From Chloroflexota bacterium (GTDB lineage: Bacteria; Chloroflexota; UBA11872): DNA of 64,000 nucleotides. The notes beneath the pieces were generated by a model. It did not search any database. It had not been told where the DNA came from and saw nothing but the letters and a program-made list of their open reading frames with translations. Shown here one piece after another: positions 1 through 64,000 of the stretch. The translations under genes and the position numbers were made by a program. Location: positions 123,554 to 187,553 of the forward strand of contig JAPOVQ010000006.1 of NCBI GenBank assembly GCA_026708035.1. The letters are read 5' to 3'. How positions within the stretch are numbered: position 1 is the stretch's first letter; the number at the start of each line of letters is the position of its first letter.

Positions 1-677
1 ATCTGCGCCACAACGGCACGGACCTTTACCCCACGCTCAAGGCCGCCCAGCGCCCGCCCGCGAGCGAGCGGCTGGACGTGAGCTGGGACCTGATGGAGCT
101 GTACGGCTTCTTCCCCTCACCCGGCGATCGCCATGTCAGCGAGTTCTTCCCCTGGTATTCGCGCCCAGGCGACGACGGCAAGCTGCCGCGCGGGCTGTTC
201 AGCTTCGACATGGACGAGTACTTCGATCGCGGGGCCGAGGTTCAGCAGCGGTTCACGGAGATTGCCGGCGGATCGGCGCCGCTGCCCGACTCGCTGTTCA
301 AGGCCACCAGCGAAAAGGCCGTCAAGCTGATCGCGGCCTTGGCGGCCGGCCGCGGCGGCAGCTACCACGTCAACATTCCCAACGAGGGCGCCGTCAGCAA
401 TCTCGCACCGTGGGCCAACGTCGAGGTGCCGGCCTGGTTCGACGCGAGCGGCATGGCCCGCGAGCCGGTGGGCGCGCTCCCTGAAGCCGTCGCCGGGACG
501 CTGCGTCCCTGGATCGACCAACTGGAACTCCTCGCCGACGCCATCATCCAGCGCGACCGCGAGCTCGCCCTGCTGGCGCTCCTCGCCGACCGCACAATCG
601 TGGACGTTGACGTCGGCCTCGCCATGGGCCGCGAGCTGCTGGACGCCCACGCCGACTACCTGCGCGAGTACCGCTAG
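1..677 (+). CDS. glycoside hydrolase family 4-like protein (NAD/Mn-dependent glucosidase type), C-terminal part; 5' end lies outside window
   Basis: Frame 3 is open from base 3 to the stop at 677. Conserved GH4-like C-terminal segment (HVNIPNEGAVSNL, PWIDQLELLADAII). GC3-rich codon usage. Confidence 0.6.
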   Translation, partial: LRHNGTDLYPTLKAAQRPPASERLDVSWDLMELYGFFPSPGDRHVSEFFPWYSRPGDDGKLPRGLFSFDMDEYFDRGAEVQQRFTEIAGGSAPLPDSLFKATSEKAVKLIAALAAGRGGSYHVNIPNEGAVSNLAPWANVEVPAWFDASGMAREPVGALPEAVAGTLRPWIDQLELLADAIIQRDRELALLALLADRTIVDVDVGLAMGRELLDAHADYLREYR

Positions 678-704
678 GCTTCTAGGAGAGGAGTCCTTCG
701 TCAA

Positions 705-737
705 CTACCGTCATTCCGGCGGAAGTCGGAATCCAGT
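705..737. repeat. short palindromic repeat, family E (CGTCATTCCGGCGGAAGTCGGAATCCAG-like)
   Basis: Inverted repeat TCCGGCGGA/.../CGGAATCC. Reverse-complement copy at 63333-63361; related pieces at 21396-21412, 61760-61775, 63226-63250. Confidence 0.6.
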
Positions 738-768
738 CCGGGCGAACCTGGGGCGCGCTGAGGACTAG

Positions 769-798
769 ATGTAGGGGCGGGTCTCAGACCCGCCCGTC
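769..798. repeat. short palindromic repeat, family C (GTAGGGGCGGGT-loop-ACCCGCCC)
   Basis: Hairpin GGGCGGGTCTCAGACCCGCCC. Further copies at 54912-54936, 55058-55086, 60287-60310, 60338-60363. Confidence 0.65.
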
Positions 799-836
799 AG
801 TGGTGCTGGCAGAATTCTCGACAAGGAGATCACCCA

Positions 837-1211
837 ATGCCATTCGTCGACCCAACAACCGCCAATAACCTGACGCACGACGCCATCGCCGCCATCAAGC
901 AGCGCAACGGCTCGGGCACCTGGCGCGAACGCATCAGCGCCACTACCGAGCACCGCAGCGTGCTGCTGCACTGGCCGCCGGGAACCGCCCAGGCCGCGCA
1001 CTACCACCCCGACTGCGAAGAGGTCTTCGTCGTGCACGAGGGCTGCGCCGAGTTCACCTTCGACGACGAGCCGCCGCTCGAGGCGAGCCCCGGTTCGGTG
1101 CTCTACGCCCCCCGCGGCTACCGGCATTCGCTCCGCGTCGTCGGCGACGCCCCGCTGCTGATGATGTGCTTCCTCGCGCCCAACCTCCCGGACGACGAGG
1201 TTTCGGCCTGA
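837..1211 (+). CDS. cupin domain protein
   Basis: 124 aa with a cupin-type two-His/Glu motif region (HYHPDCEEVFVVHEG ... YAPRGYRHS). Hairpin-containing repeat just upstream; plausible RBS GGAG before ATG. Confidence 0.65.
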   Translation: MPFVDPTTANNLTHDAIAAIKQRNGSGTWRERISATTEHRSVLLHWPPGTAQAAHYHPDCEEVFVVHEGCAEFTFDDEPPLEASPGSVLYAPRGYRHSLRVVGDAPLLMMCFLAPNLPDDEVSA

Positions 1212-1244
1212 GTCGACCAGCCGGCGGAACCTAGTCGTCCGCCC

Positions 1245-2276
1245 TCAGCGAGCCAACTCCAAACGCGGGTCGCGGTGGGCGTCGGGGCGCAGCTCGGATA
1301 GGCGGATCAGGCCGCGGTGCCAGGGGTATCCGCGCGGCACGCGCTCGGCGTTGATCGCCGGGCTCGTCCAGAAGTACTGGACCACCGCGTCTTCCGGCGC
1401 CGTATAGGTCTTGATGTGGTTGCCGGCCAGGTCTTCAAGCACGCCCACCCGCTGGCCCTTGCTCACCTTCTGACCGATGCTGACTTCCGACTGCCAATAG
1501 CCGCTCTCCAGCGATTCCATGCTCCACCGCCGAGGACCGAGGATCGCCTGCGGCGGAACCTCCACGGGCTCGCCGTCGATCATGTCGAAGCGCTTCAGGG
1601 CATTCGCTAGCGACTGGTACTGAAGCTCGATCTCCGCCGGATCCTGGACGCCGTTCTGACCGATCTCCGTCCAGACGTTCGCGACGCCCTCGCGCAGCAG
1701 CGTGAACGGCAACCCCTGGTCCAATTCGGAGAACTTGTCCTGGATGTCGGCCTGGCGCGGGTCCAGGTAGGGCACCGGCATGGAACCGGCCAGCCGCCAG
1801 GTGTCCCGCCGCAGGCGCTCGTTCGTCGTCGGGTCGGCGAACGCCACCCACGGGTCCAGCGCCTGCACGTATTCGCCCGCGTGCATGTCGACGTGAAAAT
1901 CGAGGTCGCGCAGCAGATTGAAGACGCAGTCGATCTGGAATTCGGAGTAGTTCCCCTCGGGCCGGCCCGCCGGCTGGAAATGCAGCTCGCGCTCGTCGAC
2001 CGGGGATAGCTGCGTCGACCGGGCGAAGAACGCCCGCGTGCTCATGATGGGGATGATGCGGACCTCGCCGCGCAGCGTCGCCGGATCGAGCTCGCGCCAG
2101 AGACGAATCGCGGCGCGCATGCCCGCAAACTCGCCCGAGTGCATGCCGGATGAGATGCCGAACTTGGGGCCCGACCGCGCCCCGACGACCGTGCCTACGG
2201 GGATCTCCAACTCCTCGCCCGAATGGTGGACATACCGCTCGACCCGAGCAGTCTTGGACCCGCCGCGAGCGCTCAT
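1245..2276 (-). CDS. succinylglutamate desuccinylase/aspartoacylase (AstE/AspA) family zinc amidohydrolase
   Basis: M14-like HxxE motif (GMHSGEFAG) and downstream His (FHVDMHAGEY). Start ATG at 2276 overlaps the upstream gene's stop in an ATGA junction. Confidence 0.75.
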   Translation of the reverse strand: MSARGGSKTARVERYVHHSGEELEIPVGTVVGARSGPKFGISSGMHSGEFAGMRAAIRLWRELDPATLRGEVRIIPIMSTRAFFARSTQLSPVDERELHFQPAGRPEGNYSEFQIDCVFNLLRDLDFHVDMHAGEYVQALDPWVAFADPTTNERLRRDTWRLAGSMPVPYLDPRQADIQDKFSELDQGLPFTLLREGVANVWTEIGQNGVQDPAEIELQYQSLANALKRFDMIDGEPVEVPPQAILGPRRWSMESLESGYWQSEVSIGQKVSKGQRVGVLEDLAGNHIKTYTAPEDAVVQYFWTSPAINAERVPRGYPWHRGLIRLSELRPDAHRDPRLELAR

Positions 2277-3562
2277 GCCGCCTCCCACCCGCACCAGTCG
2301 AGGACGAAGGCAATCGCCGTCTTCGTCACCGGGGCCAGATCGTTCAAGTCGAAGAACTCATCCACCGAGTGCGCCCCGCCGCCGCTGCCGGGACCAAAGA
2401 GGCAGCCCGGCGTTGGCCGTCGCAGGCTGTGCTGGTGCAGGTCGCAGAAGCCGGTGATCGCCACCGGCCCGAGCGGCTGCCCCGTGGTGATCTGATGCGC
2501 CTCGGCCAGATGCTTCACCACGGCGTTGTCGTCCCCCATGTCCAGCGGCTCCAACGCCAGACCTTGGAACGTGACCTGCGGCGGATGATCCCGCAGCCAT
2601 TCGTCCTGCGCGGCGGCCTGGGCCACGGTCGCCTCGATCTCCGCCCGCGCGTCGGCCACGGTCTCGGGCGGCATGAAGCCCAACGCCGCGTCCAGCACGC
2701 AGCGAGCGGCAACCGTGCCGACCCACTCACCGCCGGCGATGCCGTAGACGTTGAAGTGAATTGGTTGGTCGGTGCCGGCCCAGCGCGGCGGGATGCTCTC
2801 GTTCTTCTTCGCCTCGAGCTCGCGCAGCGCCCGGATCACCACCCACGCTTTCTCGATGGCGTTCACACCGTGGGTGGCCGAGATGTACGGCACCGGCTTG
2901 CCGTGGATCGTGACGCGGAAGGCCACGTGACCGGGGTGGGCCACGATCGCTCGACCCAGTCCGGTGCCGTCCAGCATCAGCACGCCGTCGGCCTCGTATC
3001 CCGCCGCGACCAGCGCCAGCGAACCGTTGCCGGAACACTCCTCGTCGATGGTGGTCTCGAGAATGAGGTCGCCCTTCAGACGCAGGCCCGCGTCCTGCAG
3101 CGCCTGCACCACGAACAACATCTCGCAGCAGCCGGCCTTGTCGTCCTGGGCGCCGCGCGCATAGAGGCGATTGCCGTCGATTTCGCCGCCCCAGGGGTCG
3201 CGGCTCCACAGCTCCACCGGCTCCGGGGAGGTGGTGTCCACGTGCGCGTTGAGGATCAGCGACCGCCCGCCGCCGGCACCGGGCCAGCGGCCCGCCACGT
3301 TCGGCCGGTTCTCATAGGACCAGTCGGTGGAGCTCCAGGTGGGATAGCGGGCCAGCGCGTCGGGGTCGCATTCGATCATCTCCACGTCCAGCCCGAGGTC
3401 TCGCATGCGGCGCGCCATCCACTGCTGCGCCGCCAGCTCCTCCCCGCGCGGGCTGGGAATGCGCACAAACTGCTGGAGGCTGGCGACGTGTTCGTCATGG
3501 CGCCGGTCGAAGGCCTCCCAGGCCGCCGCCCGCGCGGCGACGAGGTCAAGCGTCGCGGTCAT
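2273..3562 (-). CDS. M20 family metallopeptidase/amidohydrolase (ArgE/DapE/ACY1-like)
   Basis: M20 signatures in translation (NAHVDT, GAQDDK, ETTIDEECSGNGS, dimerisation-domain region). Start chosen at ATG 3562 (MTATLDL...), preceded by GGAGG. An in-frame upstream ATG at 3631 is also possible. Confidence 0.8.
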   Translation of the reverse strand: MTATLDLVAARAAAWEAFDRRHDEHVASLQQFVRIPSPRGEELAAQQWMARRMRDLGLDVEMIECDPDALARYPTWSSTDWSYENRPNVAGRWPGAGGGRSLILNAHVDTTSPEPVELWSRDPWGGEIDGNRLYARGAQDDKAGCCEMLFVVQALQDAGLRLKGDLILETTIDEECSGNGSLALVAAGYEADGVLMLDGTGLGRAIVAHPGHVAFRVTIHGKPVPYISATHGVNAIEKAWVVIRALRELEAKKNESIPPRWAGTDQPIHFNVYGIAGGEWVGTVAARCVLDAALGFMPPETVADARAEIEATVAQAAAQDEWLRDHPPQVTFQGLALEPLDMGDDNAVVKHLAEAHQITTGQPLGPVAITGFCDLHQHSLRRPTPGCLFGPGSGGGAHSVDEFFDLNDLAPVTKTAIAFVLDWCGWEAA

Positions 3563-4532
3563 CTCGACCTGCCTCCGCCACCGTGACCGTGCGCGCGAAC
3601 CATGGATCGCCGTCAGGGTCGGGCTCGACATTGACGGCCATGCTGGTGGTAACCGCTAGGACCGCGCCGTCGAATGGCGCGGTCACCTCTTGGACTGGCT
3701 CGCCGAAGTAATCCCAGATTTGACCAAGCGTTTCACCGGCGGCTACTTTCGCCCCCGGACTGGTTGCCGGCACCCATAGCCCCGGGGAGTCGACCACGTG
3801 GCTCCAGATCTCCGGACCGACGACACGCAGCGGCACCGCGCGGTCCGTCACGACTCCGTCGATCACATCCAGGGCATCCAGCACGCGCAGCAGGTCGTCC
3901 AATAGGACCTGGGCGTCGCCGACGACGTCGCTTACGCCGCCGCCGCCCGTAACGATGAGCGCCGCGCGGCCTCGAGTCGCCATGTGACCGGCGGCACCCA
4001 ATTCGATTGCCGTCGGGTCATTCGGATCCACGGCAACGCGCATCTCGACTCCGGAAGCCACGGCCAGGGCCAGGGACTCGAACTGCGAAGCCGCTGGCGG
4101 AACGGCGGCCCAGTGGGCGTGCAGCTCGGTCAGCTCGCCGCCGCGAACGTCGATGTGAACGTCGGCGTCCGCCAGGGCTTCGGTCACGGCCTGGGCGATA
4201 CGGTCGCTCGCCGACGGCTTCCCCGCTCTCTCGGCGGCGGCGAAAGCCCCGGCCACTGCGCGGCCATCCAGCGGGCAGAAACGGGCGGCCCGTCCATAGA
4301 ACCCCGTCACATCCACAACCGGCACGATGCGCACGCGTCCCCTGGTCAGAAGCCCAGGCAAGCGCTTGGCCAACATGCGGCACGCCGAGATGCCCGGATA
4401 CGCCGTGCCGGCAAGGCCGCCGACGATGTTGATCAACGGCCCCGGCGTCGCGGCGGAGATTTCGGTCAGCGGGATTTCGGCCGAGGGATGCCCAGGCACG
4501 ACAATCGCCCGAACTTCTCGCTCAGCCGTCAT
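3546..4532 (-). CDS. AstE/AspA family paralog, probably lacking canonical zinc ligands
   Basis: Collinear with the 1245-2276 product, but the HxxE position reads GLAGTAYPG and the second His region reads DVRGG. Coding-like GC3 bias. First gene of the three-gene minus-strand unit. Confidence 0.6.
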   Translation of the reverse strand: MTAEREVRAIVVPGHPSAEIPLTEISAATPGPLINIVGGLAGTAYPGISACRMLAKRLPGLLTRGRVRIVPVVDVTGFYGRAARFCPLDGRAVAGAFAAAERAGKPSASDRIAQAVTEALADADVHIDVRGGELTELHAHWAAVPPAASQFESLALAVASGVEMRVAVDPNDPTAIELGAAGHMATRGRAALIVTGGGGVSDVVGDAQVLLDDLLRVLDALDVIDGVVTDRAVPLRVVGPEIWSHVVDSPGLWVPATSPGAKVAAGETLGQIWDYFGEPVQEVTAPFDGAVLAVTTSMAVNVEPDPDGDPWFARTVTVAEAGRDDRDA

Positions 4533-4864
4533 GCGTCAACCACCTGGCGCTGGCCCTTGCGATCAGACGATTTTGAGCGGCACGCATCGCATGCGTTGTC
4601 CGGTCGGCAATGCCGGAGCATGAAGATCCCAACAGGATTGCAGCGCCGGAGTTTAGCATTCTGACAATATGGGTGATTGTGATCTACGGACCGGAGACCG
4701 ATAGAGTCGCCAATCAATTCCGGACTGCTTCCAATCACTTCACACGAATCTAAATTGTGCTTTATAAGTATATTCACCCCAACGTTTCTCTTGATATTCA
4801 AGCCGAATCTGACCACATGCTATCATTTACACCACCATTGCATTGATGCGTATCGGATCATTAC
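4533..4864. promoter_or_regulatory. AT-rich divergent intergenic region (putative bidirectional promoter region)
   Basis: Sharp local GC drop between divergently oriented genes (4532 minus, 4865 plus). Several TTGaca/TAtaaT-like hexamers are present, but none can be assigned confidently. Confidence 0.35.
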
Positions 4865-5635
4865 ATGGTCACCCCACGGCTTGCGGGCAAGATAGCCATC
4901 GTCACCGGCGCGGCGTCCGGCATCGGACGCGCCAGCGCCATTCGCTTCGCCCGCGAAGGCGCCAACGTAGTGATCGCCGATATCAACACAGCCGGAGGCG
5001 AGCGGACCGTCGAATTGATCGATCAAGAAGGCGGCGAAGCGTCGTTCATCCATTGCGACGTTTCCGACACCGAAAACGTGCAGGCACTCGTCGAGGAGAC
5101 TCTCGCCACCCACGGCCGCATCGACATCCTCTTCGCCAACGCCGCCTACCTGGACGAGCTCTTCGGCGTGGCCGAGACCTCGGAGGAGGTCTGGGACCGG
5201 CACATCGGCGTCACCCTCACCGGCGTCTACCTGTGCTGCAAGTACGTCATTCCACACATGATTCAAGCCGGCGGCGGATCGATCCTCGCAACCTCATCGG
5301 TCGGCGGCTCGGTCGCCTTCGATCGTCAGTCGGCCTACTGCACCGCCAAGGCGGGCGTTGAGATGCTGATGAAGACCATCGCGCGGGACTACGGCCGCGC
5401 CGGCATCCGGGCCAACGCCCTCGCGCCCGGCGCCGTATATACGCCGGTGATGGAGGACGTAAAGCGCCGCAATCCCGACGGCTGGGACCAGGTGCTGCGC
5501 GACATGAGCCTGATGGAGCGCCTCTGGGCCGAGCCCGAGGACATCGCGGCCGCCGCCGCCTACCTCGTCAGCGACGAAGCGGCCTTCGTCACGGGCACCG
5601 TGCTCACCGTCGACGGCGGCTGGACGGCCCACTAG
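4865..5635 (+). CDS. SDR family NAD(P)-dependent oxidoreductase
   Basis: [10 protein letters not shown] Rossmann motif, NAA, and catalytic YCTAK (YxxxK) in a 256-aa translation. Confidence 0.9.
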
Positions 5636-5658
5636 CCCTGGATCCGTCCGGTCGACCA

Positions 5659-6621
5659 CTACGCCCGCTCGAGGAACACCTGGATAACCCGTCCATCGGT
5701 GCGAATCATGACGGCGCCGGCAAGGTCGGTGCGAAAGACCTCCGCGCCACGCGCACGGAGTCGACGCAGAGCGCCATCCCGCGGGTGGTCGAAGGCGTTG
5801 TAGCGTCCGGCTGACACCACCGCGATCTGAGGGCCGACGGCCTCCAGGAATGCAGCGGTGGACGAGCTATTGGAGCCGTGGTGCGGCACTTTGAGCACGT
5901 CGGCAGGCTGCAGGAGCCCGGACTCCAGGAGTTCCTGCTCCGCAGACGCTTCGATGTCGCCCGTCAAGAGCATCGCCGATGTCCGATAGGCCAGATGCAG
6001 CACGACCGACCGGTCGTTGTCGGCGTCCGGACCCGGTTCCGGCGGGTTGAGCACCGACAGGTCCACCCGTGGGTGCCATGCCAGCGCGTCGCCCCGCTTC
6101 ACCGGCTGAACCACCACGCCGGCGTCACGGGCCAGGTCGATCACCTCGCGCATCACCGGATGGCTCAGATCATCATCGGCGTGCACCACGGTCCCGACGG
6201 CGAACTCGCGCATGACCGTCGGCGCGCCGCCAATATGGTCTCCGTCGGCATGCGTCAGTATTAGGTAGTCGAGGCGCTCCACGCCCAGTCGCCGCAGCCG
6301 CGGCACGATCGCCGCGCCGGCGGTCCGCGCATCGGGTCCCGCGTCGACCAGCATGGTCGCGTCGTCCAGCCGCATGAGTAGGGCGTCGCCCTGACCGACA
6401 TCCAGTGCGCGCAGCTCGAGCTCGCCGCCCACGAGCGGCGGCAGCGCGCCCGAGTCCGGACGCGCCCGGATCACGCTGGCGACCACGATGAGCAGCGCCG
6501 CCAGCAATAGGAGCGCCGCCAGGCGGGGTCTCACCGCCGGACCGACGGGCGGCAATCCTGCCTGTCGCAGGCGCCGACCAATGGCGTCAATCCAGGCGGC
6601 GAAGAGCGCGATCAGTGGCAC
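5659..6621 (-). CDS. MBL-fold metallo-hydrolase, ComEC/Rec2-type beta-lactamase domain with N-terminal TM segment
   Basis: LDVGQGDA, THADGDHIGG and VPHHGS motifs typical of the ComEC C-terminal MBL domain. Single hydrophobic helix near the N-terminus. Confidence 0.7.
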   Translation of the reverse strand: MPLIALFAAWIDAIGRRLRQAGLPPVGPAVRPRLAALLLLAALLIVVASVIRARPDSGALPPLVGGELELRALDVGQGDALLMRLDDATMLVDAGPDARTAGAAIVPRLRRLGVERLDYLILTHADGDHIGGAPTVMREFAVGTVVHADDDLSHPVMREVIDLARDAGVVVQPVKRGDALAWHPRVDLSVLNPPEPGPDADNDRSVVLHLAYRTSAMLLTGDIEASAEQELLESGLLQPADVLKVPHHGSNSSSTAAFLEAVGPQIAVVSAGRYNAFDHPRDGALRRLRARGAEVFRTDLAGAVMIRTDGRVIQVFLERA

Positions 6622-6742
6622 GAGCGAAGGCGTTGCGGGCCCGGTCCCGCTGCTACCGGATCAGGACGCGCTATTTGTGAGGCCGCGCCGCCGCGCAGGA
6701 CGCCGCCGGCCACGTGCCGGGACAGAGATCGGCGGCAGACGG

Positions 6743-8022
6743 TCAGAGCGGGCGGACGTGCCCATCGCCGCGCACGACCCATTTGTACGTGGTCAGCTCG
6801 CGCAGGCCCATCGGCCCCCGGGCGTGCAGCTTCTGGGTGCTGATGCCCACCTCGGCGCCGAGTCCGAACTCGCCGCCGTCCGTGAACTGGGTGGACGCGT
6901 TCACGTACACCGCCGCCGCGTCGACCTCGTCGAGGAAGCGCTCGGCATTGGTGAGCGAGCGGGTCACGATCGCCTCCGAGTGGCCCGATCCGTGCGTCTG
7001 GATGTGGTCCAGCGCCTCATCGATGCCGTCCACGACGACCACCGACATGCGCAGGTCTTGCCATTCGGTGTCCAGGTCATCGCCCGTTAGGTTCACAACC
7101 CGGGCAAGGCCGTCCAGGAGCGGCAGCGCCTCGGCGTCAGCGTGCATCTCCACGTCCTTGTCCGCCAGGGCCTGCCCCACGGTCGGCACGAACTCCGACG
7201 CCACCGATCGATCGACCAGCAGGGTGTCGAGGGCGTTGCAGATCGACGGCCGCCGGGTCTTGGCGTTCACCACGATGCGCTCGGCCGCCGCCAGATCGGC
7301 GCCTGCGTCCACATAGGTGTGGCACACGCCCCAGCCGGTTTCGATCACCGGCACCGAAGCCGTCTTGGTCACGAATTCGATCAGCCCTTGGCCGCCGCGA
7401 GGCACCACGACATCCACGCCATGGCGCGCCTGCAACAGCTCGCGCACCAGGTCCCGGTCGGGATTGGTGATGGCCTGAATCGCGTCGGCCGGCACGCCGG
7501 CCGCCTGCAGCGCCTCGCGCGCCAGCCGAACCAGCGCGCCGGTGCTGTGCTGGGACTCGCTGCCGCCGCGCAGAATCACCGCGTTGCCGGACTTGAGGCC
7601 CAAGGCCGAGATATCGATGGCCACGTTGGGGCGCGACTCGAAGACTGCCCCGATCACCCCCAGCGGCACGCGACGTCGGGCCACCTCCAGGCCGTTGGGC
7701 AACCGACGCGCGTCGACCGACTCGCCCACCGGGTCGGGGAGACCGATCACCGTGCCGAGCGCGTCCGCGATCCCGTCGATCCGCGCCGGTGTAAGCGTGA
7801 GACGGTCGATATAGGCGTCCTCACGACCCGCGGCACGCGCTTGCGCCACGTCCCGCGCGTTTGCCGCCAGCACATCGGTCTGCTCGGCTCGGAGCGCCGC
7901 GGCCATCGCCTCGAGCGCCTGGTTCTTGGCGTCGGCGTCCAGCTTGGCGACTTCACGCGCGGCGCGGCGCGCCGCCGCGACCAGATCGGGAACGCTCGGC
8001 CGAACGGCGGTTGGCGCGTCAA
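6743..8022 (-). CDS. proA: gamma-glutamyl phosphate reductase
   Basis: Strong ProA-like translation throughout. First ATG is at 7906, but the ProA-like reading frame (…EEVVINAAIDAP…) stays open upstream to a TAA. The true start is probably a non-ATG codon between 7906 and 8022. Confidence 0.8.
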
Positions 8023-8049
8023 TTGCGGCGTTGATGACGACCTCCTCGG

Positions 8050-9162
8050 TCAGGCGTGGGCACTGTCGAGCAAGACCAGGTTATTGCGATGCACGGCTTC
8101 CGCCCCGTGGTCGTAATCGAGGATCGACGCAATCAAGTGTGACGGCCGACCCAAGATCCGCACCAAGTCGTGCGAGGCATAGTTTACGAGTCCGCGGGCG
8201 AAGACTCGTTCATCGGGCCCGGCCACCGCCACCACGTCACCCCGGATGAAGTCGCCATCCACGGCGCAGATGCCGGCGGGAAGCAGGCTCCGCCCAGCAT
8301 CGGTGAGCGCTTCCTTGGCGCCTCCGTCGACGCGCAGGGTGCCGCGCTCGGTGGCCGCGGAGCTGAGCCAGCGGGCTCGGCTGGTGCGGGTCACTGGTCG
8401 CGGCGCAAATCGCGTGCCGATGCGCTCGCCGGCAGCGATGCGCGAAAGGACGTCGGGCTCGTTGCCGCTGGCGACGACGACCTCGATACCGTCGAAGCTA
8501 GCGCTGCGAGCCGCCTCGACCTTCGATCGGACGCCTCCCGAGCCGCCGGCGCCGGCCGCTCCCGCGGCGCTGGCCAACAACTCGTCCGTTATCGCATGTC
8601 CGTCCCGAATCAGCTCCGCGTCCGGATGGCGACGAGGATCCCCGGTATAGAGACCGTCGGTTGCCGTGAGCAGGATCAGCAGATCGGCGTCAACCAGCTG
8701 CGCAATCAGGGCCGACAGCGGGTCGTTGTCGCCAAACCGCAGCTCCTCCGTCGCAACCACGTCGTTCTCGTTGGCGATCGGCAACACGCCCTGATCCAGC
8801 AAGCCGGTGAGGGCGTTGCGCGCGTTGAGAAACCCGTCGCGCGTGGTCAGGTCGGCGCGGGACATCAACGTCTGCGCCACGGTGATGTCGTGCGCCGCGA
8901 ACACCGTGCCGTAGCGGGCGATGAGCGGCGCCTGTCCCACGGCGGCCAGGACCTGGCGCGTGGTGAGCTGATTGCCTTGCAGGTGGAGCCTGGCGCGTCC
9001 TGCCGCCACCGCCCCTGAGGACACGAGCACCACCTCGGCGCCACCCCGCATGAGCGAGGAAATCTGCGCCGCGATCTGCTCGATGTAGGGCTCGTTGAGG
9101 CCGGCAGGCGTCGTGAGCAGCTGCGTGCCGCACTTGACGACGATGCGCTTTCGACCAGACAT
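8050..9162 (-). CDS. proB: glutamate 5-kinase with C-terminal PUA domain
   Basis: MSGRKRIVVKCGT... amino-acid kinase fold followed by a PUA-like C-terminus. ATG at 9162. ORF-track start at 9336 is an upstream in-frame extension. Confidence 0.85.
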   Translation of the reverse strand: MSGRKRIVVKCGTQLLTTPAGLNEPYIEQIAAQISSLMRGGAEVVLVSSGAVAAGRARLHLQGNQLTTRQVLAAVGQAPLIARYGTVFAAHDITVAQTLMSRADLTTRDGFLNARNALTGLLDQGVLPIANENDVVATEELRFGDNDPLSALIAQLVDADLLILLTATDGLYTGDPRRHPDAELIRDGHAITDELLASAAGAAGAGGSGGVRSKVEAARSASFDGIEVVVASGNEPDVLSRIAAGERIGTRFAPRPVTRTSRARWLSSAATERGTLRVDGGAKEALTDAGRSLLPAGICAVDGDFIRGDVVAVAGPDERVFARGLVNYASHDLVRILGRPSHLIASILDYDHGAEAVHRNNLVLLDSAHA

Positions 9163-9285
9163 GGTGACCGGGGCTCCAGATCCGCCGTGCCGCTCGGGTG
9201 CGTGATTGTAGGGACTCGCCGATATAATGGCGCTCCCCCGCGCCGCGCGCCTTGTGGCGTGCCCAGCCCGAAGGAACTCACGGCC

Positions 9286-11349
9286 ATGGATCGGGACAAC
9301 AGCGACACGATCCGGAACGTGGTGTTCGTGGCGCACAGCGGCGCCGGCAAGACCTCGCTCACCGAGGCCATGGCCTTCGTGACCGGGCAGACTTCGCGTC
9401 TTGGTCGGGTGGAAGACGGCAACACCATCTCCGACTTCGACCCGGACGAGGTGGAACGGGGCATGTCGATCAACCTTTCGGTCGTGCCCTGCCCCTGGCG
9501 CGGCGCCACGGTCAACGTCATCGATACGCCGGGATATCCGGACTTCATCGGCGACGTGGTCTCGGGTCTGCGGGCGGCGGATGCGGCGATCGTGGTGATC
9601 GACGCCACCGCTGGCATTCAGGTCGGCACCGAAATCGTGTGGCGGCTCGTCGACCGACGGGACCGCCCGCGACTCGTGGTCGTGAATCGCATGGACCGCG
9701 AAAACGTGAACTGGGAAAACGTCGTCCAGGAGCTGCGCGACAAGTTTGGCGCGGCCATCGCCCCCATCCAGATCCCGCTGGGCGACGCGCCGGCGTTCGA
9801 CGGCGTGGTCGATCTACTTGACGGCACGGCCCGCGCGTTCACCGACAGCGGCAGCGAGCCGATCCCGGTGCCTGACGAGTTGGCCGAGACGGTCGAGATC
9901 GCGCGCGAGCAACTCACCGACGCGGTGGCCGCCACCGACGACGACCTGCTTGAAAAGTATCTGGAGGGCGAAGAGCTCGAGCGCAGCGATCTCGAGCGGG
10001 CGCTGCGGGAAGGCGTGCGCGCCGGAGAGGTCTACCCCGTCGTGTTTACCGCCGCCACGGCGACCCACGGCGCGCGCGAATTGCTCGACGCCATCACCGC
10101 CGTGTTGCCGGCGCCGTCGGACCTGCCCGTCGCGCCCACCGCAAACGGCGCGACCATTGACTTCGCAAGCGACGGGCCGGTCGTCGCCCAGGTGTTCAAG
10201 ACCCTCGCCGACCCGTTCGTGGGCAAGGTGTCCCTGCTGCGCCTCTACACCGGGACGATCTCGGGGGACGTCGAGTTGCGCAACCAGACCAGCGGCCGGA
10301 ACGAGCGGCTCTCGGGCTTCCAATACCCCGTCGGCAAGGGCGGCGAGCAAGCGCGAGTCGTCGTGGCCGGCGACATCGCGTTCGTCACCAAGCTGGAGAA
10401 CGTCGCCACCGGTGACACGCTGGTGTCGGACGGCTCCGCGGACAAGATGGGCGCGCTGGACATGCCCACGCCGCTGTTCGAGGCCGCCATCACGCCGGCG
10501 ACCCAGGCCGACCTGGACAAGATGGGCCAGGTGCTCGCGCGAATCGCGGAGGAGGACCCGTCGCTGCGCGTGGGGCGCGACGAGCAGACCGGAGAGACCA
10601 TCCTGGCCGGTCTGGGCGAGTCGCACGTGCATATCAGCCTCGAGCGCATCCGGCGCAAGTTCGGCGTGAACCTGTTGTCCGACGTGCCGCGGGTGCCCTA
10701 TCTCGAGACCATTCGCAAGACTGTGAACGCGCATGGGCGGCACAAGCGGCAATCCGGCGGTCGCGGGCAGTTCGGGGACGTGCACATCGAGTTCTCCCCG
10801 CGGGAGCGAGGCGCGGGCTTCGAGTTCGCGGACCGCATCAAGGGCGGCGCGATTCCCAGGCAATACCTGCCCGCCGTGGAGAAGGGGCTCGTCGAGTGCT
10901 TTGCCAGTGGCTCGCTGGCGGGATACCCCGTGGTGGACATCAAGGCGGCGGCGTTCGACGGGCAATACCACGACGTCGACTCGTCCGACGAGTCCTTCCG
11001 CAACGCCGCCCGGCTGGCGGTGGAGGACGGCTACCACCAAGCCAGCCCCGTGATCCTGGAGCCGATTGTCAAGCTCGCCATCGAAATCCCGGACCTGAAC
11101 ACGGGTGACGTGATCGGCGACATCAGCGCGCGGCGCGGGCACGTGCTGGGCATGAATCCCGCCGATTACGACGGCGCCACGATCGTCGAAGTCGAGGTAC
11201 CAAAGGCGGAGGTGCAGCGCTACGCCACCGACCTGCGCTCGATCACGCAGGGACGGGGACAGTTCACCAGCGCCTTCGTTCGCTACCAGGAAGTGCCGCC
11301 GCACGTGCAGGATCGCCTCGTCGCCGAGGCGGCCGCCGAGAACGGCTAG
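9286..11349 (+). CDS. elongation factor G-like translational GTPase (EF-G paralog)
   Basis: G1 AHSGAGKTS, G3 DTPGYPDF, G4 NRMD, EF-G domains II-V. ATG 9286 preceded by GAAGGA. Confidence 0.85.
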   Translation: MDRDNSDTIRNVVFVAHSGAGKTSLTEAMAFVTGQTSRLGRVEDGNTISDFDPDEVERGMSINLSVVPCPWRGATVNVIDTPGYPDFIGDVVSGLRAADAAIVVIDATAGIQVGTEIVWRLVDRRDRPRLVVVNRMDRENVNWENVVQELRDKFGAAIAPIQIPLGDAPAFDGVVDLLDGTARAFTDSGSEPIPVPDELAETVEIAREQLTDAVAATDDDLLEKYLEGEELERSDLERALREGVRAGEVYPVVFTAATATHGARELLDAITAVLPAPSDLPVAPTANGATIDFASDGPVVAQVFKTLADPFVGKVSLLRLYTGTISGDVELRNQTSGRNERLSGFQYPVGKGGEQARVVVAGDIAFVTKLENVATGDTLVSDGSADKMGALDMPTPLFEAAITPATQADLDKMGQVLARIAEEDPSLRVGRDEQTGETILAGLGESHVHISLERIRRKFGVNLLSDVPRVPYLETIRKTVNAHGRHKRQSGGRGQFGDVHIEFSPRERGAGFEFADRIKGGAIPRQYLPAVEKGLVECFASGSLAGYPVVDIKAAAFDGQYHDVDSSDESFRNAARLAVEDGYHQASPVILEPIVKLAIEIPDLNTGDVIGDISARRGHVLGMNPADYDGATIVEVEVPKAEVQRYATDLRSITQGRGQFTSAFVRYQEVPPHVQDRLVAEAAAENG

Positions 11350-11357
11350 CGCGCCGG

Positions 11358-12416
11358 ATGGACGACGCGGGCCGGGAGTTCCTGCAGCGGCTGATCGACG
11401 CGCCAAGCCCGTCCGGCTACGAGCAGGCGGTGCGCCGGGTCTGGCACGACACTGTCGCCGAGTTCGCCGACGAGGTGCGCGGCGACGTCCACGGCAACGT
11501 CATTGCGACACGAAATCCGGGCGGCAGCCCCAGGCTGATGTTCGCCGGGCACTGCGACGAGCTGGGCCTGCAAGTCAACTACATCTCGGACCAGGGGTTT
11601 CTGTACTTCAACACCATCGGCGGTCACGACCCGAGCCTGATCTCGGGGCGGCGCGTGATCGTCCACACCCAGGACGGCCCGGTGCGCGGAGTGACCGGAA
11701 GACTGGCCGTTCACCTGACGCCGCGAGACAAGCGCGGCGCGGCGCAAAAGGTCGAGGACATCTGGATCGACGTCGGCGTGAAGGGCAAGGCCGAGGCCGA
11801 GTCGTTGGTGCGCGTGGGCGACGCGGTGACCTATGAGCTCGGCATGCAACCGCTGCGCAACGGGCTGGGCGTGGCGCGGGCCTTCGACAACAAGATTGGC
11901 GCCTGGGTGGTGGCCGAGGCCCTGCGCCGCATCGACGCCGCCAACTGCTCGGCGGAGGTGGTATCCGTGGCCACGGTGCAGGAAGAGATTGGCCTGCGCG
12001 GCGCTATGACGAGCGCGTTTGGCATCGACCCGTTGGTCGGCGTGGCGGTCGACGTGACCCACGCCACCGACCATCCCAACGTGAGCAAGATCACCGCCGG
12101 CGACATCAGCCTGGACGGCGGTCCGGTCATCACCCGCGGCGCCAACGTGAACCCCGTGGTGGAGCGGCTGCTCATGGAGAGCGCCGAGGCGCTCGGGATG
12201 GAAGTCCAGATCGAGGCTGAGCCCCGCGGAACAGGCACGGACGCCAACGCCATGCAACTCTCACGCGCGGGCGTGGCGACGGGTCTGGTGAGCGTGCCGC
12301 TGCGCTACATGCACACGCCGTCGGAAATCATCTCGCTCGACGTGGCCAACCAGGCCGCGAATCTCCTGGCGGCTTTCGCCCAACGACTGACGCCGGAGAT
12401 GGACTTTTCGCCATAG
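11358..12416 (+). CDS. M42 family aminopeptidase (FrvX/CelM-like)
   Basis: M42-like translation with metal-binding His/Asp/Glu positions (HCDELG, DNKIG, EEIG, MHTP). Confidence 0.85.
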   Translation: MDDAGREFLQRLIDAPSPSGYEQAVRRVWHDTVAEFADEVRGDVHGNVIATRNPGGSPRLMFAGHCDELGLQVNYISDQGFLYFNTIGGHDPSLISGRRVIVHTQDGPVRGVTGRLAVHLTPRDKRGAAQKVEDIWIDVGVKGKAEAESLVRVGDAVTYELGMQPLRNGLGVARAFDNKIGAWVVAEALRRIDAANCSAEVVSVATVQEEIGLRGAMTSAFGIDPLVGVAVDVTHATDHPNVSKITAGDISLDGGPVITRGANVNPVVERLLMESAEALGMEVQIEAEPRGTGTDANAMQLSRAGVATGLVSVPLRYMHTPSEIISLDVANQAANLLAAFAQRLTPEMDFSP

Positions 12417-12799
12417 AGCGGGTCGGTCACAGTTCCGCTTGTCGTTGCTCGCGCTTTACCACCAATCGACGCGCCCGAACCGGCCACCGTGTCACTCCGA
12501 GCGCAGCAAGGTGTCTAAGGGGCGGCGAGAAATCCCAACGTCCTTAGATTCCTCACTGCGTTCGGAATGTCGAACTCGGCGCCAGGGCGTATGTCACCGC
12601 ATCGGCAGCCCAGCACGACAGGCGGCCCTCTTTCGCCGGATTCGTCACACTGGCGTGCCTGGGACGAGGCTATGCTCGAAGCGTGGCTTTCACGCCGGTG
12701 AACGGCTCCATGCACTTTGCCGACATTTCTAGCGGCTGGCGGTCCCGGATACGTCTGCGAGGCGGACGAGGCCGGGCGCAGCCTGGCCGCGCGGCCTGG

Positions 12800-14506
12800 A
12801 TGGCAGCGCTGATGGTCGGAATCGCAGTCATGCTGCTGGCTGTAGCGGCCTGCGGTGAGGACGAGCCGCCGCCGGAGCCGGCCACGCCGACCGTCGCGGC
12901 CGCGGCGCCTTCGCCCGCGCCGCAGCCGCCCACGCCCACCGCACCCGTGACAGCGGCACTCACCGCCGCGCCAACGGCCACTCCCACCCCGACGATCACG
13001 CCCACGGAGACTCCAACCCCAACGCCGACTCCAAGCCCAAGCCCCACGGCCACGCCTTCGCCGACTCCCACGCCGGAGCCGACTGCCGAGGCTCTCGACG
13101 CGTCCGACTTCGACCGAGATCGGCTGCACGAGGCCGTCGCGAACAACACGCCGGAGACGGTTCGCATGACGACCCAGGCTCGCCTGATTCCCATGGTCGA
13201 GGGCGAGATCGCGGTGACGCTCGAGCTCGTGCTCGCCGACGAGGCCATCCGAATGCTGATGGTGCTTGGGGCGGATGACCAGCAACTGAGCCTCGAGCTG
13301 ATCGTGATCGGCGACACCCAGTACTTCCGCACCGTGGATCCGGACGGAACCGAGAGCCCGTGGCTGGCGTCGTCGATCAACCCCGGTGAACCGGCGCTTA
13401 TCGACGCGCTGGGCGCCGGTGACCTGCTGGACGACATGATTCCCGACGACGACCAGGCGCCCATCGAAGCGGTCGGCGTGGAGGCCTGCGGCGACGGCCG
13501 GCAGTGCTTTGTGCTCACAAGTCCCGAGGAAGCCTGGGTGCAGCTGCTGGTGGATGCCGAGACCTATCTGCCCGTCGCATTTCGCGGCCCCGCGCTCGGC
13601 GAGGGCTTCGGAACGGACGTTGAGATGCGCTTGGAATGGAACGCCGATATCTCGATCAGCGCGCCGGAAGACTCGCAGCGCGTGTCCCCCGACGAATTCG
13701 GCCTCGCCCTGATCGGATTCTTCTTTGGCTCGGCGGGCATTACGCAGGGACCGACCCTGCCGCCCAGTACCGGGGGACAGCCCGGAACCGCCGTTGAAAT
13801 CGTGGCCCCCGACGAGCGCGCCGCCTTGTGGCTGGAGCTCGGCGCGTCGCCCTATGGAGAGGCGCTCGACGAGACCGGCGATCTGTTCCACGGCGACCCC
13901 GGCGTCTCGCCGGTGCGCTACGACCCCACGGTGGACATCTGGAACTGGGGCGCAGGGAGCATTGAGCTGGCGGAGGCCACGGCGGATGAGCTGTTCGGGC
14001 CGGACGGCGCATTCCCCTGCGGCTCGCTGGATCCGGTGGTCGCCTGCGGCGCGGATGGCGTAGGTCCCGGGACCTACCTGCTGATCTGGAGCGAAATGCT
14101 AGACCCGGTCCCGCTGGATGACGCCGCCTACGTTCGCACCTTCTGGGCCCTGTTCCAGGACGGCGACCCGGCAAACGATTGGGAGGCGCTGCCGCAGTTC
14201 GCCAACGACGTGCTGGACGGCAGCGACTCGCACTACTGGATTGCGGCAATACCGGACGGCTGGGAGTTGCGCCGCACCTTCGGCCCACAGTTGGAGCCGC
14301 GGCCGACCGATGGCGCGGCCATGATCCTGGCGAACGTCGTGGTCTTCTGGGTGCCGGTGTCGGAGCTTGGCGATCTGGACGCCCTCAGCCTGGGCGTGGC
14401 CAGTTTCAGCGGCCCCGTGGAAGACCCCTACGGCGTGAACGGAACCCTCGACCGGTCACCCGAGCCGCAGCAGCCGCTGACGCCGCTCGACGAGGTGGGG
14501 TTCTAG
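12800..14506 (+). CDS. secreted lipoprotein with Pro/Thr-rich linker, unknown function (paralog 1 of 3)
   Basis: Signal peptide with lipobox (LAVAAC at the signal-peptide end), then a PT-rich linker of about 90 aa. Two conserved domains follow, each with a Cys pair (ACGDGRQC; [11 protein letters not shown]). Start uncertain; ORF is open from GTG 12683. Confidence 0.6.
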   Translation: MAALMVGIAVMLLAVAACGEDEPPPEPATPTVAAAAPSPAPQPPTPTAPVTAALTAAPTATPTPTITPTETPTPTPTPSPSPTATPSPTPTPEPTAEALDASDFDRDRLHEAVANNTPETVRMTTQARLIPMVEGEIAVTLELVLADEAIRMLMVLGADDQQLSLELIVIGDTQYFRTVDPDGTESPWLASSINPGEPALIDALGAGDLLDDMIPDDDQAPIEAVGVEACGDGRQCFVLTSPEEAWVQLLVDAETYLPVAFRGPALGEGFGTDVEMRLEWNADISISAPEDSQRVSPDEFGLALIGFFFGSAGITQGPTLPPSTGGQPGTAVEIVAPDERAALWLELGASPYGEALDETGDLFHGDPGVSPVRYDPTVDIWNWGAGSIELAEATADELFGPDGAFPCGSLDPVVACGADGVGPGTYLLIWSEMLDPVPLDDAAYVRTFWALFQDGDPANDWEALPQFANDVLDGSDSHYWIAAIPDGWELRRTFGPQLEPRPTDGAAMILANVVVFWVPVSELGDLDALSLGVASFSGPVEDPYGVNGTLDRSPEPQQPLTPLDEVGF

Positions 14507-14525
14507 GGAGCGCACTTCCCGCAAC
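13921..14525 (+). repeat. roughly 600-bp near-identical direct repeat (copy 1), inside lipoprotein paralog 1 3' end
   Basis: Reads almost base-for-base like 15981-16585, including the first bases after the stop (TAGGGAGCGCA.TTCCCGC). Confidence 0.75.
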
Positions 14526-14684
14526 CGGTCCCACGCTGCACGCAGCGCGAGCTGCCGCGGGCGAGATTCGTCGCGGTGTTGCTGATTTGACCGTGTGACT
14601 ATGCTTAGGATCTGCCGTTCGCCCTGGGTAATGAGACGCTGCACGGCGCAGGCAATCTCGACTCAATGCCAGGGATGCGGTCGC

Positions 14685-16574
14685 ATGGATAAGTCGATGC
14701 CGCAATCTCGTGTCGCGGCGTGGGCGGGAATGCTGGCGATAGGGACGCTCCTGACGCTGGCCGTCGTTGGGTGCGGCGAGGACGAGCCTCCGCCGGAGCC
14801 GGCCACTCCGACCCCGACCGTCGAGGCTGCGGCGCCTTCGCCAACGCCCCAGACGCCCGCAGCCGTGACGGCAGCGCCAACCGCCACGGCCTCTCCTACG
14901 CCGACGGCCGCGCCAACGGCGACGCCGAGCCCAAGCCCAACCGCCACGGCCACTCCCACCCCGACGATCGCGCCAACGGCGACGCCGACGCCCACGCCGA
15001 CCCCGAGCCCGAGTCCCACGGCCACGCCTTCGCCAACTCCGACGCCCGAGCCGACTGCCGCGGCCCTCGACGCGTCCGACTTCGATCGCAGCCGACTGCA
15101 CCAAGCCATTGCGAGCAATCCGCTCGAGTCGCTGCGACTCTCCACCGAGGCCGGCCTGCTGCCGATGGTCGAGGGCGACATCGCGGTGACACTCGAGGTC
15201 GTGCCGGGGGACGATGCGGCGCGAATGCTGATGTCATTCGGTGCGGACGACCAAGAAGTGAGCCTCGAGCTGATCGTGATCGGCGACACGCAGTACCTGC
15301 GCGGAGTAGATCTGACGGGCATCGAGAGCCCGTGGGTAGCGACCAGGATCACTGCGAGCGCGCCGGCGCTGGTCGACGCCATCGGATCAGGCGACCTTGT
15401 TGACGACATAATCCCCGGCGACGACCAGGCGCCCATCGTGGCAGTCGGCGTGGAGGCCTGCGGCGACGGCCGGCAGTGCTTCGTGCTCACCAGTCCTGAG
15501 GACACCTCGGTGCGGCTGCTGGTCGATACCGAGACCTATTTGCCCGTGATGTCTCGCCGCCCGGCCGTCGGCGAGGATCTCGACACGGACGTCGAGTCGC
15601 TGATCGAGTGGAACGCCGAGGTTTCGATCAGCGCGCCGGCTGACGCGCGGCTTGTCTCCCACGATGAGTTCGCCCTCACCTATGCCAGCTTCTTCTTTAG
15701 CATGATGGGCCTCGCACAAGGGTCGCCCCCGCCGACCGCCACCATCGTCGGCCAAGAGACCATCAGAGAAGTGCCGGCGGAGACTGTCGTCACCAAGGAA
15801 ATCGTCAAGGAAGTGCCAGTCGAGACAATCGTCACTCGGGAGGTAGTCAGAGAATTACCGGTCGAGGCAGTCGTCGACACCCAGCGATCGGCGTTGTGGC
15901 TGGCGTTGGGTGCATCGCTCTATGGAGAGGCTCTCGACGACAGGGGAGATCTTTTCCACGGCGACCCAGGCATTTCGCCGGTGCGCTTCGACCCCACGGT
16001 GGACATCTGGAACTGGGGCGCGGGACGGATTGAGCTGGCCGAGGCCACGGCGCGCGAGCTGTTCGGGCCGGACGGCGAATTCCCCTGCGGCTCGCTGGAT
16101 CCGGTGGTCGCCTGCGGCGCGGATGGCGTCGCCCCGGGGGACTACCTGCTGATCTGGAGCGAGATGCTCGAACCGGTGCCGCTCGACGACGCCGCTTTCA
16201 TTCGCACCTTCTGGGCCCTGTTCCAGGACGGCGATCCGGCGAACGACTGGGAGGCGCTGCCACAGTTCGCCAATGATGTGCTGGACGGTAGCGACACGCA
16301 CTACTGGATTGCGGCAATTCCGGGCGGCTGGGAGCTACGCCGCACCTTCGGCCCGCAGCTGCAGCCCATGCCGACCGATGGCGCGGCCATGATCCTGACG
16401 AACGTCGTGGTCTTCTGGGTGCCGGTGTCGGAGCTTGGCGATCTGGACGCCTTGAGCCTGGGCGTGGCCAGCTTCAGCGGTCCCGTCGAAGATCCATCTG
16501 GCGTGGACGGAACCCTCGACCGGTCACCCGAGCCACAGCAGCCGCTGACGCCGCTGGACGAGGTGGGGTTCTAG
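14685..16574 (+). CDS. secreted lipoprotein with Pro/Thr-rich linker, unknown function (paralog 2 of 3)
   Basis: Lipobox VVGC, longer PT linker, same two Cys-pair domains. C-terminal about 200 aa nearly identical to paralog 1. Start uncertain; ORF open from 14595. Confidence 0.6.
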
Positions 16575-16585
16575 GGAGCGCATTC
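15981..16585 (+). repeat. roughly 600-bp near-identical direct repeat (copy 2), inside lipoprotein paralog 2 3' end
   Basis: See copy 1. Differences are scattered single bases. Confidence 0.75.
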
Positions 16586-16703
16586 CCGCCGCCGTTCCCA
16601 CATGGCACGCGGGTCGCGGCGTGGCGTTCGAGACTCGCCAGGCTGGGGCTGCTCGGGCAGCGGCTATGCTCACGCCGTGCAATTGGCGTCGTAGTTCGGC
16701 TTC

Positions 16704-18455
16704 ATGCGCTACACGAAGAGACTCCGCCCAATGATTGATACGTTGGTGCCAGGGAAGGCGCCGGGCATCCGCCGCACGGTCAGCGTCGTCACCCTGGCCC
16801 TTGGAACCGTGGTCATGCTCGCCGTTGCGGCCTGCGGCGAGGACGCCCCTCCACCCGAGGCGGCCACGCCGGCGCCCACGGCGGAGGCGGCGCTTTCCCC
16901 GACACCGCAGCCGGACACGACCACGCCAACTCCCACCGCAACCCCAACGGCAACACCCCAACCGACCGCCACTCCGGCGTCAACGCCGCAGCCCTCGCCG
17001 GCGGCGCCCGCCGATGCCTCGCTCGGCCGCGCCCAAGCCGTGGGCTTCGATGCCAGCCGGTTCGAGGACGCCCTCCAGAACGTCGCCGGAAACGCCACCC
17101 GGGTATCGATTGATATGGGCCCGCCGCTCTTCAAACCAGGGGAGCTCACGCTGATGGTCGAGACCGGGCCGGCGGGCGACACGATGCGCACGCTGATTAC
17201 CAGCGCGTCTTCAGGCCGCCCGCTGAGCATCGAGATGCTTCGAGTTGAAACCACGGCATTTGCCCGTGGCCAAGACGCCGACGGCAACTGGACTCCGTGG
17301 GTGGGGTCGATCGTCGCCGACGACCTCGGCTTGCCTTCCGCCGCCATGGGGACGGCGATTGAAGATCTCGAGGCCCTCGGCGTCTCGGGCGACGATCCCG
17401 GCTACAGCGTCATCGGCACGGTCGGGTGCCCGGACGGCGGAACGTGCTTTCTCCTCCAACTCCCCGACTTTGGAGAAGGGCAATTCGCGGAGCTGCTGGT
17501 TGACACGGAGACATATCTGCCGGTGGTGATGCGCCTGCGACCCGAGGGATTCCCCGGCTTCTACGACATGCTCATCGACTGGAACGCCGACGTCGCCATC
17601 ACGGCGCCGCAGGATGCGCAGTTGCTCACTCCGGAGGAGTTCGCAACGGCGGTCTCGAGGCTGATCGCCGTACAGACGGGCGCCAACGTAGATGCCAACC
17701 TGCCCGACCCGGCAACCGCGAGCGGCCAGGAGGGGGCCCTCCGGGAGTTGGTTCGGCTGCTTCCCGAGCTCGGCGCGTTGCCGGGCACCGAGGCGCGCGA
17801 CGGCAGCGGCGACTTGTTCCACCCCGATCTAGACAGCGCGAACGTGCGCAGCGATTCCACGATTGATATCGACACCTGGGGCGCCGGAGTGGTCGACCTG
17901 AGCGACTCAGGGGCGCGCGAGCTGTTCGGACCGGACGGGACGCTGTCCTGCGGCCCGGCGAATCCCGGTGTGGTCTGCGGCGCCACCGAAGTCGCTCCCG
18001 GACAGTATCTCGTGGTCTGGATGGCGCTCGTCGACGAGCTTCGCCCGGACGACGACAGTCACTTCCACACCTTCTGGGCCGTGTTCGACGACGGCGACCC
18101 GGCAAACGACCCTCCGCAGCTGCCTATGATCTCCCGCGATGTGCTGGAGAGCGCCGACCAGAACTATCGGATCGAGGAAACGCGTAGCGGCTGGCGGCTT
18201 GTTCGCACCTTCGGGCCGGAGTTTGAACGCACGCCGACCGGCGGCGCGGCGATCCTCGCCGAGGCCGTCGTGCTCTTTTGGTTGCCCGTGTCGGAGCTCG
18301 GCGATCCGGAGGCGCTGAGTCTGGGCGTGGCCAGCTCGAGCGGCTCACGCTTGAATCCGTTCGGCCCGGATGGGGCCTTCGACCGGTCGCCGGACCCCGG
18401 GCAGCCGCTGACGCCGCTCGAGGAAGTCCTGCCGCCAGCTCCCGTGAAGCGCTAA
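16704..18455 (+). CDS. secreted lipoprotein with Pro/Thr-rich linker, unknown function (paralog 3 of 3, more diverged)
   Basis: Lipobox VAAC, PT linker, same domain order with conserved motifs (ETYLPV, DLFHPD, DTWGAG, Cys pairs GCPDGGTC and SCGPANPGVVC). Confidence 0.6.
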   Translation: MRYTKRLRPMIDTLVPGKAPGIRRTVSVVTLALGTVVMLAVAACGEDAPPPEAATPAPTAEAALSPTPQPDTTTPTPTATPTATPQPTATPASTPQPSPAAPADASLGRAQAVGFDASRFEDALQNVAGNATRVSIDMGPPLFKPGELTLMVETGPAGDTMRTLITSASSGRPLSIEMLRVETTAFARGQDADGNWTPWVGSIVADDLGLPSAAMGTAIEDLEALGVSGDDPGYSVIGTVGCPDGGTCFLLQLPDFGEGQFAELLVDTETYLPVVMRLRPEGFPGFYDMLIDWNADVAITAPQDAQLLTPEEFATAVSRLIAVQTGANVDANLPDPATASGQEGALRELVRLLPELGALPGTEARDGSGDLFHPDLDSANVRSDSTIDIDTWGAGVVDLSDSGARELFGPDGTLSCGPANPGVVCGATEVAPGQYLVVWMALVDELRPDDDSHFHTFWAVFDDGDPANDPPQLPMISRDVLESADQNYRIEETRSGWRLVRTFGPEFERTPTGGAAILAEAVVLFWLPVSELGDPEALSLGVASSSGSRLNPFGPDGAFDRSPDPGQPLTPLEEVLPPAPVKR

Positions 18456-20080
18456 CCCTGATCGGCGCCGTAAAGCGTCGTGGCGGGGTGGAAGGACGAC
18501 CAGCCGAGCCAGTAGGCCAGGTGGCCCGGTAGGCGGGCGAGCTGAGCGCCGTCGGGGCGCACCAGCGCCTCTTCGGTGACCTGCCAAACCGTTCCTTGCT
18601 CGTCGACGACCGTGCGCGGTTCGCTGCCCGGCGCGAATTCCCGCTCGGCGCGCTCGAATGCGCGCACCGCCGCCCCGGCGCTCCAGGAGACATTGCCCCG
18701 CCGCCGGTCGATGCCGTCGATCGTCAGTTCCTCCCCGAGCGCGACGAGCACCACCGGCTGGTCGGCGACGGTGTCGTTGAGCACCCGGGCCTGGACCACG
18801 TCGGCCACCGCATAGGCGCGGGCGGAGTCCCCCAGCACGAGCGCGAATACGCGGTCCTTGGGGGCCAGGCCATCCGCCGTCGGCGCCGGGAACATCAGGT
18901 CGGGGCCGGCGAAGTAGCCGCCGTAGGCCGCGCCGGGCGAATAGTCGCGCCGGTGGCCCGTGTTGATGCTGAGAACCGCGGTCGTGGGGTTGGCCGTGCG
19001 CCAGGCGTCCCAGGTGGTCGTGACGATGGGGATGACATCCAGCCGGCCCGGATCGGCCGCCAGCGGCCCAAGCACGGGCTCACCGGTCAACTGATTCCAG
19101 AGCGTGAACGTGCCGCGGTCGTACATCAGCTTGTTGCTGCGCATCAGGAAACCCGACGTGCCGATGCTGAGCACGTCGCCGCGGTAGCGCCGGCTGAACA
19201 GCACGCCCGCGCCGCAGAGGGTGCAGTAGGCCAGCGCCACGGGCTCGCCGCCCACAACGTCGTTGGCCATCTCGTGCCAGTCCAGGATACGGAGCGGATA
19301 GGCGCGATAGTCGCCGTTGATCGCGACGCCGAAGACCACGTCGTCGGGTTCCAGGTAGGCCGCACTCTCGGCCGCGACCATCGGGGCCGACTCCAGCGGT
19401 GGGATGCCGTCCAGGCGCACGCCGCCCCAGACGATCTCCTCGAAGCGGATGCTGCGGGGCGCGCGCTCGTCGAAGAATCGGGCGAACTGGGGATCGATGC
19501 GGCTGTAGATGCGGCCTTTCCAGGCGCCGAATCCCGGCACGGCGGTCAGGTCGGTCCTGGCGTACCACTCGGCCCACTCCGCCCACGATTCGTGTTGTTC
19601 GCCGGTGAGTTGGAACAGACCCTGCCGAGCGTTGTCCCACGCGTCGGGATGAAACGCCCCAAGCTGCGCCGCCCGCAGGACCTCGATGAGCACCGAAATC
19701 AGCCGCTCGTCGCCGGTCGTGCCCATGTATGCGACCAGCTCCACCTGCGCCTCCGGATAGGTCGGGTCGAGCAGCAGGCCGTCAAGCAGCGATTGCGCCT
19801 GCTCGTCCGATAGCCGGCGGTCGTCCGGCACCGGGGTGCCGGCAAGCGCCGGCCGCGGCGTGGCCTCGGCGGTCGGTGTGGGCGTGGGCGCGGCGGTTGG
19901 CGTCGGCGCGGGTGTGGCCGTGGGGCTGGGTGTTGGCGATGGAGGCGCGGTGACGATCACTCTGGCGGCAGCGGCGGGCCTGGTCGGCGAGGCTGTCGAC
20001 GGGGTGTCGTCGCAAGCCGCCAGCGCGGCCGCCGCGCCCGCGGTCGCCAGCAGCCCAAGCGCACGGCGGCGCGACACCAC
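18452..20080 (-). CDS. DUF3179 family lipoprotein (Tat-type signal, PT-rich linker)
   Basis: Translation contains the DUF3179-like core (ILDWHEMANDVVGGEPVALAYCTLCG). SRRRALGLL...LAAC reads as a Tat signal plus lipobox. Start placed at GTG 20080/20077, downstream of an intergenic-type repeat that sits inside the longer ORF (ATG 20191). Confidence 0.6.
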   Translation of the reverse strand: MVSRRRALGLLATAGAAAALAACDDTPSTASPTRPAAAARVIVTAPPSPTPSPTATPAPTPTAAPTPTPTAEATPRPALAGTPVPDDRRLSDEQAQSLLDGLLLDPTYPEAQVELVAYMGTTGDERLISVLIEVLRAAQLGAFHPDAWDNARQGLFQLTGEQHESWAEWAEWYARTDLTAVPGFGAWKGRIYSRIDPQFARFFDERAPRSIRFEEIVWGGVRLDGIPPLESAPMVAAESAAYLEPDDVVFGVAINGDYRAYPLRILDWHEMANDVVGGEPVALAYCTLCGAGVLFSRRYRGDVLSIGTSGFLMRSNKLMYDRGTFTLWNQLTGEPVLGPLAADPGRLDVIPIVTTTWDAWRTANPTTAVLSINTGHRRDYSPGAAYGGYFAGPDLMFPAPTADGLAPKDRVFALVLGDSARAYAVADVVQARVLNDTVADQPVVLVALGEELTIDGIDRRRGNVSWSAGAAVRAFERAEREFAPGSEPRTVVDEQGTVWQVTEEALVRPDGAQLARLPGHLAYWLGWSSFHPATTLYGADQG

Positions 20081-20119
20081 CGCGCGTCGCGGGGCGGCTT
20101 GCTGTCTCCGCGCGCGCCC

Positions 20120-20164
20120 GGCTCCCTCTCCCCTGGAGAGAGAGGGCTGGGGTGAGGGGGATCC
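20120..20164. repeat. palindromic repeat family B (GGTCCCCTCTCCC-n4-GGGAGAGGG-TAGGGTGAGGGG) copy
   Basis: GGCTCCCTCTCCCCTGGAGAGAGAGGGCTGGGGTGAGGGGGATCC. Lies inside the longest ORF of the DUF3179 gene. Confidence 0.65.
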
Positions 20165-20500
20165 GAGACTCGGGCGTGGAAGATCGGCCATTTATGCAAG
20201 GGTCTCTTTCAAGGGGGACGGGACCGTACTTCGGCGGCGGTGGCGGGGTGTCTCACCCTGACCACAATGACCGGCTCCATCTTGAGCAGCCATGCGCGCC
20301 CTTGAGCTATCATCGCCGCTACTGTCAGTGGCCCCATTGTCAGGCCGCCGTATTTCACATGCGCTATTGACGTCCATTGCCAAGACTCCGGTGGGGGGCC
20401 TTCATCAAGCCATACGTATTCGGCCGCGATGCCGTTTGGCCTACCGTGGCAAAGCCACCGTTCGGGCACATGATGCCGACCATCTTGCCGAGCGGCTGAC

Positions 20501-21376
20501 GTGACTGTCGACGCCAAGGACCTTCCCTCGCCCGAGGACCTGCACTTTGGGCACTTCGCGGCGGTGCCCGAGTATCGCCAAGTCAACCGCGAGCTCGTGC
20601 AAGAGCTGTTTCGCCACATGCCGAATCCCTTCGTGCACGTCGACCTGGCCACGGGCACGGGACTCGTGCCGCAGCTCCTGATCGAGGAGGCCGAGAAGCA
20701 GGGATTCCGGGGCACGATCATCGGCATCGACCGCAGCCCCAAGGCGCTGGAAATCGCCGAGGCCACCACGCCCCGACCGTCAAACATCGACCTGCGCTTC
20801 GTGGAAGCCGACGCGCGCTATCTCGAGCGGCTGCAAGGCGATGAGCTACCCGCCGACGGCGCCGACAGCCTGAGCATTCACGACGCCATCCACGAGATCA
20901 CCGACCAGGAGGGGCAGCGCCAGGTCTACAGCGGCATGGCGGCCATCGCGCGCGAGGGCGCCCTGCTGTCGTCGAACAGCACGTTCACGACCGTCTCGAT
21001 GGCAGTGGCGAACTCGATGCGGGGACACGGCGAGTGGAAGCTGCACTTCATGCGACTCACCGGCGCCCGCCGCAACGACAAGGGCGGCTCGCTGCCCTAT
21101 CGCCGGCCCGAGGACTACCGCAAGATGATCGAGGAGGCGGGATTCAAGGTCGTGCACGAGCTGGAGCGGGCAATCCACCTCACGCGCGAAGCCCTCAAGG
21201 CCATCGCCCGCTATCCCGCGTTCGTGGAAGGCGTGGCAGGCGACCTGGACTTTCCGCGCAAATTCAGCCTGGCGGAGCAGAGCCACTACCTGAGCCTGGC
21301 CGTCGACAAAGTGCGCTACGACGGCCTGCCGCGCATCTGGCACGAGATCATCGGGCGGAGACGCGCGAAGCCGTAG
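20501..21376 (+). CDS. class I SAM-dependent methyltransferase
   Basis: SAM-binding motif VDLATGTG and motif-II/III-like regions in a 291-aa translation. Confidence 0.75.
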   Translation: MTVDAKDLPSPEDLHFGHFAAVPEYRQVNRELVQELFRHMPNPFVHVDLATGTGLVPQLLIEEAEKQGFRGTIIGIDRSPKALEIAEATTPRPSNIDLRFVEADARYLERLQGDELPADGADSLSIHDAIHEITDQEGQRQVYSGMAAIAREGALLSSNSTFTTVSMAVANSMRGHGEWKLHFMRLTGARRNDKGGSLPYRRPEDYRKMIEEAGFKVVHELERAIHLTREALKAIARYPAFVEGVAGDLDFPRKFSLAEQSHYLSLAVDKVRYDGLPRIWHEIIGRRRAKP

Positions 21377-21475
21377 GCGCGACTGTTCGTCGGCGCGCGA
21401 GTCCGTCATTCCCGCGAAAAGCCTGTCCCGAAGGTGGCTACTGGTGCGGGGGCAACATGCACTTCGGCGATGACG

Positions 21476-21624
21476 TCCCCTCATCCCACCCTTCTCCCCA
21501 GGGGAGAAGGAGCCGAACGAACCGCCCGATTAGCGACGCATCCGCCAAAAGACTCCCGCCCCACCCGCGGGCCGGGACCGCCGGTCCGGTCCCCTCTCCC
21601 ACAGGGAGAGGGCTAGGGTGAGGG
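21476..21624. repeat. two family-B palindromic repeats (opposite orientations) in the MTase-lhr spacer
   Basis: CCCCTCATCCCACCCTTCTCCCCAGGGGAGAAGG (21476-21510) and GGTCCCCTCTCCCACAGGGAGAGGGCTAGGGTGAGGGG (21587-21624). Confidence 0.65.
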
Positions 21625-21649
21625 GCTCCGGCGCGGCTACCATGCCCCC

Positions 21650-25900
<4,251 letters not shown>

Positions 25901-26081
25901 CAAGCCCGACGCGGCGCTGCACAATCCACCCAAGGGCCCAATGCGTACTGATTCAAGGAGACGGAGCGCCCACTGAAGCCCGCCCGACACGGTGGGCCGC
26001 TACAGACGCCATTGGCCACTTGGGGCGCGCGCAACCGCCCAGCGTCGGACGCGCGCCACCGCCGGGCAGCGGAGATTGAGC

Positions 26082-27278
26082 ATGACGGATCGAATGCGTT
26101 GGCTAGGTCTGGCGGGGGCCCTCGCCGCCATCGTGGCGATCATCGCCGTCATCCTTGTCGTGGTGCAGCCGCCGCAGGCCGTCAGCGTGGTTCCCGGACC
26201 GGACGAACCGACCGCGCCCGAGACCGCGCCCACGGTGGCGCAGGCCGTACCGGCAACGCCGCAAGTCGCAGCCCCGGCGTCGTGGGCGGCGCCGGCCACA
26301 TCGCAGGCGACGGCGCCGCCCACGCCCCAGGCAGCGGCAACGCCCGAGCCTTCGGGGCCGCTGGCGCCCGAGTTCGTGCGCGTCACCCAGTGGCTAAACA
26401 GCCCGGCGCTGAGCCTGGCCGAGCTGCGCGGCCGGGTGGTGCTGATCGATGTGTGGACCTTTGGCTGCTACAACTGCCGCAACACCCTGCCCTACCTCCG
26501 CGACTGGCACGCGAAGTACGCCTCCGAGGGCTTGCAGATCGTCGGGGTGCACACGCCCGAGTTTGAGTTCGAGCAGGTCGAGGCCAACGTGCGCGAGGCC
26601 ATGATCCGGCTGAACGTGACCTGGCCGGTAGCCATGGACAACAACTGGGGCACCTGGCGCGCCTACCAGAATCGCTATTGGCCGCGTAAATACCTGGTGG
26701 ATCAGCAGGGCCGAATCCGGTTCGACGTGATCGGTGAAGGGTCCTACGCGGAGATGGAACGCCGCATTCGCGAGCTGCTCACCGAGGGCGGGGCCTCGCT
26801 CGACCACATCCCCGTGGGCGGCGTGGACGAAGGCGCCGCGCCTGCGCAGACGGCGCTGTTCACGGGTGACTCGTGGGACGAAGGTCGGTTCCTGGCCGTC
26901 GAGGGCACGGGAGAAGCGGCCAGACTCGGGCTGCGCGGTGGCTGGACCGTGGAGTCCGACCGCGTGCAGCCGGACCCGGACGTGGGATCGACCGCTTGGG
27001 ACGCGACCGTCGTCGTGACATCGGGCATGGCGAACCTTTCCGCGGCGGCGACCTCGGAAGTGCCGGTGCTCGTGAAGGTGACGCTGGACGGGATGCCTGT
27101 TCCGGAACCGCTGCGCGGTGCTCACGTCTTCGCGGGGTACGACGGCGCGACGTTTGTCGAGATAGGTGCCTTCGGCACCTATGGACTGCTGCGCAACGGC
27201 GACGCCGGACCGCGTGAGCTGCGGCTGCACACCTCCGACGCCGGCCTGTCGCTCTATACCTTCGTTTTCGGTGCGTAG
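26082..27278 (+). CDS. membrane-anchored thioredoxin-like thiol:disulfide oxidoreductase (TlpA/ResA-like)
   Basis: N-terminal TM helix, Pro/Ala-rich linker, then a thioredoxin fold with CYNC active site (WTFGCYNC). Extra C-terminal domain of about 170 aa. ATG 26082 preceded by GGAG. Confidence 0.75.
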   Translation: MTDRMRWLGLAGALAAIVAIIAVILVVVQPPQAVSVVPGPDEPTAPETAPTVAQAVPATPQVAAPASWAAPATSQATAPPTPQAAATPEPSGPLAPEFVRVTQWLNSPALSLAELRGRVVLIDVWTFGCYNCRNTLPYLRDWHAKYASEGLQIVGVHTPEFEFEQVEANVREAMIRLNVTWPVAMDNNWGTWRAYQNRYWPRKYLVDQQGRIRFDVIGEGSYAEMERRIRELLTEGGASLDHIPVGGVDEGAAPAQTALFTGDSWDEGRFLAVEGTGEAARLGLRGGWTVESDRVQPDPDVGSTAWDATVVVTSGMANLSAAATSEVPVLVKVTLDGMPVPEPLRGAHVFAGYDGATFVEIGAFGTYGLLRNGDAGPRELRLHTSDAGLSLYTFVFGA

Positions 27279-27289
27279 CGCCTCCCGCC

Positions 27290-28006
27290 GTGGACCAATC
27301 GGTCAACCTGGCGGTGGCGTTCGGAGCGGGGGTGGCCTCGTTCATCGCGCCGTGCACGCTCGCGCTGGTGCCGGCCTACGTGCTCTATCTCGGCGGCCTC
27401 ACCTTGAGCGACGGAGACGCGGCGGGCGCCCGCGCGACCCGCGGCGCGACGCTGCGAAGCGTCTTGGCCTTCACGGTTGGTTTCACGTCGGTATTCGTGA
27501 TTCTCGGGGCTTCGCTCGGAGCGCTCACGCAGACCCTGGCCGACCATTCGGTGTGGCTGAACCGGGTGGGCGGCACGCTGATCATCCTGCTGGGGCTGAT
27601 GGCCCTGGGGCTGCTGCGGGTTCCGCTGGCGCAGCGCGGCTTTGCGTTCCGCCCGCAGGTGTCCTCCCAGCTGCACGTGGCGGGCGCATTCCTGGTCGGC
27701 GGCACGTTCGCGGTCAGCTGGGTTCCCTGCGTGGGACCCATCCTCGGAGCGATCCTGGTGCTGGCGGCCACCACGGCATCCGTGGGCGAAGGTGCGCTGC
27801 TGCTGCTGGCCTACTCGCTGGGCATGATGCTGCCGTTCGCGGCCGCCGGGGCATTCTCCGGGTGGACGCGCGCGCTGCTCCAGCGCCACGGCCAGGCGCT
27901 CGGCTACGCGACCCACGCGGGGGGCATCCTGCTCATCGCGCTGGGGATCGTGGTTTTCACCAATCTCATGCCCGTTATCGCGAGATATATCCCAATTGGC
28001 GTATGA
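27290..28006 (+). CDS. ccdA: cytochrome c-type biogenesis / disulfide-reductant transfer protein CcdA
   Basis: Six-TM DsbD-core protein with a Cys in TM1 (FIAPCTLALVP) and a second conserved Cys (VPCVGP). GTG start. Confidence 0.8.
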   Translation: MDQSVNLAVAFGAGVASFIAPCTLALVPAYVLYLGGLTLSDGDAAGARATRGATLRSVLAFTVGFTSVFVILGASLGALTQTLADHSVWLNRVGGTLIILLGLMALGLLRVPLAQRGFAFRPQVSSQLHVAGAFLVGGTFAVSWVPCVGPILGAILVLAATTASVGEGALLLLAYSLGMMLPFAAAGAFSGWTRALLQRHGQALGYATHAGGILLIALGIVVFTNLMPVIARYIPIGV

Positions 28007-28110
28007 CGGGCGCGACGAACGGAATAGAATGGAGCAGGGTCACGGATGTGCGGCGACGCGCGACGGGCGCGGCCGGCGCAGGGCCTGGACCCTAGGACGG
28101 AGCGAGGAAC

Positions 28111-29583
28111 ATGAACAGCACGCCGGACAGCCAGGCCGCGGCGCGGCTCGCCGCCGCCGTTGGGCAGATCCTTCCCGTGGATGGCGAGCGCTCGCTGATG
28201 GCGGTTGCCGCCAAGTACGACCTCGAAGTCGCGCCCGCCGATGACGGGGAGACATTCGCCGGCCAATTGATCGTCGCGGCCGGCGAGGCCGACCGCCTCG
28301 ATGACGTGGTGCGGGACCTGGTCACCGAGAGCGTCCTGTACCGACGGGAAGCGCGTGAGCCGGTCGACTCCGTCGAATACGGCGAGCTGTCGGCGGCGGC
28401 GCAGGCACTTGGAGTTGCGGCGCCGCTATTGGAGGAGATCGACGGCGCAACCGCGGATGTCGACGGCGCCGAGCGGCGCACCCGGCTCTTGGGCGCCATG
28501 TTTGCGCTCTACTCCGACATGATGAGCGGTCCGGAAGAGGATCGGCCCCTGAAGCTGGCGAATGTCCTCGGCGGGCTGCTGCGGGCCAACGAAATCGACA
28601 TCTTGCGTCTGCCCCAAGCCCGCGCCGACGATGTGCGCGGCGTCGTGCGCATGGGCGGCATCGAGCACCTCCTCACGGCCGTGTGGGAAGCCGGTGACGA
28701 CCCGCTGACGGTCGACACGTCGGAAGAATCCATCCAGGCGCAGGATCGGCGCACGCTGATCGTGGCGCTCCAAGGGTTCCCGCGCGAAATGCGGCTGCAT
28801 CCGGAACGTGACCGCCGCAAGATCCTGCTCGACGGCCGCGATCTGACCCTGCTGCTGGAAGGCCGTTGGACCGTGCCGCACGCCGTGCGCTGGAAGGCCC
28901 GCGAGCAGCGCGAAACGGGAGTGTTTGCGCGCCTGCCAATGGCCCCGCCCGAAAACGATCCGACGGCGCTGGCGCTGTCGTCGGACACCGCCGAGATCGT
29001 CGAGGTTGAGGCCGACCAGAAGACGCTGGCGGCCAACGTCGCCGAATTCGACCAGACGATCTCGGAGGAGATCGAGGCGTCGGAAGCGGAAGCCAAGCGC
29101 CTCCGCGTCGTCGGATTCATTCTGGCCGGAATCGCCGCGGTCGTGATCGCGGGTCTGTTCATCAATTCCAAGGTCCAAGAGTCGATCGCGGCCGGGAACC
29201 TCGACGCCGCCAGCGTCACGGCCATGCGCGCCGCCCAGGCGCAAGAAGATGCCCTGGAACGGCTTGAGATCACCGGCCTGAACCGGTACTTCTCTGACGA
29301 CGTCATTGCCAGCATTCGGCAGCAAATCGAAAGTTTGCGCGCGAACAACGTTTACATCACCGCCCGCATCGACCGCGAGGTCTTGCGCGAAAACTCAGGC
29401 GTACAAGACGAGTTGGCGTTCATCGCCTTTCGCGAGACGGGGGAAACCGAGCTGCGCGGCCAGGGCGACGGGCGCATTATCAGCAGTGATCCGGCGTACC
29501 GCGCCGTTCTGGGCTTCATCATGTCTCGGAGCGAGGCCGGCCAATGGATGGTCACGGACCGGCGCGTGTTCGACAGCAGCTAA
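28111..29583 (+). CDS. hypothetical protein with one predicted TM helix (function unknown)
   Basis: 490-aa ORF with coding-like GC3. Single hydrophobic segment near residue 350. No motif recognised. Confidence 0.55.
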   Translation: MNSTPDSQAAARLAAAVGQILPVDGERSLMAVAAKYDLEVAPADDGETFAGQLIVAAGEADRLDDVVRDLVTESVLYRREAREPVDSVEYGELSAAAQALGVAAPLLEEIDGATADVDGAERRTRLLGAMFALYSDMMSGPEEDRPLKLANVLGGLLRANEIDILRLPQARADDVRGVVRMGGIEHLLTAVWEAGDDPLTVDTSEESIQAQDRRTLIVALQGFPREMRLHPERDRRKILLDGRDLTLLLEGRWTVPHAVRWKAREQRETGVFARLPMAPPENDPTALALSSDTAEIVEVEADQKTLAANVAEFDQTISEEIEASEAEAKRLRVVGFILAGIAAVVIAGLFINSKVQESIAAGNLDAASVTAMRAAQAQEDALERLEITGLNRYFSDDVIASIRQQIESLRANNVYITARIDREVLRENSGVQDELAFIAFRETGETELRGQGDGRIISSDPAYRAVLGFIMSRSEAGQWMVTDRRVFDSS

Positions 29584-29650
29584 CGCCGCGACGGGCTGAA
29601 CCGGCCCGAATCGCCGTTAGGTATTCTGGCGCGCGGTTCGGGGCCGCCAG

Positions 29651-29725
29651 GGCGACGTAGCCAAGTGGTAAGGCGGGGGTCTGCAAAACCCCTATTCCTC
29701 GGTTCGATTCCGAGCGTCGCCTCCA
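29651..29725 (+). tRNA. tRNA-Cys (anticodon GCA), CCA encoded
   Basis: Cloverleaf readable by eye. Acceptor GGCGACG/CGTCGCC; anticodon stem GGGGT/ACCCC with loop CTGCAAA; T-arm CTCGG-TTCGATT-CCGAG; 3' TCCA. Confidence 0.85.
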
Positions 29726-29774
29726 ATTGAGGTCCTGATCGGACCGACCGCGACTCTCCCACCGGTCGGCGCGC

Positions 29775-31565
29775 CTAACCGTGCGCCGCGCGCCGCACGC
29801 GCTCCCACACCTGCTCGACGAGTTCTCGATCTAGGCCACCCGGAGGCGCCGGCAGAAACTCGTCCCGCCCGGCGCGGGCGTGCAGCCACGAAATGACGAT
29901 ATTGCGATGGTCGTCCGACACGGACTCATTGGACTGGCGGGGCTTTAGGAGGTCCTGCAGCGCGCGGCGAATCCCACCGCGGCGCGGGCGCGTCAAAACC
30001 ACGTGCCGCGCGATCTGGCCGTCGGCGATGAGCGCAATCTCCGCGTCGCCCGGCCGCCGACCGCTGTCCACGACGATCACGCGCTCGCCCCCGAGACCAC
30101 CGGCGAGTGGCAGACGCTCGGCGCGCGAACGTCGCAGCCGCCGCACGATCGACTCCCGCTCCTCGGCCGGTGCATCGGCATCGGTCACGACGGCGATCGC
30201 CGCCTCTCGGCCACCGCGCAGATAGTCCAACGCCGCGGCACGCCGCCAGGGTTCGACGGAGCACGCGCCCCGAGCCGGCAAGTCCAGGAGCCGGCGCGCG
30301 GCCTGTGCGGCCAGCCGCGCGTCCCGGGCCGTAGGGAACGGCCCCACGTAGTCGCCGGACTCACCCCGCATCGTCGCTGCGGTGTTGACCACCGCCGCCA
30401 CCGCCGGACCGACGTGGACCAATAGCCGCGAGGCGCGGCGTTGGCGCTGCACGTTGTAGATCGGCGCTAGCTCCGCGATGAGCTCCGCCTCGCGCAGGAG
30501 CGCGCGCAGCTCCGATCCCGTGACCTCCCAATCTATGTGATCGATTCGCGGCAGCATGTCGGCCCGTTGGCGCACGAAGCTGTGCGACGTGGTGAAGTGG
30601 GCCCGAACGCGGCGCTGGAGCGAGACGGTCTTGCCCACGTAGAGCGCTCGACCGGAGGGATCACGAAACACATAGGCGCCGGGAGACGGTGGCAAGTTTC
30701 GCGAGGCCCAACGCGCCAGCTCCTTGGCCCGCTGGGGCATCTGTCCCTCGGGACCGCCCTCCGCGCCCAGCGCGCGCAGCGCCTCGACGGTGGTGACGTC
30801 GCGGGCGCGCGCCCGGTCCACCAGCGCGGCGAATAGCCGATGCGTGGCGCGAGCGTCCGGCAGCGCCCGGTGGCGGGGCGACTCCTGCTCGCCAAGCAGC
30901 TCCAGCGCATCCGCCAGGCCGGAGACTTCGGCCTCCGGCATCAGCACCTGCATCAGCTCCATGGTGTCCAGGCCGTCGCCGGGAAAGAGCGGGCGCTGGG
31001 CCCACACGGCCTCCCGGTTGAGGTAGCCGAGATCGGTGGGCAGGTTGTGCGCGACGAGCACCGCGCCCGATTGAAATTCGCGGAAATCGTCCAGCACTCG
31101 CTCGATCGGCGGTGCGTCAATCAGCATCTCGTCGGTGACGCCGGTGTAGCGCGTGATGAACTTTGAGACGCGACCGGGAATGCGGACCAGGGTTTCGAAC
31201 GTGCCGACGACCGTTCCGCCGCGCACGCGCTCGGCGCCGACTTCGAGGACACGATGCCGCCCTCCACGTCCGCCATTCGTCTCGATGTCGAAGATCACGA
31301 ACTCCGCGTCGTTCAGGTCTTCAGCGCGGTGCCGCCACGCGGCCAGCTCCCACTGCCCTGCCGGCGCCTGCCGCAGTCGCTCGTCCTCCAGCAAAAGCGG
31401 CTCGAGCGCCCGAGTCGCCACGGCCGCGGCCTTCGACTCCACGTGGAGCACCGCCCGAGCCAGATGTTGCAGCGACAGCGGCCGGTCGGCGTCGGTGAGC
31501 TCGCCGATGGCGGCCTCAACGAGCGCGCTGCGCCGCGGACGGGCCGGTCCGTCCGCCACGGTCAC
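29775..31565 (-). CDS. DnaQ-like 3'-5' exonuclease fused to GIY-YIG nuclease domain (Cho/UvrC-like)
   Basis: Exo motif I FDIETNGG, exo III HRALPDARATH, then GIY-YIG (GAYVFRDPSGRALYVGKT...R). 596 aa. Confidence 0.75.
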   Translation of the reverse strand: MTVADGPARPRRSALVEAAIGELTDADRPLSLQHLARAVLHVESKAAAVATRALEPLLLEDERLRQAPAGQWELAAWRHRAEDLNDAEFVIFDIETNGGRGGRHRVLEVGAERVRGGTVVGTFETLVRIPGRVSKFITRYTGVTDEMLIDAPPIERVLDDFREFQSGAVLVAHNLPTDLGYLNREAVWAQRPLFPGDGLDTMELMQVLMPEAEVSGLADALELLGEQESPRHRALPDARATHRLFAALVDRARARDVTTVEALRALGAEGGPEGQMPQRAKELARWASRNLPPSPGAYVFRDPSGRALYVGKTVSLQRRVRAHFTTSHSFVRQRADMLPRIDHIDWEVTGSELRALLREAELIAELAPIYNVQRQRRASRLLVHVGPAVAAVVNTAATMRGESGDYVGPFPTARDARLAAQAARRLLDLPARGACSVEPWRRAAALDYLRGGREAAIAVVTDADAPAEERESIVRRLRRSRAERLPLAGGLGGERVIVVDSGRRPGDAEIALIADGQIARHVVLTRPRRGGIRRALQDLLKPRQSNESVSDDHRNIVISWLHARAGRDEFLPAPPGGLDRELVEQVWERVRRAAHG

Positions 31566-31584
31566 GCGGCGTGAGCGCGGCGCG

Positions 31585-31980
31585 TCATTCCTTGCGACCG
31601 CCGAGCAAAACGGACCCGACCATGTTGATCACGCCGACAATGATCGAACCGATCACCGCGCCGACCACGGTGCGAATCTCGATGGCCTCCACCGCTTGCG
31701 CCGCCAGCCAAAAGACCCCCGCGCTGACCAGCACGTGCGATAGCCCGAGGGTGAGGACGCCTAGCACGCAGGTGACTGGCTTGAGCAGCACATCCACCAC
31801 CGGTCGCACGTACGCATTTACCAGCGCCAGCACGGCGGCAAACGCCGCGATCGTGGTCCAGAAGTCGCGCGTGCCCTGCGGCGGAAACACGATGCCGTCG
31901 GGCACAAAGGCCGCCACGGCCATCGCCGCGAAGAAGCAGGTGACGAAACGCGCGAGGAGATAGCGCAGCTCGCGGGTCAT
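31585..31980 (-). CDS. phage holin family (4-TMS) membrane protein
   Basis: 131 aa with four hydrophobic helices. Resembles the widely distributed holin-4 family. No other phage genes nearby. Confidence 0.55.
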   Translation of the reverse strand: MTRELRYLLARFVTCFFAAMAVAAFVPDGIVFPPQGTRDFWTTIAAFAAVLALVNAYVRPVVDVLLKPVTCVLGVLTLGLSHVLVSAGVFWLAAQAVEAIEIRTVVGAVIGSIIVGVINMVGSVLLGGRKE

Positions 31981-32019
31981 GCACGACCCGTCGCAACACC
32001 GGCGGCAGCGGCCGCATGG

Positions 32020-32919
32020 CTACGCGGAGTCGCCGGAGCGAACCTCCACACCCGCAAGCTCCTCGAGCGGCTTGATCAGCGCCGCCGCATCCAGGTCGCC
32101 CAGCCCCTTGTGGCGCACCTCTTGATAGAGCTGGTCGGCCAGCGTCGTCGCCAGCAGGCGCACGTTGCTGCGCCGTCCCAACTCCAGCGCGAGGCCCAGG
32201 TCCTTGAGCAACAGCTCGACGCCGAATCGGGCCTCGAAATCGCCCGGAAACACGAGATTCGGCATGTCCACTTCCATGCAGCGGCTGGCGGCGTAGGCCC
32301 CCATGAGCGTGTCGAAGAGCTGCTGGGGGTTGATGCCGTTCTTGACCGCCAGCACGTAAGCCTCCGCGTTGGCGGCGCGAACCCCGGCAATGATCATTTG
32401 GTTGGCCAGCTTGGCCACGCAGCCCGCGCCCACCGGGCCGAAGTGCTGCACGTTGCCGCCCACGATGTCGAGCAGCTCCTGGCCGGCTTGCCAGTCCTCG
32501 GCCGTGCCGCCGACGAATACGGCAAGCGTGCCCGCCGTTGCGCCGGCCGGACCGCCGCTCACGGGAGCATCCAGGTAGCCAACGCCCTTGCCCGCGGCCT
32601 CGGCGGCGCAATGCTGCGCGGTGTCGGGACCGTTGGTGCCGAAGTCGATCCAAAGCTGGCCGTCTCGGGCCGTCTCGATGGCCCCGTTCTCGCCCAGCAG
32701 GATCTCCAAAGAGTCCTGCGGCAGCGGCACGTTGAGGCACACCACGTCCGACTGTGCGGCGACTTCCGCCGGCGTGTCGGCGGCCGTGCCGCCGTCCGCG
32801 ACAAAGTCGTCCACCTTGCCGCGGCTGCGGTTGTGCACGATCAGGTCGTGCCCGGCCGCTCGCAGGTTCGTCGCCATGGGGAGGCCCATCTTGCCGAGGC
32901 CGATATATCCAATTCGCAT
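32020..32919 (-). CDS. NAD(P)-dependent oxidoreductase, 3-hydroxyisobutyrate/2-hydroxy-3-oxopropionate reductase family
   Basis: N-terminal GLGKMG Rossmann motif and conserved catalytic Lys region (GAGCVAKLANQ). Confidence 0.8.
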   Translation of the reverse strand: MRIGYIGLGKMGLPMATNLRAAGHDLIVHNRSRGKVDDFVADGGTAADTPAEVAAQSDVVCLNVPLPQDSLEILLGENGAIETARDGQLWIDFGTNGPDTAQHCAAEAAGKGVGYLDAPVSGGPAGATAGTLAVFVGGTAEDWQAGQELLDIVGGNVQHFGPVGAGCVAKLANQMIIAGVRAANAEAYVLAVKNGINPQQLFDTLMGAYAASRCMEVDMPNLVFPGDFEARFGVELLLKDLGLALELGRRSNVRLLATTLADQLYQEVRHKGLGDLDAAALIKPLEELAGVEVRSGDSA

Positions 32920-33053
32920 GCGCGGCTAGCTCCTTAAGTCACTCAGTCAATTCGGCGGCGCGCCGCAGCCCTGATCCCGCCCGCGGGTGTGACCGTTCGG
33001 CGTCCGCGCCGCCGCTGGGGCATTCCCAGCCTCCGCAAACCATACCAACGGAC

Positions 33054-33983
33054 TCAGACGCGCGCCCACGCCGCGGCAAAGGTGCGCTTGGCGTTGCCGA
33101 TGATTTCGGCGGTCGTCTGGTAGGGCGCCGGCTTCATCTCGAAGCTGACCAGCGGCATGGGCGTCGGCAGGTCCTTGTCGAAATAGCCGATCTCGAACAG
33201 CGCGCGCAGGAACGCAGTCAACTCGGGCACGTCGTTCACCCCGCCCGGCTCACCGAACACCGGATGCTGGTCGCCCCATTGCGGGTGGGAGCGGTCGCTG
33301 ATGAGGCAATTGCCGATGTGGGCCTGGATGATGTGATCCGCCGCCTTTCGCACCGAGGTCGGCGGGTCCTCGCCCAGCAGCGGCAGATGGCTGAGGTCCA
33401 GGCAGAGCCCGAAGTTGGGCGTCTCGGCCCGAACCATCTCGCTCACGCGAATACACAGCTCGACCGGACCGAGCAGCGAGCACTTTTCGATGTCGCGGTC
33501 GAACTGCTCCAGCGCGATCCATATGCCCAAGCGGGCGGCGTGGTGGCAGATCTGCTTGAGCGAGTCGGCCAGGCGGACCAGCGCCGGTTCAACGTCGTCG
33601 TCGGTCGCCGGGGCCGAGTTGGGACCGTCGAGCACGCCGACCAGCGTGGCGTCCAGCTCGTGCGCCTCATCGACTCCGCGCAGCATCGCCTCGATGCCCC
33701 GCTCGCGCACGTCGGGATCGGCCGATGAGAGATCGAGCTTCTCCAGCAGCAGCGCCGGGTGCGCCCCGTAGCCAAGCGCCAGCCGGGCCGTGCGCGCGCG
33801 GCGGGCCAGCTCCGCGCGCGTCGCGTCGTCATTGACGTGCGTGACCTCGAGCGCGTGAAAGAAGCCGTCGGTGGCCAACGCCTCGACCGATTCGAGAATC
33901 GGCCCGTCGCCGCTTTGCAGCTCCGGATGCAGCATGAAGTGCACGATGCCCACGTGCATGTAGGCCTCGGGTGGTCGGTCCAT
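33054..33983 (-). CDS. sugar phosphate isomerase/epimerase (xylose isomerase-like TIM barrel)
   Basis: TIM-barrel AP-endonuclease-2/xylose-isomerase-like translation. Start ambiguous among ATGs at 34001, 33983 and 33959. Confidence 0.65.
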   Translation of the reverse strand: MDRPPEAYMHVGIVHFMLHPELQSGDGPILESVEALATDGFFHALEVTHVNDDATRAELARRARTARLALGYGAHPALLLEKLDLSSADPDVRERGIEAMLRGVDEAHELDATLVGVLDGPNSAPATDDDVEPALVRLADSLKQICHHAARLGIWIALEQFDRDIEKCSLLGPVELCIRVSEMVRAETPNFGLCLDLSHLPLLGEDPPTSVRKAADHIIQAHIGNCLISDRSHPQWGDQHPVFGEPGGVNDVPELTAFLRALFEIGYFDKDLPTPMPLVSFEMKPAPYQTTAEIIGNAKRTFAAAWARV

Positions 33984-34061
33984 CGCACGGTCCTCCGTCA
34001 CACGGCATTGCGCGCATCTTGGCCCGAGAGGCTGCGCCTGTCGAGATTCCGGGCGGTGGGG

Positions 34062-37000
34062 CTAGTTGGATTCGGCCGGCGCCCGCTCCACCACCACGTT
34101 GTCGGGTTCGTACTCCCGGGCCACTTGCGCCACCAGCTCGGGGCTGGCGCTCACGGCCTTGGGCCAGCGCAAGCGCGTCACGTCGCCGTCGGGCGCCTCG
34201 ACGTGCAGGTCGAGCGGAACCTCGCCGGGATGGGCGGCGGCCGCTTCGTCCAGCCGGCGCAGCAGGTCGATGTCATGCCCCAGGTCCGGGCTGCGGCGCA
34301 GCACCACGACGACGCGTCGCGGCGCGCCGCCGTTCGTCGCGCCGTTCGATTCCCCGGATACCGCGCACGCATCGTCGCCATTCGCGGAACCGTGCGGCGC
34401 GTCGTCATCGCTCGGCGGCACGTATTCGCTGCCCGCGGCTTGGACCTCCAGGCTGCCGGCCACGGGCGTCGACTCGACCGGAGCATCGGCATCTGCCGCC
34501 GGGGCGGCTGCCTCGGCGCCCATCGCGTCGCCGTTGACCGCGGGTTCAACGTCCACCACCGGATCGTCGCCGATGTCCGAAGCGCTTGGCATCGCCACGG
34601 CCCCGACGTCGGCCGCAGGGACCTGGCCGATACGGGCGTCGGGTTCTAATTCGCTTACGGGCATCGCCGCATCCTGCGAATCATCTGCGGTGGGTTGTGG
34701 CGGGAATAGGTTCTCCGCGACCAGCTGCAGCGATCCCCGCCGGTCCTCGAGCCTGCCCCGGGCCACGATCACGCGGTCGATCTCCAGACTGTCGCCAATC
34801 TGCGCCCATATTCGCGGGAACACGACGACTTCAATCGTTCCCGGCGCATCCTCGAGGGTGACGATGGCCATGGTGTCACCCTTTTGCGTGATGAGTTGCC
34901 GCACGTCCGCCACCAGACCTCCAACGCTGAGGTTCTGGCCGACGTGCGACGGGTCCAGATCGAATATCTGGGTGTCGACGCTGGCGCGCAGGGCCTCGCG
35001 TATGCCCGGGTTCGACAGGGGACTGGGCGAGACATGCAGCCCGAGCAGATCCTTCTCCCAGCGCCGTCGATCGGCGTTGTCAGCCGGTTCGACATCCGGC
35101 AATGCGTCGTCGCTGGTCTCACTGGCGGGCAGCGCACCCATTTCGAACATGGTGGTCTGCCCCGCCACGCGGTCGCTCCGCGCCTGCTGGCCGCGCTTGA
35201 ACGCGGCTTCCAGTCCGGCAAGCAGCCCATTTCGCTCGCCCAGGCCGTCGAGGGCGCCGACTTTGATCAGCGCTTCGATGGTTCGGCGCGTCACGACCCG
35301 TCCGTCGATCCTGGCGCACACGTCGGCCAGCGACTCGAACGGCCCACCGTCCTCGCGCGCGTCCAAGATCGCGACGACCGCCTGCTCCCCGACGGTCTTC
35401 ACGGTCCCGAGGCCAAAGACGATCTGGCGTCCGCGGTGCACGAAGGAGGCGCCGCTCCGGTTGACGTCGGGCGCCAGCACGTCCAGATCGAGCACCTCGG
35501 CCTCGGACTTGGCCCGGGCCACCTTGGCCAGATCGCCGCTGTCGGTGTCCAGCAAGGCGGTGAGGAATTGCACCGGATAGACCGCCTTCAGCCAGGCCGT
35601 CCAGTAGGCGATGACGGCATAGGACACCGCGTGCGCCTTGTTGAATCCGTACCCCGCGAACGGCTCGATCAACCCGAACACGTCCTCGGCGACGGCCGGC
35701 GTAAGCCCGTTGGCCGTCGCCCGTTCGATGAACTCCGTGCGCTCCTTCTCCAGCGCCGCGCGAATCTTCTTGCCGACGGCCTTGCGGAAGCGATCGGCTT
35801 CGTCCCAGTCATAGCCCGCCAGTTCGCGCACCACCCGCAGCACCTGGTCGGCGTAGACGAGCACCCCGTGCGTCTCGCGCAGGATCGGCTCGAGCTTCTC
35901 GTGGGGGTACGTGGGCTGCACGCGCCCGTGCATCGTGTCGATGTAGCGGTCGATGTGCTGCATGGGACCGGGGCGATAGAGGGCGATGATCGCCGCCAGA
36001 TCGTCAATCGTCCTGGGTTGCAGGCGGCGCAGGGTGGAGGTCATGCCGCTGCTCTCGAGTTGGAACATGCCCACCGTGCGCCCGGCCCGCAGCATGGCGA
36101 AGGCCCGGTCGTCGTCCAGCGGGATTTCCTGCGGCGCAATCTCGTCTCCGGTGTCCTCGCGGACCAGCTCGAGCGCGTGCGTGATCGTCCGGAAGTTGGA
36201 CAGCCCCAGGATGTCGAGCTTGAGGATGCCGATGCGATCAATGGTCTGCCCCGTGAACTGCGCCACGGGCTGACCATCGGCCGAGCGCATCAGCGGCACG
36301 TGCTCGATGAGGGGCTCCCGCGACACCACCAGCCCCGCGGCGTGCGTCGAGGCGTGTCGGGACACCCCCTCCACCTCGCGCGCCCGGTCGAGCAATCGCC
36401 GGATCTCGTCGTTGGCGTGGTAGAGCTGCTGCAGCTCCGTCACGGTTTCCAGCGACCGCTCGATGGTGAAGGGATTCACCGGATTCACCGGAATCAGCTT
36501 GGCCACGCGGTCCACGTCGGGCAGCGGCAGGTCCATCACGCGGCCCACGTCGCGCACGGCCGCCCGCGCCGCCAGGGTGCCGAACGTCGCGATCTGCGCC
36601 ACGTGATCCGACCCGTAGGTGTCGGAGATGTAGTTGATGACCTCGTCCCGCCGGTCGCTGGGAAAGTCGAGGTCCACGTCGGGCATGGACCCCTTGCGCC
36701 CGACGGTGAGGAAGCGCTCGAACATGATGTCGTGCTTGATCGGGTCGATGTCCGACATGCCCATCGCAAAGGCGACCAGGCTGCCGTTTACGGAGCCGCG
36801 CGGGGCCGTGAGCATCCCGCCGTCGCGGGCGAAGCGAACAATGTCGCCGACGAGCACCAGGTACGACGCGAACTCGGTCTGCTCAATCACATCCAGCTCG
36901 TACGCCAAGCGCTCCGCATAGACGGGCGACGGGTCGGCGGCCAGCCGCGTTCGCAAGCCCCGCTGCGCCTGGTCGCGCAGGTAGTCGATGGCGCTGCCTC

Positions 37001-37865
37001 CGCCGGGCAGAGCGATTTCGGGCATCGCAATGCGTCCGAACGGCAGGTCGATGTCGCACCGATCCGCGATCGTCACCGTGTTCGCCAGGGCGTCCGGAAC
37101 GTCGGTGAACACCCCCGCCATTTCCTCGGGCGCGCGAAGGTGGAAGTCGCCCTCCATCCGCAGGCGTGACGTGTCCGAGAGCGTGCGCCCGGTCTGAATG
37201 CAGAGCAGCGTGTCGTGGGCGTCGCGGTCCTCCCGGCGCACGTAGTGCACGTCATTCGTCGCCACCAGCGGCAGACCCAGGCCGTCGGCCAACTCCATCA
37301 GCCGTTGGTAGTTCGACTCCAGCTCCGGCTGCGAGCGCTGGACTTCGATGTAGTAGTTCCCCTCGCCGTACACCTCGGCGTGCCAGCGCGCCACGGACTC
37401 CGCGTGCGCCATGTCGCCCGCCTCGATGGCGCGCATCAGCTCACCCGAGGGGCACCCGCTCAGACAGATCAGCCCCTCGCTGTGCTCGCGCAGCAGTTCG
37501 CGATCTACCCGTGGGCGGTAGTAGAAGCCCTCCAGGTGCGCGCGCGAGGTGAGCTTGACGAGGCTGCGATAGCCCTCGTGGTTGCGCGCCAGCAGCGTGA
37601 GATGAAACGCGCGCCGGTCGAGGGTGGCATCGCGGTCGGTGCGGGACCGCGGGGCGACGTAGACCTCGCAGCCGATGATCGGGCGCACGCCGGCGTCCTT
37701 GGCCGCCAGGTAGAAGTCGGCAGCGCCGTACATGACCCCGTGATCGGTGAGGGCGACGGCGTCCATCTCGAGCTCGCGGGTGCGGTCGAGGATGTCGGGA
37801 ATGCGGCAGAAGCCGTCGAGCAGGCTGAATTCGCTGTGAACATGCAGATGGGCGAAATCAGCCAC
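34062..37865 (-). CDS. dnaE: DNA polymerase III alpha subunit
   Basis: PHP domain (HLHVHSEFSLLDG), polymerase core and OB fold. Long acidic low-complexity C-terminal region, then a short conserved tail. Confidence 0.9.
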   Translation of the reverse strand: MADFAHLHVHSEFSLLDGFCRIPDILDRTRELEMDAVALTDHGVMYGAADFYLAAKDAGVRPIIGCEVYVAPRSRTDRDATLDRRAFHLTLLARNHEGYRSLVKLTSRAHLEGFYYRPRVDRELLREHSEGLICLSGCPSGELMRAIEAGDMAHAESVARWHAEVYGEGNYYIEVQRSQPELESNYQRLMELADGLGLPLVATNDVHYVRREDRDAHDTLLCIQTGRTLSDTSRLRMEGDFHLRAPEEMAGVFTDVPDALANTVTIADRCDIDLPFGRIAMPEIALPGGGSAIDYLRDQAQRGLRTRLAADPSPVYAERLAYELDVIEQTEFASYLVLVGDIVRFARDGGMLTAPRGSVNGSLVAFAMGMSDIDPIKHDIMFERFLTVGRKGSMPDVDLDFPSDRRDEVINYISDTYGSDHVAQIATFGTLAARAAVRDVGRVMDLPLPDVDRVAKLIPVNPVNPFTIERSLETVTELQQLYHANDEIRRLLDRAREVEGVSRHASTHAAGLVVSREPLIEHVPLMRSADGQPVAQFTGQTIDRIGILKLDILGLSNFRTITHALELVREDTGDEIAPQEIPLDDDRAFAMLRAGRTVGMFQLESSGMTSTLRRLQPRTIDDLAAIIALYRPGPMQHIDRYIDTMHGRVQPTYPHEKLEPILRETHGVLVYADQVLRVVRELAGYDWDEADRFRKAVGKKIRAALEKERTEFIERATANGLTPAVAEDVFGLIEPFAGYGFNKAHAVSYAVIAYWTAWLKAVYPVQFLTALLDTDSGDLAKVARAKSEAEVLDLDVLAPDVNRSGASFVHRGRQIVFGLGTVKTVGEQAVVAILDAREDGGPFESLADVCARIDGRVVTRRTIEALIKVGALDGLGERNGLLAGLEAAFKRGQQARSDRVAGQTTMFEMGALPASETSDDALPDVEPADNADRRRWEKDLLGLHVSPSPLSNPGIREALRASVDTQIFDLDPSHVGQNLSVGGLVADVRQLITQKGDTMAIVTLEDAPGTIEVVVFPRIWAQIGDSLEIDRVIVARGRLEDRRGSLQLVAENLFPPQPTADDSQDAAMPVSELEPDARIGQVPAADVGAVAMPSASDIGDDPVVDVEPAVNGDAMGAEAAAPAADADAPVESTPVAGSLEVQAAGSEYVPPSDDDAPHGSANGDDACAVSGESNGATNGGAPRRVVVVLRRSPDLGHDIDLLRRLDEAAAAHPGEVPLDLHVEAPDGDVTRLRWPKAVSASPELVAQVAREYEPDNVVVERAPAESN

Positions 37866-37942
37866 GCCGCGCCTCCCCGGTCAGCCGGCGGCATTGTAGG
37901 CACCGAACATATTGCGGACAAACGGGGGGCGCCGACGGCCCT

Positions 37943-38165
37943 GTAGGGGCGCCCCTGGTGGGCGCCCGAATCTCGGCGCCGGTGGGACCGCCGGCGGGCA
38001 GCCACAAGGGCTGCCCCTACAGCCGGAAGGCCCAGGCCGCCCGGTGGACCCATCTCGGCTCGAGTCCGGTCCCCTCTCCCCGCAGGAGAGGGTTAGGGTG
38101 AGGGGAACGGCCGATCCCACGCTGCACGCAGCGCGGGCCACCGGACGCGCAGCGCGGCCTACCAG
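37943..38165. repeat. composite repeat cluster: family A (reverse orientation), family B, family D
   Basis: Family A at 37943-38020 (GTAGGGGCGCCCC...GGGCAGCCACAAGGGCTGCCCCTAC), family B at 38068-38104, family D (CCCACGCTGCACGCAGCGCGGGCCACCGG) at 38110-38140. Between dnaE and the MFS gene. Confidence 0.7.
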
Positions 38166-38210
38166 GTGCGCCCGTAGAATGGCCGCGCCGTTCATCCCGG
38201 GGGTCTCTGC

Positions 38211-39389
38211 GTGCTGCGTGCGCCTCGCATGGCCCCGTTCGGCTGGCTCGCGGCCGCCAACTTTGCGTTCGGTTTGGCCATGGGCATCTACCAGACGATC
38301 TTCTTCAACTTTATCGGCCAGGACCTCGGCATCAGTCCCAATGAACTGGGGCTGCTGGAGACGGTTCGTGAGATTCCGGGGCTGCTCACGGCCGGCATCG
38401 CGGCGCTGGTGATGACGGTGGCGGAACCGGTGGTGGGAGCCGTGGCGCTGCTGATGCTTGGCGTGGGATTCGTCAACTACTTCCACATCGACGGCATCCC
38501 GAGCCTGATCCTCTTCTCGCTCGTGGCCAGCGTGGGCTTCCACATGTGGATGCCGATATCCAGCACCCTGGCCCTGCGCCTGAGCCGCGTCACCGAGCAG
38601 GGCAGCCGGCTGGGCCGGCTCCGCGCCGTGGCGGCGGTGGCCAACCTCGCCGGCATCGGGCTCGTGGCGCTGGTGGCGGGAGCGAGTGGGCTGCGGCCGC
38701 TCTTCGTCGTGGCCGGCGTGCTGGCGATCGCCGGCGCGCTACTGGTCCTGCGCGTGCGCGGGGTGCCGCGCACCAAGCGTCCGCCGCGCATCCTGGTTCG
38801 GCGGGCATATGGGCTCTACTACGCGCTGACCTTTCTCGACGGCGCCCGCCGCCACATCTTCATGACCTTCGCCCTGTTCCTGCTGGTGCGAGATTACGAA
38901 TCGCCCGTGCAGACCATCGCGATCCTCAGCCTCATCAATGGCGTCGTCAGCATCGCGGCCGTGTACCAATTCGGCCGCCTGATCGACCGGTTCGGCGAGC
39001 GCCGCATCCTCATGGTCGCCTACGGCGCGCTGGCCCTGATCTTCGTCGGCTATGCCGCCATCCCCGTGCTCGCCGTGCTCTTCGTGCTGTACGTGCTGGA
39101 CAACCTGTTCTTCAGCGCCGACACGGGCGTCACGACCTATCTCGGCAAGATCGCGGTCGACCCCGCCGACATCAGGCCAAGCCTGGTGACCGGCATGACG
39201 GTCAACCACATCGCCGCGGTCATCATCCCCATCACCGGCGGGATCCTCTGGGAAGCCTATGGCCACTGGGTCCCGTTTATTGCCGGCGCAATCCTGGCCG
39301 TTGCCTCGCTGGCGTTGAGCTCACGCATTCGCGTGCACGTGAAAGAAACCGCTCCGTCGCCGGTGGCCAAAGCCATGGATTCGCCCTAA
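38211..39389 (+). CDS. MFS transporter
   Basis: Twelve predicted hydrophobic helices and MFS-like loop motifs. Start uncertain (ATG 38211 or 38229). Confidence 0.75.
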   Translation: MLRAPRMAPFGWLAAANFAFGLAMGIYQTIFFNFIGQDLGISPNELGLLETVREIPGLLTAGIAALVMTVAEPVVGAVALLMLGVGFVNYFHIDGIPSLILFSLVASVGFHMWMPISSTLALRLSRVTEQGSRLGRLRAVAAVANLAGIGLVALVAGASGLRPLFVVAGVLAIAGALLVLRVRGVPRTKRPPRILVRRAYGLYYALTFLDGARRHIFMTFALFLLVRDYESPVQTIAILSLINGVVSIAAVYQFGRLIDRFGERRILMVAYGALALIFVGYAAIPVLAVLFVLYVLDNLFFSADTGVTTYLGKIAVDPADIRPSLVTGMTVNHIAAVIIPITGGILWEAYGHWVPFIAGAILAVASLALSSRIRVHVKETAPSPVAKAMDSP

Positions 39390-39401
39390 TCAGACACCCG
39401 A

Positions 39402-40523
39402 TTACGGCAGAGAGTTCCGTTCCGTCCAGTCGATGATTTCGGTGGTGAGCATGTATTCGATGGGCTGTTCCTCGGTGCGCTCGGCCAGCCAGGCATCGAG
39501 CTTCCGCGCTCGCAGCGTTCGAGCGTGCTCCGCGCTCAGCGGACGCTCGTCCACGCGGTCGGTCACGCGGAGCAGATACCAGCCCAGGTTGCCTTCAAAG
39601 GGACCGACGAGCTCGCCGATCGGTGAGGTAAAGGCCACAGCGTCCCAGGCCTCCGGGCGGATGCCGCTGGGCGTCCAATCGACCTCCCCGCCGGCGGTGC
39701 GCGAGACGCTATCGACCGATACCTCGCGCGCCACGTCCTCCATCGACTCGCCGTCCTCGATGCGCTGGATCACCTCGGCGGCGTCCTCCTCGCGGGCGAG
39801 CACGATTTCCACGGCCTTGACGTGGGCGGGCATGGGGTCCGTTTCGGCAAATAGCTCATCGGCGAGCCGCTGCCGGCGGAAGCTGTCCGCCGCGAATCGC
39901 TCGATGGTCGCGGCGTCGAGACCGGTAGCCTCCCGGATGGCCTCGACGGCCGCTGCCTGGGCGTCCTCCCGTTCCGGCGCCACGCCGGCCAGCGCCACCA
40001 GCTGCGCGCGGAGCTCGTCCGGAGCGACCTCACGGCCTTCCGCCGTCCAGGCATCGCGGATCAGGACCGCATGCGCCAGATGGGACACGCCGTTGAACAC
40101 CACGCCCCCGAGCTGCGCGCGCAGGTCGCCCGCCCGCGCCTCGTAGTCCGCGACCGTCTCGTCCGCGTCCAGGGCCGCAAGCTCTTGCTGCAACTGGTAG
40201 CGGCGGAACGACAAGAAGTCCCGGTACTCGGTTGCCGTGACCGGTTCGGACCCAACCGTGGCCACGGCCGAGTTCGGCAGCGCGCCATACTCCGAGTAGA
40301 AGGCGCTCCCGACGAGGCTGAGCACCACGGCGGCGGCCAGGCCGGCCACGAGCGTCATCCATTTCGCCGCCGCGGCGGTGCGCTGGGGACGGCTGAGCAT
40401 GCGCCAGTCCCGCACGGCGACCATGAGGTCGCGCCAGCCGATCGTCGCGGTGCGGGGGCGGCGCTGCTCCCGCCGGCGGTCGCGCTCGGCACGGCGCCGC
40501 TGGGCATGGGTGCGCGGGGCCAT
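39402..40523 (-). CDS. PpiC-type peptidyl-prolyl cis-trans isomerase with SurA-like N-domain, membrane anchored
   Basis: N-terminal TM helix, SurA-N-like region and a parvulin domain near the C-terminus (VDWTPSGIRPEAWDAVAFTSPIGELVGPFEGNLGWYLLRV). Confidence 0.7.
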   Translation of the reverse strand: MAPRTHAQRRRAERDRRREQRRPRTATIGWRDLMVAVRDWRMLSRPQRTAAAAKWMTLVAGLAAAVVLSLVGSAFYSEYGALPNSAVATVGSEPVTATEYRDFLSFRRYQLQQELAALDADETVADYEARAGDLRAQLGGVVFNGVSHLAHAVLIRDAWTAEGREVAPDELRAQLVALAGVAPEREDAQAAAVEAIREATGLDAATIERFAADSFRRQRLADELFAETDPMPAHVKAVEIVLAREEDAAEVIQRIEDGESMEDVAREVSVDSVSRTAGGEVDWTPSGIRPEAWDAVAFTSPIGELVGPFEGNLGWYLLRVTDRVDERPLSAEHARTLRARKLDAWLAERTEEQPIEYMLTTEIIDWTERNSLP

Positions 40524-40543
40524 GCGGCGCCTGCGACTAGGCG

Positions 40544-40924
40544 CTACGCGTGCAGGCGGCGACGCACGACGTACGGCAGCAGGGCGAGGTAGCGCGCGCG
40601 CTTGATGGCGCGGGCCAACTCACGCTGGTGACGCGCGCACGTCGACGTCTTGCGGCGTGTCTCGATTCGACCCGAATCGGCGATGAATCGGCGCAGGAGT
40701 TGGGCGTTCTTGAAGTCGATCGGCTCCCGCGTCTCGCAGAAGTAGCACGCGCGACGGCGAAAGCCGCGCCCGCCCCGCCGCGACCGCCCGCCGCGTCCGC
40801 CGCCGCCACCGCCAGCGCCGCCACCCGAGCGTGTGTCGGGCGTCGTCGGTCGGGCGTCCTCGCGGATCTGCCGCGCCGAAGCCGGGGCGCCCTCACTCGG
40901 AGCGCCGGAACCTTGGTCAGTCAT
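40544..40924 (-). CDS. rpsR: 30S ribosomal protein S18 with Gly/Arg-rich N-terminal extension
   Basis: CYFCE...IDFKN...LRRFI...TCARHQRELA.AIKRARYLALLPY core, preceded by about 45 aa of G/R-rich sequence. Confidence 0.85.
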   Translation of the reverse strand: MTDQGSGAPSEGAPASARQIREDARPTTPDTRSGGGAGGGGGGRGGRSRRGGRGFRRRACYFCETREPIDFKNAQLLRRFIADSGRIETRRKTSTCARHQRELARAIKRARYLALLPYVVRRRLHA

Positions 40925-40951
40925 GCAACCTCACGGTGAAACACGGAGACC

Positions 40952-41446
40952 TCAAAAGGGGAGGTCGTCGGCGGTGATCGAGTCGTCATCGTTGGCGCGG
41001 CCGCCCTGGGGCTGCTGACCGCGAGGTTCGCGCCGGTCCCCGCCGCCGCCGTCGTCGTCGCGCGGCGGCCCATCGGCGTCGTCGCGCCCGCCGAGCATGA
41101 TCAGGTCGCGCACGACAAGCTCGGTGCTCGTGCGGTCGTTGCCCTCGCGGTCTTGCCATTCGCGCGTCTGAAGGCGACCTTCCAGATACACCCTGGCGCC
41201 GCGCCGGAGATACTGATTCGCAACCTCGGCCAACTGGCTCCAGACGACAACGCGGAACCATTCGGTGCGCTCGCGCTGCTCGCCGCCGCGGCTGCGCCAA
41301 GTCTCGTTGACCGCCACGGTGAAATTGGCGACCGGCGTGCCGTCCTGCGTGAAGCGCAGCTCGGGATCACGGCCAAGATTGCCGATGATCTGCACCTTGT
41401 TGAGCCCACGGGACCGACCGCGGCGACGGCCGCCGTCGTCGTTCAT
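40952..41446 (-). CDS. ssb: single-stranded DNA-binding protein
   Basis: [19 protein letters not shown] fold, Gly/Asp/Arg-rich tail, C-terminal DDLPF tip. Confidence 0.85.
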
Positions 41447-41793
41447 CGCCGGCCTTCGCTCTCGACCGCCAGCGCGGGCGACATATCGAACTCTTGACGT
41501 GCAATCAGGAAACGCATCACGTCCTCGTTGATGCGCAGCGACTGCTCGAGATTCCAGATGCGAGACGGATCGGCGGAGAACTCCAGCAGCACATAGTGCC
41601 CTTCGCGCTCGTCTTGAATGGAGTAGGCGAGCTTGCGCTTGCCCCAGCTGTTCACGCTGTTGACCTCGCCGCCCGCGCCGCTGATGTGGTCCGCCACGGT
41701 GTCAATGTGACTCGAGGTCAGGGTGGGGATGCGCTCGACGCCATAGATCACCACGAGCGCGTAGTCGCGTACCAAACGGCCCTTCCCACTGGG
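41443..41793 (-). CDS. rpsF: 30S ribosomal protein S6
   Basis: S6-like core ([10 protein letters not shown]...). ORF is open to ATG 41895, but the conserved S6 N-terminus begins near a TTG at about 41793 preceded by GGGAAGGG. Start uncertain. Confidence 0.7.
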
Positions 41794-41877
41794 TTTGCAC
41801 GGCTCGAAAAACGGCCGCGCCGAAAGGGTTCTTGCGTTCGTTGCCATACTAGCACGGGGTATCTCCGAGGCTGACGC

Positions 41878-42846
41878 ATGGCGTCCTGGTCCCAACTGCT
41901 ATGGCTGGCTGCGCTGGCGGGCGGCGCCTGGGCGGCGACGCGCGGGCGACCGCAGCCGTTTGACGTGGAAGCCCACCTGGACGGGGGAACGCTGCGGCCG
42001 GTGTCGGAAGGACGGCTCTACCACCGGGCGGTAGGCGCCGGACCCGACCTGGTGATGCTTCCGGGCTTCGGCGGCAATGTCAGCACCTGGGAATTCATCA
42101 CCCCGCCGCTGGCGGAGACCCATCGCGTGCACTGGGTGGACCTGCTGGGGCACGGGCTCTCGGACAAGCCGGCCGCAGCGAACTATGGCGCTCCCGCGCA
42201 GGCCGAGCGGCTGGGCCAGCTGCTCCGCGCCGAGGGGCTTGAGCGCGTGGTCATCGTGGGCAGCTCGGCCGCCGGTCAGCCCGCCGTCGCCCTGGCCGCG
42301 CGGCATCCAGACCGGGTGGCGGGGCTGGTGCTGGTCGATCCCTTCCTGGTCGCCGGGCCCGGGGTTCGCCTGGGCATCTGGCTCACCCGGCAGCTGCCGG
42401 GCACGTCGGGAATCGTGCTGCGCACGCTGAGCTCGCAGCGATGGTACGTGCGCCTGAGCAACATGATCGGCCGGCGGCATCCGCTGACCGTGGACCGGGC
42501 GACGGTGGACCGGCAGTACCTGCCCTATGGCGCGCCCGGGTTCCTGGACGCTCTGCCCGCACTCCTTGCCGGCGTCGATCCCGCCCCGGCGCAAGCATCG
42601 ATCGGCCAGGTGCGGTGCCCGGTGCTGTTGATCTGGGGCGCGGCGGATCGACTGGCGGGCCGCGGTCAAGCCCTGGCCCTGGCGGCAAGTTTCCAGGACG
42701 CCGAACCCGTGATCCTGGAAGACGCCGGCCACGTGCCCCAGGAGGAAGTGCCCGAACAGGTGGTCGCCTGCATGCGACCGTTCCTGGAGCGCGTACACCG
42801 TCAGAGCCTCTCTCAGAATGGTCGGGGAGTCGCGCCGCCGGGATGA
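41878..42846 (+). CDS. alpha/beta fold hydrolase
   Basis: HG oxyanion region (LPGFGG), nucleophile-elbow-like IVGSSAAG with one residue inserted relative to GxSxG, C-terminal Asp/His region (DAGHVPQEE). Confidence 0.7.
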
Positions 42847-43543
42847 AGCGCGGGGCGCCGCGCTCACCGAGCTCCAACAGCGGATCGCCGACTGCCGGCG
42901 CTGCCCGCGATTGGTGGCATGGCGGGAGCGGACCGCGCGTGAGAAGCGCGCCGCCTATCGCTCCGAGACCTATTGGGGGCGTCCGGTGCCCGGATTCGGC
43001 GACCCGACGGCTCGGATTCTCATCGTCGGTCTCGCGCCCGCCGCGCACGGCGGCAACCGCACCGGACGGGTGTTCACCGGCGACCGCTCCGGCAACTTCC
43101 TGTTCGGCGCCCTGCACCGGGCGGGTCTGGCCAACCAGTCCACGAGCACCCACCGGGGCGACGGCCTACGGCTGCGCAACGCGTTCGTCACCGCCACGGT
43201 GCGCTGCGCGCCGCCCGCCAACAAGCCGACCACCGAGGAGCGCGAGAACTGCCGCGCCTACCTGGAGACCGAGCTCGACCTGCTCGCCGACGTCCGCGTG
43301 ATGATCGCCCTGGGCGGCTACGCCTGGTCGCAAGTCGTGCGCATTTGCCGCGCTCGGGGGGACGTGCCGTCGCCCACGCCGGCGCGCTTCGGCCACGGCG
43401 CCGAGGTCACGCTGGGCGACCGGACGCTGCTCGGCTCCTATCACCCCAGCCAGCAGAACACATTCACCGGCCGCCTCACGCCGGACATGCTGGACCACGT
43501 GCTCGAACGGGCGGTGGGGCTGGCGGGCGAGAACGCTCGTTAG
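42818..43543 (+). CDS. uracil-DNA glycosylase, family 4/5 type (UdgB-like)
   Basis: CRRCPRL Fe-S cysteines, GLAPAAHGG motif (family-5-like variant of GEAPG) and HPS near the C-terminus. Overlaps the upstream gene by 29 nt if ATG 42818 is used. Confidence 0.75.
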
Positions 43544-43544
43544 C

Positions 43545-43877
43545 CTACGCGTCGTCCGCGGCTCCGGTGGCCACTGAGTCCTCCGACTTGATCGCGCGGA
43601 ACACCGCCAGCAGGTTCCGCCGCCGCGCCACGGCGTAGGCCACGAACGCCACGAACATCAGCACCACCAGCGCACCGAACAGAGCGAACGCGGCGGCCAG
43701 TGCGTACCAGAGCACCGACCAGAACACCACCAGCAGCACCAGGCCGATCACCAGCAGCAGCGCCGGGCCCAGCACGGCGAACCGCACCCAGCCCTTGACG
43801 GTGTGCGGACGCAACCGGTCGAGCAGGCGGCGACGCCAGCCTGGCGACTGCGCGGAGTCCGGGAATGCGGTCGTCAC
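43545..43877 (-). CDS. small membrane protein (two TM helices), hypothetical
   Basis: 110-aa ORF abutting mnmG. Strongly hydrophobic core. No homolog recognised. Confidence 0.4.
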   Translation of the reverse strand: MTTAFPDSAQSPGWRRRLLDRLRPHTVKGWVRFAVLGPALLLVIGLVLLVVFWSVLWYALAAAFALFGALVVLMFVAFVAYAVARRRNLLAVFRAIKSEDSVATGAADDA

Positions 43878-43878
43878 G

Positions 43879-45936
43879 TCAGGTCGCCACTTCGACAGGG
43901 GCTCGCCGCGGCTTGGGCGTTCTCATGGACTCTATCCGTCGAGTCGCCGGTTGGGTCGCTCTGGTCGACCCGCCGTCGCCCGACTCCACGTCCGCGCACC
44001 GCTTGAGATGCACCAGCAGCACGGCAATGTCCGACGGTGTAACGCCCTCGACGCGCGCCGCCTGGCCCACCGTGGCCGGCTGGAACTTCTCGAGCCGCAG
44101 CCGCGCCTCCGTGCGCATGCCGTGGATGTCCGGATAGCCGATCGTCGCCGGGATGCGCGCCTGCTCCATCTCGCGCGCCCGCGCGACCTGCGCGGTCTGT
44201 TGCCGCACGTAGCCGGCATAGCCGATGTCGAACTCCACCGCCGCGGCGGCGGCCGGCGAGACCGACGGACCGCCGCCCGCCAGCTCGACGCTGAGGTCCA
44301 GGGTGACGCCGGGACGGCGGAGGAACTCGGCGGCGGGCAGCGTTTGGGTCACCGGCGGCAGGCCGAGCTGCCGCAGCCGCTCCGCGACGGCCGGCGTCGC
44401 GGGAACGCGGGCGTCCGCGATCCAGGCCTTGGCCCGCTCAATCTCGTCCCGCGTCCGACGCAGCCGGCGGACCCGAGCCTCGCCGGCCAGGCCGACGCGA
44501 TGGCCAATCTCGGTGAGCCGCATGTCGGCGCTGTCGTGGCGCAGCAACAGGCGGTACTCGGCGCGCGAGGTGTGCAGGCGGTACGGCTCGGTGAGGTCTC
44601 GGCTCACGAGATCGTCAATCATCACGCCGATATAGGCCTGGTCGCGGCCCAGGACCAGCGGCTCGGCGTCTTGGATGCTCCGCACGGCATTGATCCCCGC
44701 CATGAGGCCCTGGGCCGCCGCCTCCTCATAGCCCGTCGTGCCGTTGATCTGCCCGGCGAGGAAGAGACCGGCGGCGCGCTGGGTCTCCAATGTGCGCGTG
44801 AGTTGGAAGGGGCGGACGAAGTCGTACTCCACCGCGTAGCCCAGGCGGATCACCCCGGCGTCGCGCATCGCCGGCACGCTGCGAATCATCTCGATCTGGA
44901 TTTCGGCGGGAAGGCTCGTGTTCGCGCCCTGCACGTAGACCTCGGGCGTGGCGAAGCCTTCCGGCTCGAGAAACAGGGTGTGCGCGGGCTTGTCCGCGAA
45001 GCGCACGACCTTGTCCTCGATGGAAGGGCAGTAGCGCGGACCGGGGACCGTGATCGCGCCGTTGAACATGGGCGCGCGGTGCAGGTTCGCGCGGATCACC
45101 GCGTGCGTGCGCTCGTTGGTGGCGACCCGATAGCAGGGCATCTGCACCCGCCATCCTTGTTCCGGCACGTGGGGGTAGGCGGCGTGCCGCGGCTCCGCGA
45201 GCCGCTCGTCGACGGGTACGGGATCGAAGCTGAAGTGCAGCGGGTCGGTGGATCCCTGCTGGACCTCGGCGCGTGAGAAGTCGATCGTGCGTGCGTCCAC
45301 GCGCGGCGGCGTGCCGGTCTTGAGTCGACCCAGATCGAACCCATGGCGCGCCAGATCGTCCGCCAGGGCCGTTGCCGGCGCCTCGTCCGCGCGACCGCCG
45401 GGCGTCGACTCGTCGCCCCGGATCAGCCGCCCTTTGAGGAACGTGCCCGTGGTGACAACCACCGCTCGGGCCGTGTAGGCGCGGCCGTCCGCGGTGCGAA
45501 CGCCGACGACCCGCCGGCGTCGCTCGCCACTCCCCGAGACCTCGCGCCAGATTAGGCGCTCCACTTCGCCCTCGACCAGGTCGAGACCGGGTTGGCGCTC
45601 GACCACCTGCCGCATGGCGATGCCATAGAGCCGCTTGTCGGATTGCGCCCGCAGCGCGCGCACCGCCGGTCCCTTGCCGGTGTTCAGCTCCCGGATCTGG
45701 ATGAGGGTGCGGTCGGTGTTGCGGCCCATCTCGCCGCCCAGCGCGTCGATCTCGCGCACCAGGTTGCCCTTGGCGGGACCGCCAATGGATGGATTGCACG
45801 GCATCAGCGCCACGCTGGACGTGCCCAGGGTGAGCATCAGGGTGCGGGCGCCCATGCGGGCGGCGGCCAGCGCGGCCTCACAGCCCGCATGGCCCGCGCC
45901 GACCACGATGACGTCGTAGTTCGCGGCGGATGCCAT
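43879..45936 (-). CDS. mnmG: tRNA uridine-5-carboxymethylaminomethyl(34) synthesis enzyme MnmG (GidA)
   Basis: FAD motif DVIVVGAGHAGCEAA and a MnmG-like sequence along its whole length. Confidence 0.9.
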   Translation of the reverse strand: MASAANYDVIVVGAGHAGCEAALAAARMGARTLMLTLGTSSVALMPCNPSIGGPAKGNLVREIDALGGEMGRNTDRTLIQIRELNTGKGPAVRALRAQSDKRLYGIAMRQVVERQPGLDLVEGEVERLIWREVSGSGERRRRVVGVRTADGRAYTARAVVVTTGTFLKGRLIRGDESTPGGRADEAPATALADDLARHGFDLGRLKTGTPPRVDARTIDFSRAEVQQGSTDPLHFSFDPVPVDERLAEPRHAAYPHVPEQGWRVQMPCYRVATNERTHAVIRANLHRAPMFNGAITVPGPRYCPSIEDKVVRFADKPAHTLFLEPEGFATPEVYVQGANTSLPAEIQIEMIRSVPAMRDAGVIRLGYAVEYDFVRPFQLTRTLETQRAAGLFLAGQINGTTGYEEAAAQGLMAGINAVRSIQDAEPLVLGRDQAYIGVMIDDLVSRDLTEPYRLHTSRAEYRLLLRHDSADMRLTEIGHRVGLAGEARVRRLRRTRDEIERAKAWIADARVPATPAVAERLRQLGLPPVTQTLPAAEFLRRPGVTLDLSVELAGGGPSVSPAAAAAVEFDIGYAGYVRQQTAQVARAREMEQARIPATIGYPDIHGMRTEARLRLEKFQPATVGQAARVEGVTPSDIAVLLVHLKRCADVESGDGGSTRATQPATRRIESMRTPKPRRAPVEVAT

Positions 45937-46790
45937 GGTCAGGGGCGGCGCGAGACGGCGCCAGTCCGTCCCGGTCCGAGACGAGGGTCGCGGGCTATAA
46001 TTGGCGTCAACGTTGGCCGGCCGATCGTTCCGTTGGTCGCGCTCCGGAGCCCATTATCGTTACCAGCGGGCCTGACTTCACCACCCAGGTCGTCGATGCG
46101 TTCGTCGTGCCCACCGAAACCGGGGCCGCGTTCTTCGTCGATGCGGACTACGCGGAGTTGGACGCCGCCAACGGGCCGGTGCAATTGGCCATCTACAGCC
46201 CCTATGAGGTGTCGCCGGGCGAGGTCGCGGTGGTTCGCGGGCGTCTGGAGGCAGACCTTTTCAGCTATGCGGCATCGGCGGCCGGCCTGGGACGGTCGTG
46301 GATGCGCCACGCGCTGCTGGCAATCCTCGAGCTCACGATCCTCGGGGTGCTCGTAGCGTTTCTGATTGCCAATCCATCGCGCGTCGCATTCATCGTGGGC
46401 TGGGCGCTGCCCTTTGGGTTCTTCATCGCCACTCGCTCGGCGCTGCACGCGTTCGCGCAGCGTGGCTACGGCGCGCGCGCGCGCCGTCTGATGGAATCCG
46501 GGGCAGTGCTCGCCGAGCCGGCCATTTCGCAGTTTGGCGGCAGCTTGGCCCACGTGCGCGACATTTGGCGCGGGCTGGAGGAAGGCGCGTTTGCCCGCGA
46601 CACGGTGGCGCTTGAGCTCGCCTCCGAGCGGCTGCTGCGCTGGCCCGGAGCCGTCGCGTTCTATCGCTCGCAGCGACATGCGGACGAGCCCTCGCAGCCG
46701 CGGCCGCTGCGAAGTCGGCTGGCGCGCCTGCTCCTCCCCAAACGACCCGTCGCCCCGCTGACGACGCTGGTCGCTCGACCCCGCCCATGA
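45930..46790 (+). CDS. hypothetical membrane protein (soluble beta-rich N-domain plus two TM helices); first gene of four-gene unit
   Basis: Coding-like frame, but the start is doubtful. ATG 45930 overlaps the divergent mnmG start, and a perfect TATAAT lies inside the ORF at 45996-46001. Confidence 0.45.
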   Translation: MPWSGAARDGASPSRSETRVAGYNWRQRWPADRSVGRAPEPIIVTSGPDFTTQVVDAFVVPTETGAAFFVDADYAELDAANGPVQLAIYSPYEVSPGEVAVVRGRLEADLFSYAASAAGLGRSWMRHALLAILELTILGVLVAFLIANPSRVAFIVGWALPFGFFIATRSALHAFAQRGYGARARRLMESGAVLAEPAISQFGGSLAHVRDIWRGLEEGAFARDTVALELASERLLRWPGAVAFYRSQRHADEPSQPRPLRSRLARLLLPKRPVAPLTTLVARPRP

Positions 46791-47566
46791 TGCAACTGGT
46801 GTGCTGGGCAGTCCCTGTGCGCGGCGGTTATGTGCTGCGCGCCGATCAGGCGGCGCGGGCCGCCGTTCTGGCCGCGGATGGGCGCCGTCCCCAATTCGTT
46901 GACTGGGCCGTGGCCATCGTGCATCCCGGGTCTTCGGGCTTCTCCGCCGCGCGCGTCCACCGGCCAACCGTCCTGGCGATCGAATCGGCAATGCGCCGCG
47001 GCGCGCAGACGCGCCCCAACCCCGCCGGACGTTTAGAGCGCCTGCGCCGCTCGTGGACCTCGCTGGCGCTGGGCGCGGCGCTGCTGGTGCTTTCCGGAAC
47101 GCACTGGGTGCTCGCGCTGGCGGGCGCGTGGCTGCTCGCCGGGCGCCCCTGGATGGCGGCGCTGCTGGGCATCGGACCGTCGGATTCACCCGCCACCGCT
47201 TGGACCGCCGCGGACGTGCAGGTCACCGCCGCGCCGCACGCGGGTCTCGGCCAGGTCGCCGACGCGCTCGAGCGCGCGCCTGACGACGCCGGAGGCTACG
47301 GCGAGGCGCTCGCGGCAGCCCAAACGCTGGGGCTCGACGAGGCCGCCGAGGTCTACTCGGCATTGATCAAGCACCCAAACCCAATGGCGCTGCCGGTCGA
47401 GGTCGGCATGTGGACGCCCGCGGCGTCGGTCGAAGATCGAGCGCCGGGCGGCGCACTGCCCGATGTCGCCGAGGCGTCGGACCCGCCGAACGAAGGCACC
47501 GACGCCGTCGCGGAAATCGAGCCCGGTGACGAGGCGTCCGACGATCCAATGGACCGCCTCCCATGA
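46787..47566 (+). CDS. hypothetical membrane protein (two TM helices, acidic C-terminus)
   Basis: ATGA overlap with the upstream stop. GC3-rich frame. Confidence 0.5.
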   Translation: MMQLVCWAVPVRGGYVLRADQAARAAVLAADGRRPQFVDWAVAIVHPGSSGFSAARVHRPTVLAIESAMRRGAQTRPNPAGRLERLRRSWTSLALGAALLVLSGTHWVLALAGAWLLAGRPWMAALLGIGPSDSPATAWTAADVQVTAAPHAGLGQVADALERAPDDAGGYGEALAAAQTLGLDEAAEVYSALIKHPNPMALPVEVGMWTPAASVEDRAPGGALPDVAEASDPPNEGTDAVAEIEPGDEASDDPMDRLP

Positions 47567-48465
47567 TTACGACAGGGGCGCGGAGCCTCGAGATCCCCAT
47601 GGACATCGACCGATTCACGGACAGTCTGCGGGGCAGCAAGTGGCGCGAGATTCGGCAGACGCTGGGCGACACCTACGAGGTGCGCACGCTGTACGAGGGA
47701 CCGCTGCCGGGCCTTCCGCGGGCGCAGGTCGTCCGACTGTCGTCGGGCGATCCCGACAGCCCCATTCGAATCCTGTTCGACGCCGTGCCCCTGAGCCTGT
47801 CGCGGCCGGTGCTGGTCGCCGGGCGCGCGGTGACCCGGGTCTTCACCTCGCGGGCACGCGAACGCGCCGAATTGCTCGATCGCATTGCCGTGCGCATCCA
47901 CGTGATCGAGGTCGACGGCGATGCCGCCGATATCCCGCCGTTGCCGCTGGCGAAAGGACTCGATGGCGGATTGCGTCTGGCGCACAGCGTCGCCAACGAG
48001 CAGGCGTGGAGCGCGTTGCGCGAGTCGGTGCAACGGTTCCGGCCGACCCTCGCCATGGACCTGCGCGATGCCGGGGCCGCGGTCCCCGACGCGAACCTGG
48101 CCCTCGTGGTGCATAGCCTCACGCACGCGGCCGGGGCAACCGACGCCGAGGCGCTCCCGGGAACGACCGAGGGCAGGGCCATTGCCCGAGACGTCAGCAG
48201 GCGCGGTATCTCGCCCTACCGGGGAACGCCGCGCGAGCGCGCGGCGGCCGGATTGCGGCAGTTCGGCCACGGCGCCCTCACGCGCATGAGCCCGCGCGAC
48301 CCTTCGCGATCCGTGGCCAGCCTCGCGACCGATCTCGTCGCAGCCGTCGGGATCACGGCGCTGTCGTTGGGGCTGCGGGAGCTTGACCGAGCGATCGCGT
48401 TGACCGAGGCCGCGGGCGCGGGCGTCGACGAGTCCATCCGCGAGTTTCGCCGCATGGGGGCTTAG
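47563..48465 (+). CDS. hypothetical soluble protein
   Basis: ATGA overlap with the upstream stop. 300 aa. No motif recognised. Confidence 0.5.
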   Translation: MITTGARSLEIPMDIDRFTDSLRGSKWREIRQTLGDTYEVRTLYEGPLPGLPRAQVVRLSSGDPDSPIRILFDAVPLSLSRPVLVAGRAVTRVFTSRARERAELLDRIAVRIHVIEVDGDAADIPPLPLAKGLDGGLRLAHSVANEQAWSALRESVQRFRPTLAMDLRDAGAAVPDANLALVVHSLTHAAGATDAEALPGTTEGRAIARDVSRRGISPYRGTPRERAAAGLRQFGHGALTRMSPRDPSRSVASLATDLVAAVGITALSLGLRELDRAIALTEAAGAGVDESIREFRRMGA

Positions 48466-49980
48466 GTGGCCGGGGAAGGGCGACCAACGCAGACCGCCGG
48501 CCTCGATCCCGTGCGCCACGCCCCCAGCATCCCCGTGGAGTACGCGCCCATTCCGGTGGGTCCCGACGAAACCGAACTGGTGGCGCACGACCGGCACCGC
48601 TTGAACGACGCCCTGGTGCGAGGAATCCCCGTCGCCCGCACCCTTCGGATTGATGAGCTTCCCGACGACGTGGCCACCGTTGCCCGGATCGAGGTCGGCG
48701 CGATTCGCCGCCTGCGGCAGGCGGCGCGGGCGGCCCAGGCGCGCCGCTGGCGAGTCTATGTGGCGGCGGCCGCGCTGCCATTCCTGACCGCCACGCTGCT
48801 GGGCCTCCTGGGCGTGTGGCTGGGCACGGTTCCGATCATCGGCGAGCCGGTCGGCGAATTCGTGGCCACTGCCGGCGGCAACGTGGGAGGGCTGCCGCTC
48901 GCGGCGGTCATTGCGGCGCTGCCGTCGGTGTGGTGGATCCGGCGCGTTCGCCGCGCGGCGCGGGCGGCGCCACAGCCCAACCTGCGCCAGGAGTCGATGG
49001 CAACGAGCGAACTCACCGTCAACGACGACCTGGGACCATTCCTCGCTGACGCGCGCGAGACGATGCGCGACATCGGCGGCATTCTGAGCGGCAACCCGCG
49101 ACCGGGCGGCGAACAGGCGCACCGACTGGCCATCCGATTCGGGGCACTGGCCCGCATCGCGGCGCGGCACGACGTGCCGTCCGTGGTTGCCCTTGCCGCC
49201 GACGCCGGCGAGCAGTTTCGCATCGCGTCACAGCCACCCGCCCGGCTCATCCCCGGCCTGCGCTTGCGGCGCCGTCCGGCCAGCGTCGTCAAGATCCTCG
49301 CCCCTTACATGCAGCGGCGGACATCGCGGGTGCAAGCACGGGCATCGCGCCTCCTGGGAATCGCCAGCGGGCTGGTCGTCGCGGCGGCCGCGTTCTTCGT
49401 CGCCGGTGTGTTCGGCATCCGAGGCGACGAAGCCCTGCTGCTGCGAACCAACGAAGCCATCGTCTTCCCGTCGTCGGGCACCGTGCTCGCGCTCCGGCAT
49501 GGCTTCGACGGTCCCGCGGACTCCGGCACGAGCACGCTCACCGTGGTGCAAGGCCCCGGCATCTTTTGGAGCTGGCCGCGGCCGATCACCGAGCGCCGAC
49601 TGGTGCCGCTCACCAACCGCGCGCTAGAAATCTCAGTGCCCTTCCCCGGCGACCCTCCCGACCAGCATCTGAATGTTGAGTTCCGCTACGAGATCGACGA
49701 CCTGAAGTCATTCGTCGCGACCATGGAGTCCCTCGACGAGATCGACTCGGCGCTGGCCCGGGTGGTATCCGCCGAACTGGCCAGAGGCTTTGCCGAGCGC
49801 TACGAGACGGAGCTGGCGACGCCGAACGCGCTGCCGGCGCCGTTCATCGTGGCCGGCCTCCAAGAGGGCGCCGGCGAATTGCTCGGAAACTTCGTCGAGT
49901 TCACGGAGTTCAGCGACGCCTTCGCGGCGTTTGGCGTAACCCTGCGGCCCGAGCCGTCCCACAGCTTCTCGCGCGACTAG
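48466..49980 (+). CDS. membrane protein with C-terminal SPFH/band-7-like domain (tentative)
   Basis: Start directly follows the upstream stop. Three predicted TM helices, then a region with SPFH-like topology (FGIRGDEALLLRTNEAIVFPSSGTV...TVVQGPGIFWSWP...LARVVSAELARGFAE). Confidence 0.5.
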   Translation: MAGEGRPTQTAGLDPVRHAPSIPVEYAPIPVGPDETELVAHDRHRLNDALVRGIPVARTLRIDELPDDVATVARIEVGAIRRLRQAARAAQARRWRVYVAAAALPFLTATLLGLLGVWLGTVPIIGEPVGEFVATAGGNVGGLPLAAVIAALPSVWWIRRVRRAARAAPQPNLRQESMATSELTVNDDLGPFLADARETMRDIGGILSGNPRPGGEQAHRLAIRFGALARIAARHDVPSVVALAADAGEQFRIASQPPARLIPGLRLRRRPASVVKILAPYMQRRTSRVQARASRLLGIASGLVVAAAAFFVAGVFGIRGDEALLLRTNEAIVFPSSGTVLALRHGFDGPADSGTSTLTVVQGPGIFWSWPRPITERRLVPLTNRALEISVPFPGDPPDQHLNVEFRYEIDDLKSFVATMESLDEIDSALARVVSAELARGFAERYETELATPNALPAPFIVAGLQEGAGELLGNFVEFTEFSDAFAAFGVTLRPEPSHSFSRD

Positions 49981-50031
49981 GCGGCGGCAGCGTGGCCGTC
50001 TCACGGCTCGGCGGCGGGTAATAATTCCCGC

Positions 50032-50739
50032 ATGGCTTCGCTTGGCGAACAGCTTCGGACGGCACGGGAAGCCGCCGCGCTCACCATCGAGGAAGCCGCC
50101 GTCGTCACGCACATCCCGCGCGAGCACTTGGCGGCGCTGGAGTCGGACAACCTGGCGGTGCTCCCCGGACCGCCCTTCAACGCCGGATTCATTCGCATCT
50201 ACGCCGAAGCATTGCAACTGCCGGTCCAGCCGCTGCTCGACCTCTACTTCGCGCAAGCGGGCGAGGTCCCGTCGATCGTCGGCGCCGGTCCGATTCCCGC
50301 CATGCGGCGCGGGCGTCAGCGGCTGCTGGCGTCACTGTTGCTCGTCGTGGCGCTGGGGATCGTCCTGGCCGTTCTGCTGATCACCAACTTTGGCGGACTG
50401 GCCGACGATGGCGGGGCGACGAACGGCCGCGATGCCGTTACGCCGTCGATTGTCGACCGGGGCGCTGTGTTCGAACTGGTCGTGCTAAGCGACACTCAGG
50501 TACGCATCGAGGTCGACGGACGCGCGCTCGTGGACGAGATCCTCGCGACCGGTGAGTCGCGCCAATGGAGCATGGAGCGGGAAACGGTGCTCGACGTCGG
50601 CGCCGGCGACGCGGTGACCATCACCATCAACGGACAGCCGCTCCCGCCGCTCGCCGACCCGGGCGAGCCGGCCCGGCACACCTGGCGAGTGGACATTCCG
50701 GCAGCGCCCACCGCCGCGCCGCGACCCACGAGCAACTGA
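50032..50739 (+). CDS. rodZ: RodZ-like cytoskeleton protein (HTH-XRE, TM, DUF4115)
   Basis: N-terminal HTH (LGEQLRTAREAAALTIEEAAVVTHIP), one TM helix, C-terminal DUF4115-like beta domain. Confidence 0.7.
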   Translation: MASLGEQLRTAREAAALTIEEAAVVTHIPREHLAALESDNLAVLPGPPFNAGFIRIYAEALQLPVQPLLDLYFAQAGEVPSIVGAGPIPAMRRGRQRLLASLLLVVALGIVLAVLLITNFGGLADDGGATNGRDAVTPSIVDRGAVFELVVLSDTQVRIEVDGRALVDEILATGESRQWSMERETVLDVGAGDAVTITINGQPLPPLADPGEPARHTWRVDIPAAPTAAPRPTSN

Positions 50740-50742
50740 CCC

Positions 50743-51336
50743 GTGGCATCCGCTCCCGAGGACGCCCGCGCCGCGCCCAAGCAGTGGCAGACCTATCTGC
50801 CCAACGCCCTCACGATCGCCCGTGTCGCGTCGATCCCGATCATCGTCTGGCTGCTGTTCTGGGACTGGTGGTTCTCGAACCAGATGGCCGGATTCGTGTT
50901 CGCCGCCGCCGGCGCGAGCGACGTCTTCGACGGCACGCTGGCGCGGCGCTATGGCACAGGCTCGCAGCTGGGTATCTTTCTGGATCTGGTTGGCGATAAG
51001 CTGCTGGTCGCCGCCGTGCTCTTCACCATGGTCGAGCTGGGCTGGATGCCGGGCTGGCTGGGCGCCAGCTTCATCGCGCGCGAGTTCGCGGTCATGGGCC
51101 TGCGGGCCTATGCCGGCGCCCAGGGCGTGACCGTCGCCGCCGGCCGCCTGGGCAAGGCCAAGATGATGTGGCAGTACATCGCCTTCAATGCGCTGATGTG
51201 GGAACGCACCGCCCTGCCGTGGTTCCTGGTCGGCGTGGCCCTGCTGCTGACGCTGGCCTCGGGCATTCACTACGCCGTGGGCGTCTGGCGGGGCCTGCGG
51301 GCCCGACCGGCGCCCGATATTCCGGAAGTAATCTAA
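50743..51336 (+). CDS. pgsA: CDP-diacylglycerol--glycerol-3-phosphate 3-phosphatidyltransferase
   Basis: CDP-alcohol phosphatidyltransferase motif DVFDGTLARRYGTGSQLGIFLDLVGD. Four TM helices. Confidence 0.8.
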   Translation: MASAPEDARAAPKQWQTYLPNALTIARVASIPIIVWLLFWDWWFSNQMAGFVFAAAGASDVFDGTLARRYGTGSQLGIFLDLVGDKLLVAAVLFTMVELGWMPGWLGASFIAREFAVMGLRAYAGAQGVTVAAGRLGKAKMMWQYIAFNALMWERTALPWFLVGVALLLTLASGIHYAVGVWRGLRARPAPDIPEVI

Positions 51337-51437
51337 GCCGCAACCCTCAGGTGCGTGGACCGCGGGAGAGCCGTCGCGCCCCGAATCCGGCCGGTTTACC
51401 ATTGGGACCGTCGCGTTTGGAGCACGGATTGGCGCAG

Positions 51438-52418
51438 ATGACGCGCTTGGCGTTGGTCGGCCACGGGCCGGACGACGAGTCCTATGTCCGCATCGCGCCG
51501 CGCGCCGGCGCCGCCGGCATCGCCGCCGTCACCGACGGCGCGCAGGGCGACTCTCACAACGTCGTCGCGGCAGCGATGCTTGCCGAGCTGCTGGACGTGC
51601 ACTCAGACGCGATCGACGCCGTGATTATCCAGACGCCCACCGACGAGCGGGCGAGCCACATCGAGGCGGCGGTGACGGCCGGCAAACATGTGCTGGTTAG
51701 TGGTCCGCTGGGGCGCTCGGCCAGCGAAGCGCGCGAAACGGCCAAAGCCTGCGCCGGCGCCAACGTGGTGCTCATGGCCGGGCAGATCGATCGCTACCGA
51801 CCGGACGTCGGGGCCGTGCGCGCGAGCATGGACGCGGGCCAGATGGGCCGACCCGGTCTCGTGCGGAGCCACCGCTGGCAGCCGCCCACGGACGGCCCCA
51901 CGGCCTGGCGGCTGGACCCAAACCGCAGCGGCGGAATCTTCATCCATGAGCTCACGCGGGATATCGACGTGGCGGCTTGGCTGTTCGACGCCCCGCCCAA
52001 CACCGTCTTCGCAGTCGCGCGTGGTGCAGACCCCGACCGACCGGATGCGGCGGTGGTGCATCTCGGGTTTCCCGACGGCGGGATGGCCGTGCTGGACGTG
52101 ACGACCGGTCTGCCCGAGGGCGAGGGCTATTGGTCGCTGCAACTGATCGGCGCGGACGGCGCCGTGTACGCCGACGACCAGCACAACATGCAGCTGCTCT
52201 ACGCGGGCGGGTCGCCCGCCGCGCGGCTCACCAGCACCGGCGACGCCACGGTCCTCGCCCAGCTTGAGGCATTCGTGGATGCGATCGACAACGGCTTGGA
52301 CCCCGCGGCGAGCATTGAGGACGCAGTCCTCGCCCTCGAAGTCGCCGAAGCCGCCATGGCGTCGGCGGCGTCCGGCCGCGCCGCCACGCGCACTGAGGAC
52401 GGCTATGTCCTCGTCTAG
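51438..52418 (+). CDS. Gfo/Idh/MocA family oxidoreductase
   Basis: N-terminal Rossmann LALVGHG and a GFO_IDH_MocA C-terminal alpha/beta domain. ATG 51438; ORF track start 51168 is an upstream extension. Confidence 0.75.
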   Translation: MTRLALVGHGPDDESYVRIAPRAGAAGIAAVTDGAQGDSHNVVAAAMLAELLDVHSDAIDAVIIQTPTDERASHIEAAVTAGKHVLVSGPLGRSASEARETAKACAGANVVLMAGQIDRYRPDVGAVRASMDAGQMGRPGLVRSHRWQPPTDGPTAWRLDPNRSGGIFIHELTRDIDVAAWLFDAPPNTVFAVARGADPDRPDAAVVHLGFPDGGMAVLDVTTGLPEGEGYWSLQLIGADGAVYADDQHNMQLLYAGGSPAARLTSTGDATVLAQLEAFVDAIDNGLDPAASIEDAVLALEVAEAAMASAASGRAATRTEDGYVLV

Positions 52419-53517
52419 CGCCAACTCGATCTTCCGCGTGGCGGTGCTGAGCGTCGTCAAGCACGACTACGTGCCCCTGGGCCTCATCACGCACCCGCGG
52501 TTCGATCCGGTCGTGGTGGCGGACGACGCCGCGCAGCCGGAATGGGTCCACGAGCGCAACCAGAAGCTGGCCGACGAGCTGAACATTCCCTACGTGCGCG
52601 ACGTGGAGGCGGCGATGCGTGACTACGACGTCCAGGTCGCCTGCGTGAGCCCCGAGGCCGAGCGCCACGCGGACCTCAGCGTGCGGGCCGCCGACGCCGG
52701 GCTGCACGTGGTGCAGGACAAGCCCATGTCGACCCTGGTCTCCGAGTGCGACCGCATCGTGGAGGCCGTGGAGCGCAACGGCGTGAAGTTCCTGATGTGG
52801 AACCGCGACATGCTGCCGGCGATGCTGCTCGCCCGACAGGAGCTGCAAAGCGGCGCCATCGGTGACGTGCGCGCCGTGCACGTCGACTTCTACTTCGCCA
52901 AGGACGCCGGTCCGCGCCGCGGAGAGAGCCCGGCCGGCTCACCCAAGATCGACTGGCTGGAAGCGCTCAAGGCCGCCCACGTGGACGGCTCGGACGGCGG
53001 TGTGGGCCACGCTCCGATGGGCGAGTTGCAAATCGAGGGCATCTATCCGCTGTCGCACATCGGGCTGCTCACGGGCGCGCGCGTCGAGCGCGTGTTCGCC
53101 CGCACGGCGGCCCACTTCCACCAGCGCAACGTGGACCACGGCATCGACGACCTCGCGTCGGTGACGCTGGAGATGGACAACGGGATCGTGGGCACGCTGT
53201 GCATCGGGCGCATCGGACGCGCCAAGCACGACAACGATGGCGAGATCAAGGTCCGCATCCTGGGCACCGCCGGCGCGATGGTCATCGACGAGCCGCGGCC
53301 CGCGGTGCGGGTCTTCTACCGGGGACGGACCGCCGGCGATTCGCCCGCGGCGCGCGTGGGCGGTGACGCCGACTGGCTCCTGATGGAGAATTTCGCCCAA
53401 GCCATCGACACCGACGGCGACACGATTCTCAACGCACGCGTTGGGCGCAACATCGCGGCCACGGTGCAGGCCGCCATCGACTCGGGCCGCACGGGCCGCC
53501 CGGTCGAGGTGACTTAG
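52405..53517 (+). CDS. Gfo/Idh/MocA family oxidoreductase
   Basis: RVAVLSVVKHD...EKP-like motif region (VVQDKPMS). Overlaps the upstream gene by 14 nt. Confidence 0.75.
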   Translation: MSSSSANSIFRVAVLSVVKHDYVPLGLITHPRFDPVVVADDAAQPEWVHERNQKLADELNIPYVRDVEAAMRDYDVQVACVSPEAERHADLSVRAADAGLHVVQDKPMSTLVSECDRIVEAVERNGVKFLMWNRDMLPAMLLARQELQSGAIGDVRAVHVDFYFAKDAGPRRGESPAGSPKIDWLEALKAAHVDGSDGGVGHAPMGELQIEGIYPLSHIGLLTGARVERVFARTAAHFHQRNVDHGIDDLASVTLEMDNGIVGTLCIGRIGRAKHDNDGEIKVRILGTAGAMVIDEPRPAVRVFYRGRTAGDSPAARVGGDADWLLMENFAQAIDTDGDTILNARVGRNIAATVQAAIDSGRTGRPVEVT

Positions 53518-53534
53518 GAGGCTCCTGCCTGAAC

Positions 53535-53559
53535 CCCTTCCCCCTGACAGGGGGAAGGT
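53535..53559 (+). terminator. GC-rich hairpin downstream of 52405-53517 gene (possible intrinsic terminator, no clear U-tract)
   Basis: CCCCTTCCCCCTG-ACA-GGGGGAAGG perfect stem 18 nt after the stop. A second inverted repeat, AATCCGTTCG...CGAACGGATT, lies at about 53589-53632. Confidence 0.35.
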
Positions 53560-53679
53560 TGGGATGGGAGTCAGAAGCCACCGCCCCGCCCAATCCGTTC
53601 GCCCTGAGCTTGTCGAAGGGGTTACCGAACGGATTGGATACCCGGCGTGCCCCGGGGGCTTCACTCGTTTAGAGGTTCA

Positions 53680-54804
53680 CTAGGCCTCGTACGGGGCGTC
53701 GAACTCCGCCGTCTCCACCCACGCCCCACGCTCGGCGGAGGCCACGGCGGCGTCCGTGAAGATCTGCACCCGCCAGCCGCCGTGCAATTCCGGCATCTCC
53801 GTGGGCTCGCCGGCCATCGTCGCCAGCAGCGCGGGATGGACCATGTCCCTGAAGTTGTTGAGGGCATCGGGCGGCGGCACGTTCTCGAGGTGCTCCGAAT
53901 CCCACGGCTTGCGCGAGATGCGCAGATCGCCGGTCCAGCGGTCGACGGCAAGGGAGGCCTCTTCGCCGTGCAACTCGATATCCGGCGCCAGCCCCGTTCG
54001 CAGATACGGCGCGTGCGAAACCAGGAGCACGCCGACGGCGCCGTTGTTCATCTCGAACGTGAGATTGCCGTAGTCGAACGCCGTGCCCTTGCGCCGCGAC
54101 TCCGCGGCCGTGGCGTCGTGCGCTTCGCTCCAGGCAAGCGCCTCCTCGAGATTGGGCTCGCCCAGGTCGGGCTTGGGCGGCGCCAGCACGCCGGCCTGCG
54201 CGAACACGCGCCGCGCCTCGAGGCCGGTGAGCCAGCGCAGGGTGTCGTAGGCGTGGGAACCGCCATCGGCGACGCTGCCGGCGGCCGACTGCTCGGCGTC
54301 GTCACGCCAGGTGAAGGGTATGGATGTCAACCGCGGGTTGTGCCAGCGATAGACGACGCCTCGGACCTCGCCGATCAGGCCCTCGGCCAGCAGCTGCCGC
54401 ACACGCGCGATTACCGGCACGCCGCGGATCCAAAACGGCACCATATGCCCCAACCCGCCATCGCGGTAGGCGGACCAGACGTCATGGGCTTCGCGCGCAT
54501 TCATGGCCACCGGCTTCTCGCACACGATGTGCTTGCCCTGCGCGGCGCATTCCAGGGCAATCTCGTAGTGCATGACGTCAGGAACCACCACCACGACGAC
54601 GTCGACATCGGGATGGGCCACCACTTCACGCCAGTCGGTGGTGACGAGCGCGGCGCCGTCCTCGCGCCCGGCCGCCTCCAGCAGATCGCGGCGACGCGCG
54701 CAGACCGCGACGATGTCGAATTGCTCCGGGACCTCCCGCATCTCGCGCCGATAGGGCACGCCGATGAACCCCGACGCGCCGATGACGCCAACTCTGAATC
54801 GCAT
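53680..54804 (-). CDS. Gfo/Idh/MocA family oxidoreductase
   Basis: MRFRVGVIGASGFIG Rossmann start at ATG 54804 preceded by GAGGTAGAG. Motif region HIVCEKPVA. Confidence 0.75.
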   Translation of the reverse strand: MRFRVGVIGASGFIGVPYRREMREVPEQFDIVAVCARRRDLLEAAGREDGAALVTTDWREVVAHPDVDVVVVVVPDVMHYEIALECAAQGKHIVCEKPVAMNAREAHDVWSAYRDGGLGHMVPFWIRGVPVIARVRQLLAEGLIGEVRGVVYRWHNPRLTSIPFTWRDDAEQSAAGSVADGGSHAYDTLRWLTGLEARRVFAQAGVLAPPKPDLGEPNLEEALAWSEAHDATAAESRRKGTAFDYGNLTFEMNNGAVGVLLVSHAPYLRTGLAPDIELHGEEASLAVDRWTGDLRISRKPWDSEHLENVPPPDALNNFRDMVHPALLATMAGEPTEMPELHGGWRVQIFTDAAVASAERGAWVETAEFDAPYEA

Positions 54805-54911
54805 GGCTCTACCTCGCGGATGCCGCGCCGCATCATCAAACCGCGCGCGCTGGGCTTTGTCCACTTGGGCCGGCGCCTGGCTCGGGGGTTTCGGGAAATT
54901 CACCCATGCAC

Positions 54912-55151
54912 GGGCGGGTCAGAGACCCGCCCCTACGTCAGGTGAGATGCCAGGGTTCATTCCCCCTCACCCCAACCCTCTCCCACGGTGGGGAGAGGGG
55001 GCATGGGCGCCGCTCATCCCAAGCCCCCCGCGAGTGCCACATTGACGGACGCGGGTAGCGGCGGGTTTCAAACCCGCCCGTTCGGTGTAGGGGCAGCCCT
55101 CGTGGCTGCCCTGGTCATCGGCGGCGCGGGCGCCCGCGAGGGACGCCCCTA
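54912..55151. repeat. composite repeat cluster: families C, B (reverse), C, A
   Basis: C at 54912-54936; B at 54962-55000; C at 55058-55086; A at 55087-55151 (GTAGGGGCAGCCCTCGTGGCTGCCC...GGGCGCCCGCGAGGGACGCCCCTAG). Confidence 0.7.
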
Positions 55152-55218
55152 GATGCCCGTGCAAGGGTCGCGCCGGGATAGCGGGGGATCGCTTGGTCCC
55201 CCACCATCCCCGGAGCAC

Positions 55219-56469
55219 TCAGCCCGAGGGACTCCGCGCCCTGGCCGCCCTCAGCCGGCGTTCGATCCGCGCCAGCCGGTGCTCCAACGCGGGTCGCGCG
55301 AGCGGCTGGGGTAGGGCGTCCAAGAGACGATCGGCGTGCGCCAGGGCTTCCACCGTGCACTCCCGCGCCGAATCGAACGCGCCCGCCCGATGCTCGTGGT
55401 ACTTGGCCAGCTCGACCAGCGCCCACACGGCGCCGCGTCCCTGGCGTCGCCGCATGCCCTCCCACACCTCCAGCGCCGGCGGCCAGGCGCCGCGACGCTT
55501 GTGGGCCAGGCTCAACGGCGCCTGCGCCAGCGGTTGCAACGCCTCGTCCAAGCCAAGCTCCAGCGCCCGGGTGTAAGCCGCCAGCGCCGCCTCCAAGTCA
55601 CCGGCCAACTCGAACGACCGCGCCGCACCCAGCACCTGGGCTGGCTGCGCCGTGGGGCTTCGCCAGCCGCCAAATGCATCGCAGGCCCTCACCAGCAACG
55701 CGGCCATGGACACCATGTCCGTCCGGTTGTGGGCCACCACCGGCACGAGCTCCTGAGCGTCGCCGGTGCGCAGATAGCGAAAGTAGATGTCGGGAATCTC
55801 ATGGCTCGGCACGTCGAGCTCCCGCTCGACACCCAGTATTTCCCGCTCCAGCGTTCCCAGGTCGCGGCGCGAGAGCTGGTAGCGCCACAGGCGCCGCGCG
55901 ACGTGCAGCAGGTCAAGCGCGCCCAGCGCCTCGAGAGACGTGCGTCGTCGGTTCATGATGAAGCGCGTTCGCAGCAGCGGCAGATCGAAGCTCTTGCCGT
56001 TGAAGCTCACCGTCCAGTCGAATCTCGAGATCAGGTTCGCCAGGTGCGCCATCATGGCCGGCTCGTCGGCGTGATCGCGCATGAAGTACTGCTCGACCCG
56101 CAGCGCGCCATCCTCCACCCAACCGCATCCCACCAGGAAGGCGTACGTGCCCGTCCCGCCGGCCAGCCCGGTGGTCTCCGTGTCGACGAACAGCGCCCGT
56201 TCAAGCTCGAAGTCCGCGAGCTCCGGATCGCCGCTGAGCGTGGTCAACGCGCGCCGGTCGGCCTCTCCGGGCCAGACCTGCGACAGCCCGCGCGGCAACG
56301 GGTGGGTCTCACTGATGACGACGAACGACCCGGCGTCGCTGGATTCGAGCACGCCGCCGACGACATCCTCGACCGGCACGCCCGGTGCAACCGTTCGAGT
56401 CGCAACCGCAGGCGCCGGCTCCACCGGCTCCCACGGCCGGTTCCAAGCCATCGTCCGTCCGCTTGTCAT
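55219..56469 (-). CDS. YprB/MrfB-like RNase-H-fold (DEDDh) exonuclease with C-terminal TPR-like region
   Basis: Exo I LFVDTETTG, exo II SFNGKSFD, exo III VVAHNRTD. Located immediately downstream of the YprA-like helicase gene. Confidence 0.7.
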   Translation of the reverse strand: MTSGRTMAWNRPWEPVEPAPAVATRTVAPGVPVEDVVGGVLESSDAGSFVVISETHPLPRGLSQVWPGEADRRALTTLSGDPELADFELERALFVDTETTGLAGGTGTYAFLVGCGWVEDGALRVEQYFMRDHADEPAMMAHLANLISRFDWTVSFNGKSFDLPLLRTRFIMNRRRTSLEALGALDLLHVARRLWRYQLSRRDLGTLEREILGVERELDVPSHEIPDIYFRYLRTGDAQELVPVVAHNRTDMVSMAALLVRACDAFGGWRSPTAQPAQVLGAARSFELAGDLEAALAAYTRALELGLDEALQPLAQAPLSLAHKRRGAWPPALEVWEGMRRRQGRGAVWALVELAKYHEHRAGAFDSARECTVEALAHADRLLDALPQPLARPALEHRLARIERRLRAARARSPSG

Positions 56470-56487
56470 GAGTGAGCGTCAATCACC

Positions 56488-56711
56488 GTAGGGGCAGCCG
56501 TTGGGGCAGCCCTTGTGGCTGCCCGGATCCACCCGGACCAGCGCCCACCAGGGACGCCCCTACTAGGGCACGCAACGGTCCGACATTCCCGTGAAGGGAG
56601 GCGCCTGAGCAACCCCTCAAGCAGAGATTGGAGAGCGGGTCCGGTCCCCTCTCCCTTGATGGGAGAGGGTTAGAGCCTGCCCCGGACTCGATCCGGGGGT
56701 GAGGGTGATCC
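56488..56711. repeat. composite repeat cluster between YprB-like and YprA-like genes: family A then family B (with internal extra hairpin)
   Basis: A at 56488-56573; B at 56643-56711 containing the inserted hairpin CCCCGGACTCGATCCGGGG. Confidence 0.7.
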
Positions 56712-56738
56712 GAAGCTCGGGCGCCGGTCGTCGACCGT

Positions 56739-59054
56739 TTACGCAACGGTCTCGTCCACGGACAAGGCACCGGCGCGAGGCGCGGCGGCTAACGCCGCTA
56801 CGGCCACGCCCGCGCGCGCCCGGAGCACCCGCAGCGTGGCCTGCTTGGCGCTGATGCCCGATGCCACCGGCGGCCCCACGCAGGCCGGGCAGCCCTCGGT
56901 GCAGTCGCAGCCGGCGGCCAGCTCCGCCGCGGACTGCATCACCTGGTCGAACGTCGCGTACAACCGCTCGCTCAGCCCCACGCCGCCCGGATAGCGGTCG
57001 TAGAGATACAGCGTCGGCGCCTGGGTGAAGGGCGACTTGATCTCGCTGACGACGCCCAGGTCGTGCGGGTCGCACATCAGATGGACCGCCGCCACGTTGG
57101 GCAGCAGGTGCCGCGCGCCCCAGAGGCCGGATTCGATCTCGGCGCGGGAGAGCGCCTCGGTCAATTCGGGGCGCATCCAGGCCCAGCAGGCCTGGGTGTG
57201 CATCTCCTGCTCGGGGAGATCGATGGTCCCCCAGCCCACGTTGTCGTCGTCGCTGATGCGCAGCTTCTTGAAAATCGTGGGCCGCGCGGTCACACGCACC
57301 TCGCCCCACGAACGACCCAGCGGCGCGTCGGCCTGCCGCTCGAAGTCGTCGAGCACGGCGACGTTCACGTTCATGCTGGCGACGGTGTAGTGCTCCACCG
57401 ACACCTCTTCGACATACGCCTTGCCCTGCTCCCAGTCGAGGCGATTGACGTGGTACTGGCGCCCGTCGTGGAGATAGATCGCGTCCTCGTGCACGCGCGT
57501 GGGCGCGGAGAAGCGGTCCACCTGGCCGATCACCTCGGGACGGCTCTCGTCGGTGACGATGACGATGTTGTCCAACGTGCCGGTGCGCAGGCTCACGAAC
57601 TGCGCGGGGTAGTCGTCGGCGTTCCAGTGATAGGTGCCGCCCGCCGGGTGCAAGATGCCCTCGTCGACGAGCATCCGCACCCCGCCGTCCGTAGTGGGTA
57701 CGCCAAAGGTCTCGTCCTCGACCAGCGGCAGCTCGAACGCGGCGCACTTGAGGTGGCTGGTGTAGACGTAGACATTGTCGGGATTGATGAGCGCCGACTC
57801 GACCGACTCGCGCAGCACGAAGTCCGGATTGCGCGCCACGAACTGGTCCAGCGGGCTCGATCCGGCCACGTAGACGGCCACCGACGACTCGCGGCGGCGT
57901 CCCGCGCGGCCCACCTGCTGCCAGAAACTCGCCAGCGACCCCGGATAGCCGCACAGCACGGCCGCCTGGGCTTGCCCGATGTCCACGCCCAGCTCCAGGG
58001 CGTTGGTGGCGACGACCGCCCGCACCGTGCCGTCGCGCAGGCCCGCCTCGATCTCGCGGCGCTCGGCCGGCAGGTAGCCGCCGCGGTAGCCGCGCACCTC
58101 GCCGCGGCCCAGGTGCGGACCGCCGCGCAGCTTGCTCAGCAGCAGCTCGGTGGCCGTGCGGCTGCGGGCGAACGTGAGCGTCTGGATGTCATTGCCCAGC
58201 AGCACCCCGGCGATCTCCGCCGCCGCGTCGATCTCGGAGGCCCGAATCCCCAGCTGCGCGTTCACGACCCGCGGGTTGTAGAAGATCAGGTGCTTTTCGC
58301 CGCGCGGCGAGCCGTCGTCGTCCACCACGCCCAGGTCGCGCTCGGTGAGCCGGTCGGCCAGCTGCTTGGGATTGGCGATGGTGGCGGAGCAGGCCACGAT
58401 CTGCGGTCGCGAGCCGTAGAACTCGGCCACGCGCAGTAGGCGCCGCAGCACGTTGGCCAGGTGACTGCCGAAGATGCCGCGATAGACGTGCAGCTCGTCG
58501 AGCACGATGAAGCGCAGGTTCTCGAACAGCCGGGTCCACTGGGTGTGGTGCGGCAGGATGCCCTGGTGGAGCATGTCGGGATTCGTGATCACCACGTGCC
58601 CGGCCTGCCGCAGCTTGCGCCGCGCGGTCGTCGGGGTGTCGCCGTCGTAGGTGTAGGTCTTGATATCCGCCTCGGCGACCTGGATCAGCGAGTACAGCTC
58701 GTCCAGCTGGTCCTGCGCCAGGGCCTTGGTGGGAAAGAGATAAAGCGCCCGGGCCTGGGGATCGTCCAGGATGGCCTGCACGACCGGCACGTTGTAGCAG
58801 AGGGTCTTGCCCGAAGCCGTGCCAGTGACGATGCAGACGTCCTCGCCACCGAGCACGCGCGCGATGGCCTCGGACTGGTGGGTGTAGAGCTCGCGCACGC
58901 CCCGCTGCTCCAGCGCCCGCCGCAGCACCGCCGCGACGCCCTGAGGCCAGTCGCCATACCGCGCCTCGCGCGCGGGCCGCACCTTCCAGGCGGTAACGCC
59001 GCGGGCAAAAGTGGCATCGCCCGAGAGCCGGTCGGCAAGCTGCGCGGCGTTCAT
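56739..59054 (-). CDS. YprA/MrfA-like DEAD/DEAH-box helicase with C-terminal DUF1998 zinc-cysteine domain
   Basis: Walker A TGTASGKT, helicase C domain, C-terminal four-Cys cluster CDCTEGCPACV. Confidence 0.8.
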   Translation of the reverse strand: MNAAQLADRLSGDATFARGVTAWKVRPAREARYGDWPQGVAAVLRRALEQRGVRELYTHQSEAIARVLGGEDVCIVTGTASGKTLCYNVPVVQAILDDPQARALYLFPTKALAQDQLDELYSLIQVAEADIKTYTYDGDTPTTARRKLRQAGHVVITNPDMLHQGILPHHTQWTRLFENLRFIVLDELHVYRGIFGSHLANVLRRLLRVAEFYGSRPQIVACSATIANPKQLADRLTERDLGVVDDDGSPRGEKHLIFYNPRVVNAQLGIRASEIDAAAEIAGVLLGNDIQTLTFARSRTATELLLSKLRGGPHLGRGEVRGYRGGYLPAERREIEAGLRDGTVRAVVATNALELGVDIGQAQAAVLCGYPGSLASFWQQVGRAGRRRESSVAVYVAGSSPLDQFVARNPDFVLRESVESALINPDNVYVYTSHLKCAAFELPLVEDETFGVPTTDGGVRMLVDEGILHPAGGTYHWNADDYPAQFVSLRTGTLDNIVIVTDESRPEVIGQVDRFSAPTRVHEDAIYLHDGRQYHVNRLDWEQGKAYVEEVSVEHYTVASMNVNVAVLDDFERQADAPLGRSWGEVRVTARPTIFKKLRISDDDNVGWGTIDLPEQEMHTQACWAWMRPELTEALSRAEIESGLWGARHLLPNVAAVHLMCDPHDLGVVSEIKSPFTQAPTLYLYDRYPGGVGLSERLYATFDQVMQSAAELAAGCDCTEGCPACVGPPVASGISAKQATLRVLRARAGVAVAALAAAPRAGALSVDETVA

Positions 59055-59332
59055 GCTGGTATTGGGTAGCTATACAGGAGTACGCCCCGCGTCACGCCGA
59101 GCATCGCCCGCCCACCCTAACGCACCATTCCCCACCACACAAATACCGAACACTCCGCTGCCGCAAGCCCTTGCGAGCGGACGTGGCGTTGGTCTATTTG
59201 TCGCGAACTCTGCCCTTGCGACGGGTTGACCGGCCTTTTGCGACCGTGGGACATTGCTGGTTTCAAGCTGATCTGTTCGGAATACTCCAGGCGTTTGCCA
59301 TCCCTTGATGAAGTGGCTAGAGGAGGCTCAAC

Positions 59333-60217
59333 ATGTTGGTTAAAACACTTCCATTGGGAATGGTACGTGTCTTTGCACTGAAGCTGACATTGATCTTGCT
59401 AATCACCGTTTCTTTGCTGTTCACGGATTCGCGTCATGTGCGGGCATGTACATGCGAAGAACCGATACCACTACCTGAGATCCTCGACTACTTCCCCATG
59501 GTTTTCGCAGGAAGGGTCATTGATGAGCGTCTACTGTATAGCCCTTACGCAGGAATGTCTCCTTTTAGTTTCGAATTACCGGATGCAGCCGAAACTGTTT
59601 ACACCTTCCTCGTTAGCAAGATCTGGAAAGGCCCACTCTATGAGACGGTTTACATCCAAGAGTGGAAAGCTCAGTCATCATGTTCCGATCGATCGTTCGA
59701 GCTGGGCGAGGAGTATCTCATCTACGCCGAGCCGCCGAATATGACGGTGTCCTTTTGCAGTGCATCAAAACCCCTGGCATCTGCGCAGGAAGATCTTGGA
59801 TACTTAGGAGCCGGCCAAGCGCCCGAAGCAGGAAGGGTCGCTCCCAGGCCATTCGGCCTAGAATACTGGCATTCCAAGGAGGAATTGATCGCAACTGTCA
59901 GAAGACTTCTTGCCCGCTGGGGTCCAGAGCCCTTTCCAACTTTCCCTGCAACGAGGTCGACGGCCATGTCAACGCCTACGCCCGTGCCGGGAACCCCCAC
60001 CCCGCAACCGACACCTACGCCCGCATCGACGCCAGAAACGCCCGCGGTAGCAGCCACTCCAGAGCCACCGCCCATCCCCAGTCCACATCCTGCGGGAATC
60101 AGCCAGGACGCGAGCGATCCGGTATGGCTCATTCCCACCGTCGCGGGCGTATCGGGCGTCATCGTGGGCGTTCTCGCGACCACACTCCTTGTGCGACAGC
60201 GACGCGGCGGCACCTAG
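59333..60217 (+). CDS. secreted TIMP/NTR-like domain protein with PT-rich linker and C-terminal TM anchor
   Basis: AGGAGG 8 nt before ATG. Signal peptide ending VRA|CTC. Mature N-terminal CTCEEP...VFAGRVI, plus Cys at mature positions 1, 3, 79 and 104 in TIMP-like spacing (SSCS, FCS). 5' half clearly lower GC than surroundings. Confidence 0.7.
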   Translation: MLVKTLPLGMVRVFALKLTLILLITVSLLFTDSRHVRACTCEEPIPLPEILDYFPMVFAGRVIDERLLYSPYAGMSPFSFELPDAAETVYTFLVSKIWKGPLYETVYIQEWKAQSSCSDRSFELGEEYLIYAEPPNMTVSFCSASKPLASAQEDLGYLGAGQAPEAGRVAPRPFGLEYWHSKEELIATVRRLLARWGPEPFPTFPATRSTAMSTPTPVPGTPTPQPTPTPASTPETPAVAATPEPPPIPSPHPAGISQDASDPVWLIPTVAGVSGVIVGVLATTLLVRQRRGGT

Positions 60218-60286
60218 GCTTCGGGCGCCGCCCGGCCGGCGTTGACTACATACCTGGCGCAGAGCCTGCCCCGTAGTTGATACGGC

Positions 60287-60363
60287 GGGCAGGTTTGAAA
60301 CCTGCCCCTACCGGAGACGCGCGCCACGTCGGGCGTAGGGGCGGGTTTGAAACCCGCCCGTTC
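60287..60363. repeat. two family-C hairpin repeats (GGGC[A/G]GGTTTGAAACC[T/C]GCCC)
   Basis: GCGGGCAGGTTTGAAACCTGCCCCTAC and GTAGGGGCGGGTTTGAAACCCGCCCGTTCC. Downstream of the TIMP-like gene. Confidence 0.65.
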
Positions 60364-60398
60364 CGGCATATGCACGGGCTTCGCGCGTGGCGTCGAGG

Positions 60399-61553
60399 TC
60401 AGGCCGCCCAGCTTGCGACGAAATCGTCCACGGTCACCGGCTGCCGCGGCTCGGCGTGGAGGCGTTGCGCCAGCCAGTCGCAGCGGCGCCACAGCTCGTT
60501 AGTCTCGGCGTCGCTGAACCACTCGCCGAAGTCCGCTCCCCAGCCCAGCGTGAGCGGATGGAGAGACTTGGCCTCGCGCTGCAAGTCCTCCGGCAGCTCG
60601 TCGAAGTCCGGCTGCCTGAGCAGGTAAATGTGCCGCGCGGCCTCGGCCACGCATGCCGTAAGGGTCAGCTTGGACGCGGGGCCGGCGCCGGGGTGCAAAC
60701 GCTCGAGCGCCGTGCGAAAGGCCGCCGCGTCGCCGTCCAGGACGCCCTTCAGCGCCCGCGCCGTGAGGTCCCGCTGCTCCGCGGCGAGGCGATTCCAGCT
60801 CTGGAACGCGGCGGCGGACGAGGGCGAGAGGTGGCGCGTGAAGCCCGGATCACGCGGCATGGCGTGCACCGAAATGCCGCCGTGCACGGTGCGCCGCAGC
60901 TTCGTGCTGTAGTTGCTGCCCCAGTGCAACATGCTGTGGTAGTAGATCAAGCCGTCGCCGGCCTTGAGCTTCACGGGCATGCCGCCCGGCAGCGGCGACC
61001 GCGGATCATCCCTGAGCCGCCGGTCCTCCTCGGGCGTGTTCAGTCGGCGGTGGCTGCCCGGAACCACCCAGAACACGTCGTCGTCGTAGAGCGGCAGGTT
61101 CCACTGCAGGTAGCGCGGGCCGGTTTCCGCCAGCTCCTCTTGCAGCAGCCACAACGGCGCCACCCCGTTGTTTCCAATGTCGCGGTGCCACTTGGCGGGG
61201 CCGTGGTCGACGCGTGGGTTGCACATCATCATCATGTGCATGGGCACCGCCTCGGTTCCGCTGAGCAGCTCGCGGCTGGTGCCCATGACCGGCTCGCTGA
61301 GCCATAGCTCGACCGCCGGCGCGGTTTCCTCGTCCACCAGCGCGTGAAAGTCGGGCACGCGCGGCTGCATGTGTTTTTCCCACATGCCGCCGGGCGGATC
61401 GTCGGGTCCAGCCTCGCGGCGCCAGACCTCGCGCTGTCGTTCCAATAGACCCTCGCAGGCCTCGCGTACCGCGTCGATCCGGTCGGCCGGGATGACGTTG
61501 CGCACGAAGAGATAGCCGTCGCGACGGAGCAGGGACTTGTTCAGGCTGGGCAT
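60399..61553 (-). CDS. phytanoyl-CoA dioxygenase (PhyH) family Fe(II)/2-oxoglutarate oxygenase
   Basis: HxD (WHRDIG), distal His (HWGSNYS), Arg (RRTVHG). 384 aa. Confidence 0.75.
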   Translation of the reverse strand: MPSLNKSLLRRDGYLFVRNVIPADRIDAVREACEGLLERQREVWRREAGPDDPPGGMWEKHMQPRVPDFHALVDEETAPAVELWLSEPVMGTSRELLSGTEAVPMHMMMMCNPRVDHGPAKWHRDIGNNGVAPLWLLQEELAETGPRYLQWNLPLYDDDVFWVVPGSHRRLNTPEEDRRLRDDPRSPLPGGMPVKLKAGDGLIYYHSMLHWGSNYSTKLRRTVHGGISVHAMPRDPGFTRHLSPSSAAAFQSWNRLAAEQRDLTARALKGVLDGDAAAFRTALERLHPGAGPASKLTLTACVAEAARHIYLLRQPDFDELPEDLQREAKSLHPLTLGWGADFGEWFSDAETNELWRRCDWLAQRLHAEPRQPVTVDDFVASWAA

Positions 61554-61631
61554 GGGGTCTCCGATGTTGGGCGACGCGCGACGCCTCGGTTCAGACGAGG
61601 CGTTTCACGAAGTGTGCTTGAGCGCTGAGTT

Positions 61632-61850
61632 TCCCACGCTGCCCACAGCGCGGGCCACCGGACCGAGCCCGTTCGGTGTAGGGGCAGCCCTAGTGGCTGC
61701 CCGGATCGAATTGCACGGGCGCCCACCAGGGGCGCCCCTACGCGGACCTGGCCGTCGCCGGGTCTGGATTCCCGCCCCGTTCGGTGTAGGGGCAGCCCTA
61801 GTGGCTGCCCGGATCGAACCGGACGGGCGCCCACCAGGGGCGCCCCTACG
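61632..61850. repeat. repeat cluster between PhyH paralogs: family D, then two tandem family-A elements separated by a family-E-like piece
   Basis: D at 61632-61660; A at 61678-61742 and 61786-61850, each GTAGGGGCAGCCCTAGTGGCTGCCC-n-GGGCGCCCACCAGGGGCGCCCCTAC. Confidence 0.75.
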
Positions 61851-61871
61851 CGGGCAACGGGGTCGCTCGGC

Positions 61872-63026
61872 CTACGTGCCCCAGCTCGCGGCGAACTGGT
61901 CCAGCGTCACCCGCTGCCGGGGCTCGGCCTGGAGACGCTGCGCCAACCACTCGAAGCGACGCCACAGCTCGTCGGCCTCCGCGTCGCTGAACCGGTCGGC
62001 GAAGGCCGGACCCCAGCCCAACGTGAGCGGGTGGAGGTGCGTGGCCTGTCGCTGCATCGCCTCCGGCAGGTCGTCGAAGCCCGGCTGCTTGAGCAGGTGA
62101 ATGTGACGCGCGGCTTCGGCCAGGCATGCCGTGAGGGTCAGCTTGGACGCGGGACCGGCACCGGGATGCAAGCGCTCGAGCGCCGCTTCAAAACCCGGCG
62201 CGTCGCCGGCCAAGACTCCGCGCAGCGCCTGGTCGGTGAGGTCCCGCTGCTCCGCCGCGCGGCGATTCCACGTCTGGAACGCAGCGGCGGACGAGGGCGA
62301 GAGATGGCGCGTGAAGCCGGTGTCCCGCGGCATGGCGTGCACCGCCATGCCGCCGTGCACCGTGCGCCGGAGCTTCGGGCTGTAGTTGCTGCCCCAGTGC
62401 AGCATGCTGTGGAGATAGATCAAGCCGTCGCCGGCCTTGAGCTCCACGGGCATGCCGCCCGGCAGCGGCGACCGCGGATCGTCCGCCAGCTGCCGATCCT
62501 CCTCCGGGGTATTCAGCCGGCGGTGGCTGCCCGGAACCACCCAGAGCACGTCGTCGTCGTAGAGCGGCAGGTTCCACTGCAAGTAGCGGGGGCCGGTTTC
62601 CGCCAGCTCCTCTTGCAGGAGCCACAGCGGCGCCACCTCGAGCGGCCCGATGTCGCGGTGCCACTTGGCGGGACCGTGGTCGGTGCGCGGGTTGCACATC
62701 ATCATCATGCGCATGGGCACCGCCTCAGGCCCGCTGAGCAGCTCGCGGCTGATACTCATGACCGGCTCGCTGAGCCAGATCTCGACCGCCAGCGCGGTTT
62801 CCGCGTCCACCAGTGCGTGAAACTCGGGCACGCGCGGCTGAGGGCGCATGTCCCACACGCCGCCGGGGAGATCGTCGGGCCCAGCCTCCTGGCGCCAGAT
62901 CTCGCGCTGCCGGTCCAGCACGCCCTCGCAGGCTTCGCGCACTGCGTCGAGCCGCTCGGCCGGGATGACGTCGCGCACGATGACGTAGCCGTCGCGACGG
63001 AGCTGGGATTGGTTCAAGCTGGGCAT
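61872..63026 (-). CDS. PhyH family oxygenase, tandem paralog of 60399-61553
   Basis: Same length, collinear, highly similar translation (MPSLNQSQLRRDGYVIVRDVIPAERLDAVREACEG...). Confidence 0.75.
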   Translation of the reverse strand: MPSLNQSQLRRDGYVIVRDVIPAERLDAVREACEGVLDRQREIWRQEAGPDDLPGGVWDMRPQPRVPEFHALVDAETALAVEIWLSEPVMSISRELLSGPEAVPMRMMMMCNPRTDHGPAKWHRDIGPLEVAPLWLLQEELAETGPRYLQWNLPLYDDDVLWVVPGSHRRLNTPEEDRQLADDPRSPLPGGMPVELKAGDGLIYLHSMLHWGSNYSPKLRRTVHGGMAVHAMPRDTGFTRHLSPSSAAAFQTWNRRAAEQRDLTDQALRGVLAGDAPGFEAALERLHPGAGPASKLTLTACLAEAARHIHLLKQPGFDDLPEAMQRQATHLHPLTLGWGPAFADRFSDAEADELWRRFEWLAQRLQAEPRQRVTLDQFAASWGT

Positions 63027-63104
63027 GGGGAATCCTGTGCTGCGTATCGCAATGTGTAGCGGTTCATGTGGAACGTCTCACGAAATGCATTTGAGCCCTG
63101 AGCT

Positions 63105-63361
63105 TCCCACACTGCACGCAGCGCGGGCCACCGGGCAAGCGGTCGCTCCGGTCCCCTCTCCCGCGGGGAGAGGGATAGGGTGAGGGGACGGGCGCCCACT
63201 AGGGGCGCCCCTACGCGGACCTGGCCGTCGCCGGACCTGGATTCCCGGCCCGCTCGATGTAGGGGCAGCCCTTGTGGCTGCCCGGTTCGACCCGGACGGG
63301 CGCCCACTAGGGGCGCCCCTACAGGGATAGGGGCGTCTCCGGGCCTGGATTCCGGCCTCCG
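63105..63361. repeat. repeat cluster upstream of PhyH paralog 2: families D, B, partial A, full A, E (reverse)
   Basis: D at 63105-63135; B at 63149-63187; partial A at 63189-63226; full A at 63259-63323; E reverse at 63333-63361. Confidence 0.75.
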
Positions 63362-63388
63362 CCGGAATGACGAAGGACTGGACACGCC

Positions 63389-64000
63389 CTACGACCCGTC
63401 CACGCCGATGTATTTCATCACCTGGTCCACCCACACGTCGTCGTAGCCCCTGCCTTCCCAGAGGCGGATCAGCGGCGCGTCGGCATCGGTGGGATGCACG
63501 CCCGCGGGATCGTGATCCAGCACGCCGAGGAGCTGCCGCCGCACGGGGTCGGCGCGCGCGATCAGCTCCGGCGAGCTGGCCACGCGATCGCCCAGCCGCA
63601 TCCAGATCGGGGAGTAGACGTAGAAGAGGTTCTTGCGCCGCACGTTTGAGGTGTTACGCGACACCGAGTGCCAGAGCGCGTTGTGAAACAGCATCGCGTC
63701 ACCCGCGCGCAGCAGCAGCTGCTTGGCGCCCGGCACGCCGGCGTCGATCTCGTCGACCTCCTGGAAGCGGCTCGGCGAGGCGAGGGTTTCGGCGTCGGCG
63801 ACCTCGTGCGGAAAGTTGCCGCGGTGGCTGCCGGGAATCAGCAGGAAGTTGCCCATGTCGGGCGCGTCCACGTCGGTCAGGAACCAGCCGATCTTCAGGT
63901 GCAGCAAAGGCGTCAGCCCGCCGGCGCTCGGAAACGGATAGGGCTTGGGGCCGTCGTAGTGCCAGCGGCTGCCCGGATGCGGCGTCGGTGGGCGCACCAT
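63389..64000 (-). CDS. PhyH family oxygenase (C-terminal part; N-terminus beyond window end)
   Basis: PGSHRG, FHNALWHS, RRKNLFYVYS motifs of the PhyH fold. ORF runs off the window. Confidence 0.6.
   Translation of the reverse strand: MVRPPTPHPGSRWHYDGPKPYPFPSAGGLTPLLHLKIGWFLTDVDAPDMGNFLLIPGSHRGNFPHEVADAETLASPSRFQEVDEIDAGVPGAKQLLLRAGDAMLFHNALWHSVSRNTSNVRRKNLFYVYSPIWMRLGDRVASSPELIARADPVRRQLLGVLDHDPAGVHPTDADAPLIRLWEGRGYDDVWVDQVMKYIGVDGS

Follow-up and report, generated by a model that had tools for sequence, protein, structure and literature searches.

A conserved AstE/AspA-fold paralogue without zinc ligands is encoded beside an intact deacylase in a Chloroflexota gene cluster

A three-gene operon in the window, the whole 64,000-nucleotide stretch of Chloroflexota DNA analysed here, encodes two paralogues of the AstE/AspA fold: A2, whose zinc site and general base are intact, and A1, which has lost both and which purifying selection nevertheless maintains with its two-domain fold. 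On balance, and with modest confidence, we favour the view that A1 serves A2 as a non-catalytic subunit and that the pair acts in an N-acyl catabolic route. As the first-pass annotation of this DNA had supposed, no such degenerate partner was found described for the AstE/AspA family, including ASPA and AstE, in the literature searched. The features concerned are as follows.

3546-4532, minus strand: A1, AstE/AspA-fold paralogue of 328 aa, first gene of the operon (ORF, 3cdx match, AF2 model)
2273-3562, minus strand: M20 ArgE/DapE-family deacylase of 429 aa (Peptidase_M20, NF005306, 3pfo)
1245-2276, minus strand: A2, AstE/AspA-fold deacylase of 343 aa (ORF, 3cdx and EutE matches, AF2 model)
837-1211, plus strand: cupin, last gene of a convergent operon (Cupin_2, 5e-14)
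1-677, plus strand: GH4 glycosidase gene, of which the window start leaves the 3' part (Glyco_hydro_4C, 2.5e-26)
4865-5635, plus strand: SDR oxidoreductase, divergent from A1 (adh_short_C2, 1.3e-68)
4593-4658, minus strand: conserved intergenic block between A1 and the SDR gene (alignment of 9 syntenic loci)

The four ORFs of A1, M20, A2, and the adjoining cupin were confirmed as first annotated, and the coordinates and junction sequences agree with the translational coupling described for the three minus-strand genes, which follow one another in the order A1, M20, A2. The ATG of M20 at 3562 overlaps the A1 stop codon (3546-3548) by 17 nt, with a GGAGG located 9 nt upstream of this ATG. At the second junction, the stop of M20 and the start of A2 lie within one ATGA at 2273-2276, which is preceded by GGGAGG. 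A longer M20 ORF (to 3631) is also possible in the ORF list, but the start at 3562 is supported by homologues, which are annotated as 429-aa proteins with an identical 17-nt overlap (L004).

Both paralogues score below the 25-bit gathering score of PF24827, the AstE/AspA catalytic-domain model (22 bits for A1 and 19.4 bits for A2). Their membership is evident from matches to the solved family member 3cdx (2.1e-9 for A1 and 2.5e-15 for A2), from the match of A2 to EutE/DoeB (6twm, 6.6e-6), and from their identity to each other of 27% (BLASTP, E 1e-29). A2 retains the zinc site, composed of His46, Glu49, and His132, and the general base Glu204 in a TEIG motif. BLASTP pairs GGLAGTAYPG of A1 with SGMHSGEFAG of A2, and HIDVRGGE with HVDMHAGE; the same residue pairing appears in the MAFFT and HMM alignments. 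The ligand His, Glu, and distal His are thereby replaced by Ala41, Ala44, and Arg130, respectively, and the first A1 motif is entirely free of His, Asp, and Glu. A phmmer alignment of A1 to 3cdx displaces the third motif by 2 residues and still places no A1 His on the ligand. The earlier by-eye reading, in which the downstream paralogue was intact and the upstream one lacked three zinc ligands, is thus borne out by these alignments. The loss extends beyond that claim to the general-base Glu, which is Ser or Thr in the A1 clade and Thr195 in A1. All four residues are lost in 16/16 diverse A1-clade members, among which Ala44 and Arg130 are invariant, and the same signature is present in A1 of every locus found. 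Their presence in each A1-clade member recovered puts these losses beyond chance. Judged from these alignments, A1 appears to be catalytically inactive.

The predicted A1 structure is confident (AF2, pLDDT 89.5, pTM 0.91), and its best Foldseek matches are 3cdx, 6twm, 2qj8, and 3na6, with TM scores of 0.73-0.77, those to 3cdx and EutE being 0.74-0.77. The model consists of the two family domains only, with no DNA-binding or other added domain. Over 12 syntenic loci, dN/dS is 0.23 for A1, 0.089 for A2, and 0.11 for M20. Homologues of A1, traced down to 38% identity, keep strict motifs of their own (G-x-G-T-A-Y and R-G-G-E-x-x-E-x-H); those at 38-50% identity have 62 columns conserved at 90% or more, and the C-terminal domain is strongly conserved throughout. 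Arg130, His138, Asp74, His245, Tyr45, and Thr43 are invariant and specific to the clade; two former ligand positions and neighbouring positions of the motifs are among them. The A1 clade stands apart as a small group: in a search with the A1 profile, only 11 of 1.84 billion representatives lay below 1e-30, with scores falling from at least 144 bits to at most 121 bits.

A2 (AF2, pLDDT 90.5) carries the signature HEFHFHE and a C-terminal extension, and the canonical carboxylate-binding Asn-Arg pair of the family is replaced by His99-Phe100. This replacement makes a classical N-acyl amino acid substrate less likely. The Tyr that follows the ligand Glu is kept in A1 (16/16), in unpaired relatives, and in canonical proteins, and gives way to Phe, Pro, Ser, or Ile in paired A2 alone; this reciprocal loss favours a partnership of A1 and A2, although the signal comprises a single column. 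Against such a partnership, the same sub-clade has unpaired members, so that an active site of the A2 type probably suffices by itself.

The convergent operon and the divergent SDR gene are conserved functional neighbours of the cluster. The convergent operon starts beyond the window edge; it encodes a family-5 SBP, two permeases, two ATPases, an SDR, a GH4 glycosidase, and the cupin. The cupin is syntenic in 10 type I loci, with a copy at 59% identity in L040. A full-length GH4 orthologue (L013, 430 aa) reaches 331 of the 486 bits required by NF011657 (alpha-galactosidase subfamily), and no neighbour gene reaches an equivalog cutoff. The family-5 ABC importer/SDR/GH4 module, usually with the cupin, is linked to the A1-A2 pair, and is convergent in the window group and L040. 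In L043, the ABC, SDR, GH4, A1, M20, A2, and 2-hydroxyacid dehydrogenase genes are all co-directional in one operon; GH4 lies directly upstream of A1, and the junctions A1-M20, M20-A2, and A2-2-hydroxyacid dehydrogenase overlap or abut. Orthologues of the SDR gene beside A1 occur in three locus types, divergent in the type I loci (85-92%) and in L020 (61%), and co-directional just upstream of A1 in L001-L003 (72%). The divergent A1/SDR intergenic region spans 332 bp. Its conserved block at 4593-4658 opens with an extended -10-like motif, TGnTAAACT, and holds two CTCCGGC repeats; it is probably a promoter or operator. A consensus promoter scan returned nothing in this intergenic region, and the block has neither support for an RNA structure (alifold -2.5 kcal/mol, z +0.64) nor a match in Rfam.

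Co-conservation of the two paralogues, whose absence had been set beforehand as refuting, was found throughout the 21 non-redundant loci carrying a full A1. A2 lies downstream of A1 on the same strand in 21/21 loci, with the A1 ORF intact in every one, and in the reverse query 5/5 paired-clade A2 proteins have A1 upstream. The pairwise divergences of A1 and A2 correlate (r = 0.97) and their subtrees mirror each other, with A1 evolving 2.1 times faster. The unpaired relatives, A2-like and 42-45% identical, occur without A1 and branch outside the paired clade. A pair distinct from A1-A2, in which one family member lacks the ligands and the other is intact, occurs in L041. The M20 protein is a regular deacylase (Peptidase_M20 6e-26; M20_dimer 4.8e-11; NF005306, ArgE/DapE family deacylase, 378.7 bits against a cutoff of 376; 3pfo 2.6e-62 over residues 15-426), and its gene is placed less strictly. 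It lies between A1 and A2 in 13/21 loci and is absent there in 8/21, and in most of these eight the A1-A2 gaps are roughly 40-270 bp, so that translational coupling does not operate there. In the rearranged L023, M20 is intact and most of A1 and A2 is deleted. The M20 gene is therefore dispensable and no obligatory part of the A1-A2 unit, which corrects the first proposal on this point. That A1 instead works with M20, for example as a non-catalytic adaptor of the M20 dimer, would accord with the 17-nt coupling in the window and with the A1-M20 order in the 13 loci, an order shared by L001-L003, whose contigs stop short of A2. The eight loci and L023 make this reading very improbable, and since M20 is absent between the pair in eight loci, the pairing is with A2.

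The remaining alternatives concern what A1 does beside A2. It is possible, if rather unlikely, that A1 has been neo-functionalised into a metal-independent enzyme or ligand-binding protein forming no stable complex with A2, its remodelled pocket, built from the six clade-specific residues, acting on or holding an intermediate of the same pathway. The invariance of these residues at and around two former ligand positions, the conservation of the entire C-terminal domain, and the uncoupled gaps in most M20-less loci all favour such a role. Moreover, in other members of the family where the ligand positions read Tyr-Glu-Arg, the Asn-Arg pair and the base Glu are retained, which hints that Arg-bearing sites may function. 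In A1, however, the base Glu is gone too, and nothing evident takes its place as nucleophile or base. Its roughly twofold faster evolution and a dN/dS 2.5 times that of A2 point to a relaxed constraint more typical of a non-catalytic partner, and a gene that stays strictly next to A2 across deep divergence is what one expects of a subunit more than of a consecutive enzyme, since the genes of such enzymes often become shuffled, as M20 is here. We give distinctly less weight to A1 as a regulatory or quality-control factor, either a substrate sensor or an assembly or metallation chaperone acting transiently on A2. The operator-like block upstream of A1, the constant position of A1 as first gene with A2 later, and the finding that no transcription regulator gene adjoins the cluster within the window are compatible with this role, for which EutE, proposed to help EutD by transient interactions (PMC8739950), offers a precedent; the restriction of the model to the two family domains speaks against it. 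A functionless duplicate on the way to becoming a pseudogene might be suspected from the loss of every catalytic residue and from the highest dN/dS of the three genes. This idea is refuted and has next to no probability, given a dN/dS well under 1, ORFs intact throughout, a confident fold prediction, the co-divergence with A2, and the conserved columns.

Our preferred reading, in which A1 is a non-catalytic partner of A2, would run as follows. A1 and A2 arose by duplication within one AstE/AspA (M14-like) deacylase sub-clade, distinguished by His-Phe/Tyr instead of Asn-Arg and by the C-terminal extension. A2 retained the mononuclear zinc site and is the catalytic amidohydrolase, while A1 lost all four catalytic residues, an invariant Arg taking the place of the distal His ligand. 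The two would form a physical complex, in which A1 may confer stability on A2, act as its activator, or help to form its substrate pocket; the invariant A1 residues at the former active site also fit retained ligand binding or new chemistry. The route would further use the family-5 SBP ABC importer, the GH4 glycosidase, SDR and 2-hydroxyacid dehydrogenases, and, in a good number of genomes, the M20 enzyme as well. Most probably, it would take the N-acyl group off an imported sugar- or glycoside-linked amino compound, with M20 carrying out a second, separable amide hydrolysis. We infer the substrate class and the order of steps, the substrate assignment coming from the gene neighbourhood alone.

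The nearest structural relatives are EutE/DoeB (N-acetyl-L-2,4-diaminobutyrate deacetylase, 6twm/6twl) and the uncharacterised AstE/AspA-family proteins 3cdx, 3na6, and 2qj8, which share the two-domain fold with A1 (by the TM scores above) and with A2 (by sequence matches). A2 has the same HxxE...H ligands and general-base Glu as this group and differs by His-Phe for Asn-Arg and by the C-terminal extension, whereas A1 lacks the whole catalytic set. The analogy with DoeB drawn earlier therefore holds for the fold and not for orthology: the two paralogues score 28 and 51 bits against TIGR02994 (cutoff 402.7), and no gene for an ectoine hydrolase lies beside the cluster in the window, nor did one appear in the type I loci. 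For EutE, cooperation has been reported with EutD (PMC8739950), an unrelated enzyme, whereas the proposed partner of A2 is its own dead paralogue. ASPA and AstE belong to the same superfamily but are distant (Foldseek TM about 0.5). The ASPA zinc ligands His21, Glu24, and His116, and Glu178 of its catalytic site (PMC5412892), correspond to His46, Glu49, His132, and Glu204 of A2; Asn70-Arg71, also listed among the catalytic-site residues of ASPA (PMC5412892), is conserved in neither A1 nor A2. The middle gene is a regular M20 member by NF005306 and 3pfo ('putative acetylornithine deacetylase'), here set between two AstE/AspA paralogues.

In the chb operon of E. coli, the deacetylase ChbG acts before the GH4 glycosidase ChbF. 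L043 resembles it in having a GH4 glycosidase co-operonic with an N-deacylase and an importer, a likeness that serves as a lead only, as ChbG is of the YdjC family, uptake is by a PTS, and the operon has neither an M20 gene nor a dead paralogue. The closest known way of working is that of the M16 metallopeptidases, namely the alpha and beta subunits of the mitochondrial processing peptidase, of which alpha is inactive, and bacterial M16B pairs encoded by adjacent genes; both paralogous subunits are needed as one enzyme. Like A1 and A2, M16 pairs comprise adjacent paralogous genes, one with the zinc motif and one without, but their fold and family are unrelated, and their complex is demonstrated where that of A1 and A2 is inferred. 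A further parallel is the AdoMetDC of Trypanosoma brucei, whose catalytically dead paralogue, 'prozyme', is retained and activates the live copy (PMC5201418). That system is eukaryotic, of unrelated fold, and not organised as an operon, and for A1 a comparable activation of A2 is hypothetical.

Three minus-strand genes are tightly coupled in the window, and the ORFs and junction sequences match those described in the first-pass annotation:

3546-4532, minus strand: A1, AstE/AspA-fold paralogue without zinc ligands (328 aa ORF)
2273-3562, minus strand: M20 gene, predicted ArgE/DapE-family deacylase (429 aa ORF)
1245-2276, minus strand: A2, intact AstE/AspA-fold paralogue (343 aa ORF)

The M20 ORF starts within A1, overlapping its last 17 nt, and a GGAGG stands 9 nt upstream of the ATG. 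An ATGA common to the M20 stop and the A2 start forms the second junction, which follows a GGGAGG sequence. No further paralogues were found within the window. The cluster is adjoined at 5659-9336 (minus strand) by core genes, comprising a ComEC-like metallo-beta-lactamase-fold gene, proA and proB. This synteny is kept in all type I loci, which are those syntenic with the window; the ComEC-like assignment was made by eye and from a Lactamase_B match in the homologous locus L004.

Both A1 and A2 are distant members of the AstE/AspA (succinylglutamate desuccinylase/aspartoacylase) superfamily by sequence and fold homology. The two proteins share 27% identity (BLASTP, E 1e-29) and score 22 and 19.4 bits, respectively, against PF24827, both below its gathering score of 25. 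A1 matches 3cdx at 2.1e-9 through residues 15-286, and A2 matches 3cdx at 2.5e-15 and EutE/DoeB at 6.6e-6. The AlphaFold models have a pLDDT of 89.5 and a pTM of 0.91 for A1, and 90.5 and 0.90 for A2. The A1 model superimposes on 3cdx, EutE (6twm), 2qj8 and 3na6 with TM scores of 0.73–0.77. By fold, the closest relatives of the two proteins are EutE/DoeB and the uncharacterised 3cdx group. The analogy with DoeB drawn in the first-pass annotation thus holds for the fold but does not extend to membership, since A1 and A2 reach 28.4 and 50.6 bits against TIGR02994 (DoeB/EutE, N(2)-acetyl-L-2,4-diaminobutanoate deacetylase), far below the cutoff of 402.7. The window cluster has no M24 gene for the ectoine hydrolase EutD/DoeA, nor did one appear in the type I loci. 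Only locus L020 has an M24/Creatinase_N gene near the pair, which scores 54–65 bits against ectoine hydrolase cutoffs of 575–613. A DoeB role in ectoine catabolism is ruled out by these equivalog scores together with the lack of a EutD gene. The M20 protein is, by its sequence, a regular ArgE/DapE-family deacylase: it passes NF005306 (378.7 bits versus a cutoff of 376), carries Peptidase_M20 and M20_dimer domains, and matches PDB 3pfo over its full length at 2.6e-62.

In aspartoacylase, the zinc ligands are His21, Glu24 and His116, and the catalytic-site residues include Glu178, Arg63, Asn70 and Arg71 (PMC5412892). Residues were assigned by BLASTP, three MAFFT alignments and one HMM alignment. 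In A1, the zinc-ligand positions are occupied by Ala41, Ala44 and Arg130 and the general-base position (Glu178 of aspartoacylase) by Thr195, whereas A2 retains His46, Glu49 and His132 as zinc ligands and Glu204 as the general base. The alignments agree with the earlier by-eye reading that all three zinc ligands are lost in A1 and kept in A2. Furthermore, no register of GGLAGTAYPG, the first A1 motif, presents a side chain able to bind metal. None of 16 diverse A1-clade members, the most distant at 38% identity, keeps any of the four catalytic residues. Across these sequences, the Glu ligand is invariably replaced by Ala and the distal His by Arg, and the general base by Ser or Thr. A1 therefore has neither the zinc ligands nor the general-base Glu that mark an active AstE/AspA enzyme.

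The A2 site is itself unusual. The Asn-Arg pair (Asn70 and Arg71 of aspartoacylase), kept by the canonical relatives (92 retrieved sequences), is replaced by His-Phe or His-Tyr in A2 (residues 99-100) and 50 relatives (P0031-P0084; 51 sequences in all), a sub-clade that includes paired and unpaired proteins. At the same position, A1 has Ala-Gly or is variable. A C-terminal extension of some 25 residues (TS-x-A-x-N ... P-x-G-x-x-W), absent from canonical members, is common to A1, A2 and the unpaired relatives. With its His-Phe/Tyr pair and this extension, the A2 sub-clade looks like an uncharacterised specificity class of the family, and the shared extension suggests that A1 arose by duplication inside the sub-clade. 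A single alignment column shows a reciprocal loss between A1 and A2. All 16 A1 sequences retain the Tyr following the ligand Glu (HxxEY; residue 45 of A1), as do the unpaired relatives and canonical proteins; only A2 proteins with an A1 partner have Phe, Pro, Ser or Ile at the corresponding position (residue 50 of A2).

A word-index search retrieved 28 close A1 homologues with 50–91% identity. An exhaustive comparison of the A1 profile with 1.84 billion cluster representatives yielded 11 matches below 1e-30, with scores of 552 bits, then 315–144, and then at most 121 for the remaining family. The few matches and the gap in scores indicate that the degenerate A1 clade is small and discrete. It is also marked by strict clade-specific motifs, G-x-G-T-A-Y-x-G-I and R-G-G-E-x-x-E-x-H-x-x-W, and by a well-conserved C-terminal domain (n = 16). 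Across 12 syntenic loci, the median dN/dS is 0.23 for A1, 0.089 for A2, 0.11 for M20 and 0.11 for proA. Selection on A1 is thus purifying, though approximately 2.5-fold more relaxed than on A2. These ratios and the deep conservation rule out pseudogene decay.

Locus contexts were collected by contig look-ups, a one-genome-per-species scan and a metagenome scan, and mapped by tblastn and HMMs; the named genomes with loci are all Chloroflexota MAGs. A2 lies downstream of A1 on the same strand in all 21 non-redundant loci with full-length A1. In the reverse check, A1 was upstream in five of five paired-clade A2 proteins queried independently. The co-conservation of the paralogues, which the first-pass annotation had proposed as a check, is thus borne out in both directions. 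A2-like proteins at 42–45% identity are unaccompanied (L009, L036 and L038). The M20 gene is optional. It stands between the pair in 13 of the 21 loci (window, L004, L011-L019, L021 and L043), including the distant L043, whose proteins share 44% (A1), 80% (M20) and 65% (A2) identity with those of the window. L001-L003 run SDR, A1 (50%) and M20 before the contig ends. In the other eight loci (L005, L007, L020, L022, L026, L027, L040 and L044), A1 and A2 are direct neighbours, with identities of 38–47% and 55–68%, respectively. The earlier view of M20 as part of the unit therefore fits the 13 loci but not these eight. M20-less pairs adjoin mobile-element genes at L040 54-2306, L044 1-882 and L007 1-916, encoding a Prim-Pol/D5 primase-helicase, a phage-type integrase and an IS transposase (rve). 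Such neighbours suggest that the A1–A2 pair may transfer horizontally among Chloroflexota.

In a neighbour-joining tree, the A1 proteins form one monophyletic group and the paired A2 proteins another, and the unpaired His-Phe/Tyr proteins fall outside the latter. The A1 and A2 subtrees mirror each other (pairwise divergence r = 0.97), with A1 diverging 2.1 times faster. The SDR-A1-M20-A2 cluster is rearranged in L023 (2740-4650; MAG CB27_AW.76). There, a 140-aa ORF consists of a GH4 fragment fused to the last ~55 residues of A1, M20 is intact (427 aa), and A2 is reduced to 68–78 aa, followed by a 2-hydroxyacid dehydrogenase gene; the same MAG has an intact A1–A2 pair elsewhere (L020). The rearrangement could be a real co-loss or an assembly artefact. 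The eight M20-less pairs and L023 rule out A1 as the partner of M20 rather than of A2.

The most economical interpretation of the sequences is that A2 would be a zinc amidohydrolase and A1 a non-catalytic paralogue kept as its partner, with M20 serving as a second, separable hydrolase in the same route. A1 combines catalytic loss in an intact predicted fold with purifying selection and obligate co-occurrence, as expected of a pseudoenzyme partner, and it would form a complex with A2 and influence its function. The first-pass interpretation stands as regards a ligand-less paralogue beside a co-conserved intact one, and falls as regards the DoeB role and an obligatory M20. In the main rival reading, the A1 pocket is retained in remodelled form and serves a separate function. 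The clade-specific invariant residues include former active-site positions, and in the M20-less loci the spacing of the two genes shows no translational coupling, both of which favour this rival; the strict co-location and the mirrored divergence speak for A1 as the partner of A2.

An intergenic block of about 66 nt (4593-4658, minus strand), located 60–125 nt upstream of the A1 start within 4533-4864, is conserved well above its surroundings across 9–13 syntenic loci. It opens with TGCTAAACT, an extended -10-like sequence, and contains two CTCCGGC repeats; the GC content of 4533-4864 is ~0.60 versus 0.69. A riboswitch or structured leader upstream of A1 was rejected: Rfam gave no match at E ≤ 1 for this region, the consensus fold of the block is weak (-2.5 kcal/mol, one covarying pair), and the single-sequence z-score is +0.64. 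A sigma-70 promoter and terminator scan returned no promoter and a single terminator-like site, inside the M20 gene and below the shuffle count. Conservation without RNA structure or an Rfam match suggests that the block is probably a promoter or operator.

The cupin gene noted in the first-pass annotation (837-1211, plus strand) is the last of a convergent operon, which in syntenic loci is ordered family-5 SBP, two permeases, two Opp/Dpp-type ATPases, SDR, GH4 and cupin. The module is also convergent in L040 (cupin 59%, GH4 62% identity). In L043, the genes are co-directional in the order ATPase, SDR, GH4, A1, M20, A2 and 2-hydroxyacid dehydrogenase, and the last three junctions overlap or abut. 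The 2-hydroxyacid dehydrogenase gene also occurs in L040, L023 and L007. An SDR orthologue, divergent in the window (4865-5635), lies beside A1 in type I loci, L001-L003 and L020. Several M20-less loci are inside islands rich in amide hydrolases (FmdA/AmdA, M19, M24, Amidohydro_1/2, Hydantoinase_B and M14), and the unpaired relatives neighbour SGL lactonase-like or acid-sugar-dehydratase-like genes and family-5 SBP transporters. None of the neighbour genes scored reached an equivalog cutoff. This pathway pattern and the loss of Asn-Arg in A2 suggest, with low confidence, that the substrate may be a sugar or glycoside-like compound carrying an N-acyl group, as opposed to a free N-acyl amino acid. 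Murein-peptide recycling (MpaA/YcjG-like) was discarded for the unpaired relative in L038: the top-scoring assignment of its MR_MLE neighbour is acid-sugar dehydratase, not dipeptide epimerase. Creatinine/hydantoin catabolism was discarded for the M20-less loci, where a wide variety of amidohydrolases surrounds the pair and none reaches an equivalog cutoff. In L004 (11355-13367, encoding a 670-aa LRR/beta-propeller protein) and L019 (13288-15819), additional DNA separates A2 from the cupin gene, marking the A2/cupin convergent junction as an insertion site.

The phenomenon may be wider than the A1 clade, as other family members with altered ligand positions were found:

L041 (GCA_016840025.1) 432-1424, plus strand: ligand-less member, GCTQGSTY ... 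DFRGGD, base Glu lost
L041 1454-2443, minus strand: intact member, GGEHGSEY ... NLHGGD ... TEAGG, convergent with the former
L032 4328-5338 (plus), 6709-7734 (minus) and 7843-8928 (minus): three paralogues, one Tyr-Glu ... Arg and two intact
L030 3208-4044, L031 313-1221 and L033 1733-2587: further Tyr-Glu ... Arg group members

In L041, from an unrelated low-GC genome, the fully ligand-less member (Gln, Thr, Arg, Met) adjoins the intact one. It does not have the C-terminal extension of A1 and A2, which points to a probably independent origin with the same His-to-Arg change. The Tyr-Glu ... Arg proteins, named for their residues at the ligand positions, retain Asn-Arg and the general-base Glu. 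The neighbours in L032, assigned by eye, are a class-III aminotransferase-like gene, an ornithine-cyclodeaminase-like gene and a family-5 SBP gene. A bolder generalisation, which we consider rather doubtful, is that the AstE/AspA family repeatedly evolved obligate two-paralogue enzymes, in which one copy keeps the zinc site and the ligand-less copy, with Arg at the distal His, is an essential activating or specificity subunit, needed by the A2-type enzyme for activity or correct targeting. The Chloroflexota pair and the unrelated L041 pair would then be two independent instances of a general, unrecognised architecture.

Many genomes encode proteins annotated as "succinylglutamate desuccinylase/aspartoacylase family", most of them uncharacterised, and some of these are conserved ligand-less copies always next to an intact copy. 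Since automatic annotation calls both copies enzymes, reconstructed pathways may include a non-existent activity, and assays run on the intact copy by itself may fail should it need its partner. The pair comprises two small soluble proteins with clear residue predictions, and the unpaired relatives provide a natural control. The linkage to GH4, SDR and ABC importer genes hints at an uncharacterised catabolic route in uncultured Chloroflexota. The first-pass statement that pseudoenzyme partners are not described in this family is in line with the literature searched, where no inactive or heteromeric AstE/AspA member was found, although coverage was incomplete and such absence is no proof. The proposed dead-paralogue partner would be new for this family, and is confined to a small uncultured Chloroflexota clade. 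M16 processing peptidases combine one live paralogue with a dead one. In trypanosomes, the AdoMetDC prozyme is a dead paralogue that works with a live one (PMC5201418). If the proposed partnership is true, AstE/AspA would join such families, in which duplication and one-sided loss of the active site lead to a heteromeric enzyme, and the A1–A2 way of working would be closest to that of the M16 processing peptidases and the AdoMetDC prozyme.

Follow-up and report, generated by a model that had tools for sequence, protein, structure and literature searches.

What do three consecutive genes for stalked lipoproteins, which run into a convergent DUF3179 gene, contribute to the envelope of an uncultured Chloroflexota bacterium? 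For this locus in the window (the whole 64,000-nt stretch of DNA analysed), a sequence-only reading had proposed that the four genes form one envelope module, comprising three fresh paralogs whose domains belong to no recognised family.

Results

Three tandem paralogs encode predicted stalked lipoproteins

ORFs, alignments and lipoboxes agree that the three plus-strand genes share one architecture and encode paralogous lipoproteins (P1, P2 and P3, Table 1). The start of P1 is uncertain: ATG 12710 leads to an Arg-rich n-region, ATG 12800 is an alternative, and the ORF itself runs from a GTG. Lipoboxes were defined by a PROSITE PS51257-type criterion for Lgt/Lsp substrates, i.e. a positively charged n-region, an uncharged h-region and then [LIVMFWSTAG]2-[LIVMFYSTAGCQ]-[AGS]-C near the N-terminus. 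This pattern matches all three paralogs and the DUF3179 protein, in which lipoboxes had already been noticed, and lipidation is predicted for all four. Within the family it matches 27 of 52 entries, all 27 sharing an ACGED(E/A)PPP junction; no lipobox is detectable in the other 25, and those examined have truncated or late-called starts.

The Pro/Thr/Ala-rich stalk described earlier extends over 84, 101 and 69 residues in P1, P2 and P3 (71-79% Pro+Thr+Ala). Apart from the lipobox Cys, the cysteines of each mature paralog number just four, in two pairs (CxDGxxC and Cx8C) that had both been noticed, and the ETYLPV motif is indeed invariant. Two C-terminal motifs, one of 16 residues and one longer, had been assigned to all three proteins; only P1 and P2 have them in exact form, and the P3 versions have diverged. 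Searches of Pfam and NCBIfam with whole paralogs returned only low-complexity matches to the PT linker (GltJ, TonB, pol III tau), and the sequences are those expected of stalked extracytoplasmic lipoproteins with two globular domains outside any curated family in Pfam, NCBIfam and PDB searches. An Rfam search of the region gave no match, and terminator and promoter counts around the genes were at or below shuffled expectation.

Table 1. Features of the paralog genes and their convergent neighbour (window positions; domain names denote predicted folds)
Feature	Position	Strand	Basis or remark
ORF P1	12683-14506	+	ORF listing; opens at GTG 12683
ORF P2	14595-16574	+	ORF listing
ORF P3	16704-18455	+	ORF listing
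Paralog 1 (P1; type A lipoprotein)	12710..14506	+	Identical to database protein P0001 (OXG33_02340, Chloroflexi MAG)
P1 lipobox Cys codon	12851	+	PROSITE-type lipobox VAAC
P1 PT stalk	12854-13105	+	Composition
P1 LprG/LolA-like domain	13085..13720	+	Cys pair 13487 and 13505 (CGDGRQC); ETYLPV motif
P1 DOMON/CBM9-like beta-sandwich domain	13805..14503	+	Cys pair 14018 and 14045; QDGDPAND acidic cluster
Paralog 2 (P2; type A', lineage-specific duplicate)	14697..16574	+	Alternative ATG 14685; matches P0017 (OXG33_02345)
P2 lipobox Cys codon	14772	+	PROSITE-type lipobox VVGC
P2 LprG-like domain	15057-15692	+	
P2-only linker insert, 46 aa, repeat-like	15750-15887	+	
P2 DOMON/CBM9-like domain	15873-16571	+	
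Paralog 3 (P3; type B, old paralog)	16704..18455	+	Orthologs in L003 and L009, 86-91% identical
P3 lipobox Cys codon	16833	+	PROSITE-type lipobox VAAC
P3 LprG-like domain	17016-17663	+	
P3 DOMON/CBM9-like domain	17736-18431	+	
Convergent DUF3179 lipoprotein	18452..20191	-	Syntenic neighbour rather than demonstrated partner
DUF3179 domain	18479-19411	-	Pfam PF11376
DUF3179 protein CTLC (residues 323-326)	19214-19225	-	Motif
DUF3179 protein lipobox LAAC	20012-20023	-	Regex
DUF3179 protein SRRRALG	20054-20074	-	Motif

The paralogs are not fresh. P1 and P2 are 76-77% identical, P3 is only 42-45% identical to either, and the P3 type is conserved in two other species (Table 1); judged by sequence, it is an old paralog. 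An assembly artefact is excluded because nucleotide divergence between the copies is 20% and two-copy loci are found in independent assemblies, some of them on multi-megabase contigs. Between P1 and P2, identity is 90-95% in the C-terminal domain and 55-72% in the LprG-like domain, at a similar level of synonymous divergence. A near-constant C-terminal module beside diverged LprG-like domains suggests different hydrophobic cargoes for the same glycan or partner.

The middle domain is modelled as an LprG/LolA-like half-barrel

The earlier suggestion to look for a LolA/LppX-like fold proved fruitful for the middle domain (N-domain), whose model matched LprG in Foldseek (probability 1.0, highest TM 0.59). 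The predicted structure has the open antiparallel beta half-barrel with helical plug or lid of the LolA-like superfamily (LolA, LolB, LprG, LppX, RseB, VioE, EPDR1), and its best structural matches are the lipid-binding LprG, LprF and LppX, not RseB. The LprG/LppX/LolA-type half-barrel is a bacterial fold for shielding acyl chains or other hydrophobic ligands, and a similar cavity for acyl chains is putative in the N-domain. The model is moderately confident (pLDDT mostly 64-89 per 10-residue block, with four blocks at 46-52), and it leaves the orientation between the two domains undefined (pTM 0.51).

Sequence searches gave no corresponding match. None of the three paralogs matched Pfam LppX_LprAFG (PF07161) at the gathering score or at E <= 1, nor did 25 N-domain relatives at E <= 10, and profiles built from the family alignment and a broad N-domain alignment found nothing in the PDB. 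One true LppX_LprAFG member, P0093, had appeared among the N-domain relatives mainly via its PT linker and was set aside; hhalign linked it only weakly to the N-domain profile (probability 6%, E 0.006). An apparent internal similarity of N- and C-domains (33 bits) was also an artefact, because MAFFT had placed the second of two tandem N-domains of P0039 under C-domain columns, and the signal disappeared once P0039 was removed.

The C-terminal domain is modelled as a DOMON/CBM9-like sandwich without conserved heme ligands

The C-domain model (pLDDT 88.7) shows a predicted DOMON-type beta-sandwich, i.e. a CBM9/DOMON-like fold. The closest known examples are CBM9 of T. maritima Xyn10A (1i82), ethylbenzene dehydrogenase gamma and NxrC (EB_dh), the matched region of glucodextranase (1ulv) and 4jpq; like members of this superfamily, the C-domain is predicted to be extracytoplasmic and is joined to varied partners. 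It differs from them in lacking a Pfam or PDB sequence match: 24 diverse C-domains had no Pfam match at E <= 10, the CBM9 models PF06452 and PF16011 included, and a broad C-domain profile found nothing in the PDB. It also has a signature of its own, consisting of a Cx8-10C pair, VFDSDGDxANN, GTDRWY and PxSE. Across 57 distant relatives the Cys pair, D-x-D-G-D-x-x-N, two further Asp, a Trp and P-x-S-E are conserved.

A heme-binding DOMON or EB_dh protein (EBDH gamma, NxrC, CDH cytochrome) was considered and rejected because the ligands are not conserved. The axial pair would be Met with Lys or His, and across the 57 distant relatives conservation of His, Met or Lys stays below 36% in every column; His29 of DLFHGD is limited to the close clade. 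The hallmark of CBM9 is an aromatic clamp of two Trp which, with polar residues, binds the reducing end of a sugar. Conserved Trp residues make such a clamp putative in the C-domain, and the comparison with CBM9 extends to sugar binding only as a possibility raised by the model.

The statement that neither domain falls in a recognised family stands at the level of characterised sequence families and falls at the level of structure, since both are predicted to belong to well-known fold superfamilies. As modelled, each paralog is a new combination of two known folds in one membrane-tethered surface protein.

The fusion is rare and its modules are independent

The fusion of an LprG-like and a DOMON-like domain was seen only in ~50 proteins, with relatives in 9 genome species, all Chloroflexota MAGs, at 1 to 3 copies and with independent duplications. 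Each domain also occurs alone, mostly in lipoproteins that have PT linkers too, and by sequence the two are independent modules; stand-alone N-domain relatives are mostly small lipoproteins, and among C-domain relatives there are fusions to modules of the extracellular adhesion type (GEVED, TSP_3, SdrD_B, CHRD). These fusions, the confinement to one clade, the copy-number changes and the fast divergence of the N-domain would suit a host- or environment-facing adhesin or ligand scavenger, in which the stalk shows variable modules to host glycans or lipids and copy number reflects host adaptation of a probably sponge-associated symbiont (the isolate names COS3_bin_17 and RHO3_bin_74 resemble sponge sample codes, an association drawn from names only). 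We regard this as unlikely: a cytoplasmic-membrane anchor with a stalk of 70-100 residues may fall short of the envelope exterior, secretion or host-interaction genes are absent nearby, and the locus has the character of a conserved housekeeping block rather than of an island. That block has the order proA-proB / EF-G / M42 / X / DUF3179 / methyltransferase / Lhr, and the EF-G paralog and M42 peptidase upstream had been correctly named.

The DUF3179 gene is a syntenic neighbour

The product of the fourth gene is a DUF3179 protein as stated (PF11376, E 2.6e-72; 244 bits, cut-off 27; aligned over positions 2-292 of the 292-position model), with its own lipobox, a PT stretch and a helical N-terminal region. 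Its Tat-like SRRRALG motif is present, and the Tat model TIGR01409 scores 13.9 bits (E 0.055) against a cut-off of 16.7. The reported 4-nt overlap is real, the two stop codons sharing CTAA at 18452-18455.

DUF3179 lies directly downstream and convergent in 10 of 10 fetched syntenic loci and in fragment L019, which speaks for placing it and the three paralogs in one extracytoplasmic system, as proposed; however, the overlap is not conserved (a gap of ~15 nt in L001 and L002, the two loci with called genes), convergent orientation means that the genes are not co-transcribed, and the adjacency occurs only in the one lineage that shares the whole block and is therefore indistinguishable from inherited synteny. 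Outside the block, DUF3179 was found beside relatives in none of 9 other loci, among them those of an N-N protein (L017), C-only proteins (L011, L013, L018) and N-only proteins (L012, L014-L016). A redox link could be imagined from the CTLC motif in a family that contains UxxC/T selenoproteins (PMC9312934), the Tat-like signal, the ability of DOMON/EB_dh proteins to carry heme, TlpA-like and CcdA-like genes 6-8 kb away, and the pairing of every paralog Cys, which implies a need for oxidative folding. Against this, the C-domain has no conserved heme ligands, the Tat score is below its cut-off, and DUF3179 is a Pfam family in its own right that includes selenoproteins elsewhere, in contrast to the tiny fusion family. 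A joint system is very unlikely, and the DUF3179 gene is a syntenic neighbour rather than a demonstrated component.

Discussion

We tentatively propose, by analogy with LprG, that the paralogs are wall-spanning tethered binders of amphipathic glycoconjugates, a reading that we consider possible but short of probable. The acylated Cys would anchor each protein in the cytoplasmic membrane, and the stalk of 70-100 residues would hold off it two disulfide-stapled binding modules with a flexible linker between them. The first, an LprG/LppX/LolA-type half-barrel, is a candidate binder of hydrophobic ligands; the second, a DOMON/CBM9-type sandwich with a conserved, probably Ca2+-binding acidic cluster and no heme ligands, would most likely serve in glycan binding or docking. 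Their most likely job would be to bind a glycolipid, lipoglycan or lipid-linked wall polymer and to pass it between the membrane and outer layers of the envelope; here we infer the ligands, the Ca2+ binding, the direction of transfer and any cooperation of the two domains. Binding and transfer of triacylated glycolipids and triacylglycerides have been documented for LprG (PMC6519032, PMC10576003).

Like mycobacterial LprG, LprF and LppX, the paralogs are predicted lipobox-anchored extracytoplasmic proteins, and their N-domain relatives, like LprG, are mostly small lipoproteins that stand alone. They differ in having no significant match to the shared Pfam model (P0093 being a weak bridge), in the conserved CxDGxxC disulfide hairpin, the long PT stalk and the extra C-terminal domain, and in their host, which is Chloroflexota and not a mycolate actinobacterium. 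A membrane transporter as genetic partner (Rv1410-like MFS or MmpL) was likewise not found: among called genes, no transporter or lipid-biosynthesis gene adjoins the paralogs in the window or in L001 and L002, nor does one lie beside stand-alone N-domain homologs, whereas LprG is operonic with an MFS pump. That no Pfam model of LppX_LprAFG or CBM9/DOMON could be linked to them by sequence also tells against a lipid handler, as does the fact that a shared fold need not mean a shared function: proteins of the LolA-like group are functionally diverse and include the enzyme VioE and RseB, a sensor of envelope lipid signals.

The absent transporter would fit a cell-wall regulator or scaffold, in which the DOMON/CBM9-like module sits on the cell's own wall glycan and the LolA-like domain is a protein-protein adaptor, not a lipid carrier. 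The constant C-domain agrees with a shared wall-docking role, and detection of peptidoglycan fragments has been proposed for one CBM9-like sensor domain (bioRxiv 10.1101/2023.05.05.539549). LolA-like lipoproteins of monoderm bacteria can act in this way, as reported for GerS of C. difficile, an allosteric activator of an amidase (bioRxiv 10.1101/2025.01.13.632879). GerS and RseB resemble the paralogs as LolA-like envelope lipoproteins or periplasmic proteins with non-carrier roles; however, in the models both are structurally farther from the N-domain than lipid-binding LprG, their partners (the CwlD amidase and RseA) have no counterpart in the locus, and hydrolase, amidase and signalling genes are absent nearby in the window and all 10 syntenic loci. 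We consider this explanation unlikely.

An extension of the tethered-binder proposal is a Chloroflexota-specific counterpart of the LprG system, a tethered shuttle whose half-barrel and Ca2+-dependent DOMON/CBM9-like module would jointly recognise a glycolipid or lipoglycan and carry it across the wall. It is a speculative step, with a low probability in our estimate. If it were true, these probably sponge-associated bacteria (again by isolate names only) would have an unrecognised lipoglycan layer, and the C-terminal module would represent a branch of the DOMON/CBM9 superfamily that is new, uncurated and widespread in metagenomes.

The advance made here lies in domain-level annotation rather than in a novel type of system. 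Two sequence families that Pfam lacks are identified, each also found alone in many metagenomic proteins, and a tempting but unsupported link between the paralogs and DUF3179 is removed. Three 'hypothetical proteins' become a testable architecture, with a lipid anchor, a PT stalk, a predicted LprG-like domain and then a predicted DOMON/CBM9-like domain. Little is known of how uncultured Chloroflexota build and use their envelopes, and a glycolipid handler of the LprG kind would offer a useful way into the subject.

Three stalked lipoproteins of two old subfamilies

The sequence-only reading had described three tandem paralogs (P1, P2 and P3) and a convergent, overlapping DUF3179 gene, and this arrangement was confirmed (see table). 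The products of P1-P3 can be aligned over their full length, with pairwise identities of 76-77% for P1 versus P2 and 42-45% for P3 versus either of the others. All three carry a PROSITE-type lipobox (...LAVAAC in P1 and P3, ...LAVVGC in P2), G-E-D-(E/A)-P-P-P directly after the lipobox Cys, and a stalk of 84 (P1), 101 (P2) or 69 (P3) residues with 71-79% Pro, Thr and Ala, and each mature protein has exactly four further cysteines, which form two local pairs, CxDGxxC and Cx8C. Among all ORFs of the 64 kb, P1-P3 and the DUF3179 ORF are the only ones that have both a lipobox and a PT stalk. P2 alone has a 46-aa insert with a repeat-like motif in its inter-domain linker. The public gene call for P1 (P0001, 558 aa; window 12683-12853) begins at a Met within the signal peptide (MLLAVAAC). 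Moreover, no lipobox was detectable in 25 of 52 database relatives, and the ones examined were truncated or had late-called starts; automated lipoprotein prediction would miss such relatives.

Features of the paralog locus and its surroundings (window positions)
Feature	Position	Strand	Remark
P1 ORF	12683-14506	+	likely start ATG 12710 or 12800
P2 ORF	14595-16574	+	likely start ATG 14697 (or 14685)
P2 linker insert	15750-15887	+	not in P1, P3
P3 ORF	16704-18455	+	likely start ATG 16704
P3/DUF3179 stop overlap	18452-18455		CTAA
DUF3179 lipoprotein ORF	18452-20191	-	Pfam DUF3179 match, E 2.6e-72
CTLC motif of DUF3179	19214-19225	-	
TlpA/AhpC-like thioredoxin with Thioredoxin_10 domain, then CcdA/DsbD_TM protein	25992-28006		syntenic in L001
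490-aa ORF	28111-29583		no Pfam match

The genomic surroundings are a housekeeping neighbourhood, with proA, proB, an EF-G paralog and an M42 peptidase upstream of the four-gene locus, and a methyltransferase, Lhr, a TlpA-like thioredoxin and CcdA downstream of it; G+C is ∼69% across the window, with no compositional break at the paralog locus. The 490-aa ORF has a counterpart of 491 aa at the same start position in the related locus L001, with no recorded Pfam hit.

An assembly artefact was ruled out as the source of the copies by the 20% nucleotide difference between P1 and P2 and by two-copy loci in independent assemblies, some of them on multi-megabase contigs. The paralogs had been taken for fresh duplicates, which was not borne out: pairwise identities among the copies of the window and of 10 related loci resolved two old subfamilies. 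Type A is present in every genome of the set (65-95% identity among copies), and type B, comprising P3 and copies in L003 and L009, is 86-91% identical internally and shares ∼42% identity with type A. P2 is an additional type A copy specific to its lineage, and type A was duplicated independently in L002. Seven genomes accordingly have one copy, three have two, and the window has three. Comparison of P1 with P2 gives 90-95% identity for the C-terminal domain (C-domain) and 55-72% for the LprG-like middle domain (N-domain), at similar synonymous divergence (N-domain 13085-13720 versus C-domain 13805-14503, and the P2 equivalents), which means that either the N-domain protein sequence evolves faster or the C-domain is more strongly constrained. 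A PIN/DUF6364 toxin-antitoxin pair lies between the M42 and lipoprotein genes in L001 (8822-9453) and L002 (6303-6934) and is absent from the window; this intergenic spot accepts insertions.

Predicted folds and family distribution

No sequence-level match to Pfam or PDB was obtained for either domain, even with broadened profiles. AlphaFold2 on the family alignment gave two domains joined by a disordered linker (pLDDT 72.9, pTM 0.51), and the C-domain modelled by itself was confident (pLDDT 88.7, pTM 0.88). The LolA/LppX-like fold that the sequence-only reading had asked about was recovered, as the modelled N-domain matches the LolA superfamily, with a Foldseek probability of 1.0 and TM up to 0.59 to Mycobacterium tuberculosis LprG. 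VioE, RseB and EPDR1 were also matched.

The C-domain model matches the DOMON-like beta-sandwich group. Domains of this group are united in a single DOMON superfamily that includes both heme binders and sugar binders, as reported by Iyer, Anantharaman and Aravind (2007). In 57 distant C-domain relatives the Cys pair, D-x-D-G-D-x-x-N, two more Asp, a Trp and P-x-S-E are conserved, and no His, Met or Lys column is, which speaks against heme being ligated by Met/Lys or Met/His as in EB_dh and CDH-type domains. This pattern favours a putative Ca2+-stabilised binding module of the CBM9 kind. Fusion partners of C-domain relatives include extracellular modules such as GEVED, TSP_3, CHRD and SdrD_B.

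Only 52 relatives turned up when 5.8 billion proteins were searched by word index; none has a Pfam domain, and the few named ones come from Chloroflexi MAGs. Among 185,579 GTDB species genomes scanned, nine loci were located, all in Chloroflexota MAGs. The isolate names COS3_bin_17 and RHO3_bin_74 look like sponge sample codes, judging by the names alone. When a HMMER profile was run exhaustively against 1.84 billion representatives, 25 matches fell below 1e-30 and 95 below 1e-10. Upon re-scoring with separate HMMs, ∼34 proteins among the matches listed had the N-domain only, mostly 250-350-aa lipoproteins with their own PT linkers, and ∼79 among them the C-domain only, the fusion of both being limited to ∼50 close relatives. 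The two domains are independent modules. The lipoprotein P0039 (L017:7001-8509) carries a tandem pair of LprG-like domains, lacks the DOMON/CBM9-like domain, and is encoded at an unrelated locus without DUF3179. A seemingly significant internal N/C repeat was traced to an HMM contaminated by P0039, misaligned in MAFFT, and a Pfam LppX_LprAFG match among the relatives came from a protein recruited through its PT linker.

The DUF3179 neighbour

The TAA of P3 overlaps the TAG of the DUF3179 gene. Its product has SRRRALG, a LAAC lipobox, a PT stretch and a CTLC motif, with a Tat model score slightly below the cut-off. A region of ∼140 residues (∼116-255), probably helical and without Pfam match, separates the PT stretch from the DUF3179 domain; every syntenic ortholog retains it (phmmer E 1e-69 to 1e-94).

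In all 10 loci examined that share the proA-proB / EF-G / M42 / X / DUF3179 / methyltransferase / Lhr block, where X is the paralog position, DUF3179 is convergent to the last paralog, as it is on the short contig L019, where two paralog copies and the DUF3179 gene are all that is present. Conservation does not extend to the 4-nt overlap: the two genes are ∼15 nt apart in both loci with called genes (L001, L002). Near relatives outside the block (P0039 in L017; C-domain only in L011, L013 and L018; lipoproteins with the N-domain only in L012 and L014-L016), neither DUF3179 nor a consistently adjoining transporter was found. Hence the adjacency is explained by inherited synteny, and convergent transcription leaves no operon argument. 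Of the earlier proposal, the extracytoplasmic stalked lipoproteins with two domains lacking Pfam matches stand, and the envelope module including DUF3179 is unsupported and very unlikely. DUF3179 appears in a list of selenoprotein families that carry a UxxC/T motif (PMC9312934). It may be a thiol-redox or metal protein independently of the paralogs. The TlpA-like/CcdA extracytoplasmic thiol-redox pair lies 6-8 kb away from the DUF3179 gene.

The gene hisG adjoins stand-alone N-domain lipoprotein genes in L012 (6001-6945), L014 (5001-5852) and L015 (1872-2927), and a futalosine-pathway cluster (MqnA/D-like plus radical SAM), on the opposite strand, also adjoins those of L012 and L014, the L015 contig being too short to show one.

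A candidate role for the paralogs

The properties of P1-P3 fit a membrane-tethered, wall-spanning, two-module binder. LprG has triacylated glycolipids and triacylglycerides as ligands and assists in their outward movement (PMC6519032, PMC10576003). By analogy, we tentatively favour an LprG-like glycoconjugate binder, a reading that is quite possible and somewhat short of probable, in which the half-barrel would accommodate the hydrophobic moiety of a ligand, and the DOMON/CBM9-like sandwich would either recognise a glycan moiety or attach the protein to a wall polymer. The near-constant C-domain versus the diverged LprG-like domain of P1 and P2 suggests that the paralogs would be specialised for different hydrophobic ligands, with the glycan or partner kept in common. 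Two rival readings are unlikely, and equally so: a GerS/RseB-type adaptor or regulator associated with the wall, and a host-facing adhesin or scavenger. The paralogs make up a new sequence family, in which two well-known extracytoplasmic folds are combined in a new way.

Follow-up and report, generated by a model that had tools for sequence, protein, structure and literature searches.

SPFH proteins are universal membrane organizers, and we know of clients for them in a few cases only, namely FtsH, NfeD, PspA, and ion channels. Several described systems resemble the locus reported here in part. In the HflK/HflC (SPFH3) and prohibitin (SPFH4) cages, a transmembrane (TM) anchor directly precedes the SPFH domain and two SPFH genes form a pair (K/C or PHB1/2). 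NfeD proteins, whose defining features are hydrophobic stretches at the N-terminus and a soluble all-β domain at the C-terminus, are typically encoded in an operon with SPFH1, SPFH2, or SPFH5 genes (PMC2636767). Finally, the pspA-ydjG-ydjH-ydjI operon of Bacillus subtilis comprises four genes, with the SPFH protein last and interdependent membrane partners; two of the partners are integral membrane proteins and one is not, the system is linked to shape maintenance under stress, and deletion of the membrane partners causes a cell-shape defect (PMC8581546).

The locus described here lies within a 64 kb stretch of Chloroflexota DNA (the window) and ends its run of four genes with an SPFH-domain protein (table 1). 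As in HflK/C and prohibitin, the predicted SPFH domain stands right behind a TM anchor, and it is predicted to face away from the cytoplasm, the orientation reported for HflK/C (PMC2636767). Unlike those systems, however, there is a single SPFH gene, its product has a short C-terminal helical region and, at the N-terminus, about 295 additional residues that make up a small domain, a pair of TM helices, and a helical bundle, its sequence similarity to solved chains is undetectable, and no FtsH-like open reading frame (ORF) is present between mnmG and pgsA in the window. The stomatin/QmcA-NfeD (YbbJ) and flotillin-NfeD (YuaF/YqiJ) operons of the SPFH1, SPFH2, and SPFH5 groups likewise place the SPFH gene last and couple it translationally to small membrane-protein partners, but they have one partner where this locus has three unrelated orphans, none of which is a detectable NfeD homolog, and their SPFH domain is cytoplasmic whereas that of gene 4 is predicted to be outside. 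The B. subtilis operon shares the number of genes, the terminal SPFH-domain protein, and the set of two integral membrane partners plus one nonintegral protein (PMC8581546). It differs in that no PspA/ESCRT-III protein is encoded here (the gene 3 product looks α/β and has no PspA_IM30 match), in that YdjI is probably soluble whereas gene 4 is polytopic, and in that its partner proteins show no sequence relationship to those encoded here.

Table 1. Features of the locus, with positions counted from the first nucleotide of the window
Feature	Position	Strand	Remarks
mnmG (gidA), divergent neighbor	43879-45936	-	Pfam GIDA E 1.3e-150
TATAAT, likely -10 box of operon promoter	45996-46001	+	Occurs twice in the window
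GGAG, Shine-Dalgarno-like, ahead of inferred gene 1 start	46046-46049	+	Conservation
Gene 1	46053-46790 (inferred start; longest ORF from ATG 45930)	+	Orphan
Gene 2	46787-47566	+	Orphan; no Pfam or PDB match
Gene 3	47563-48465	+	Orphan family
Gene 4, polytopic SPFH-domain membrane protein, 504 aa	48466-49980	+	GTG start
Gene 4, small N-terminal β-β-α-β domain, residues 22-61	48529-48648	+	AlphaFold pLDDT 85-91
Gene 4, TM1-TM2 hairpin, about residues 96-158; loop GGLPLA invariant	48751-48939	+	
Gene 4, helical bundle (predicted cytoplasmic), residues 175-281, K- and R-rich	48988-49308	+	
Gene 4, TM3, residues 296-317, anchor directly before SPFH domain	49351-49416	+	Kyte-Doolittle 2.28
Gene 4, SPFH (band-7) domain and C-terminal helices, residues 318-504; predicted extracytoplasmic	49417-49977	+	
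TAATAAT, -10 box, 6 nt upstream of rodZ ATG	50019-50025	+	No Shine-Dalgarno
rodZ	50032-50739	+	Pfam HTH_25 2.7e-17, RodZ_C 8.2e-11
pgsA-like gene	50743-51336	+	tblastn similarity only; name from translated sequence

Gene Organization and Conservation

The four plus-strand ORFs in the ORF list of the window (gene 1 there running from its longest-ORF ATG) are real genes that are coupled through stop/start overlap or abutment. The sequence ATGA forms the junction between genes 1 and 2 (46787-46790) and again between genes 2 and 3 (47563-47566), and the TAG stop of gene 3 (48463-48465) is followed without a gap by the GTG of gene 4. In all four frames GC3 exceeds GC1, which exceeds GC2, the pattern of real genes in a window of 69% GC; GC3 is 0.79-0.86 in genes 1-4 versus 0.89 in mnmG. 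Among 32 genome loci, the overlap of genes 1 and 2 is 4 nt in 31 and 7 nt in the other (L030), and the spacing of genes 3 and 4 is 0 nt in every one; this constancy is well beyond chance. A scan for promoter and terminator consensus sequences found neither a full -35/-10 promoter nor a terminator between the genes of the locus, the two terminator-like matches (fewer than expected by chance) both being within gene 4, and no Rfam family or tRNA was found near the locus when the window was scanned for both. A preliminary description of this DNA, made from the letters alone, had reported the four ORFs, their junctions, and a TATAAT hexamer, all of which are found in the sequence, and had proposed a translationally coupled four-gene unit, which is supported, the unit being conserved in every relative.

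The order mnmG(-)|gene 1-gene 2-gene 3-gene 4-rodZ is kept in the 32 Chloroflexota genome loci and in 7 metagenome loci, synteny being counted wherever a contig extends to the genes concerned; genes 2-4 are retained in L033 and L034. It persists down to about 25-30% identity, as seen in a distant clade among the genome loci (34-47% identity in genes 1-4) and in L035, L037, L038, and L039 (24-39%). The families are small: that of gene 4 comprises 33 clusters in 5.8 billion proteins and that of gene 3 has 13 representatives in 1.84 billion, where a HMMER search returned orthologs and two distant relatives only, with a Pfam domain in none. A further match of gene 3, to a 2546-aa Ig-repeat protein, aligned over a short repeated stretch and was taken as spurious. 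All named loci are from Chloroflexota metagenome-assembled genomes, and the operon is specific to uncultured marine and sponge-associated members of the phylum.

Small, lineage-restricted families would also be expected of cargo, that is, of a stress-response, defense, or mobile module (a Psp/SPFH-type membrane-stress or anti-phage system) that came to lie beside rodZ by chance. We consider this origin highly improbable. The cluster occupies a fixed core-genome position between mnmG and rodZ in 39/39 loci with flanking sequence, its composition and GC3 equal those of the adjacent housekeeping genes, and integrase, repeat, and tRNA are all absent nearby. Furthermore, a PADLOC search at E ≤ 0.1 gave no match for genes 1-4, and genes 1-3 match neither PspA/IM30 nor any other Pfam family.

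A Divergent SPFH Protein

Gene 4 had been described as a protein with three TM helices and an SPFH-like C-terminal half. The three TM segments are present, and two lines of evidence, the second of them weak, point to the SPFH fold. First, in an AlphaFold model (mean pLDDT 75, with residues 381-504 at 74-91), the last about 190 residues adopt an SPFH fold right behind the TM anchor, although the first SPFH strands are of low confidence (pLDDT 46-63, residues 331-380). SPFH proteins fill the top 21 Foldseek matches, with E values down to 1.2e-4. Second, the Band_7 profile (PF01145) matches the gene 4 product of the window over residues 358-440 (profile positions 17-101) with 21.4 bits (E 2.8e-4), a score below the gathering threshold of 23.6 bits; at E < 0.1 it also recognizes 10 of the 27 family members, the best with 4e-6, and a precomputed PF01145 match exists for two relatives (P0007 and P0008). 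The motif GPGxFWxWPxP of gene 4 aligns to the N-terminal part of the profile. Band_7 is the sole family match across all four proteins in searches of Pfam and NCBIfam, with Pfam run on every family member, and a gene 4 family profile retrieved no solved SPFH chain from the PDB sequences.

Charge counts taken across the family suggest, by the positive-inside rule alone, that the SPFH domain is on the extracytoplasmic side, as in HflK/C and prohibitin, and that the N-terminal domain, with its invariant AHDR motif (A40 H41 D42 R43), and the helical bundle would be cytoplasmic. Toward the C-terminus, the model shows two helices (residues 423-451 and 458-482), followed by terminal strands (491-503). 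Known SPFH cages are walled by coiled coils, and because the helices here fall far short of those in HflK/C or flotillin, oligomerization of gene 4 stays conjectural.

Three Orphan Proteins

The statement that none of the proteins belongs to a family that can be named holds for genes 1-3, which have no match in Pfam, NCBIfam, PADLOC, or the PDB sequences; Pfam searches with the three families at E ≤ 10, PspA_IM30 included, also returned no match. The gene 2 product has a basic N-domain with an invariant CWAVPxRxG motif, followed by a hydrophobic region of 28-40 aa (residues 91-127; SGxHWxxALAGxWLLxGRxW) and an acidic tail (25 D+E vs 5 K+R). It had been called a two-TM protein with an acidic tail: both the hydrophobic region, which may be a hairpin or a single span, and the tail are present, but the acidic C-terminal extension is restricted to the close clade. 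Gene 3, previously regarded as a soluble protein of 300 aa, does contain an α/β-looking domain of ~250 aa with an invariant RD dipeptide inside a conserved LRDxG motif, but it is not purely soluble, as a hydrophobic helix follows at residues 250-271 near the C-terminus.

The gene 1 product begins with a part rich in strands, continues with a TM hairpin at about residues 88-131 (numbering from codon 40), and ends in a helical tail of basic character, in agreement with the earlier description of a β-rich domain with two TM helices. That description went on to suggest an SPFH/NfeD pair of unusual layout, with the N-domain of gene 1 as an NfeD-type OB fold and the SPFH protein as its binding partner. 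This pairing has some appeal given the usual company of NfeD genes, the presence in the same operon of a protein with a strand-rich soluble part and a TM hairpin, and a segment of gene 1, SPGEVAVVRGRLEAD, that by eye is loosely reminiscent of the final strands of the NfeD domain. We nevertheless find it very unlikely. NfeD (PF01957) matches neither gene 1 of the window at E ≤ 1 nor any of 16 family members at E ≤ 10, and a gene 1 family profile finds nothing significant among all PDB sequences. The order of soluble part and TM hairpin is the reverse of that in NfeD (PMC2636767). An AlphaFold model from a 16-sequence alignment, at a pLDDT of only 57 (low confidence), shows three strands leading into a long helix that runs on into TM1, instead of a five-stranded barrel. 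Charge counts (positive-inside rule) predict the gene 1 N-domain to be inside the cell, on the side opposite to the predicted location of the gene 4 SPFH domain, and it is gene 3, not gene 1, that abuts the SPFH gene.

A look-alike pattern, xVPxxxGxxLxAxD(R/Y)xxL, had raised the suspicion of a common N-terminal module in genes 1, 2, and 4, which found no statistical support. The full-length hhalign comparison of genes 1 and 4 gave a collinear 150-column match at E 0.0099 and a probability of 4%, and N-terminal subprofiles reached a best E of 0.055 versus reversed-sequence controls down to 0.014.

Promoter Region and Start of Gene 1

The TATAAT hexamer, one of only two copies on both strands of the window, falls within the longest ORF of gene 1. 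It is kept in 9/10 compared close-clade sequences (TACAAT in L001), and the distant clade has a GATATA(C/A)AC element at the equivalent position; the promoter scan found no matching -35. The longest-ORF ATG of gene 1 and the divergent mnmG start (45936) overlap by 7 nt. Because this ATG is missing from L006-L010 and a 2-nt indel occurs near 46010 in L008/L009, the annotated start is probably wrong, as had been suspected. The internal GTG start that was proposed in its place did not hold: all 10 variable sites around GTG 46107 among 10 close relatives are at codon position 3 of the gene 1 frame, and this stretch is therefore translated. The Shine-Dalgarno-like GGAG lies in GGAGCCCATTATCG, which is invariant in 10/10 close-clade loci, and the distant clade keeps GGAGCC. 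From the codon-position evidence we infer that initiation occurs near ATT/ATC 46053-46058, at either ATT 46053 or ATC 46056.

Linkage to rodZ

Although the unit had been thought to end with gene 4, rodZ is the next gene in every locus with flanking sequence. Among the most divergent relatives, the two genes overlap by 8 nt in L035, and rodZ starts 3-6 nt past the gene 4 stop in L038 and L039. Its product has an N-terminal HTH, a single TM (residues 94-126), and a C-terminal RodZ_C domain; the NCBIfam rodZ equivalogs match below their cutoffs only. The pgsA-like gene begins 3 nt after rodZ in the window and follows it in most loci, with the exception of L035 and L038. We take ymfM-pgsA of B. 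subtilis to be the same rodZ-pgsA gene pair, which there too has pgsA immediately after rodZ, and we know of no counterpart in Firmicutes for the four genes upstream of rodZ.

These arrangements raise the possibility that genes 1-4 supply accessory subunits, specific to the lineage, to the RodZ/MreB elongasome or to membrane-lipid synthesis. In that case, the functional unit would be a five- or six-gene block, genes 1-4-rodZ(-pgsA), and the SPFH protein one module of a morphogenetic machine rather than a generic scaffold. The influence of SPFH-operon partners on cell shape in B. subtilis (PMC8581546) points in the same direction. We regard this account as possible but rather unlikely. In 34 loci (32/32 genome loci plus L036 and L037), an xATAAT box precedes the rodZ ATG by 5-7 nt and a leaderless start of rodZ is probable, and the TAATAAT of the window is likely to be the promoter of a leaderless rodZ mRNA; since rodZ has its own -10 box in most loci, it need not be cotranscribed with gene 4. 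Additionally, the block lacks pgsA in two loci, and Pfam and NCBIfam searches detected no homology of genes 1-3 to the MreC, MreD, RodA, or PBP families. The unrelated mnmG divergently adjoins gene 1 in every locus with enough flank, as a conserved left border. Because it is as conserved a neighbor as rodZ, the adjacency to rodZ may be plain vertical synteny, which by itself is weak functional evidence.

Proposed Function and Significance

We favor, with somewhat better than even confidence, the hypothesis that genes 1-4 form a lineage-specific operon for one membrane complex around a very divergent SPFH scaffold protein, the product of gene 4. Like HflK/C, prohibitin, stomatin, and QmcA, this protein may oligomerize into a ring or cage and so enclose a patch of membrane. 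Translational coupling would yield the other three products in fixed proportion, and these (gene 1 with its TM hairpin, gene 2 with its hydrophobic hairpin or single span, and gene 3 with its soluble domain and C-terminal hydrophobic helix) could be the enclosed or attached partners, filling the place held by NfeD or FtsH in known systems. More speculatively, the most likely role of the complex is in organization of the cell envelope or elongasome, because gene 4 is always followed by rodZ, with coupling between the two in the most divergent relatives; for example, the complex might confine or position RodZ-associated wall and lipid synthesis.

The gene 4 family represents a divergent SPFH subfamily that standard annotation overlooks, and it has a new domain architecture. 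It is accompanied by three co-inherited partner families that have no known relatives and whose linkage to RodZ, a shape determinant, is fixed. The reach of these findings is limited by the uncultured state of the lineage, by the small size of the families, and by the fact that the functional statements are all inferences. If the link to rodZ is functional, the operon would be a concrete candidate for connecting membrane microdomains with rod-shape synthesis, and a role would be provided for about 35-40 "hypothetical" gene sets of abundant uncultured sponge and ocean Chloroflexota. We put forward only tentatively the fullest form of the model, an SPFH machine of a kind not described before, with an outward-facing cage whose subunit carries a cytoplasmic signaling or binding module (the AHDR domain and helical bundle), with partners from three new families and genetic wiring to RodZ. 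If that form is true, membrane-microdomain organization would be coupled directly to the cell-elongation machinery of Chloroflexota.

Organization and Conservation of the Locus

The locus formed by the four coupled plus-strand genes g1–g4 (table) is real and conserved. The junctions given in the preliminary description hold, with ATGA at 46787–46790 and 47563–47566 and the TAG at 48463–48465 followed directly by the GTG at 48466. Because none of the six frames of this G+C-rich genome (69% in the window) is free of long ORFs, codon-position composition was used as the coding test. GC3 is 0.79–0.86 in each of the four genes, above GC1 and above GC2 (0.52–0.58), a pattern that resembles mnmG, rodZ, and pgsA, and the phase of highest G+C changes exactly at the g1–g4 junctions. 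High G+C has produced many spurious long ORFs in the ORF list; one of them, a 605-aa antisense ORF across g3 and g4 (47353–49170, minus strand), shows no GC3 signal specific to its frame.

Features of the g1–g4 locus and of the g4 product
Feature	Window position	g4 residues	Strand	Remarks
mnmG	43879–45936		−	Pfam GIDA, E 1.3e-150; divergent from g1, left border of g1–g4
g1	45930–46790		+	ORF, longest form
g2	46787–47566		+	ORF
g3	47563–48465		+	ORF
g4	48466–49980		+	ORF
rodZ −10 region	50019–50034			xATAAT upstream of rodZ ATG, in g4–rodZ spacer
rodZ	50032–50739		+	HTH_25 2.7e-17, RodZ_C 8.2e-11; 3' of g4
pgsA-like gene	50743–51336		+	3' of rodZ
Small β-β-α-β domain		22–61		AlphaFold, pLDDT 85–91; bears invariant AHDR motif
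AHDR motif	48583–48594	40–43		In small N-terminal domain (predicted cytoplasmic)
Long helix into TM1		TM1 ~96–121		AlphaFold
TM2		~140–158		AlphaFold
Helical bundle		175–281		AlphaFold, well predicted
TM3		296–317		AlphaFold
α/β domain and C-terminal helices		318–504		AlphaFold

When one genome from each species was scanned for a pattern, 32 loci were recovered, all in Chloroflexota MAGs, many of which have sponge-derived isolate names. When the window proteins were compared with these loci by tblastn, the order mnmG(−), g1, g2, g3, g4, rodZ, pgsA was kept wherever the contig was long enough, and the relatives formed two clades, a close one at 64–98% identity and a distant one at 34–47% for g1–g4. 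The g3/g4 junction has 0 nt between the genes in 32/32 loci, and the g1/g2 overlap is 4 nt long everywhere (31 loci) except in L030, where it is 7 nt. At the g2/g3 junction the close clade has a 4-nt overlap, as do L028, L030, and L032, and in most distant-clade loci a spacer of 22–37 nt separates the two genes; in L017 (6919–7080) this spacer is unusually long, 160 nt compared with 25 nt in other loci. The g4–rodZ spacer of L032 (9488–9654) is very G+C-rich and measures 165 nt, compared with 41 nt in other loci.

The same arrangement is found in metagenome contigs. An exhaustive HMMER search of 1.84 billion cluster representatives with g3 gave only 13 matches, two of which (23–25% identity) come from contigs that share the gene layout. 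L035 has the order mnmG(−), g1-like, g2-like, g3-like, g4-like, rodZ (hhalign E-values 7e-12 for g1, 1.4e-13 for g2, and 1.2e-39 for g4), and g2-g3-g4 are retained in L033 and L034. A metagenome scan added L037, L038, and L039, the last two at 30% identity. L037 (MDTE01027804.1) carries the complete block from mnmG through g1–g4 and rodZ to pgsA at 52% G+C, compared with 62–69% elsewhere, with 32–42% identity for g1–g4; thus, the cluster persists across a large compositional shift. The four-gene order is clearly kept in relatives, in genome and metagenome loci alike, and these comparisons indicate that the conserved unit reaches beyond g4 to rodZ. Downstream of pgsA lie ORFs at 51168–52418 and 52264–53517. 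The former, which we take to be Gfo/Idh/MocA-like, is confined to the close clade (74–86% identity) and missing from the distant one, which places the end of the conserved block at pgsA.

Predicted Structure and Topology of the Products

Band_7, the sole Pfam family matched among the four proteins, is found at residues 358–440 of the g4 product just under the cutoff (21.4 bits compared with 23.6; E 2.8e-4), and it is matched in 10 of 27 g4 family members (best E 4e-6). No solved SPFH chain was found by a sequence profile of the g4 family. An AlphaFold model was built from a 27-sequence alignment (mean pLDDT 75); its fold-search matches include human stomatin, prohibitin-1, erlin-2, QmcA, flotillin-2, and HflK, and in an independent Foldseek run the top 21 matches were 21 SPFH chains. 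Together with the near-cutoff Band_7 match, these chains bear out the SPFH/band-7 domain originally proposed for g4, which the model indicates to be a divergent SPFH protein. Model confidence is low for residues 331–380, the first strands of the modelled domain, and matches to the helical bundle are limited to generic four-helix structures, such as CheA P1. In a word-indexed search with g4, 5.8 billion proteins yielded only 33 clusters of the family, all of about 500 aa; the few that are named are labelled "hypothetical protein, Chloroflexi bacterium." It is owing to sequence divergence that these proteins are unannotated. The AHDR region is kept even in the 24–30% identical L033 and L035 (AHD/AHN), and the motif may be a functional site.

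Topology was derived from hydropathy and family-wide charge counts and is consistent with the positive-inside rule. The g4 product is rich in K/R before TM1, after TM2, and before TM3, its TM2–TM3 region has a net charge of +12, and the TM1–TM2 loop is without K or R. The SPFH region has a net charge of −13, and K+R come to 0.5 over its first 18 residues. Based on this charge pattern, the SPFH domain is predicted to lie outside the cytoplasmic membrane, as has been reported for HflK/C and in contrast to stomatin and QmcA (PMC2636767). In the g1 product an acidic N-part precedes a TM hairpin that is followed by a basic tail, and both ends are thus predicted to be inside the cell. In g2 a basic N-domain is joined to one long hydrophobic region, which may cross the membrane once or form a hairpin; g3 has a single C-terminal hydrophobic segment.

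As first described, g1–g3 belong to no nameable family: neither single sequences, nor every family member, nor profiles gave a match in Pfam, NCBIfam, PADLOC, or solved chains. SPFH proteins usually have NfeD-type partners, and g1 had been suggested as an OB fold of this kind. This is not supported: g1 has no NfeD HMM match, and its parts come in the opposite order to those that define NfeD (PMC2636767). Its model, built from 16 sequences and too poor (pLDDT 57) to weigh for or against an OB fold, shows three strands and then a long helix that is continuous with TM1, without a barrel, and the predicted side of its N-part differs from that of the g4 SPFH domain. An N-terminal module shared by g1, g2, and g4 was considered and rejected as statistically unsupported. 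The g2 proteins of the close clade alone have a strongly acidic C-terminal extension (…EPGDEASDDPMDRLP; window 47460–47563, residues ~225–259), and those of the distant clade are ~25–30 residues shorter at the C-terminus.

Translation Start of g1

The ATG at 45930 is, as suspected earlier, doubtful as the g1 start: it overlaps the mnmG start and sits upstream of a TATAAT, one of two copies in the window, that is kept in nearly all close relatives. This ATG is present in L005 and missing in L006–L010, and a 2-nt indel near 46010 breaks the g1 frame in L008 and L009. The internal GTG at 46107, formerly favored, is unlikely as well. Between 46061 and 46106, the ten close relatives compared vary at 10 sites, every one of them at g1-frame codon position 3 (chance ~(1/3)^10), and the peptide DAFVVPT, which spans this GTG, is near-invariant in the g1 family.

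Only one of five variable sites in 46012–46052 falls at codon position 3 among close relatives; the pattern of 46061–46106 is thus absent there, which places the translation start within ~46044–46060. This interval contains no ATG, GTG, or TTG in the window or in L010, and in L010 the sequence ahead of the conserved g1 peptide is free of canonical starts altogether. In L006 and four further close relatives the only GTG is that of codon 54, where it toggles with GTC/GTA. The only candidates are ATT 46053 and ATC 46056, 3 and 6 nt past an invariant GGAG; two codons downstream of these, the distant clade has a GTG, the start chosen there by gene callers. Near-cognate start codons are known but rare; E. 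coli infC uses an AUU start. From these sequence patterns, we give initiation at ATT 46053 or ATC 46056 an even chance.

Expression of rodZ

The xATAAT box lies 5–7 nt upstream of the rodZ ATG in 34 loci (32/32 genome loci, L036, and L037), with no Shine-Dalgarno between the two. This geometry fits, and suggests, a leaderless rodZ mRNA in these lineages, where rodZ would be transcribable on its own. The box is missing in L035, L038, and L039, where coupling of rodZ to the g4 stop codon takes its place: rodZ overlaps g4 by 8 nt in L035 and begins 3–6 nt past the stop in L038 and L039. No intrinsic terminator was found between g4 and rodZ.

Relation to Known Systems

By fold and predicted orientation, g4 is closest to HflK/C and prohibitin, and by operon logic the locus is closest to stomatin/QmcA–NfeD operons. 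The pspA-ydjGHI operon of B. subtilis, the membrane partners of which affect cell shape (PMC8581546), likewise has four genes, the last of them for an SPFH protein. Unlike all of these systems, the g1–g4 locus combines a polytopic N-terminal extension of its SPFH protein with three orphan partner families and a fixed rodZ linkage, and it is without NfeD, FtsH, or PspA. A full-text literature search on RodZ and SPFH gave no description of such a cluster. As the hosts are uncultured and we infer the function of the cluster, the reach of these findings is moderated. The best-supported reading is that the four products would assemble into one membrane complex of fixed stoichiometry, in which an SPFH scaffold organises lineage-specific partners, and that this complex is probably connected with RodZ-dependent envelope growth.

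Follow-up and report, generated by a model that had tools for sequence, protein, structure and literature searches.

A bacterial relative of the animal TIMP N-domain, predicted to be anchored at the cell surface of a Chloroflexota bacterium

Introduction

Can a GC-rich bacterium display a metalloproteinase inhibitor of the animal type on its surface, and if so, did it acquire the gene recently? TIMPs are central regulators of extracellular-matrix turnover in animals, and few metalloprotease inhibitors are known from bacteria, for example the I38 serralysin inhibitors and the Streptomyces inhibitor SMPI. The question is raised by a single gene in a 64,000-nucleotide stretch of Chloroflexota DNA (hereafter the window). 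A preliminary description, made from the letters alone, had read its product as an unusual, surface-anchored TIMP/NTR-like protein carried on a horizontally acquired low-GC island. The origin of TIMPs has been placed in eumetazoans, with bacteria unmentioned (PMC10755359, PMC4860685), and the authors who described the Listeria protein Tim state that they came across no previous report of TIMP-like proteins in bacteria (PMC8235301).

Results

A genuine gene at the GC minimum of the window

The gene is flanked by a DEAD/Helicase_C/MZB (YprA-like) helicase gene upstream on the minus strand and by PhyH genes downstream, the neighbours named in the preliminary description (Table 1). Its product has 16 homologues, one of which is 100% identical in NCBI (MAG Chloroflexi bacterium, OXG33_02515, hypothetical protein), and we therefore regard the open reading frame as real rather than as a chance occurrence. 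The strong ribosome-binding site reported for it is present as AGGAGG at 59321-59326, with a spacing of 6 nt to the ATG. A consensus scan of the upstream region revealed no sigma-70-like promoter, the promoter/terminator scan being uninformative.

The drop in GC content that first drew attention to this region is borne out and highly significant. Measured in 600-bp intervals across the full 64 kb, GC content averaged 0.690 (sd 0.031) and fell to its minimum of 0.505 at 59201 (z ~ -6). In 300-bp intervals it amounted to 0.47-0.51 over 59200-59800, compared with 0.66-0.75 in the flanks. Third codon positions showed the same pattern, with a GC3 of 0.57 in the TIMP-like gene versus 0.92 in the helicase gene and 0.89 and 0.90 in the two PhyH genes. 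This is the only credible low-GC3 gene in the window; the remaining low-GC3 reading frames, Arg-rich and out-of-frame, were dismissed as artefacts. Judging from their letters, the palindromic elements downstream of the gene may act as a bidirectional terminator or represent REP-like repeats, and a pattern search located a related copy at 55061-55077 (0 expected by chance).

Table 1. Features of the TIMP-like locus, with positions counted from the first letter of the window.
Feature	Position	Strand	Details and basis
Upstream intergenic region	59055..59332	+	GC 0.59 (reduced); carries the Shine-Dalgarno sequence AGGAGG
TIMP-like gene	59333..60217	+	294 aa, ATG start; GC 0.56, GC3 0.57; open reading frame list, homologues, composition
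Predicted signal peptide, residues 1-38, ending V-R-A	59333..59446	+	Predicted helix 9-31; family -3/-1 residues
Predicted TIMP/NTR-like OB-fold domain, residues 39-170 (mature 1-132)	59447..59842	+	
Ordered ectodomain extension, residues 171-197	59843..59923	+	Short helices 174-178 and 182-195; full-length AF2 model
Pro/Thr-rich disordered stalk, residues about 198-264	59924..60124	+	pLDDT <50, without secondary structure
Predicted C-terminal TM helix WLIPTVAGVSGVIVGVLATTLLV (residues 265-287), basic tail RQRRGGT, stop	60125..60217	+	Model helix 266-290
Two palindromic elements, GGGCAGGTTTGAAACCTGCCC and GGGCGGGTTTGAAACCCGCCC	60287..60359		Between the convergent TIMP-like and PhyH genes; sequence

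Layout of the protein

The product begins with MLVKTLPLGMVRVFALKLTLILLITVSLLFTDSRHVRA|CTCEEP and contains all of the motifs quoted for it earlier, namely VSKIWKGP, SSCSDRSFELGEEYLIYAEP and TVSFCS. Conserved motifs of the TIMP-like domain are VFAG, WKGP, SC, EYLIYA and AQEDL, and its most variable segment (mature 32-46) matches the TIMP AB loop. In the full-length AF2 model, residues 161-190 reached a pLDDT of about 86-90, followed by disorder and then a helix, in agreement with the Pro/Thr stalk and C-terminal TM helix proposed for this protein. The predicted topology is that of a type I membrane protein, with the TIMP-like domain extracellular and the basic RQRRGGT tail cytoplasmic. Conservation within the clade is uneven: the C-terminal anchor is the best-conserved segment (mean identity 58%), the extension is the least conserved part (mean identity to clade members 27%), and stalk length differs widely between homologues. 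Across the wider family, 102 of 166 members carry a TM-like segment at the C-terminus.

Homology to TIMPs emerges at the level of the family

Searched singly, the window protein gave no meaningful match in Pfam, NCBIfam or PDB. Neither the whole protein nor the mature domain matched any Pfam family at E<=10, TIMP and NTR included, and single-sequence PDB matches to corramycin phosphotransferase and Fab heavy chains were discarded as low-complexity noise located in the linker or stalk. The family profile (A2), built from 13 sequences, matched N-TIMP-2 with E=1e-8 (38 bits), aligning profile positions 1-106 to TIMP residues 1-104. This alignment begins at Cys1 and matches the partners of both N-terminal disulfides. 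TIMP-3 (4.6e-5) and TIMP-1 (0.04) were matched as well, both aligned from residue 1, and no other NTR module or protein family scored better than E=1. In this PDB profile search no non-TIMP NTR chain (C345C, netrin, PCOLCE) appeared at E<=10.

The same preference was seen with individual relatives. PF00965 was matched by 7 of the 13 clade members singly (best 1.5e-5), compared with one of 13, at E=0.08, for Pfam NTR (PF01759, UNC-6/NTR/C345C). Three more distant bacterial relatives, P0031 (39.9 bits), P0057 (35.6) and P0104 (31.2), exceeded the PF00965 gathering score of 23.1 bits, and the PF00965 matches of relatives span profile positions 2 to about 113 of 183. The profile match anticipated in the preliminary description was thus obtained for the family profile and for relatives, but not for the protein alone. 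On these comparisons the ectodomain is genuinely related to the N-domain of animal TIMPs, with homology at the family level.

A conserved N-terminal Cys-x-Cys at a predicted cleavage site

The predicted cut by signal peptidase I falls directly after Ala38 (V-R-A|C-T-C) and would leave Cys39 as the first residue of the mature CTC terminus claimed for the protein. The family bears this out, as its sequences carry a signal peptidase I site directly ahead of C-x-C. C-x-C occupies profile position 1 in 166 of 169 members (median residue 31). Among these 166, the residue at -1 is Ala in 164 and that at -3 is A, V, S, T or G in 163, with Tyr, His, Phe, Gln, Arg and other bulky or polar residues at -2. 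A hydrophobic stretch precedes Cys1 in 161 of the 166, and only 6 show a lipobox-like context ([LVI][ASTVI][GAS]C). Mature residue 2 is Ser in 136 members and Thr in 14, as in human TIMPs.

The cysteines lie where they had been placed, at mature positions 1, 3, 79 and 104; they are invariant in the 13-sequence alignment, and all four are kept in 180 of 198 domain instances. Cys79 and Cys104 align with TIMP-2 Cys72 and Cys101. In the clade member P0011, Cys1 and Cys79 are both lost and Cys3 and Cys104 retained, a joint loss that fits pairing of 1 with 79 and of 3 with 104. From these sequences we infer both disulfides and the exact cleavage site. The domain has four cysteines in total, with none at the positions aligned to the third N-TIMP disulfide (Cys13-Cys126 in TIMP-2 numbering; Cys13-Cys124/126). 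The C-terminal TIMP domain with its three further disulfides is absent, as the N-domain is followed by the extension, stalk and TM helix without any more cysteines.

The predicted fold is a TIMP/NTR barrel

A five-stranded OB/NTR barrel with flanking helices, the fold on which the TIMP-like reading depends, is predicted by AF2 and supported by Foldseek. The AF2 model behind this fold (pLDDT 83, pTM 0.78) was matched best by TIMPs: the best 9 Foldseek matches were all TIMPs, with TIMP-2, TIMP-3 and TIMP-1 at E about 2e-4 and a TM score of 0.57. Structural similarity to NTR modules is present in the predicted fold as well. Family profile, fold and cleavage context together support the core of the preliminary description, an exported, membrane-anchored protein with a TIMP/NTR-type ectodomain and a Cys1-x-Cys3 N-terminus. 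All the refuting checks proposed with that description were run, and none overturned this core.

A large prokaryotic family without a linked protease gene

The supposition that a bacterial TIMP-like domain would be unusual did not hold. The family comprises about 14,300 cluster representatives from many bacterial and some archaeal phyla, all of them named "hypothetical", and at E<=1e-10 it still contains at least 4,581 clusters at 50% identity. Its phyla include Chloroflexota, Acidobacteriota, Bacillota, Bacteroidota and Planctomycetota in addition to some archaea. One relative carries a serpin fusion (E=4.6e-109), represented by seven cluster members of about 654 aa on at least six contigs, and a fusion to LysM, a cell-wall-binding domain, occurs in one relative.

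Distant family loci were sought with a four-sequence alignment. At none of 37 family loci did we find an open reading frame with the metzincin motif HExxHxxGxxH within 3.5 kb, and among 113 neighbours of family loci no Pfam family recurred in a way that would mark a cognate protease. The window itself holds no plausible HExxH gene. Of the 25 Pfam families that occurred in two or more of the 113 neighbours, none relates to metal homeostasis or to thioredoxin.

The locus is an old, fast-diverging resident

The foreign-looking composition invites the reading that this genome recently received a cassette from a low-GC donor at the junction of its helicase and PhyH genes. In its favour are the GC3 of the gene against about 0.90 nearby, the position of the GC minimum and the likewise reduced GC of the upstream intergenic region. 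However, the slot between helicase and PhyH holds a TIMP-like gene in all three related genomes examined. In L005 and L006/L007 the same-slot homologues are 36-42% identical to the window protein and low in GC3 themselves (0.59-0.64), beside helicases that are 93-95% identical and PhyH proteins at about 80%. In the more distant L009, TIMP-like genes show a GC3 deficit too (0.70-0.76 versus 0.81-0.87 in their neighbours). Furthermore, no integrase or transposase domain was found among the called neighbouring genes and no tRNA nearby, the only one lying 30 kb off. Synteny and the missing mobility markers led us to reject the recent-island reading, which we consider quite unlikely; of the original island claim the foreign-looking composition stands and the recent insertion falls.

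The locus is instead an old resident, not a recent insertion in this genome, because the slot is filled in related genomes by homologues with uniformly low GC3 and because mobility markers are missing near the window gene. Since the deficit extends to L009, low GC3 seems to characterise this gene family in GC-rich hosts, or to result from repeated exchange of alleles at a resident locus, rather than from a single recent insertion. Divergence at the slot is rapid: a probable orthologous TIMP-like pair is 72% identical where the matching helicases are 93% identical, the slot genes fall into at least four sequence types, and some genomes carry tandem copies.

Discussion

A candidate surface-tethered inhibitor

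On balance, and by a narrow preference, we read the protein as a surface-tethered inhibitor of the TIMP type, that is, a type I membrane protein homologous to N-TIMP whose Cys1 is freed by signal peptidase I. Removal of the signal peptide after Ala38 would make Cys39 mature residue 1 of a barrel of ~130 residues, in which Cys1-Cys79 and Cys3-Cys104 would correspond to Cys1-Cys72 and Cys3-Cys101 of TIMP-2. The extension, the disordered Pro/Thr stalk and the TM helix with its basic tail would hold this domain above the cell surface. As in TIMPs, a rigid N-terminal ridge would enter the active-site cleft of a zinc metalloprotease, where Cys1 would chelate the catalytic zinc with its free alpha-amino group and its carbonyl, and mature residue 2, Thr in this protein, would fill the S1' pocket. 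The variable AB loop would tune specificity. The state of the terminus matters for such a mechanism, as a blocked or extended N-terminus severely reduces MMP inhibition (PMC3003256).

If the protein inhibits, as we infer, its targets are best sought among the zinc metalloproteases of other organisms. Exogenous enzymes are the most likely targets because no protease gene is linked to the family and sequence change in this clade far outpaces that of the neighbouring genes. The protein would then be a protective surface shield against metalloproteases of competitors, predators or a host, and not the regulator of a cognate enzyme. Low identity beside a nearly unchanged helicase, the multiple sequence types, the tandem copies and the AB-loop variability can be read as signs of an arms race. 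A bolder version of this idea is speculative and, in our judgement, doubtful: the vast prokaryotic family would consist of genuine zinc-chelating TIMPs that share a direct origin with animal N-TIMP through transfer in either direction, and the Chloroflexi clade would be a tethered, fast-diversifying arms-race shield against exogenous metzincins.

Other readings of the ectodomain

The reading that competes most directly with inhibition takes the domain as a non-inhibitory NTR/OB binding module, an adhesin or a binder of a polysaccharide, matrix or protein ligand, in which the CxC merely staples the fold. Its counterparts would be agrin NtA or the NTR modules of PCOLCE, netrins and complement. 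Display on a stalk and anchor suits an adhesin equally, and the LysM fusion and the missing protease linkage fit such a role, but the profiles single out TIMPs over all other NTR modules, and the serpin fusion points to protease inhibition. In addition, a purely structural disulfide need not sit exactly at the cleavage site, so the retention of Cys as first and Ser/Thr as second mature residue in nearly the whole family counts against a mere staple. We therefore judge a binding module somewhat unlikely, though worth keeping in sight.

The invariant CxC could also, with the free amine, bind Cu or Zn or take part in disulfide exchange, making this an extracytoplasmic metal-binding or thiol-redox domain. 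The L009 locus lends this some colour, with a copper ATPase, a CsoR-type repressor and a YHS gene 6-9 kb downstream. These genes are non-adjacent, however, and the association is repeated at no other locus, with metal-homeostasis and thioredoxin families missing from the recurrent neighbours, so we rejected the link to metal homeostasis as not recurrent. The four cysteines moreover align with disulfide-bonded cysteines of TIMP-2, and those lost together in P0011 behave as a structural pair, which leaves a metal or redox function very unlikely. Finally, a Cys directly after a signal peptide may be lipidated after a signal peptidase II cut, which would block the amino group of Cys39 as in Listeria Tim. 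That lipoprotein is the one bacterial TIMP-like protein for which the literature searched contained an experimental study (PMC8235301). Yet the Arg at -2 of V-R-A|C and the rarity of lipobox-like contexts speak against lipidation, and a C-terminal TM anchor is already present. We rejected the lipoprotein reading on the family statistics at -3, -2 and -1 and regard it as extremely improbable.

Significance

A prokaryotic family of this size, sharing with TIMPs the N-terminal Cys-x-Cys, both ridge-fixing disulfide positions and the fold, would reopen the question of where TIMPs originated. If its members do inhibit, they would add a major class of bacterial metalloprotease inhibitors, and a fast-diverging inhibitor on the surface would suggest that the envelope of this organism is under selection from protease-mediated conflict. 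Small bacterial N-TIMP scaffolds with two disulfides could, furthermore, serve inhibitor engineering. Because family members are present in cultured Bacillaceae, such as Neobacillus and Bacillus sp. FJAT-27245, and in cultured Flavobacterium, the hypothesis is directly testable.

Comparison with known systems

The closest counterparts are the animal TIMPs (PF00965, MEROPS I35), in particular the N-domains of TIMP-2 and TIMP-3. Shared with them are a mature Cys-Ser/Thr-Cys right after the predicted signal-peptide cut, by alignment the cysteine pairs equivalent to Cys1-Cys72 and Cys3-Cys101, the motifs xFKGP/WKGP and EYLIxG/EYLIYA, a helix past the last Cys and a variable AB-loop region. In contrast to these secreted proteins, the protein described here is prokaryotic, is held at the membrane through its Pro/Thr stalk and TM helix, lacks the third N-domain disulfide and the C-terminal TIMP domain, and would be an inhibitor by analogy.

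Non-TIMP NTR modules are binding or enhancer domains and not zinc chelators. Agrin NtA, for instance, binds laminin, and the NTR modules of PCOLCE and complement are embedded in longer chains, which leaves their first Cys without a free amino end. Our profiles detected no sequence similarity to the hookworm protein AceES-2 (3nsw), PCOLCE NTR, agrin NtA or complement C345C. For the PCOLCE module a binding/enhancer role is reported (PMC2871463).

Among bacterial proteins, Tim of Listeria monocytogenes (LMRG_00714) is a lipoprotein of TIMP-like fold that forms a pair with the metzincin Mtz (PMC8235301). It is likewise membrane-associated, but its likeness to TIMPs lies in predicted structure and not in sequence, whereas the homology described here is found at the sequence level. 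Tim is anchored N-terminally through the lipobox LTAC, in contrast to the predicted signal peptidase I site and C-terminal anchor of the window protein. The tim gene directly follows that of the metzincin, which cleaves Tim near residue 50; the TIMP-like gene has no adjacent metzincin, and the Mtz/Tim arrangement does not recur here, the upstream neighbour being the opposite-strand helicase.

Serralysin inhibitors (APRin/Inh, MEROPS I38) of Pseudomonas, Serratia and Erwinia are also bacterial, proteinaceous inhibitors of metzincins. They are eight-stranded beta-barrels, a fold unrelated to the TIMP-like domain, and insert their N-terminus towards the catalytic zinc. According to the Listeria study, the alkaline protease inhibitor engages its metzincin in a TIMP-like manner (PMC8235301). 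These inhibitors reside in the periplasm, and their genes lie next to that of the cognate protease, unlike the prokaryotic TIMP-like family, which is unlinked to any protease gene.

A parallel in biological role is offered by ecotin (MEROPS I11), an orphan envelope inhibitor thought to shield bacteria from exogenous proteases. The analogy is functional only, as ecotin targets serine proteases, has another fold, is soluble in the periplasm and shows no homology to the TIMP-like protein. Surface location combined with the lack of a linked protease gene suggests that the TIMP-like protein follows an ecotin-like logic.

The gene and its base composition

The TIMP-like gene, preceded by AGGAGG six bases before its ATG, occupies the interval between the YprA-like helicase gene and the PhyH genes. 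Its 16 homologues, one of them a 100% identical entry, establish it as a real gene. In 300-bp windows, GC content fell to 0.47–0.51 across about 59200–59800, compared with 0.66–0.75 in the flanks, and the lowest of all 600-bp windows in the 64 kb (mean 0.690, sd 0.031) was 59201–59800 (GC 0.505, ~6 sd under the mean). The contrast is sharpest at third codon positions: GC3 is 0.57 in this gene, compared with 0.92 in the helicase upstream and 0.89 and 0.90 in the PhyH genes downstream; no second credible low-GC3 gene was found across the 64-kb window. These values confirm the open reading frame, the AGGAGG motif and the GC dip reported in the preliminary description. GC is next lowest at about 4450–5250 (about 0.55–0.565), a stretch that takes in intergenic DNA and the 5′ portion of an ORF resembling a short-chain dehydrogenase (4865–5635).

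Features of the TIMP-like gene, its product and its neighbours
Feature	Position	Strand	Amino-acid identity to window's copy	Source or locus
TIMP-like gene, 294 aa	59333–60217	+		ORF list
AGGAGG	59321–59326	+		sequence
Signal peptide helix	residues 9–31			full-length model
Ordered ectodomain	up to about residue 197			full-length model
Disordered Pro/Thr stretch	residues about 200–265			full-length model
C-terminal helix, then RQRRGGT	residues 266–290			full-length model
PhyH tandem paralogues	60399–63026 and beyond			window
PhyH tandem paralogues	11067–15172			L001
Helicase			93–95%	L005, L006/L007
First PhyH			79–80%	L005, L006/L007
TIMP-like gene in same slot			36–42%	L005, L006/L007

Homology to the TIMP N-domain

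Searched singly, the window protein matched no Pfam or NCBIfam model and yielded nothing meaningful in the PDB. Its homologues align well with one another, and a 13-sequence alignment of the mature domain (Cys39 of the precursor = residue 1) revealed invariant Cys1, Cys3, Pro8, Phe20, Gly22, Val56, Trp60, Gly62, Cys79, Cys104, Ala113, Gln114 and Leu117. Comparing the resulting profile with all PDB sequences returned only TIMPs below E=1: the TIMP-2 N-domain (E=1e-8; profile positions 1–106 to residues 1–104), TIMP-3 (E=4.6e-5) and TIMP-1 (E=0.04). The TIMP-2 alignment begins exactly at Cys1-Ser2-Cys3, and Cys79 and Cys104 of the family face Cys72 and Cys101, which in TIMP-2 form disulfides with Cys1 and Cys3. 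Among the 13 members of the clade of close relatives, seven matched Pfam TIMP singly and one matched NTR, weakly. The AlphaFold2 model of the mature domain was confident (pLDDT 83, pTM 0.78), and its best nine Foldseek matches in the PDB were all TIMP-2, -3 or -1. Profile matches and fold together therefore bear out the earlier structural reading of a TIMP-like domain, and the window protein is almost certainly a homologue of the inhibitory N-domain of TIMPs.

Topology and mature N-terminus

The cleavage site was judged by conservation across 172 family members. Of 169 members, 166 had C-x-C at profile position 1 (median residue 31). In these 166, position −1 was Ala (164) or Gly (2), position −3 was A/V/S/T/G in 163, and a hydrophobic stretch lay upstream in 161, with a lipobox-like context in only six; position −2 was mostly Tyr, His or Phe across the family. 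Since the residues before C-x-C fit the signal peptidase I pattern (A-x-A), Cys would be the first mature residue essentially family-wide. This pattern and the C-terminal helix of the model support the proposed signal peptide exposing an N-terminal Cys-Thr-Cys and the surface anchoring, making an exported type I topology with a free Cys1 highly probable. Residue 2 is Ser in 136 and Thr in 14 members, and human TIMPs likewise carry Ser or Thr there. The fixed position of Cys1 is meaningful because in TIMPs its α-amino and carbonyl groups coordinate the catalytic zinc, while residue 2 projects its side chain into the S1′ pocket (PMC3003256). Extension, acetylation or carbamylation of the TIMP N-terminus severely reduces MMP inhibition (PMC3003256).

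Of 198 domain instances, 180 had all four cysteines. The remainder were internal repeats, fragments and the clade member P0011, which has lost both Cys1 and Cys79 and retained Cys3 and Cys104, the pattern that 1–79 and 3–104 pairing would predict.

The membrane anchor is the best-conserved segment in the clade (mean identity 58%, versus 45% for the domain and 27% for the ectodomain extension that follows it). A sorting or interaction signal might explain this, as might conserved ends that let the variable middle recombine; no known sorting signal was recognised by NCBIfam in the anchor or tail. Their consensus in the clade alignment (window residues 259–294) reads P-x-W-L-I-P-x-V-A-G-V-x-G-V-L-V-G-x-L-A-T-T-L-x-L-R-R-R-G-G-G-T.

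In P0127 (654 aa; cluster of 7; JGI name 'serpin B'), a membrane segment links the TIMP-like domain to a complete serpin (PF00079, E=4.6e-109). The order is TIMP-like domain, TM helix, basic loop, another hydrophobic segment that ends in a lipobox-like LLLVAC, and serpin, a topology that would leave the two inhibitor domains extracellular. The junction weakly matches the NCBIfam 'lipo-invert putative C-terminal anchoring domain' (E=7e-5, under its cutoff). Multi-domain relatives (P0048 and P0158, each of about 1200 aa, and P0021, P0023, P0024 and P0067) carry two or three tandem TIMP-like domains, and in their internal repeats the N-terminal C-x-C is changed to C-x-x-C or absent, which is consistent with a free Cys1 needed by the first domain only. 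P0140 has a C-terminal LysM domain.

History of the locus

The gene order RNase_H_2, helicase, TIMP-like gene, PhyH genes recurs in the related contigs L005 and L006/L007, and in related loci the GC3 of the TIMP-like gene is low in every case (0.59–0.64 versus 0.87–0.92 for neighbours). This shared order and composition argue against a recent insertion. The nearest tRNA gene is 30 kb off, and no integrase or transposase domain was found among the called neighbouring genes. Of the horizontally acquired island originally proposed, the atypical composition thus stands and the recent arrival does not. With TIMP-like identity far under that of its neighbours and gene order shared, this is a long-resident locus holding different paralogous types in different genomes. 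At least four sequence types were distinguished in the clade by pairwise comparison; L005 carries two TIMP-like genes of different types at the locus (7334–8311, 10001–11119), and L009 a tandem pair (9203–9991, 10001–10738; 58% identical). Even the probable orthologues L005 orf325 and P0008 of L006 are 72% identical, compared with 93% for the adjoining helicases, and the locus diverges several times faster than its surroundings. Variation peaks at mature residues 32–46 (2.3 bits versus 0.8–1.8 elsewhere), coinciding with a low-confidence loop of the AlphaFold2 model equivalent to the TIMP AB loop. In such a long-resident locus, the low GC3 is possibly kept by repeated allele exchange among community members of differing GC content, or possibly by escape from the force driving GC3 to 0.9 in this genome.

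Downstream, PhyH (phytanoyl-CoA dioxygenase family) genes form a tandem run of three paralogues, one 371 aa long and the other two 384 aa. In L005, TIMP-like and PhyH genes alternate, which suggests that both families were duplicated together. Short, GC-rich palindromic elements with the pattern GGGC(A/G)GGTTT(G/C)AAACC(T/C)GCCC, none expected by chance, lie between the convergent TIMP-like and PhyH genes (60287–60307, 60339–60359) and about 5 kb upstream (55061–55077); the C-terminal extension of P0002 (…RAGFNPAPT…) resembles read-through into such an element. Within the intergenic region 61537–61834 lies a direct repeat, seen in the ORF translation as a duplicated …PFGVGAALVAARIE…GRPPGAPLRG….

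A large prokaryotic family

When 1.84 billion cluster representatives were searched exhaustively with the profile, 14,302 matched at E<=1e-3 and 4,581 at E<=1e-10, most of them 150–250 aa long with the domain beginning at residues 20–50. The top animal match, TIMP-2, scored 38 bits, or E about 1e-4 in this library, so the 4,581 strong matches represent the prokaryotic family itself. Among GTDB species representatives, a scan turned up 37 family loci, in Dehalococcoidia, Blastocatellia, Pyrinomonadaceae, cultured Bacillaceae (Bacillus, Neobacillus, Lysinibacillus, Paenibacillus, Cytobacillus, Solibacillus), Flavobacterium and other Bacteroidota, Planctomycetota, a deltaproteobacterium and Eisenbacteria. 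These loci also include members in a Nanoarchaeote MAG (L025) and a Nitrosopumilus MAG (L043), which suggest that the domain is not confined to bacteria. With so many representatives across many phyla, the suggestion that such a protein would be unusual in a bacterium did not hold.

The TIMP relationship was already latent in databases, as some members exceed the Pfam TIMP gathering score of 23.1 bits (39.9, 35.6, 31.2 bits). NCBIfam has no model for the family, and the NCBI/JGI names seen for members were all "hypothetical protein". P0175 (Neobacillus piezotolerans; NCBI name hypothetical) bears the UniRef label 'Cobalamin biosynthesis prot…', probably an annotation error propagated in UniProt.

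Predicted function and comparison with known inhibitors

Judged from its sequence, the window protein has about an even chance of inhibiting metalloproteases, and would most likely work like N-TIMP. In favour are homology specific to TIMPs rather than other NTR modules, a Cys1 that sits at the signal-peptidase site in nearly all members and is followed by Ser or Thr, retention of the two disulfide positions that would fix the ridge, and the fusion of one relative (the seven-member P0127 cluster) to a full serpin; against this, or neutral to it, many NTR modules are not inhibitors.

A second point of that kind is that no partner is encoded nearby. Within 3.5 kb of the 37 family loci, no ORF carried a metzincin motif and only three carried HExxH; no Pfam family recurred among the 113 immediate neighbours (top, RDD in 4), and the 64-kb window held no credible HExxH gene. 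In bacteria, the gene for a dedicated inhibitor usually lies next to that of its protease, as in the serralysin/Inh and Listeria Mtz/Tim pairs. This orphan status, together with surface display and fast diversification, points to exogenous proteases as candidate targets, in what would be an ecotin-like protective role. A host-specific explanation is not required, as the wider family also occurs in soil and freshwater taxa. The contig labels of L001 and L007 (ROBB21-1_SAMN13943205_METAG, NGUY21-1_SAMN17524321_METAG) hint at marine sponge or reef metagenomes.

We found no description of prokaryotic TIMP homologues in the searchable literature, and the authors of the Listeria Mtz/Tim study found no record of bacterial TIMP-like proteins (PMC8235301). 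The origin of TIMPs has been put in the eumetazoan ancestor (PMC10755359), and bacterial homologues go unmentioned in two studies of TIMP evolution (PMC10755359, PMC4860685). The window gene is one of thousands in an unstudied family that can be tested in bacteria available in culture and that has a bearing on how animal TIMPs originated. Compared with TIMPs, its product keeps two of the three N-domain disulfide positions and lacks the third disulfide and the C-terminal domain; for these reasons, and with inhibition predicted only, we do not class it as a canonical TIMP. It is a prokaryotic, single-domain TIMP homologue with two predicted disulfides and a predicted membrane tether, one divergent member of a family that is very large and uncharacterised, whereas Listeria Tim is a lipoprotein with only structural similarity to TIMP, encoded beside its metzincin (PMC8235301).
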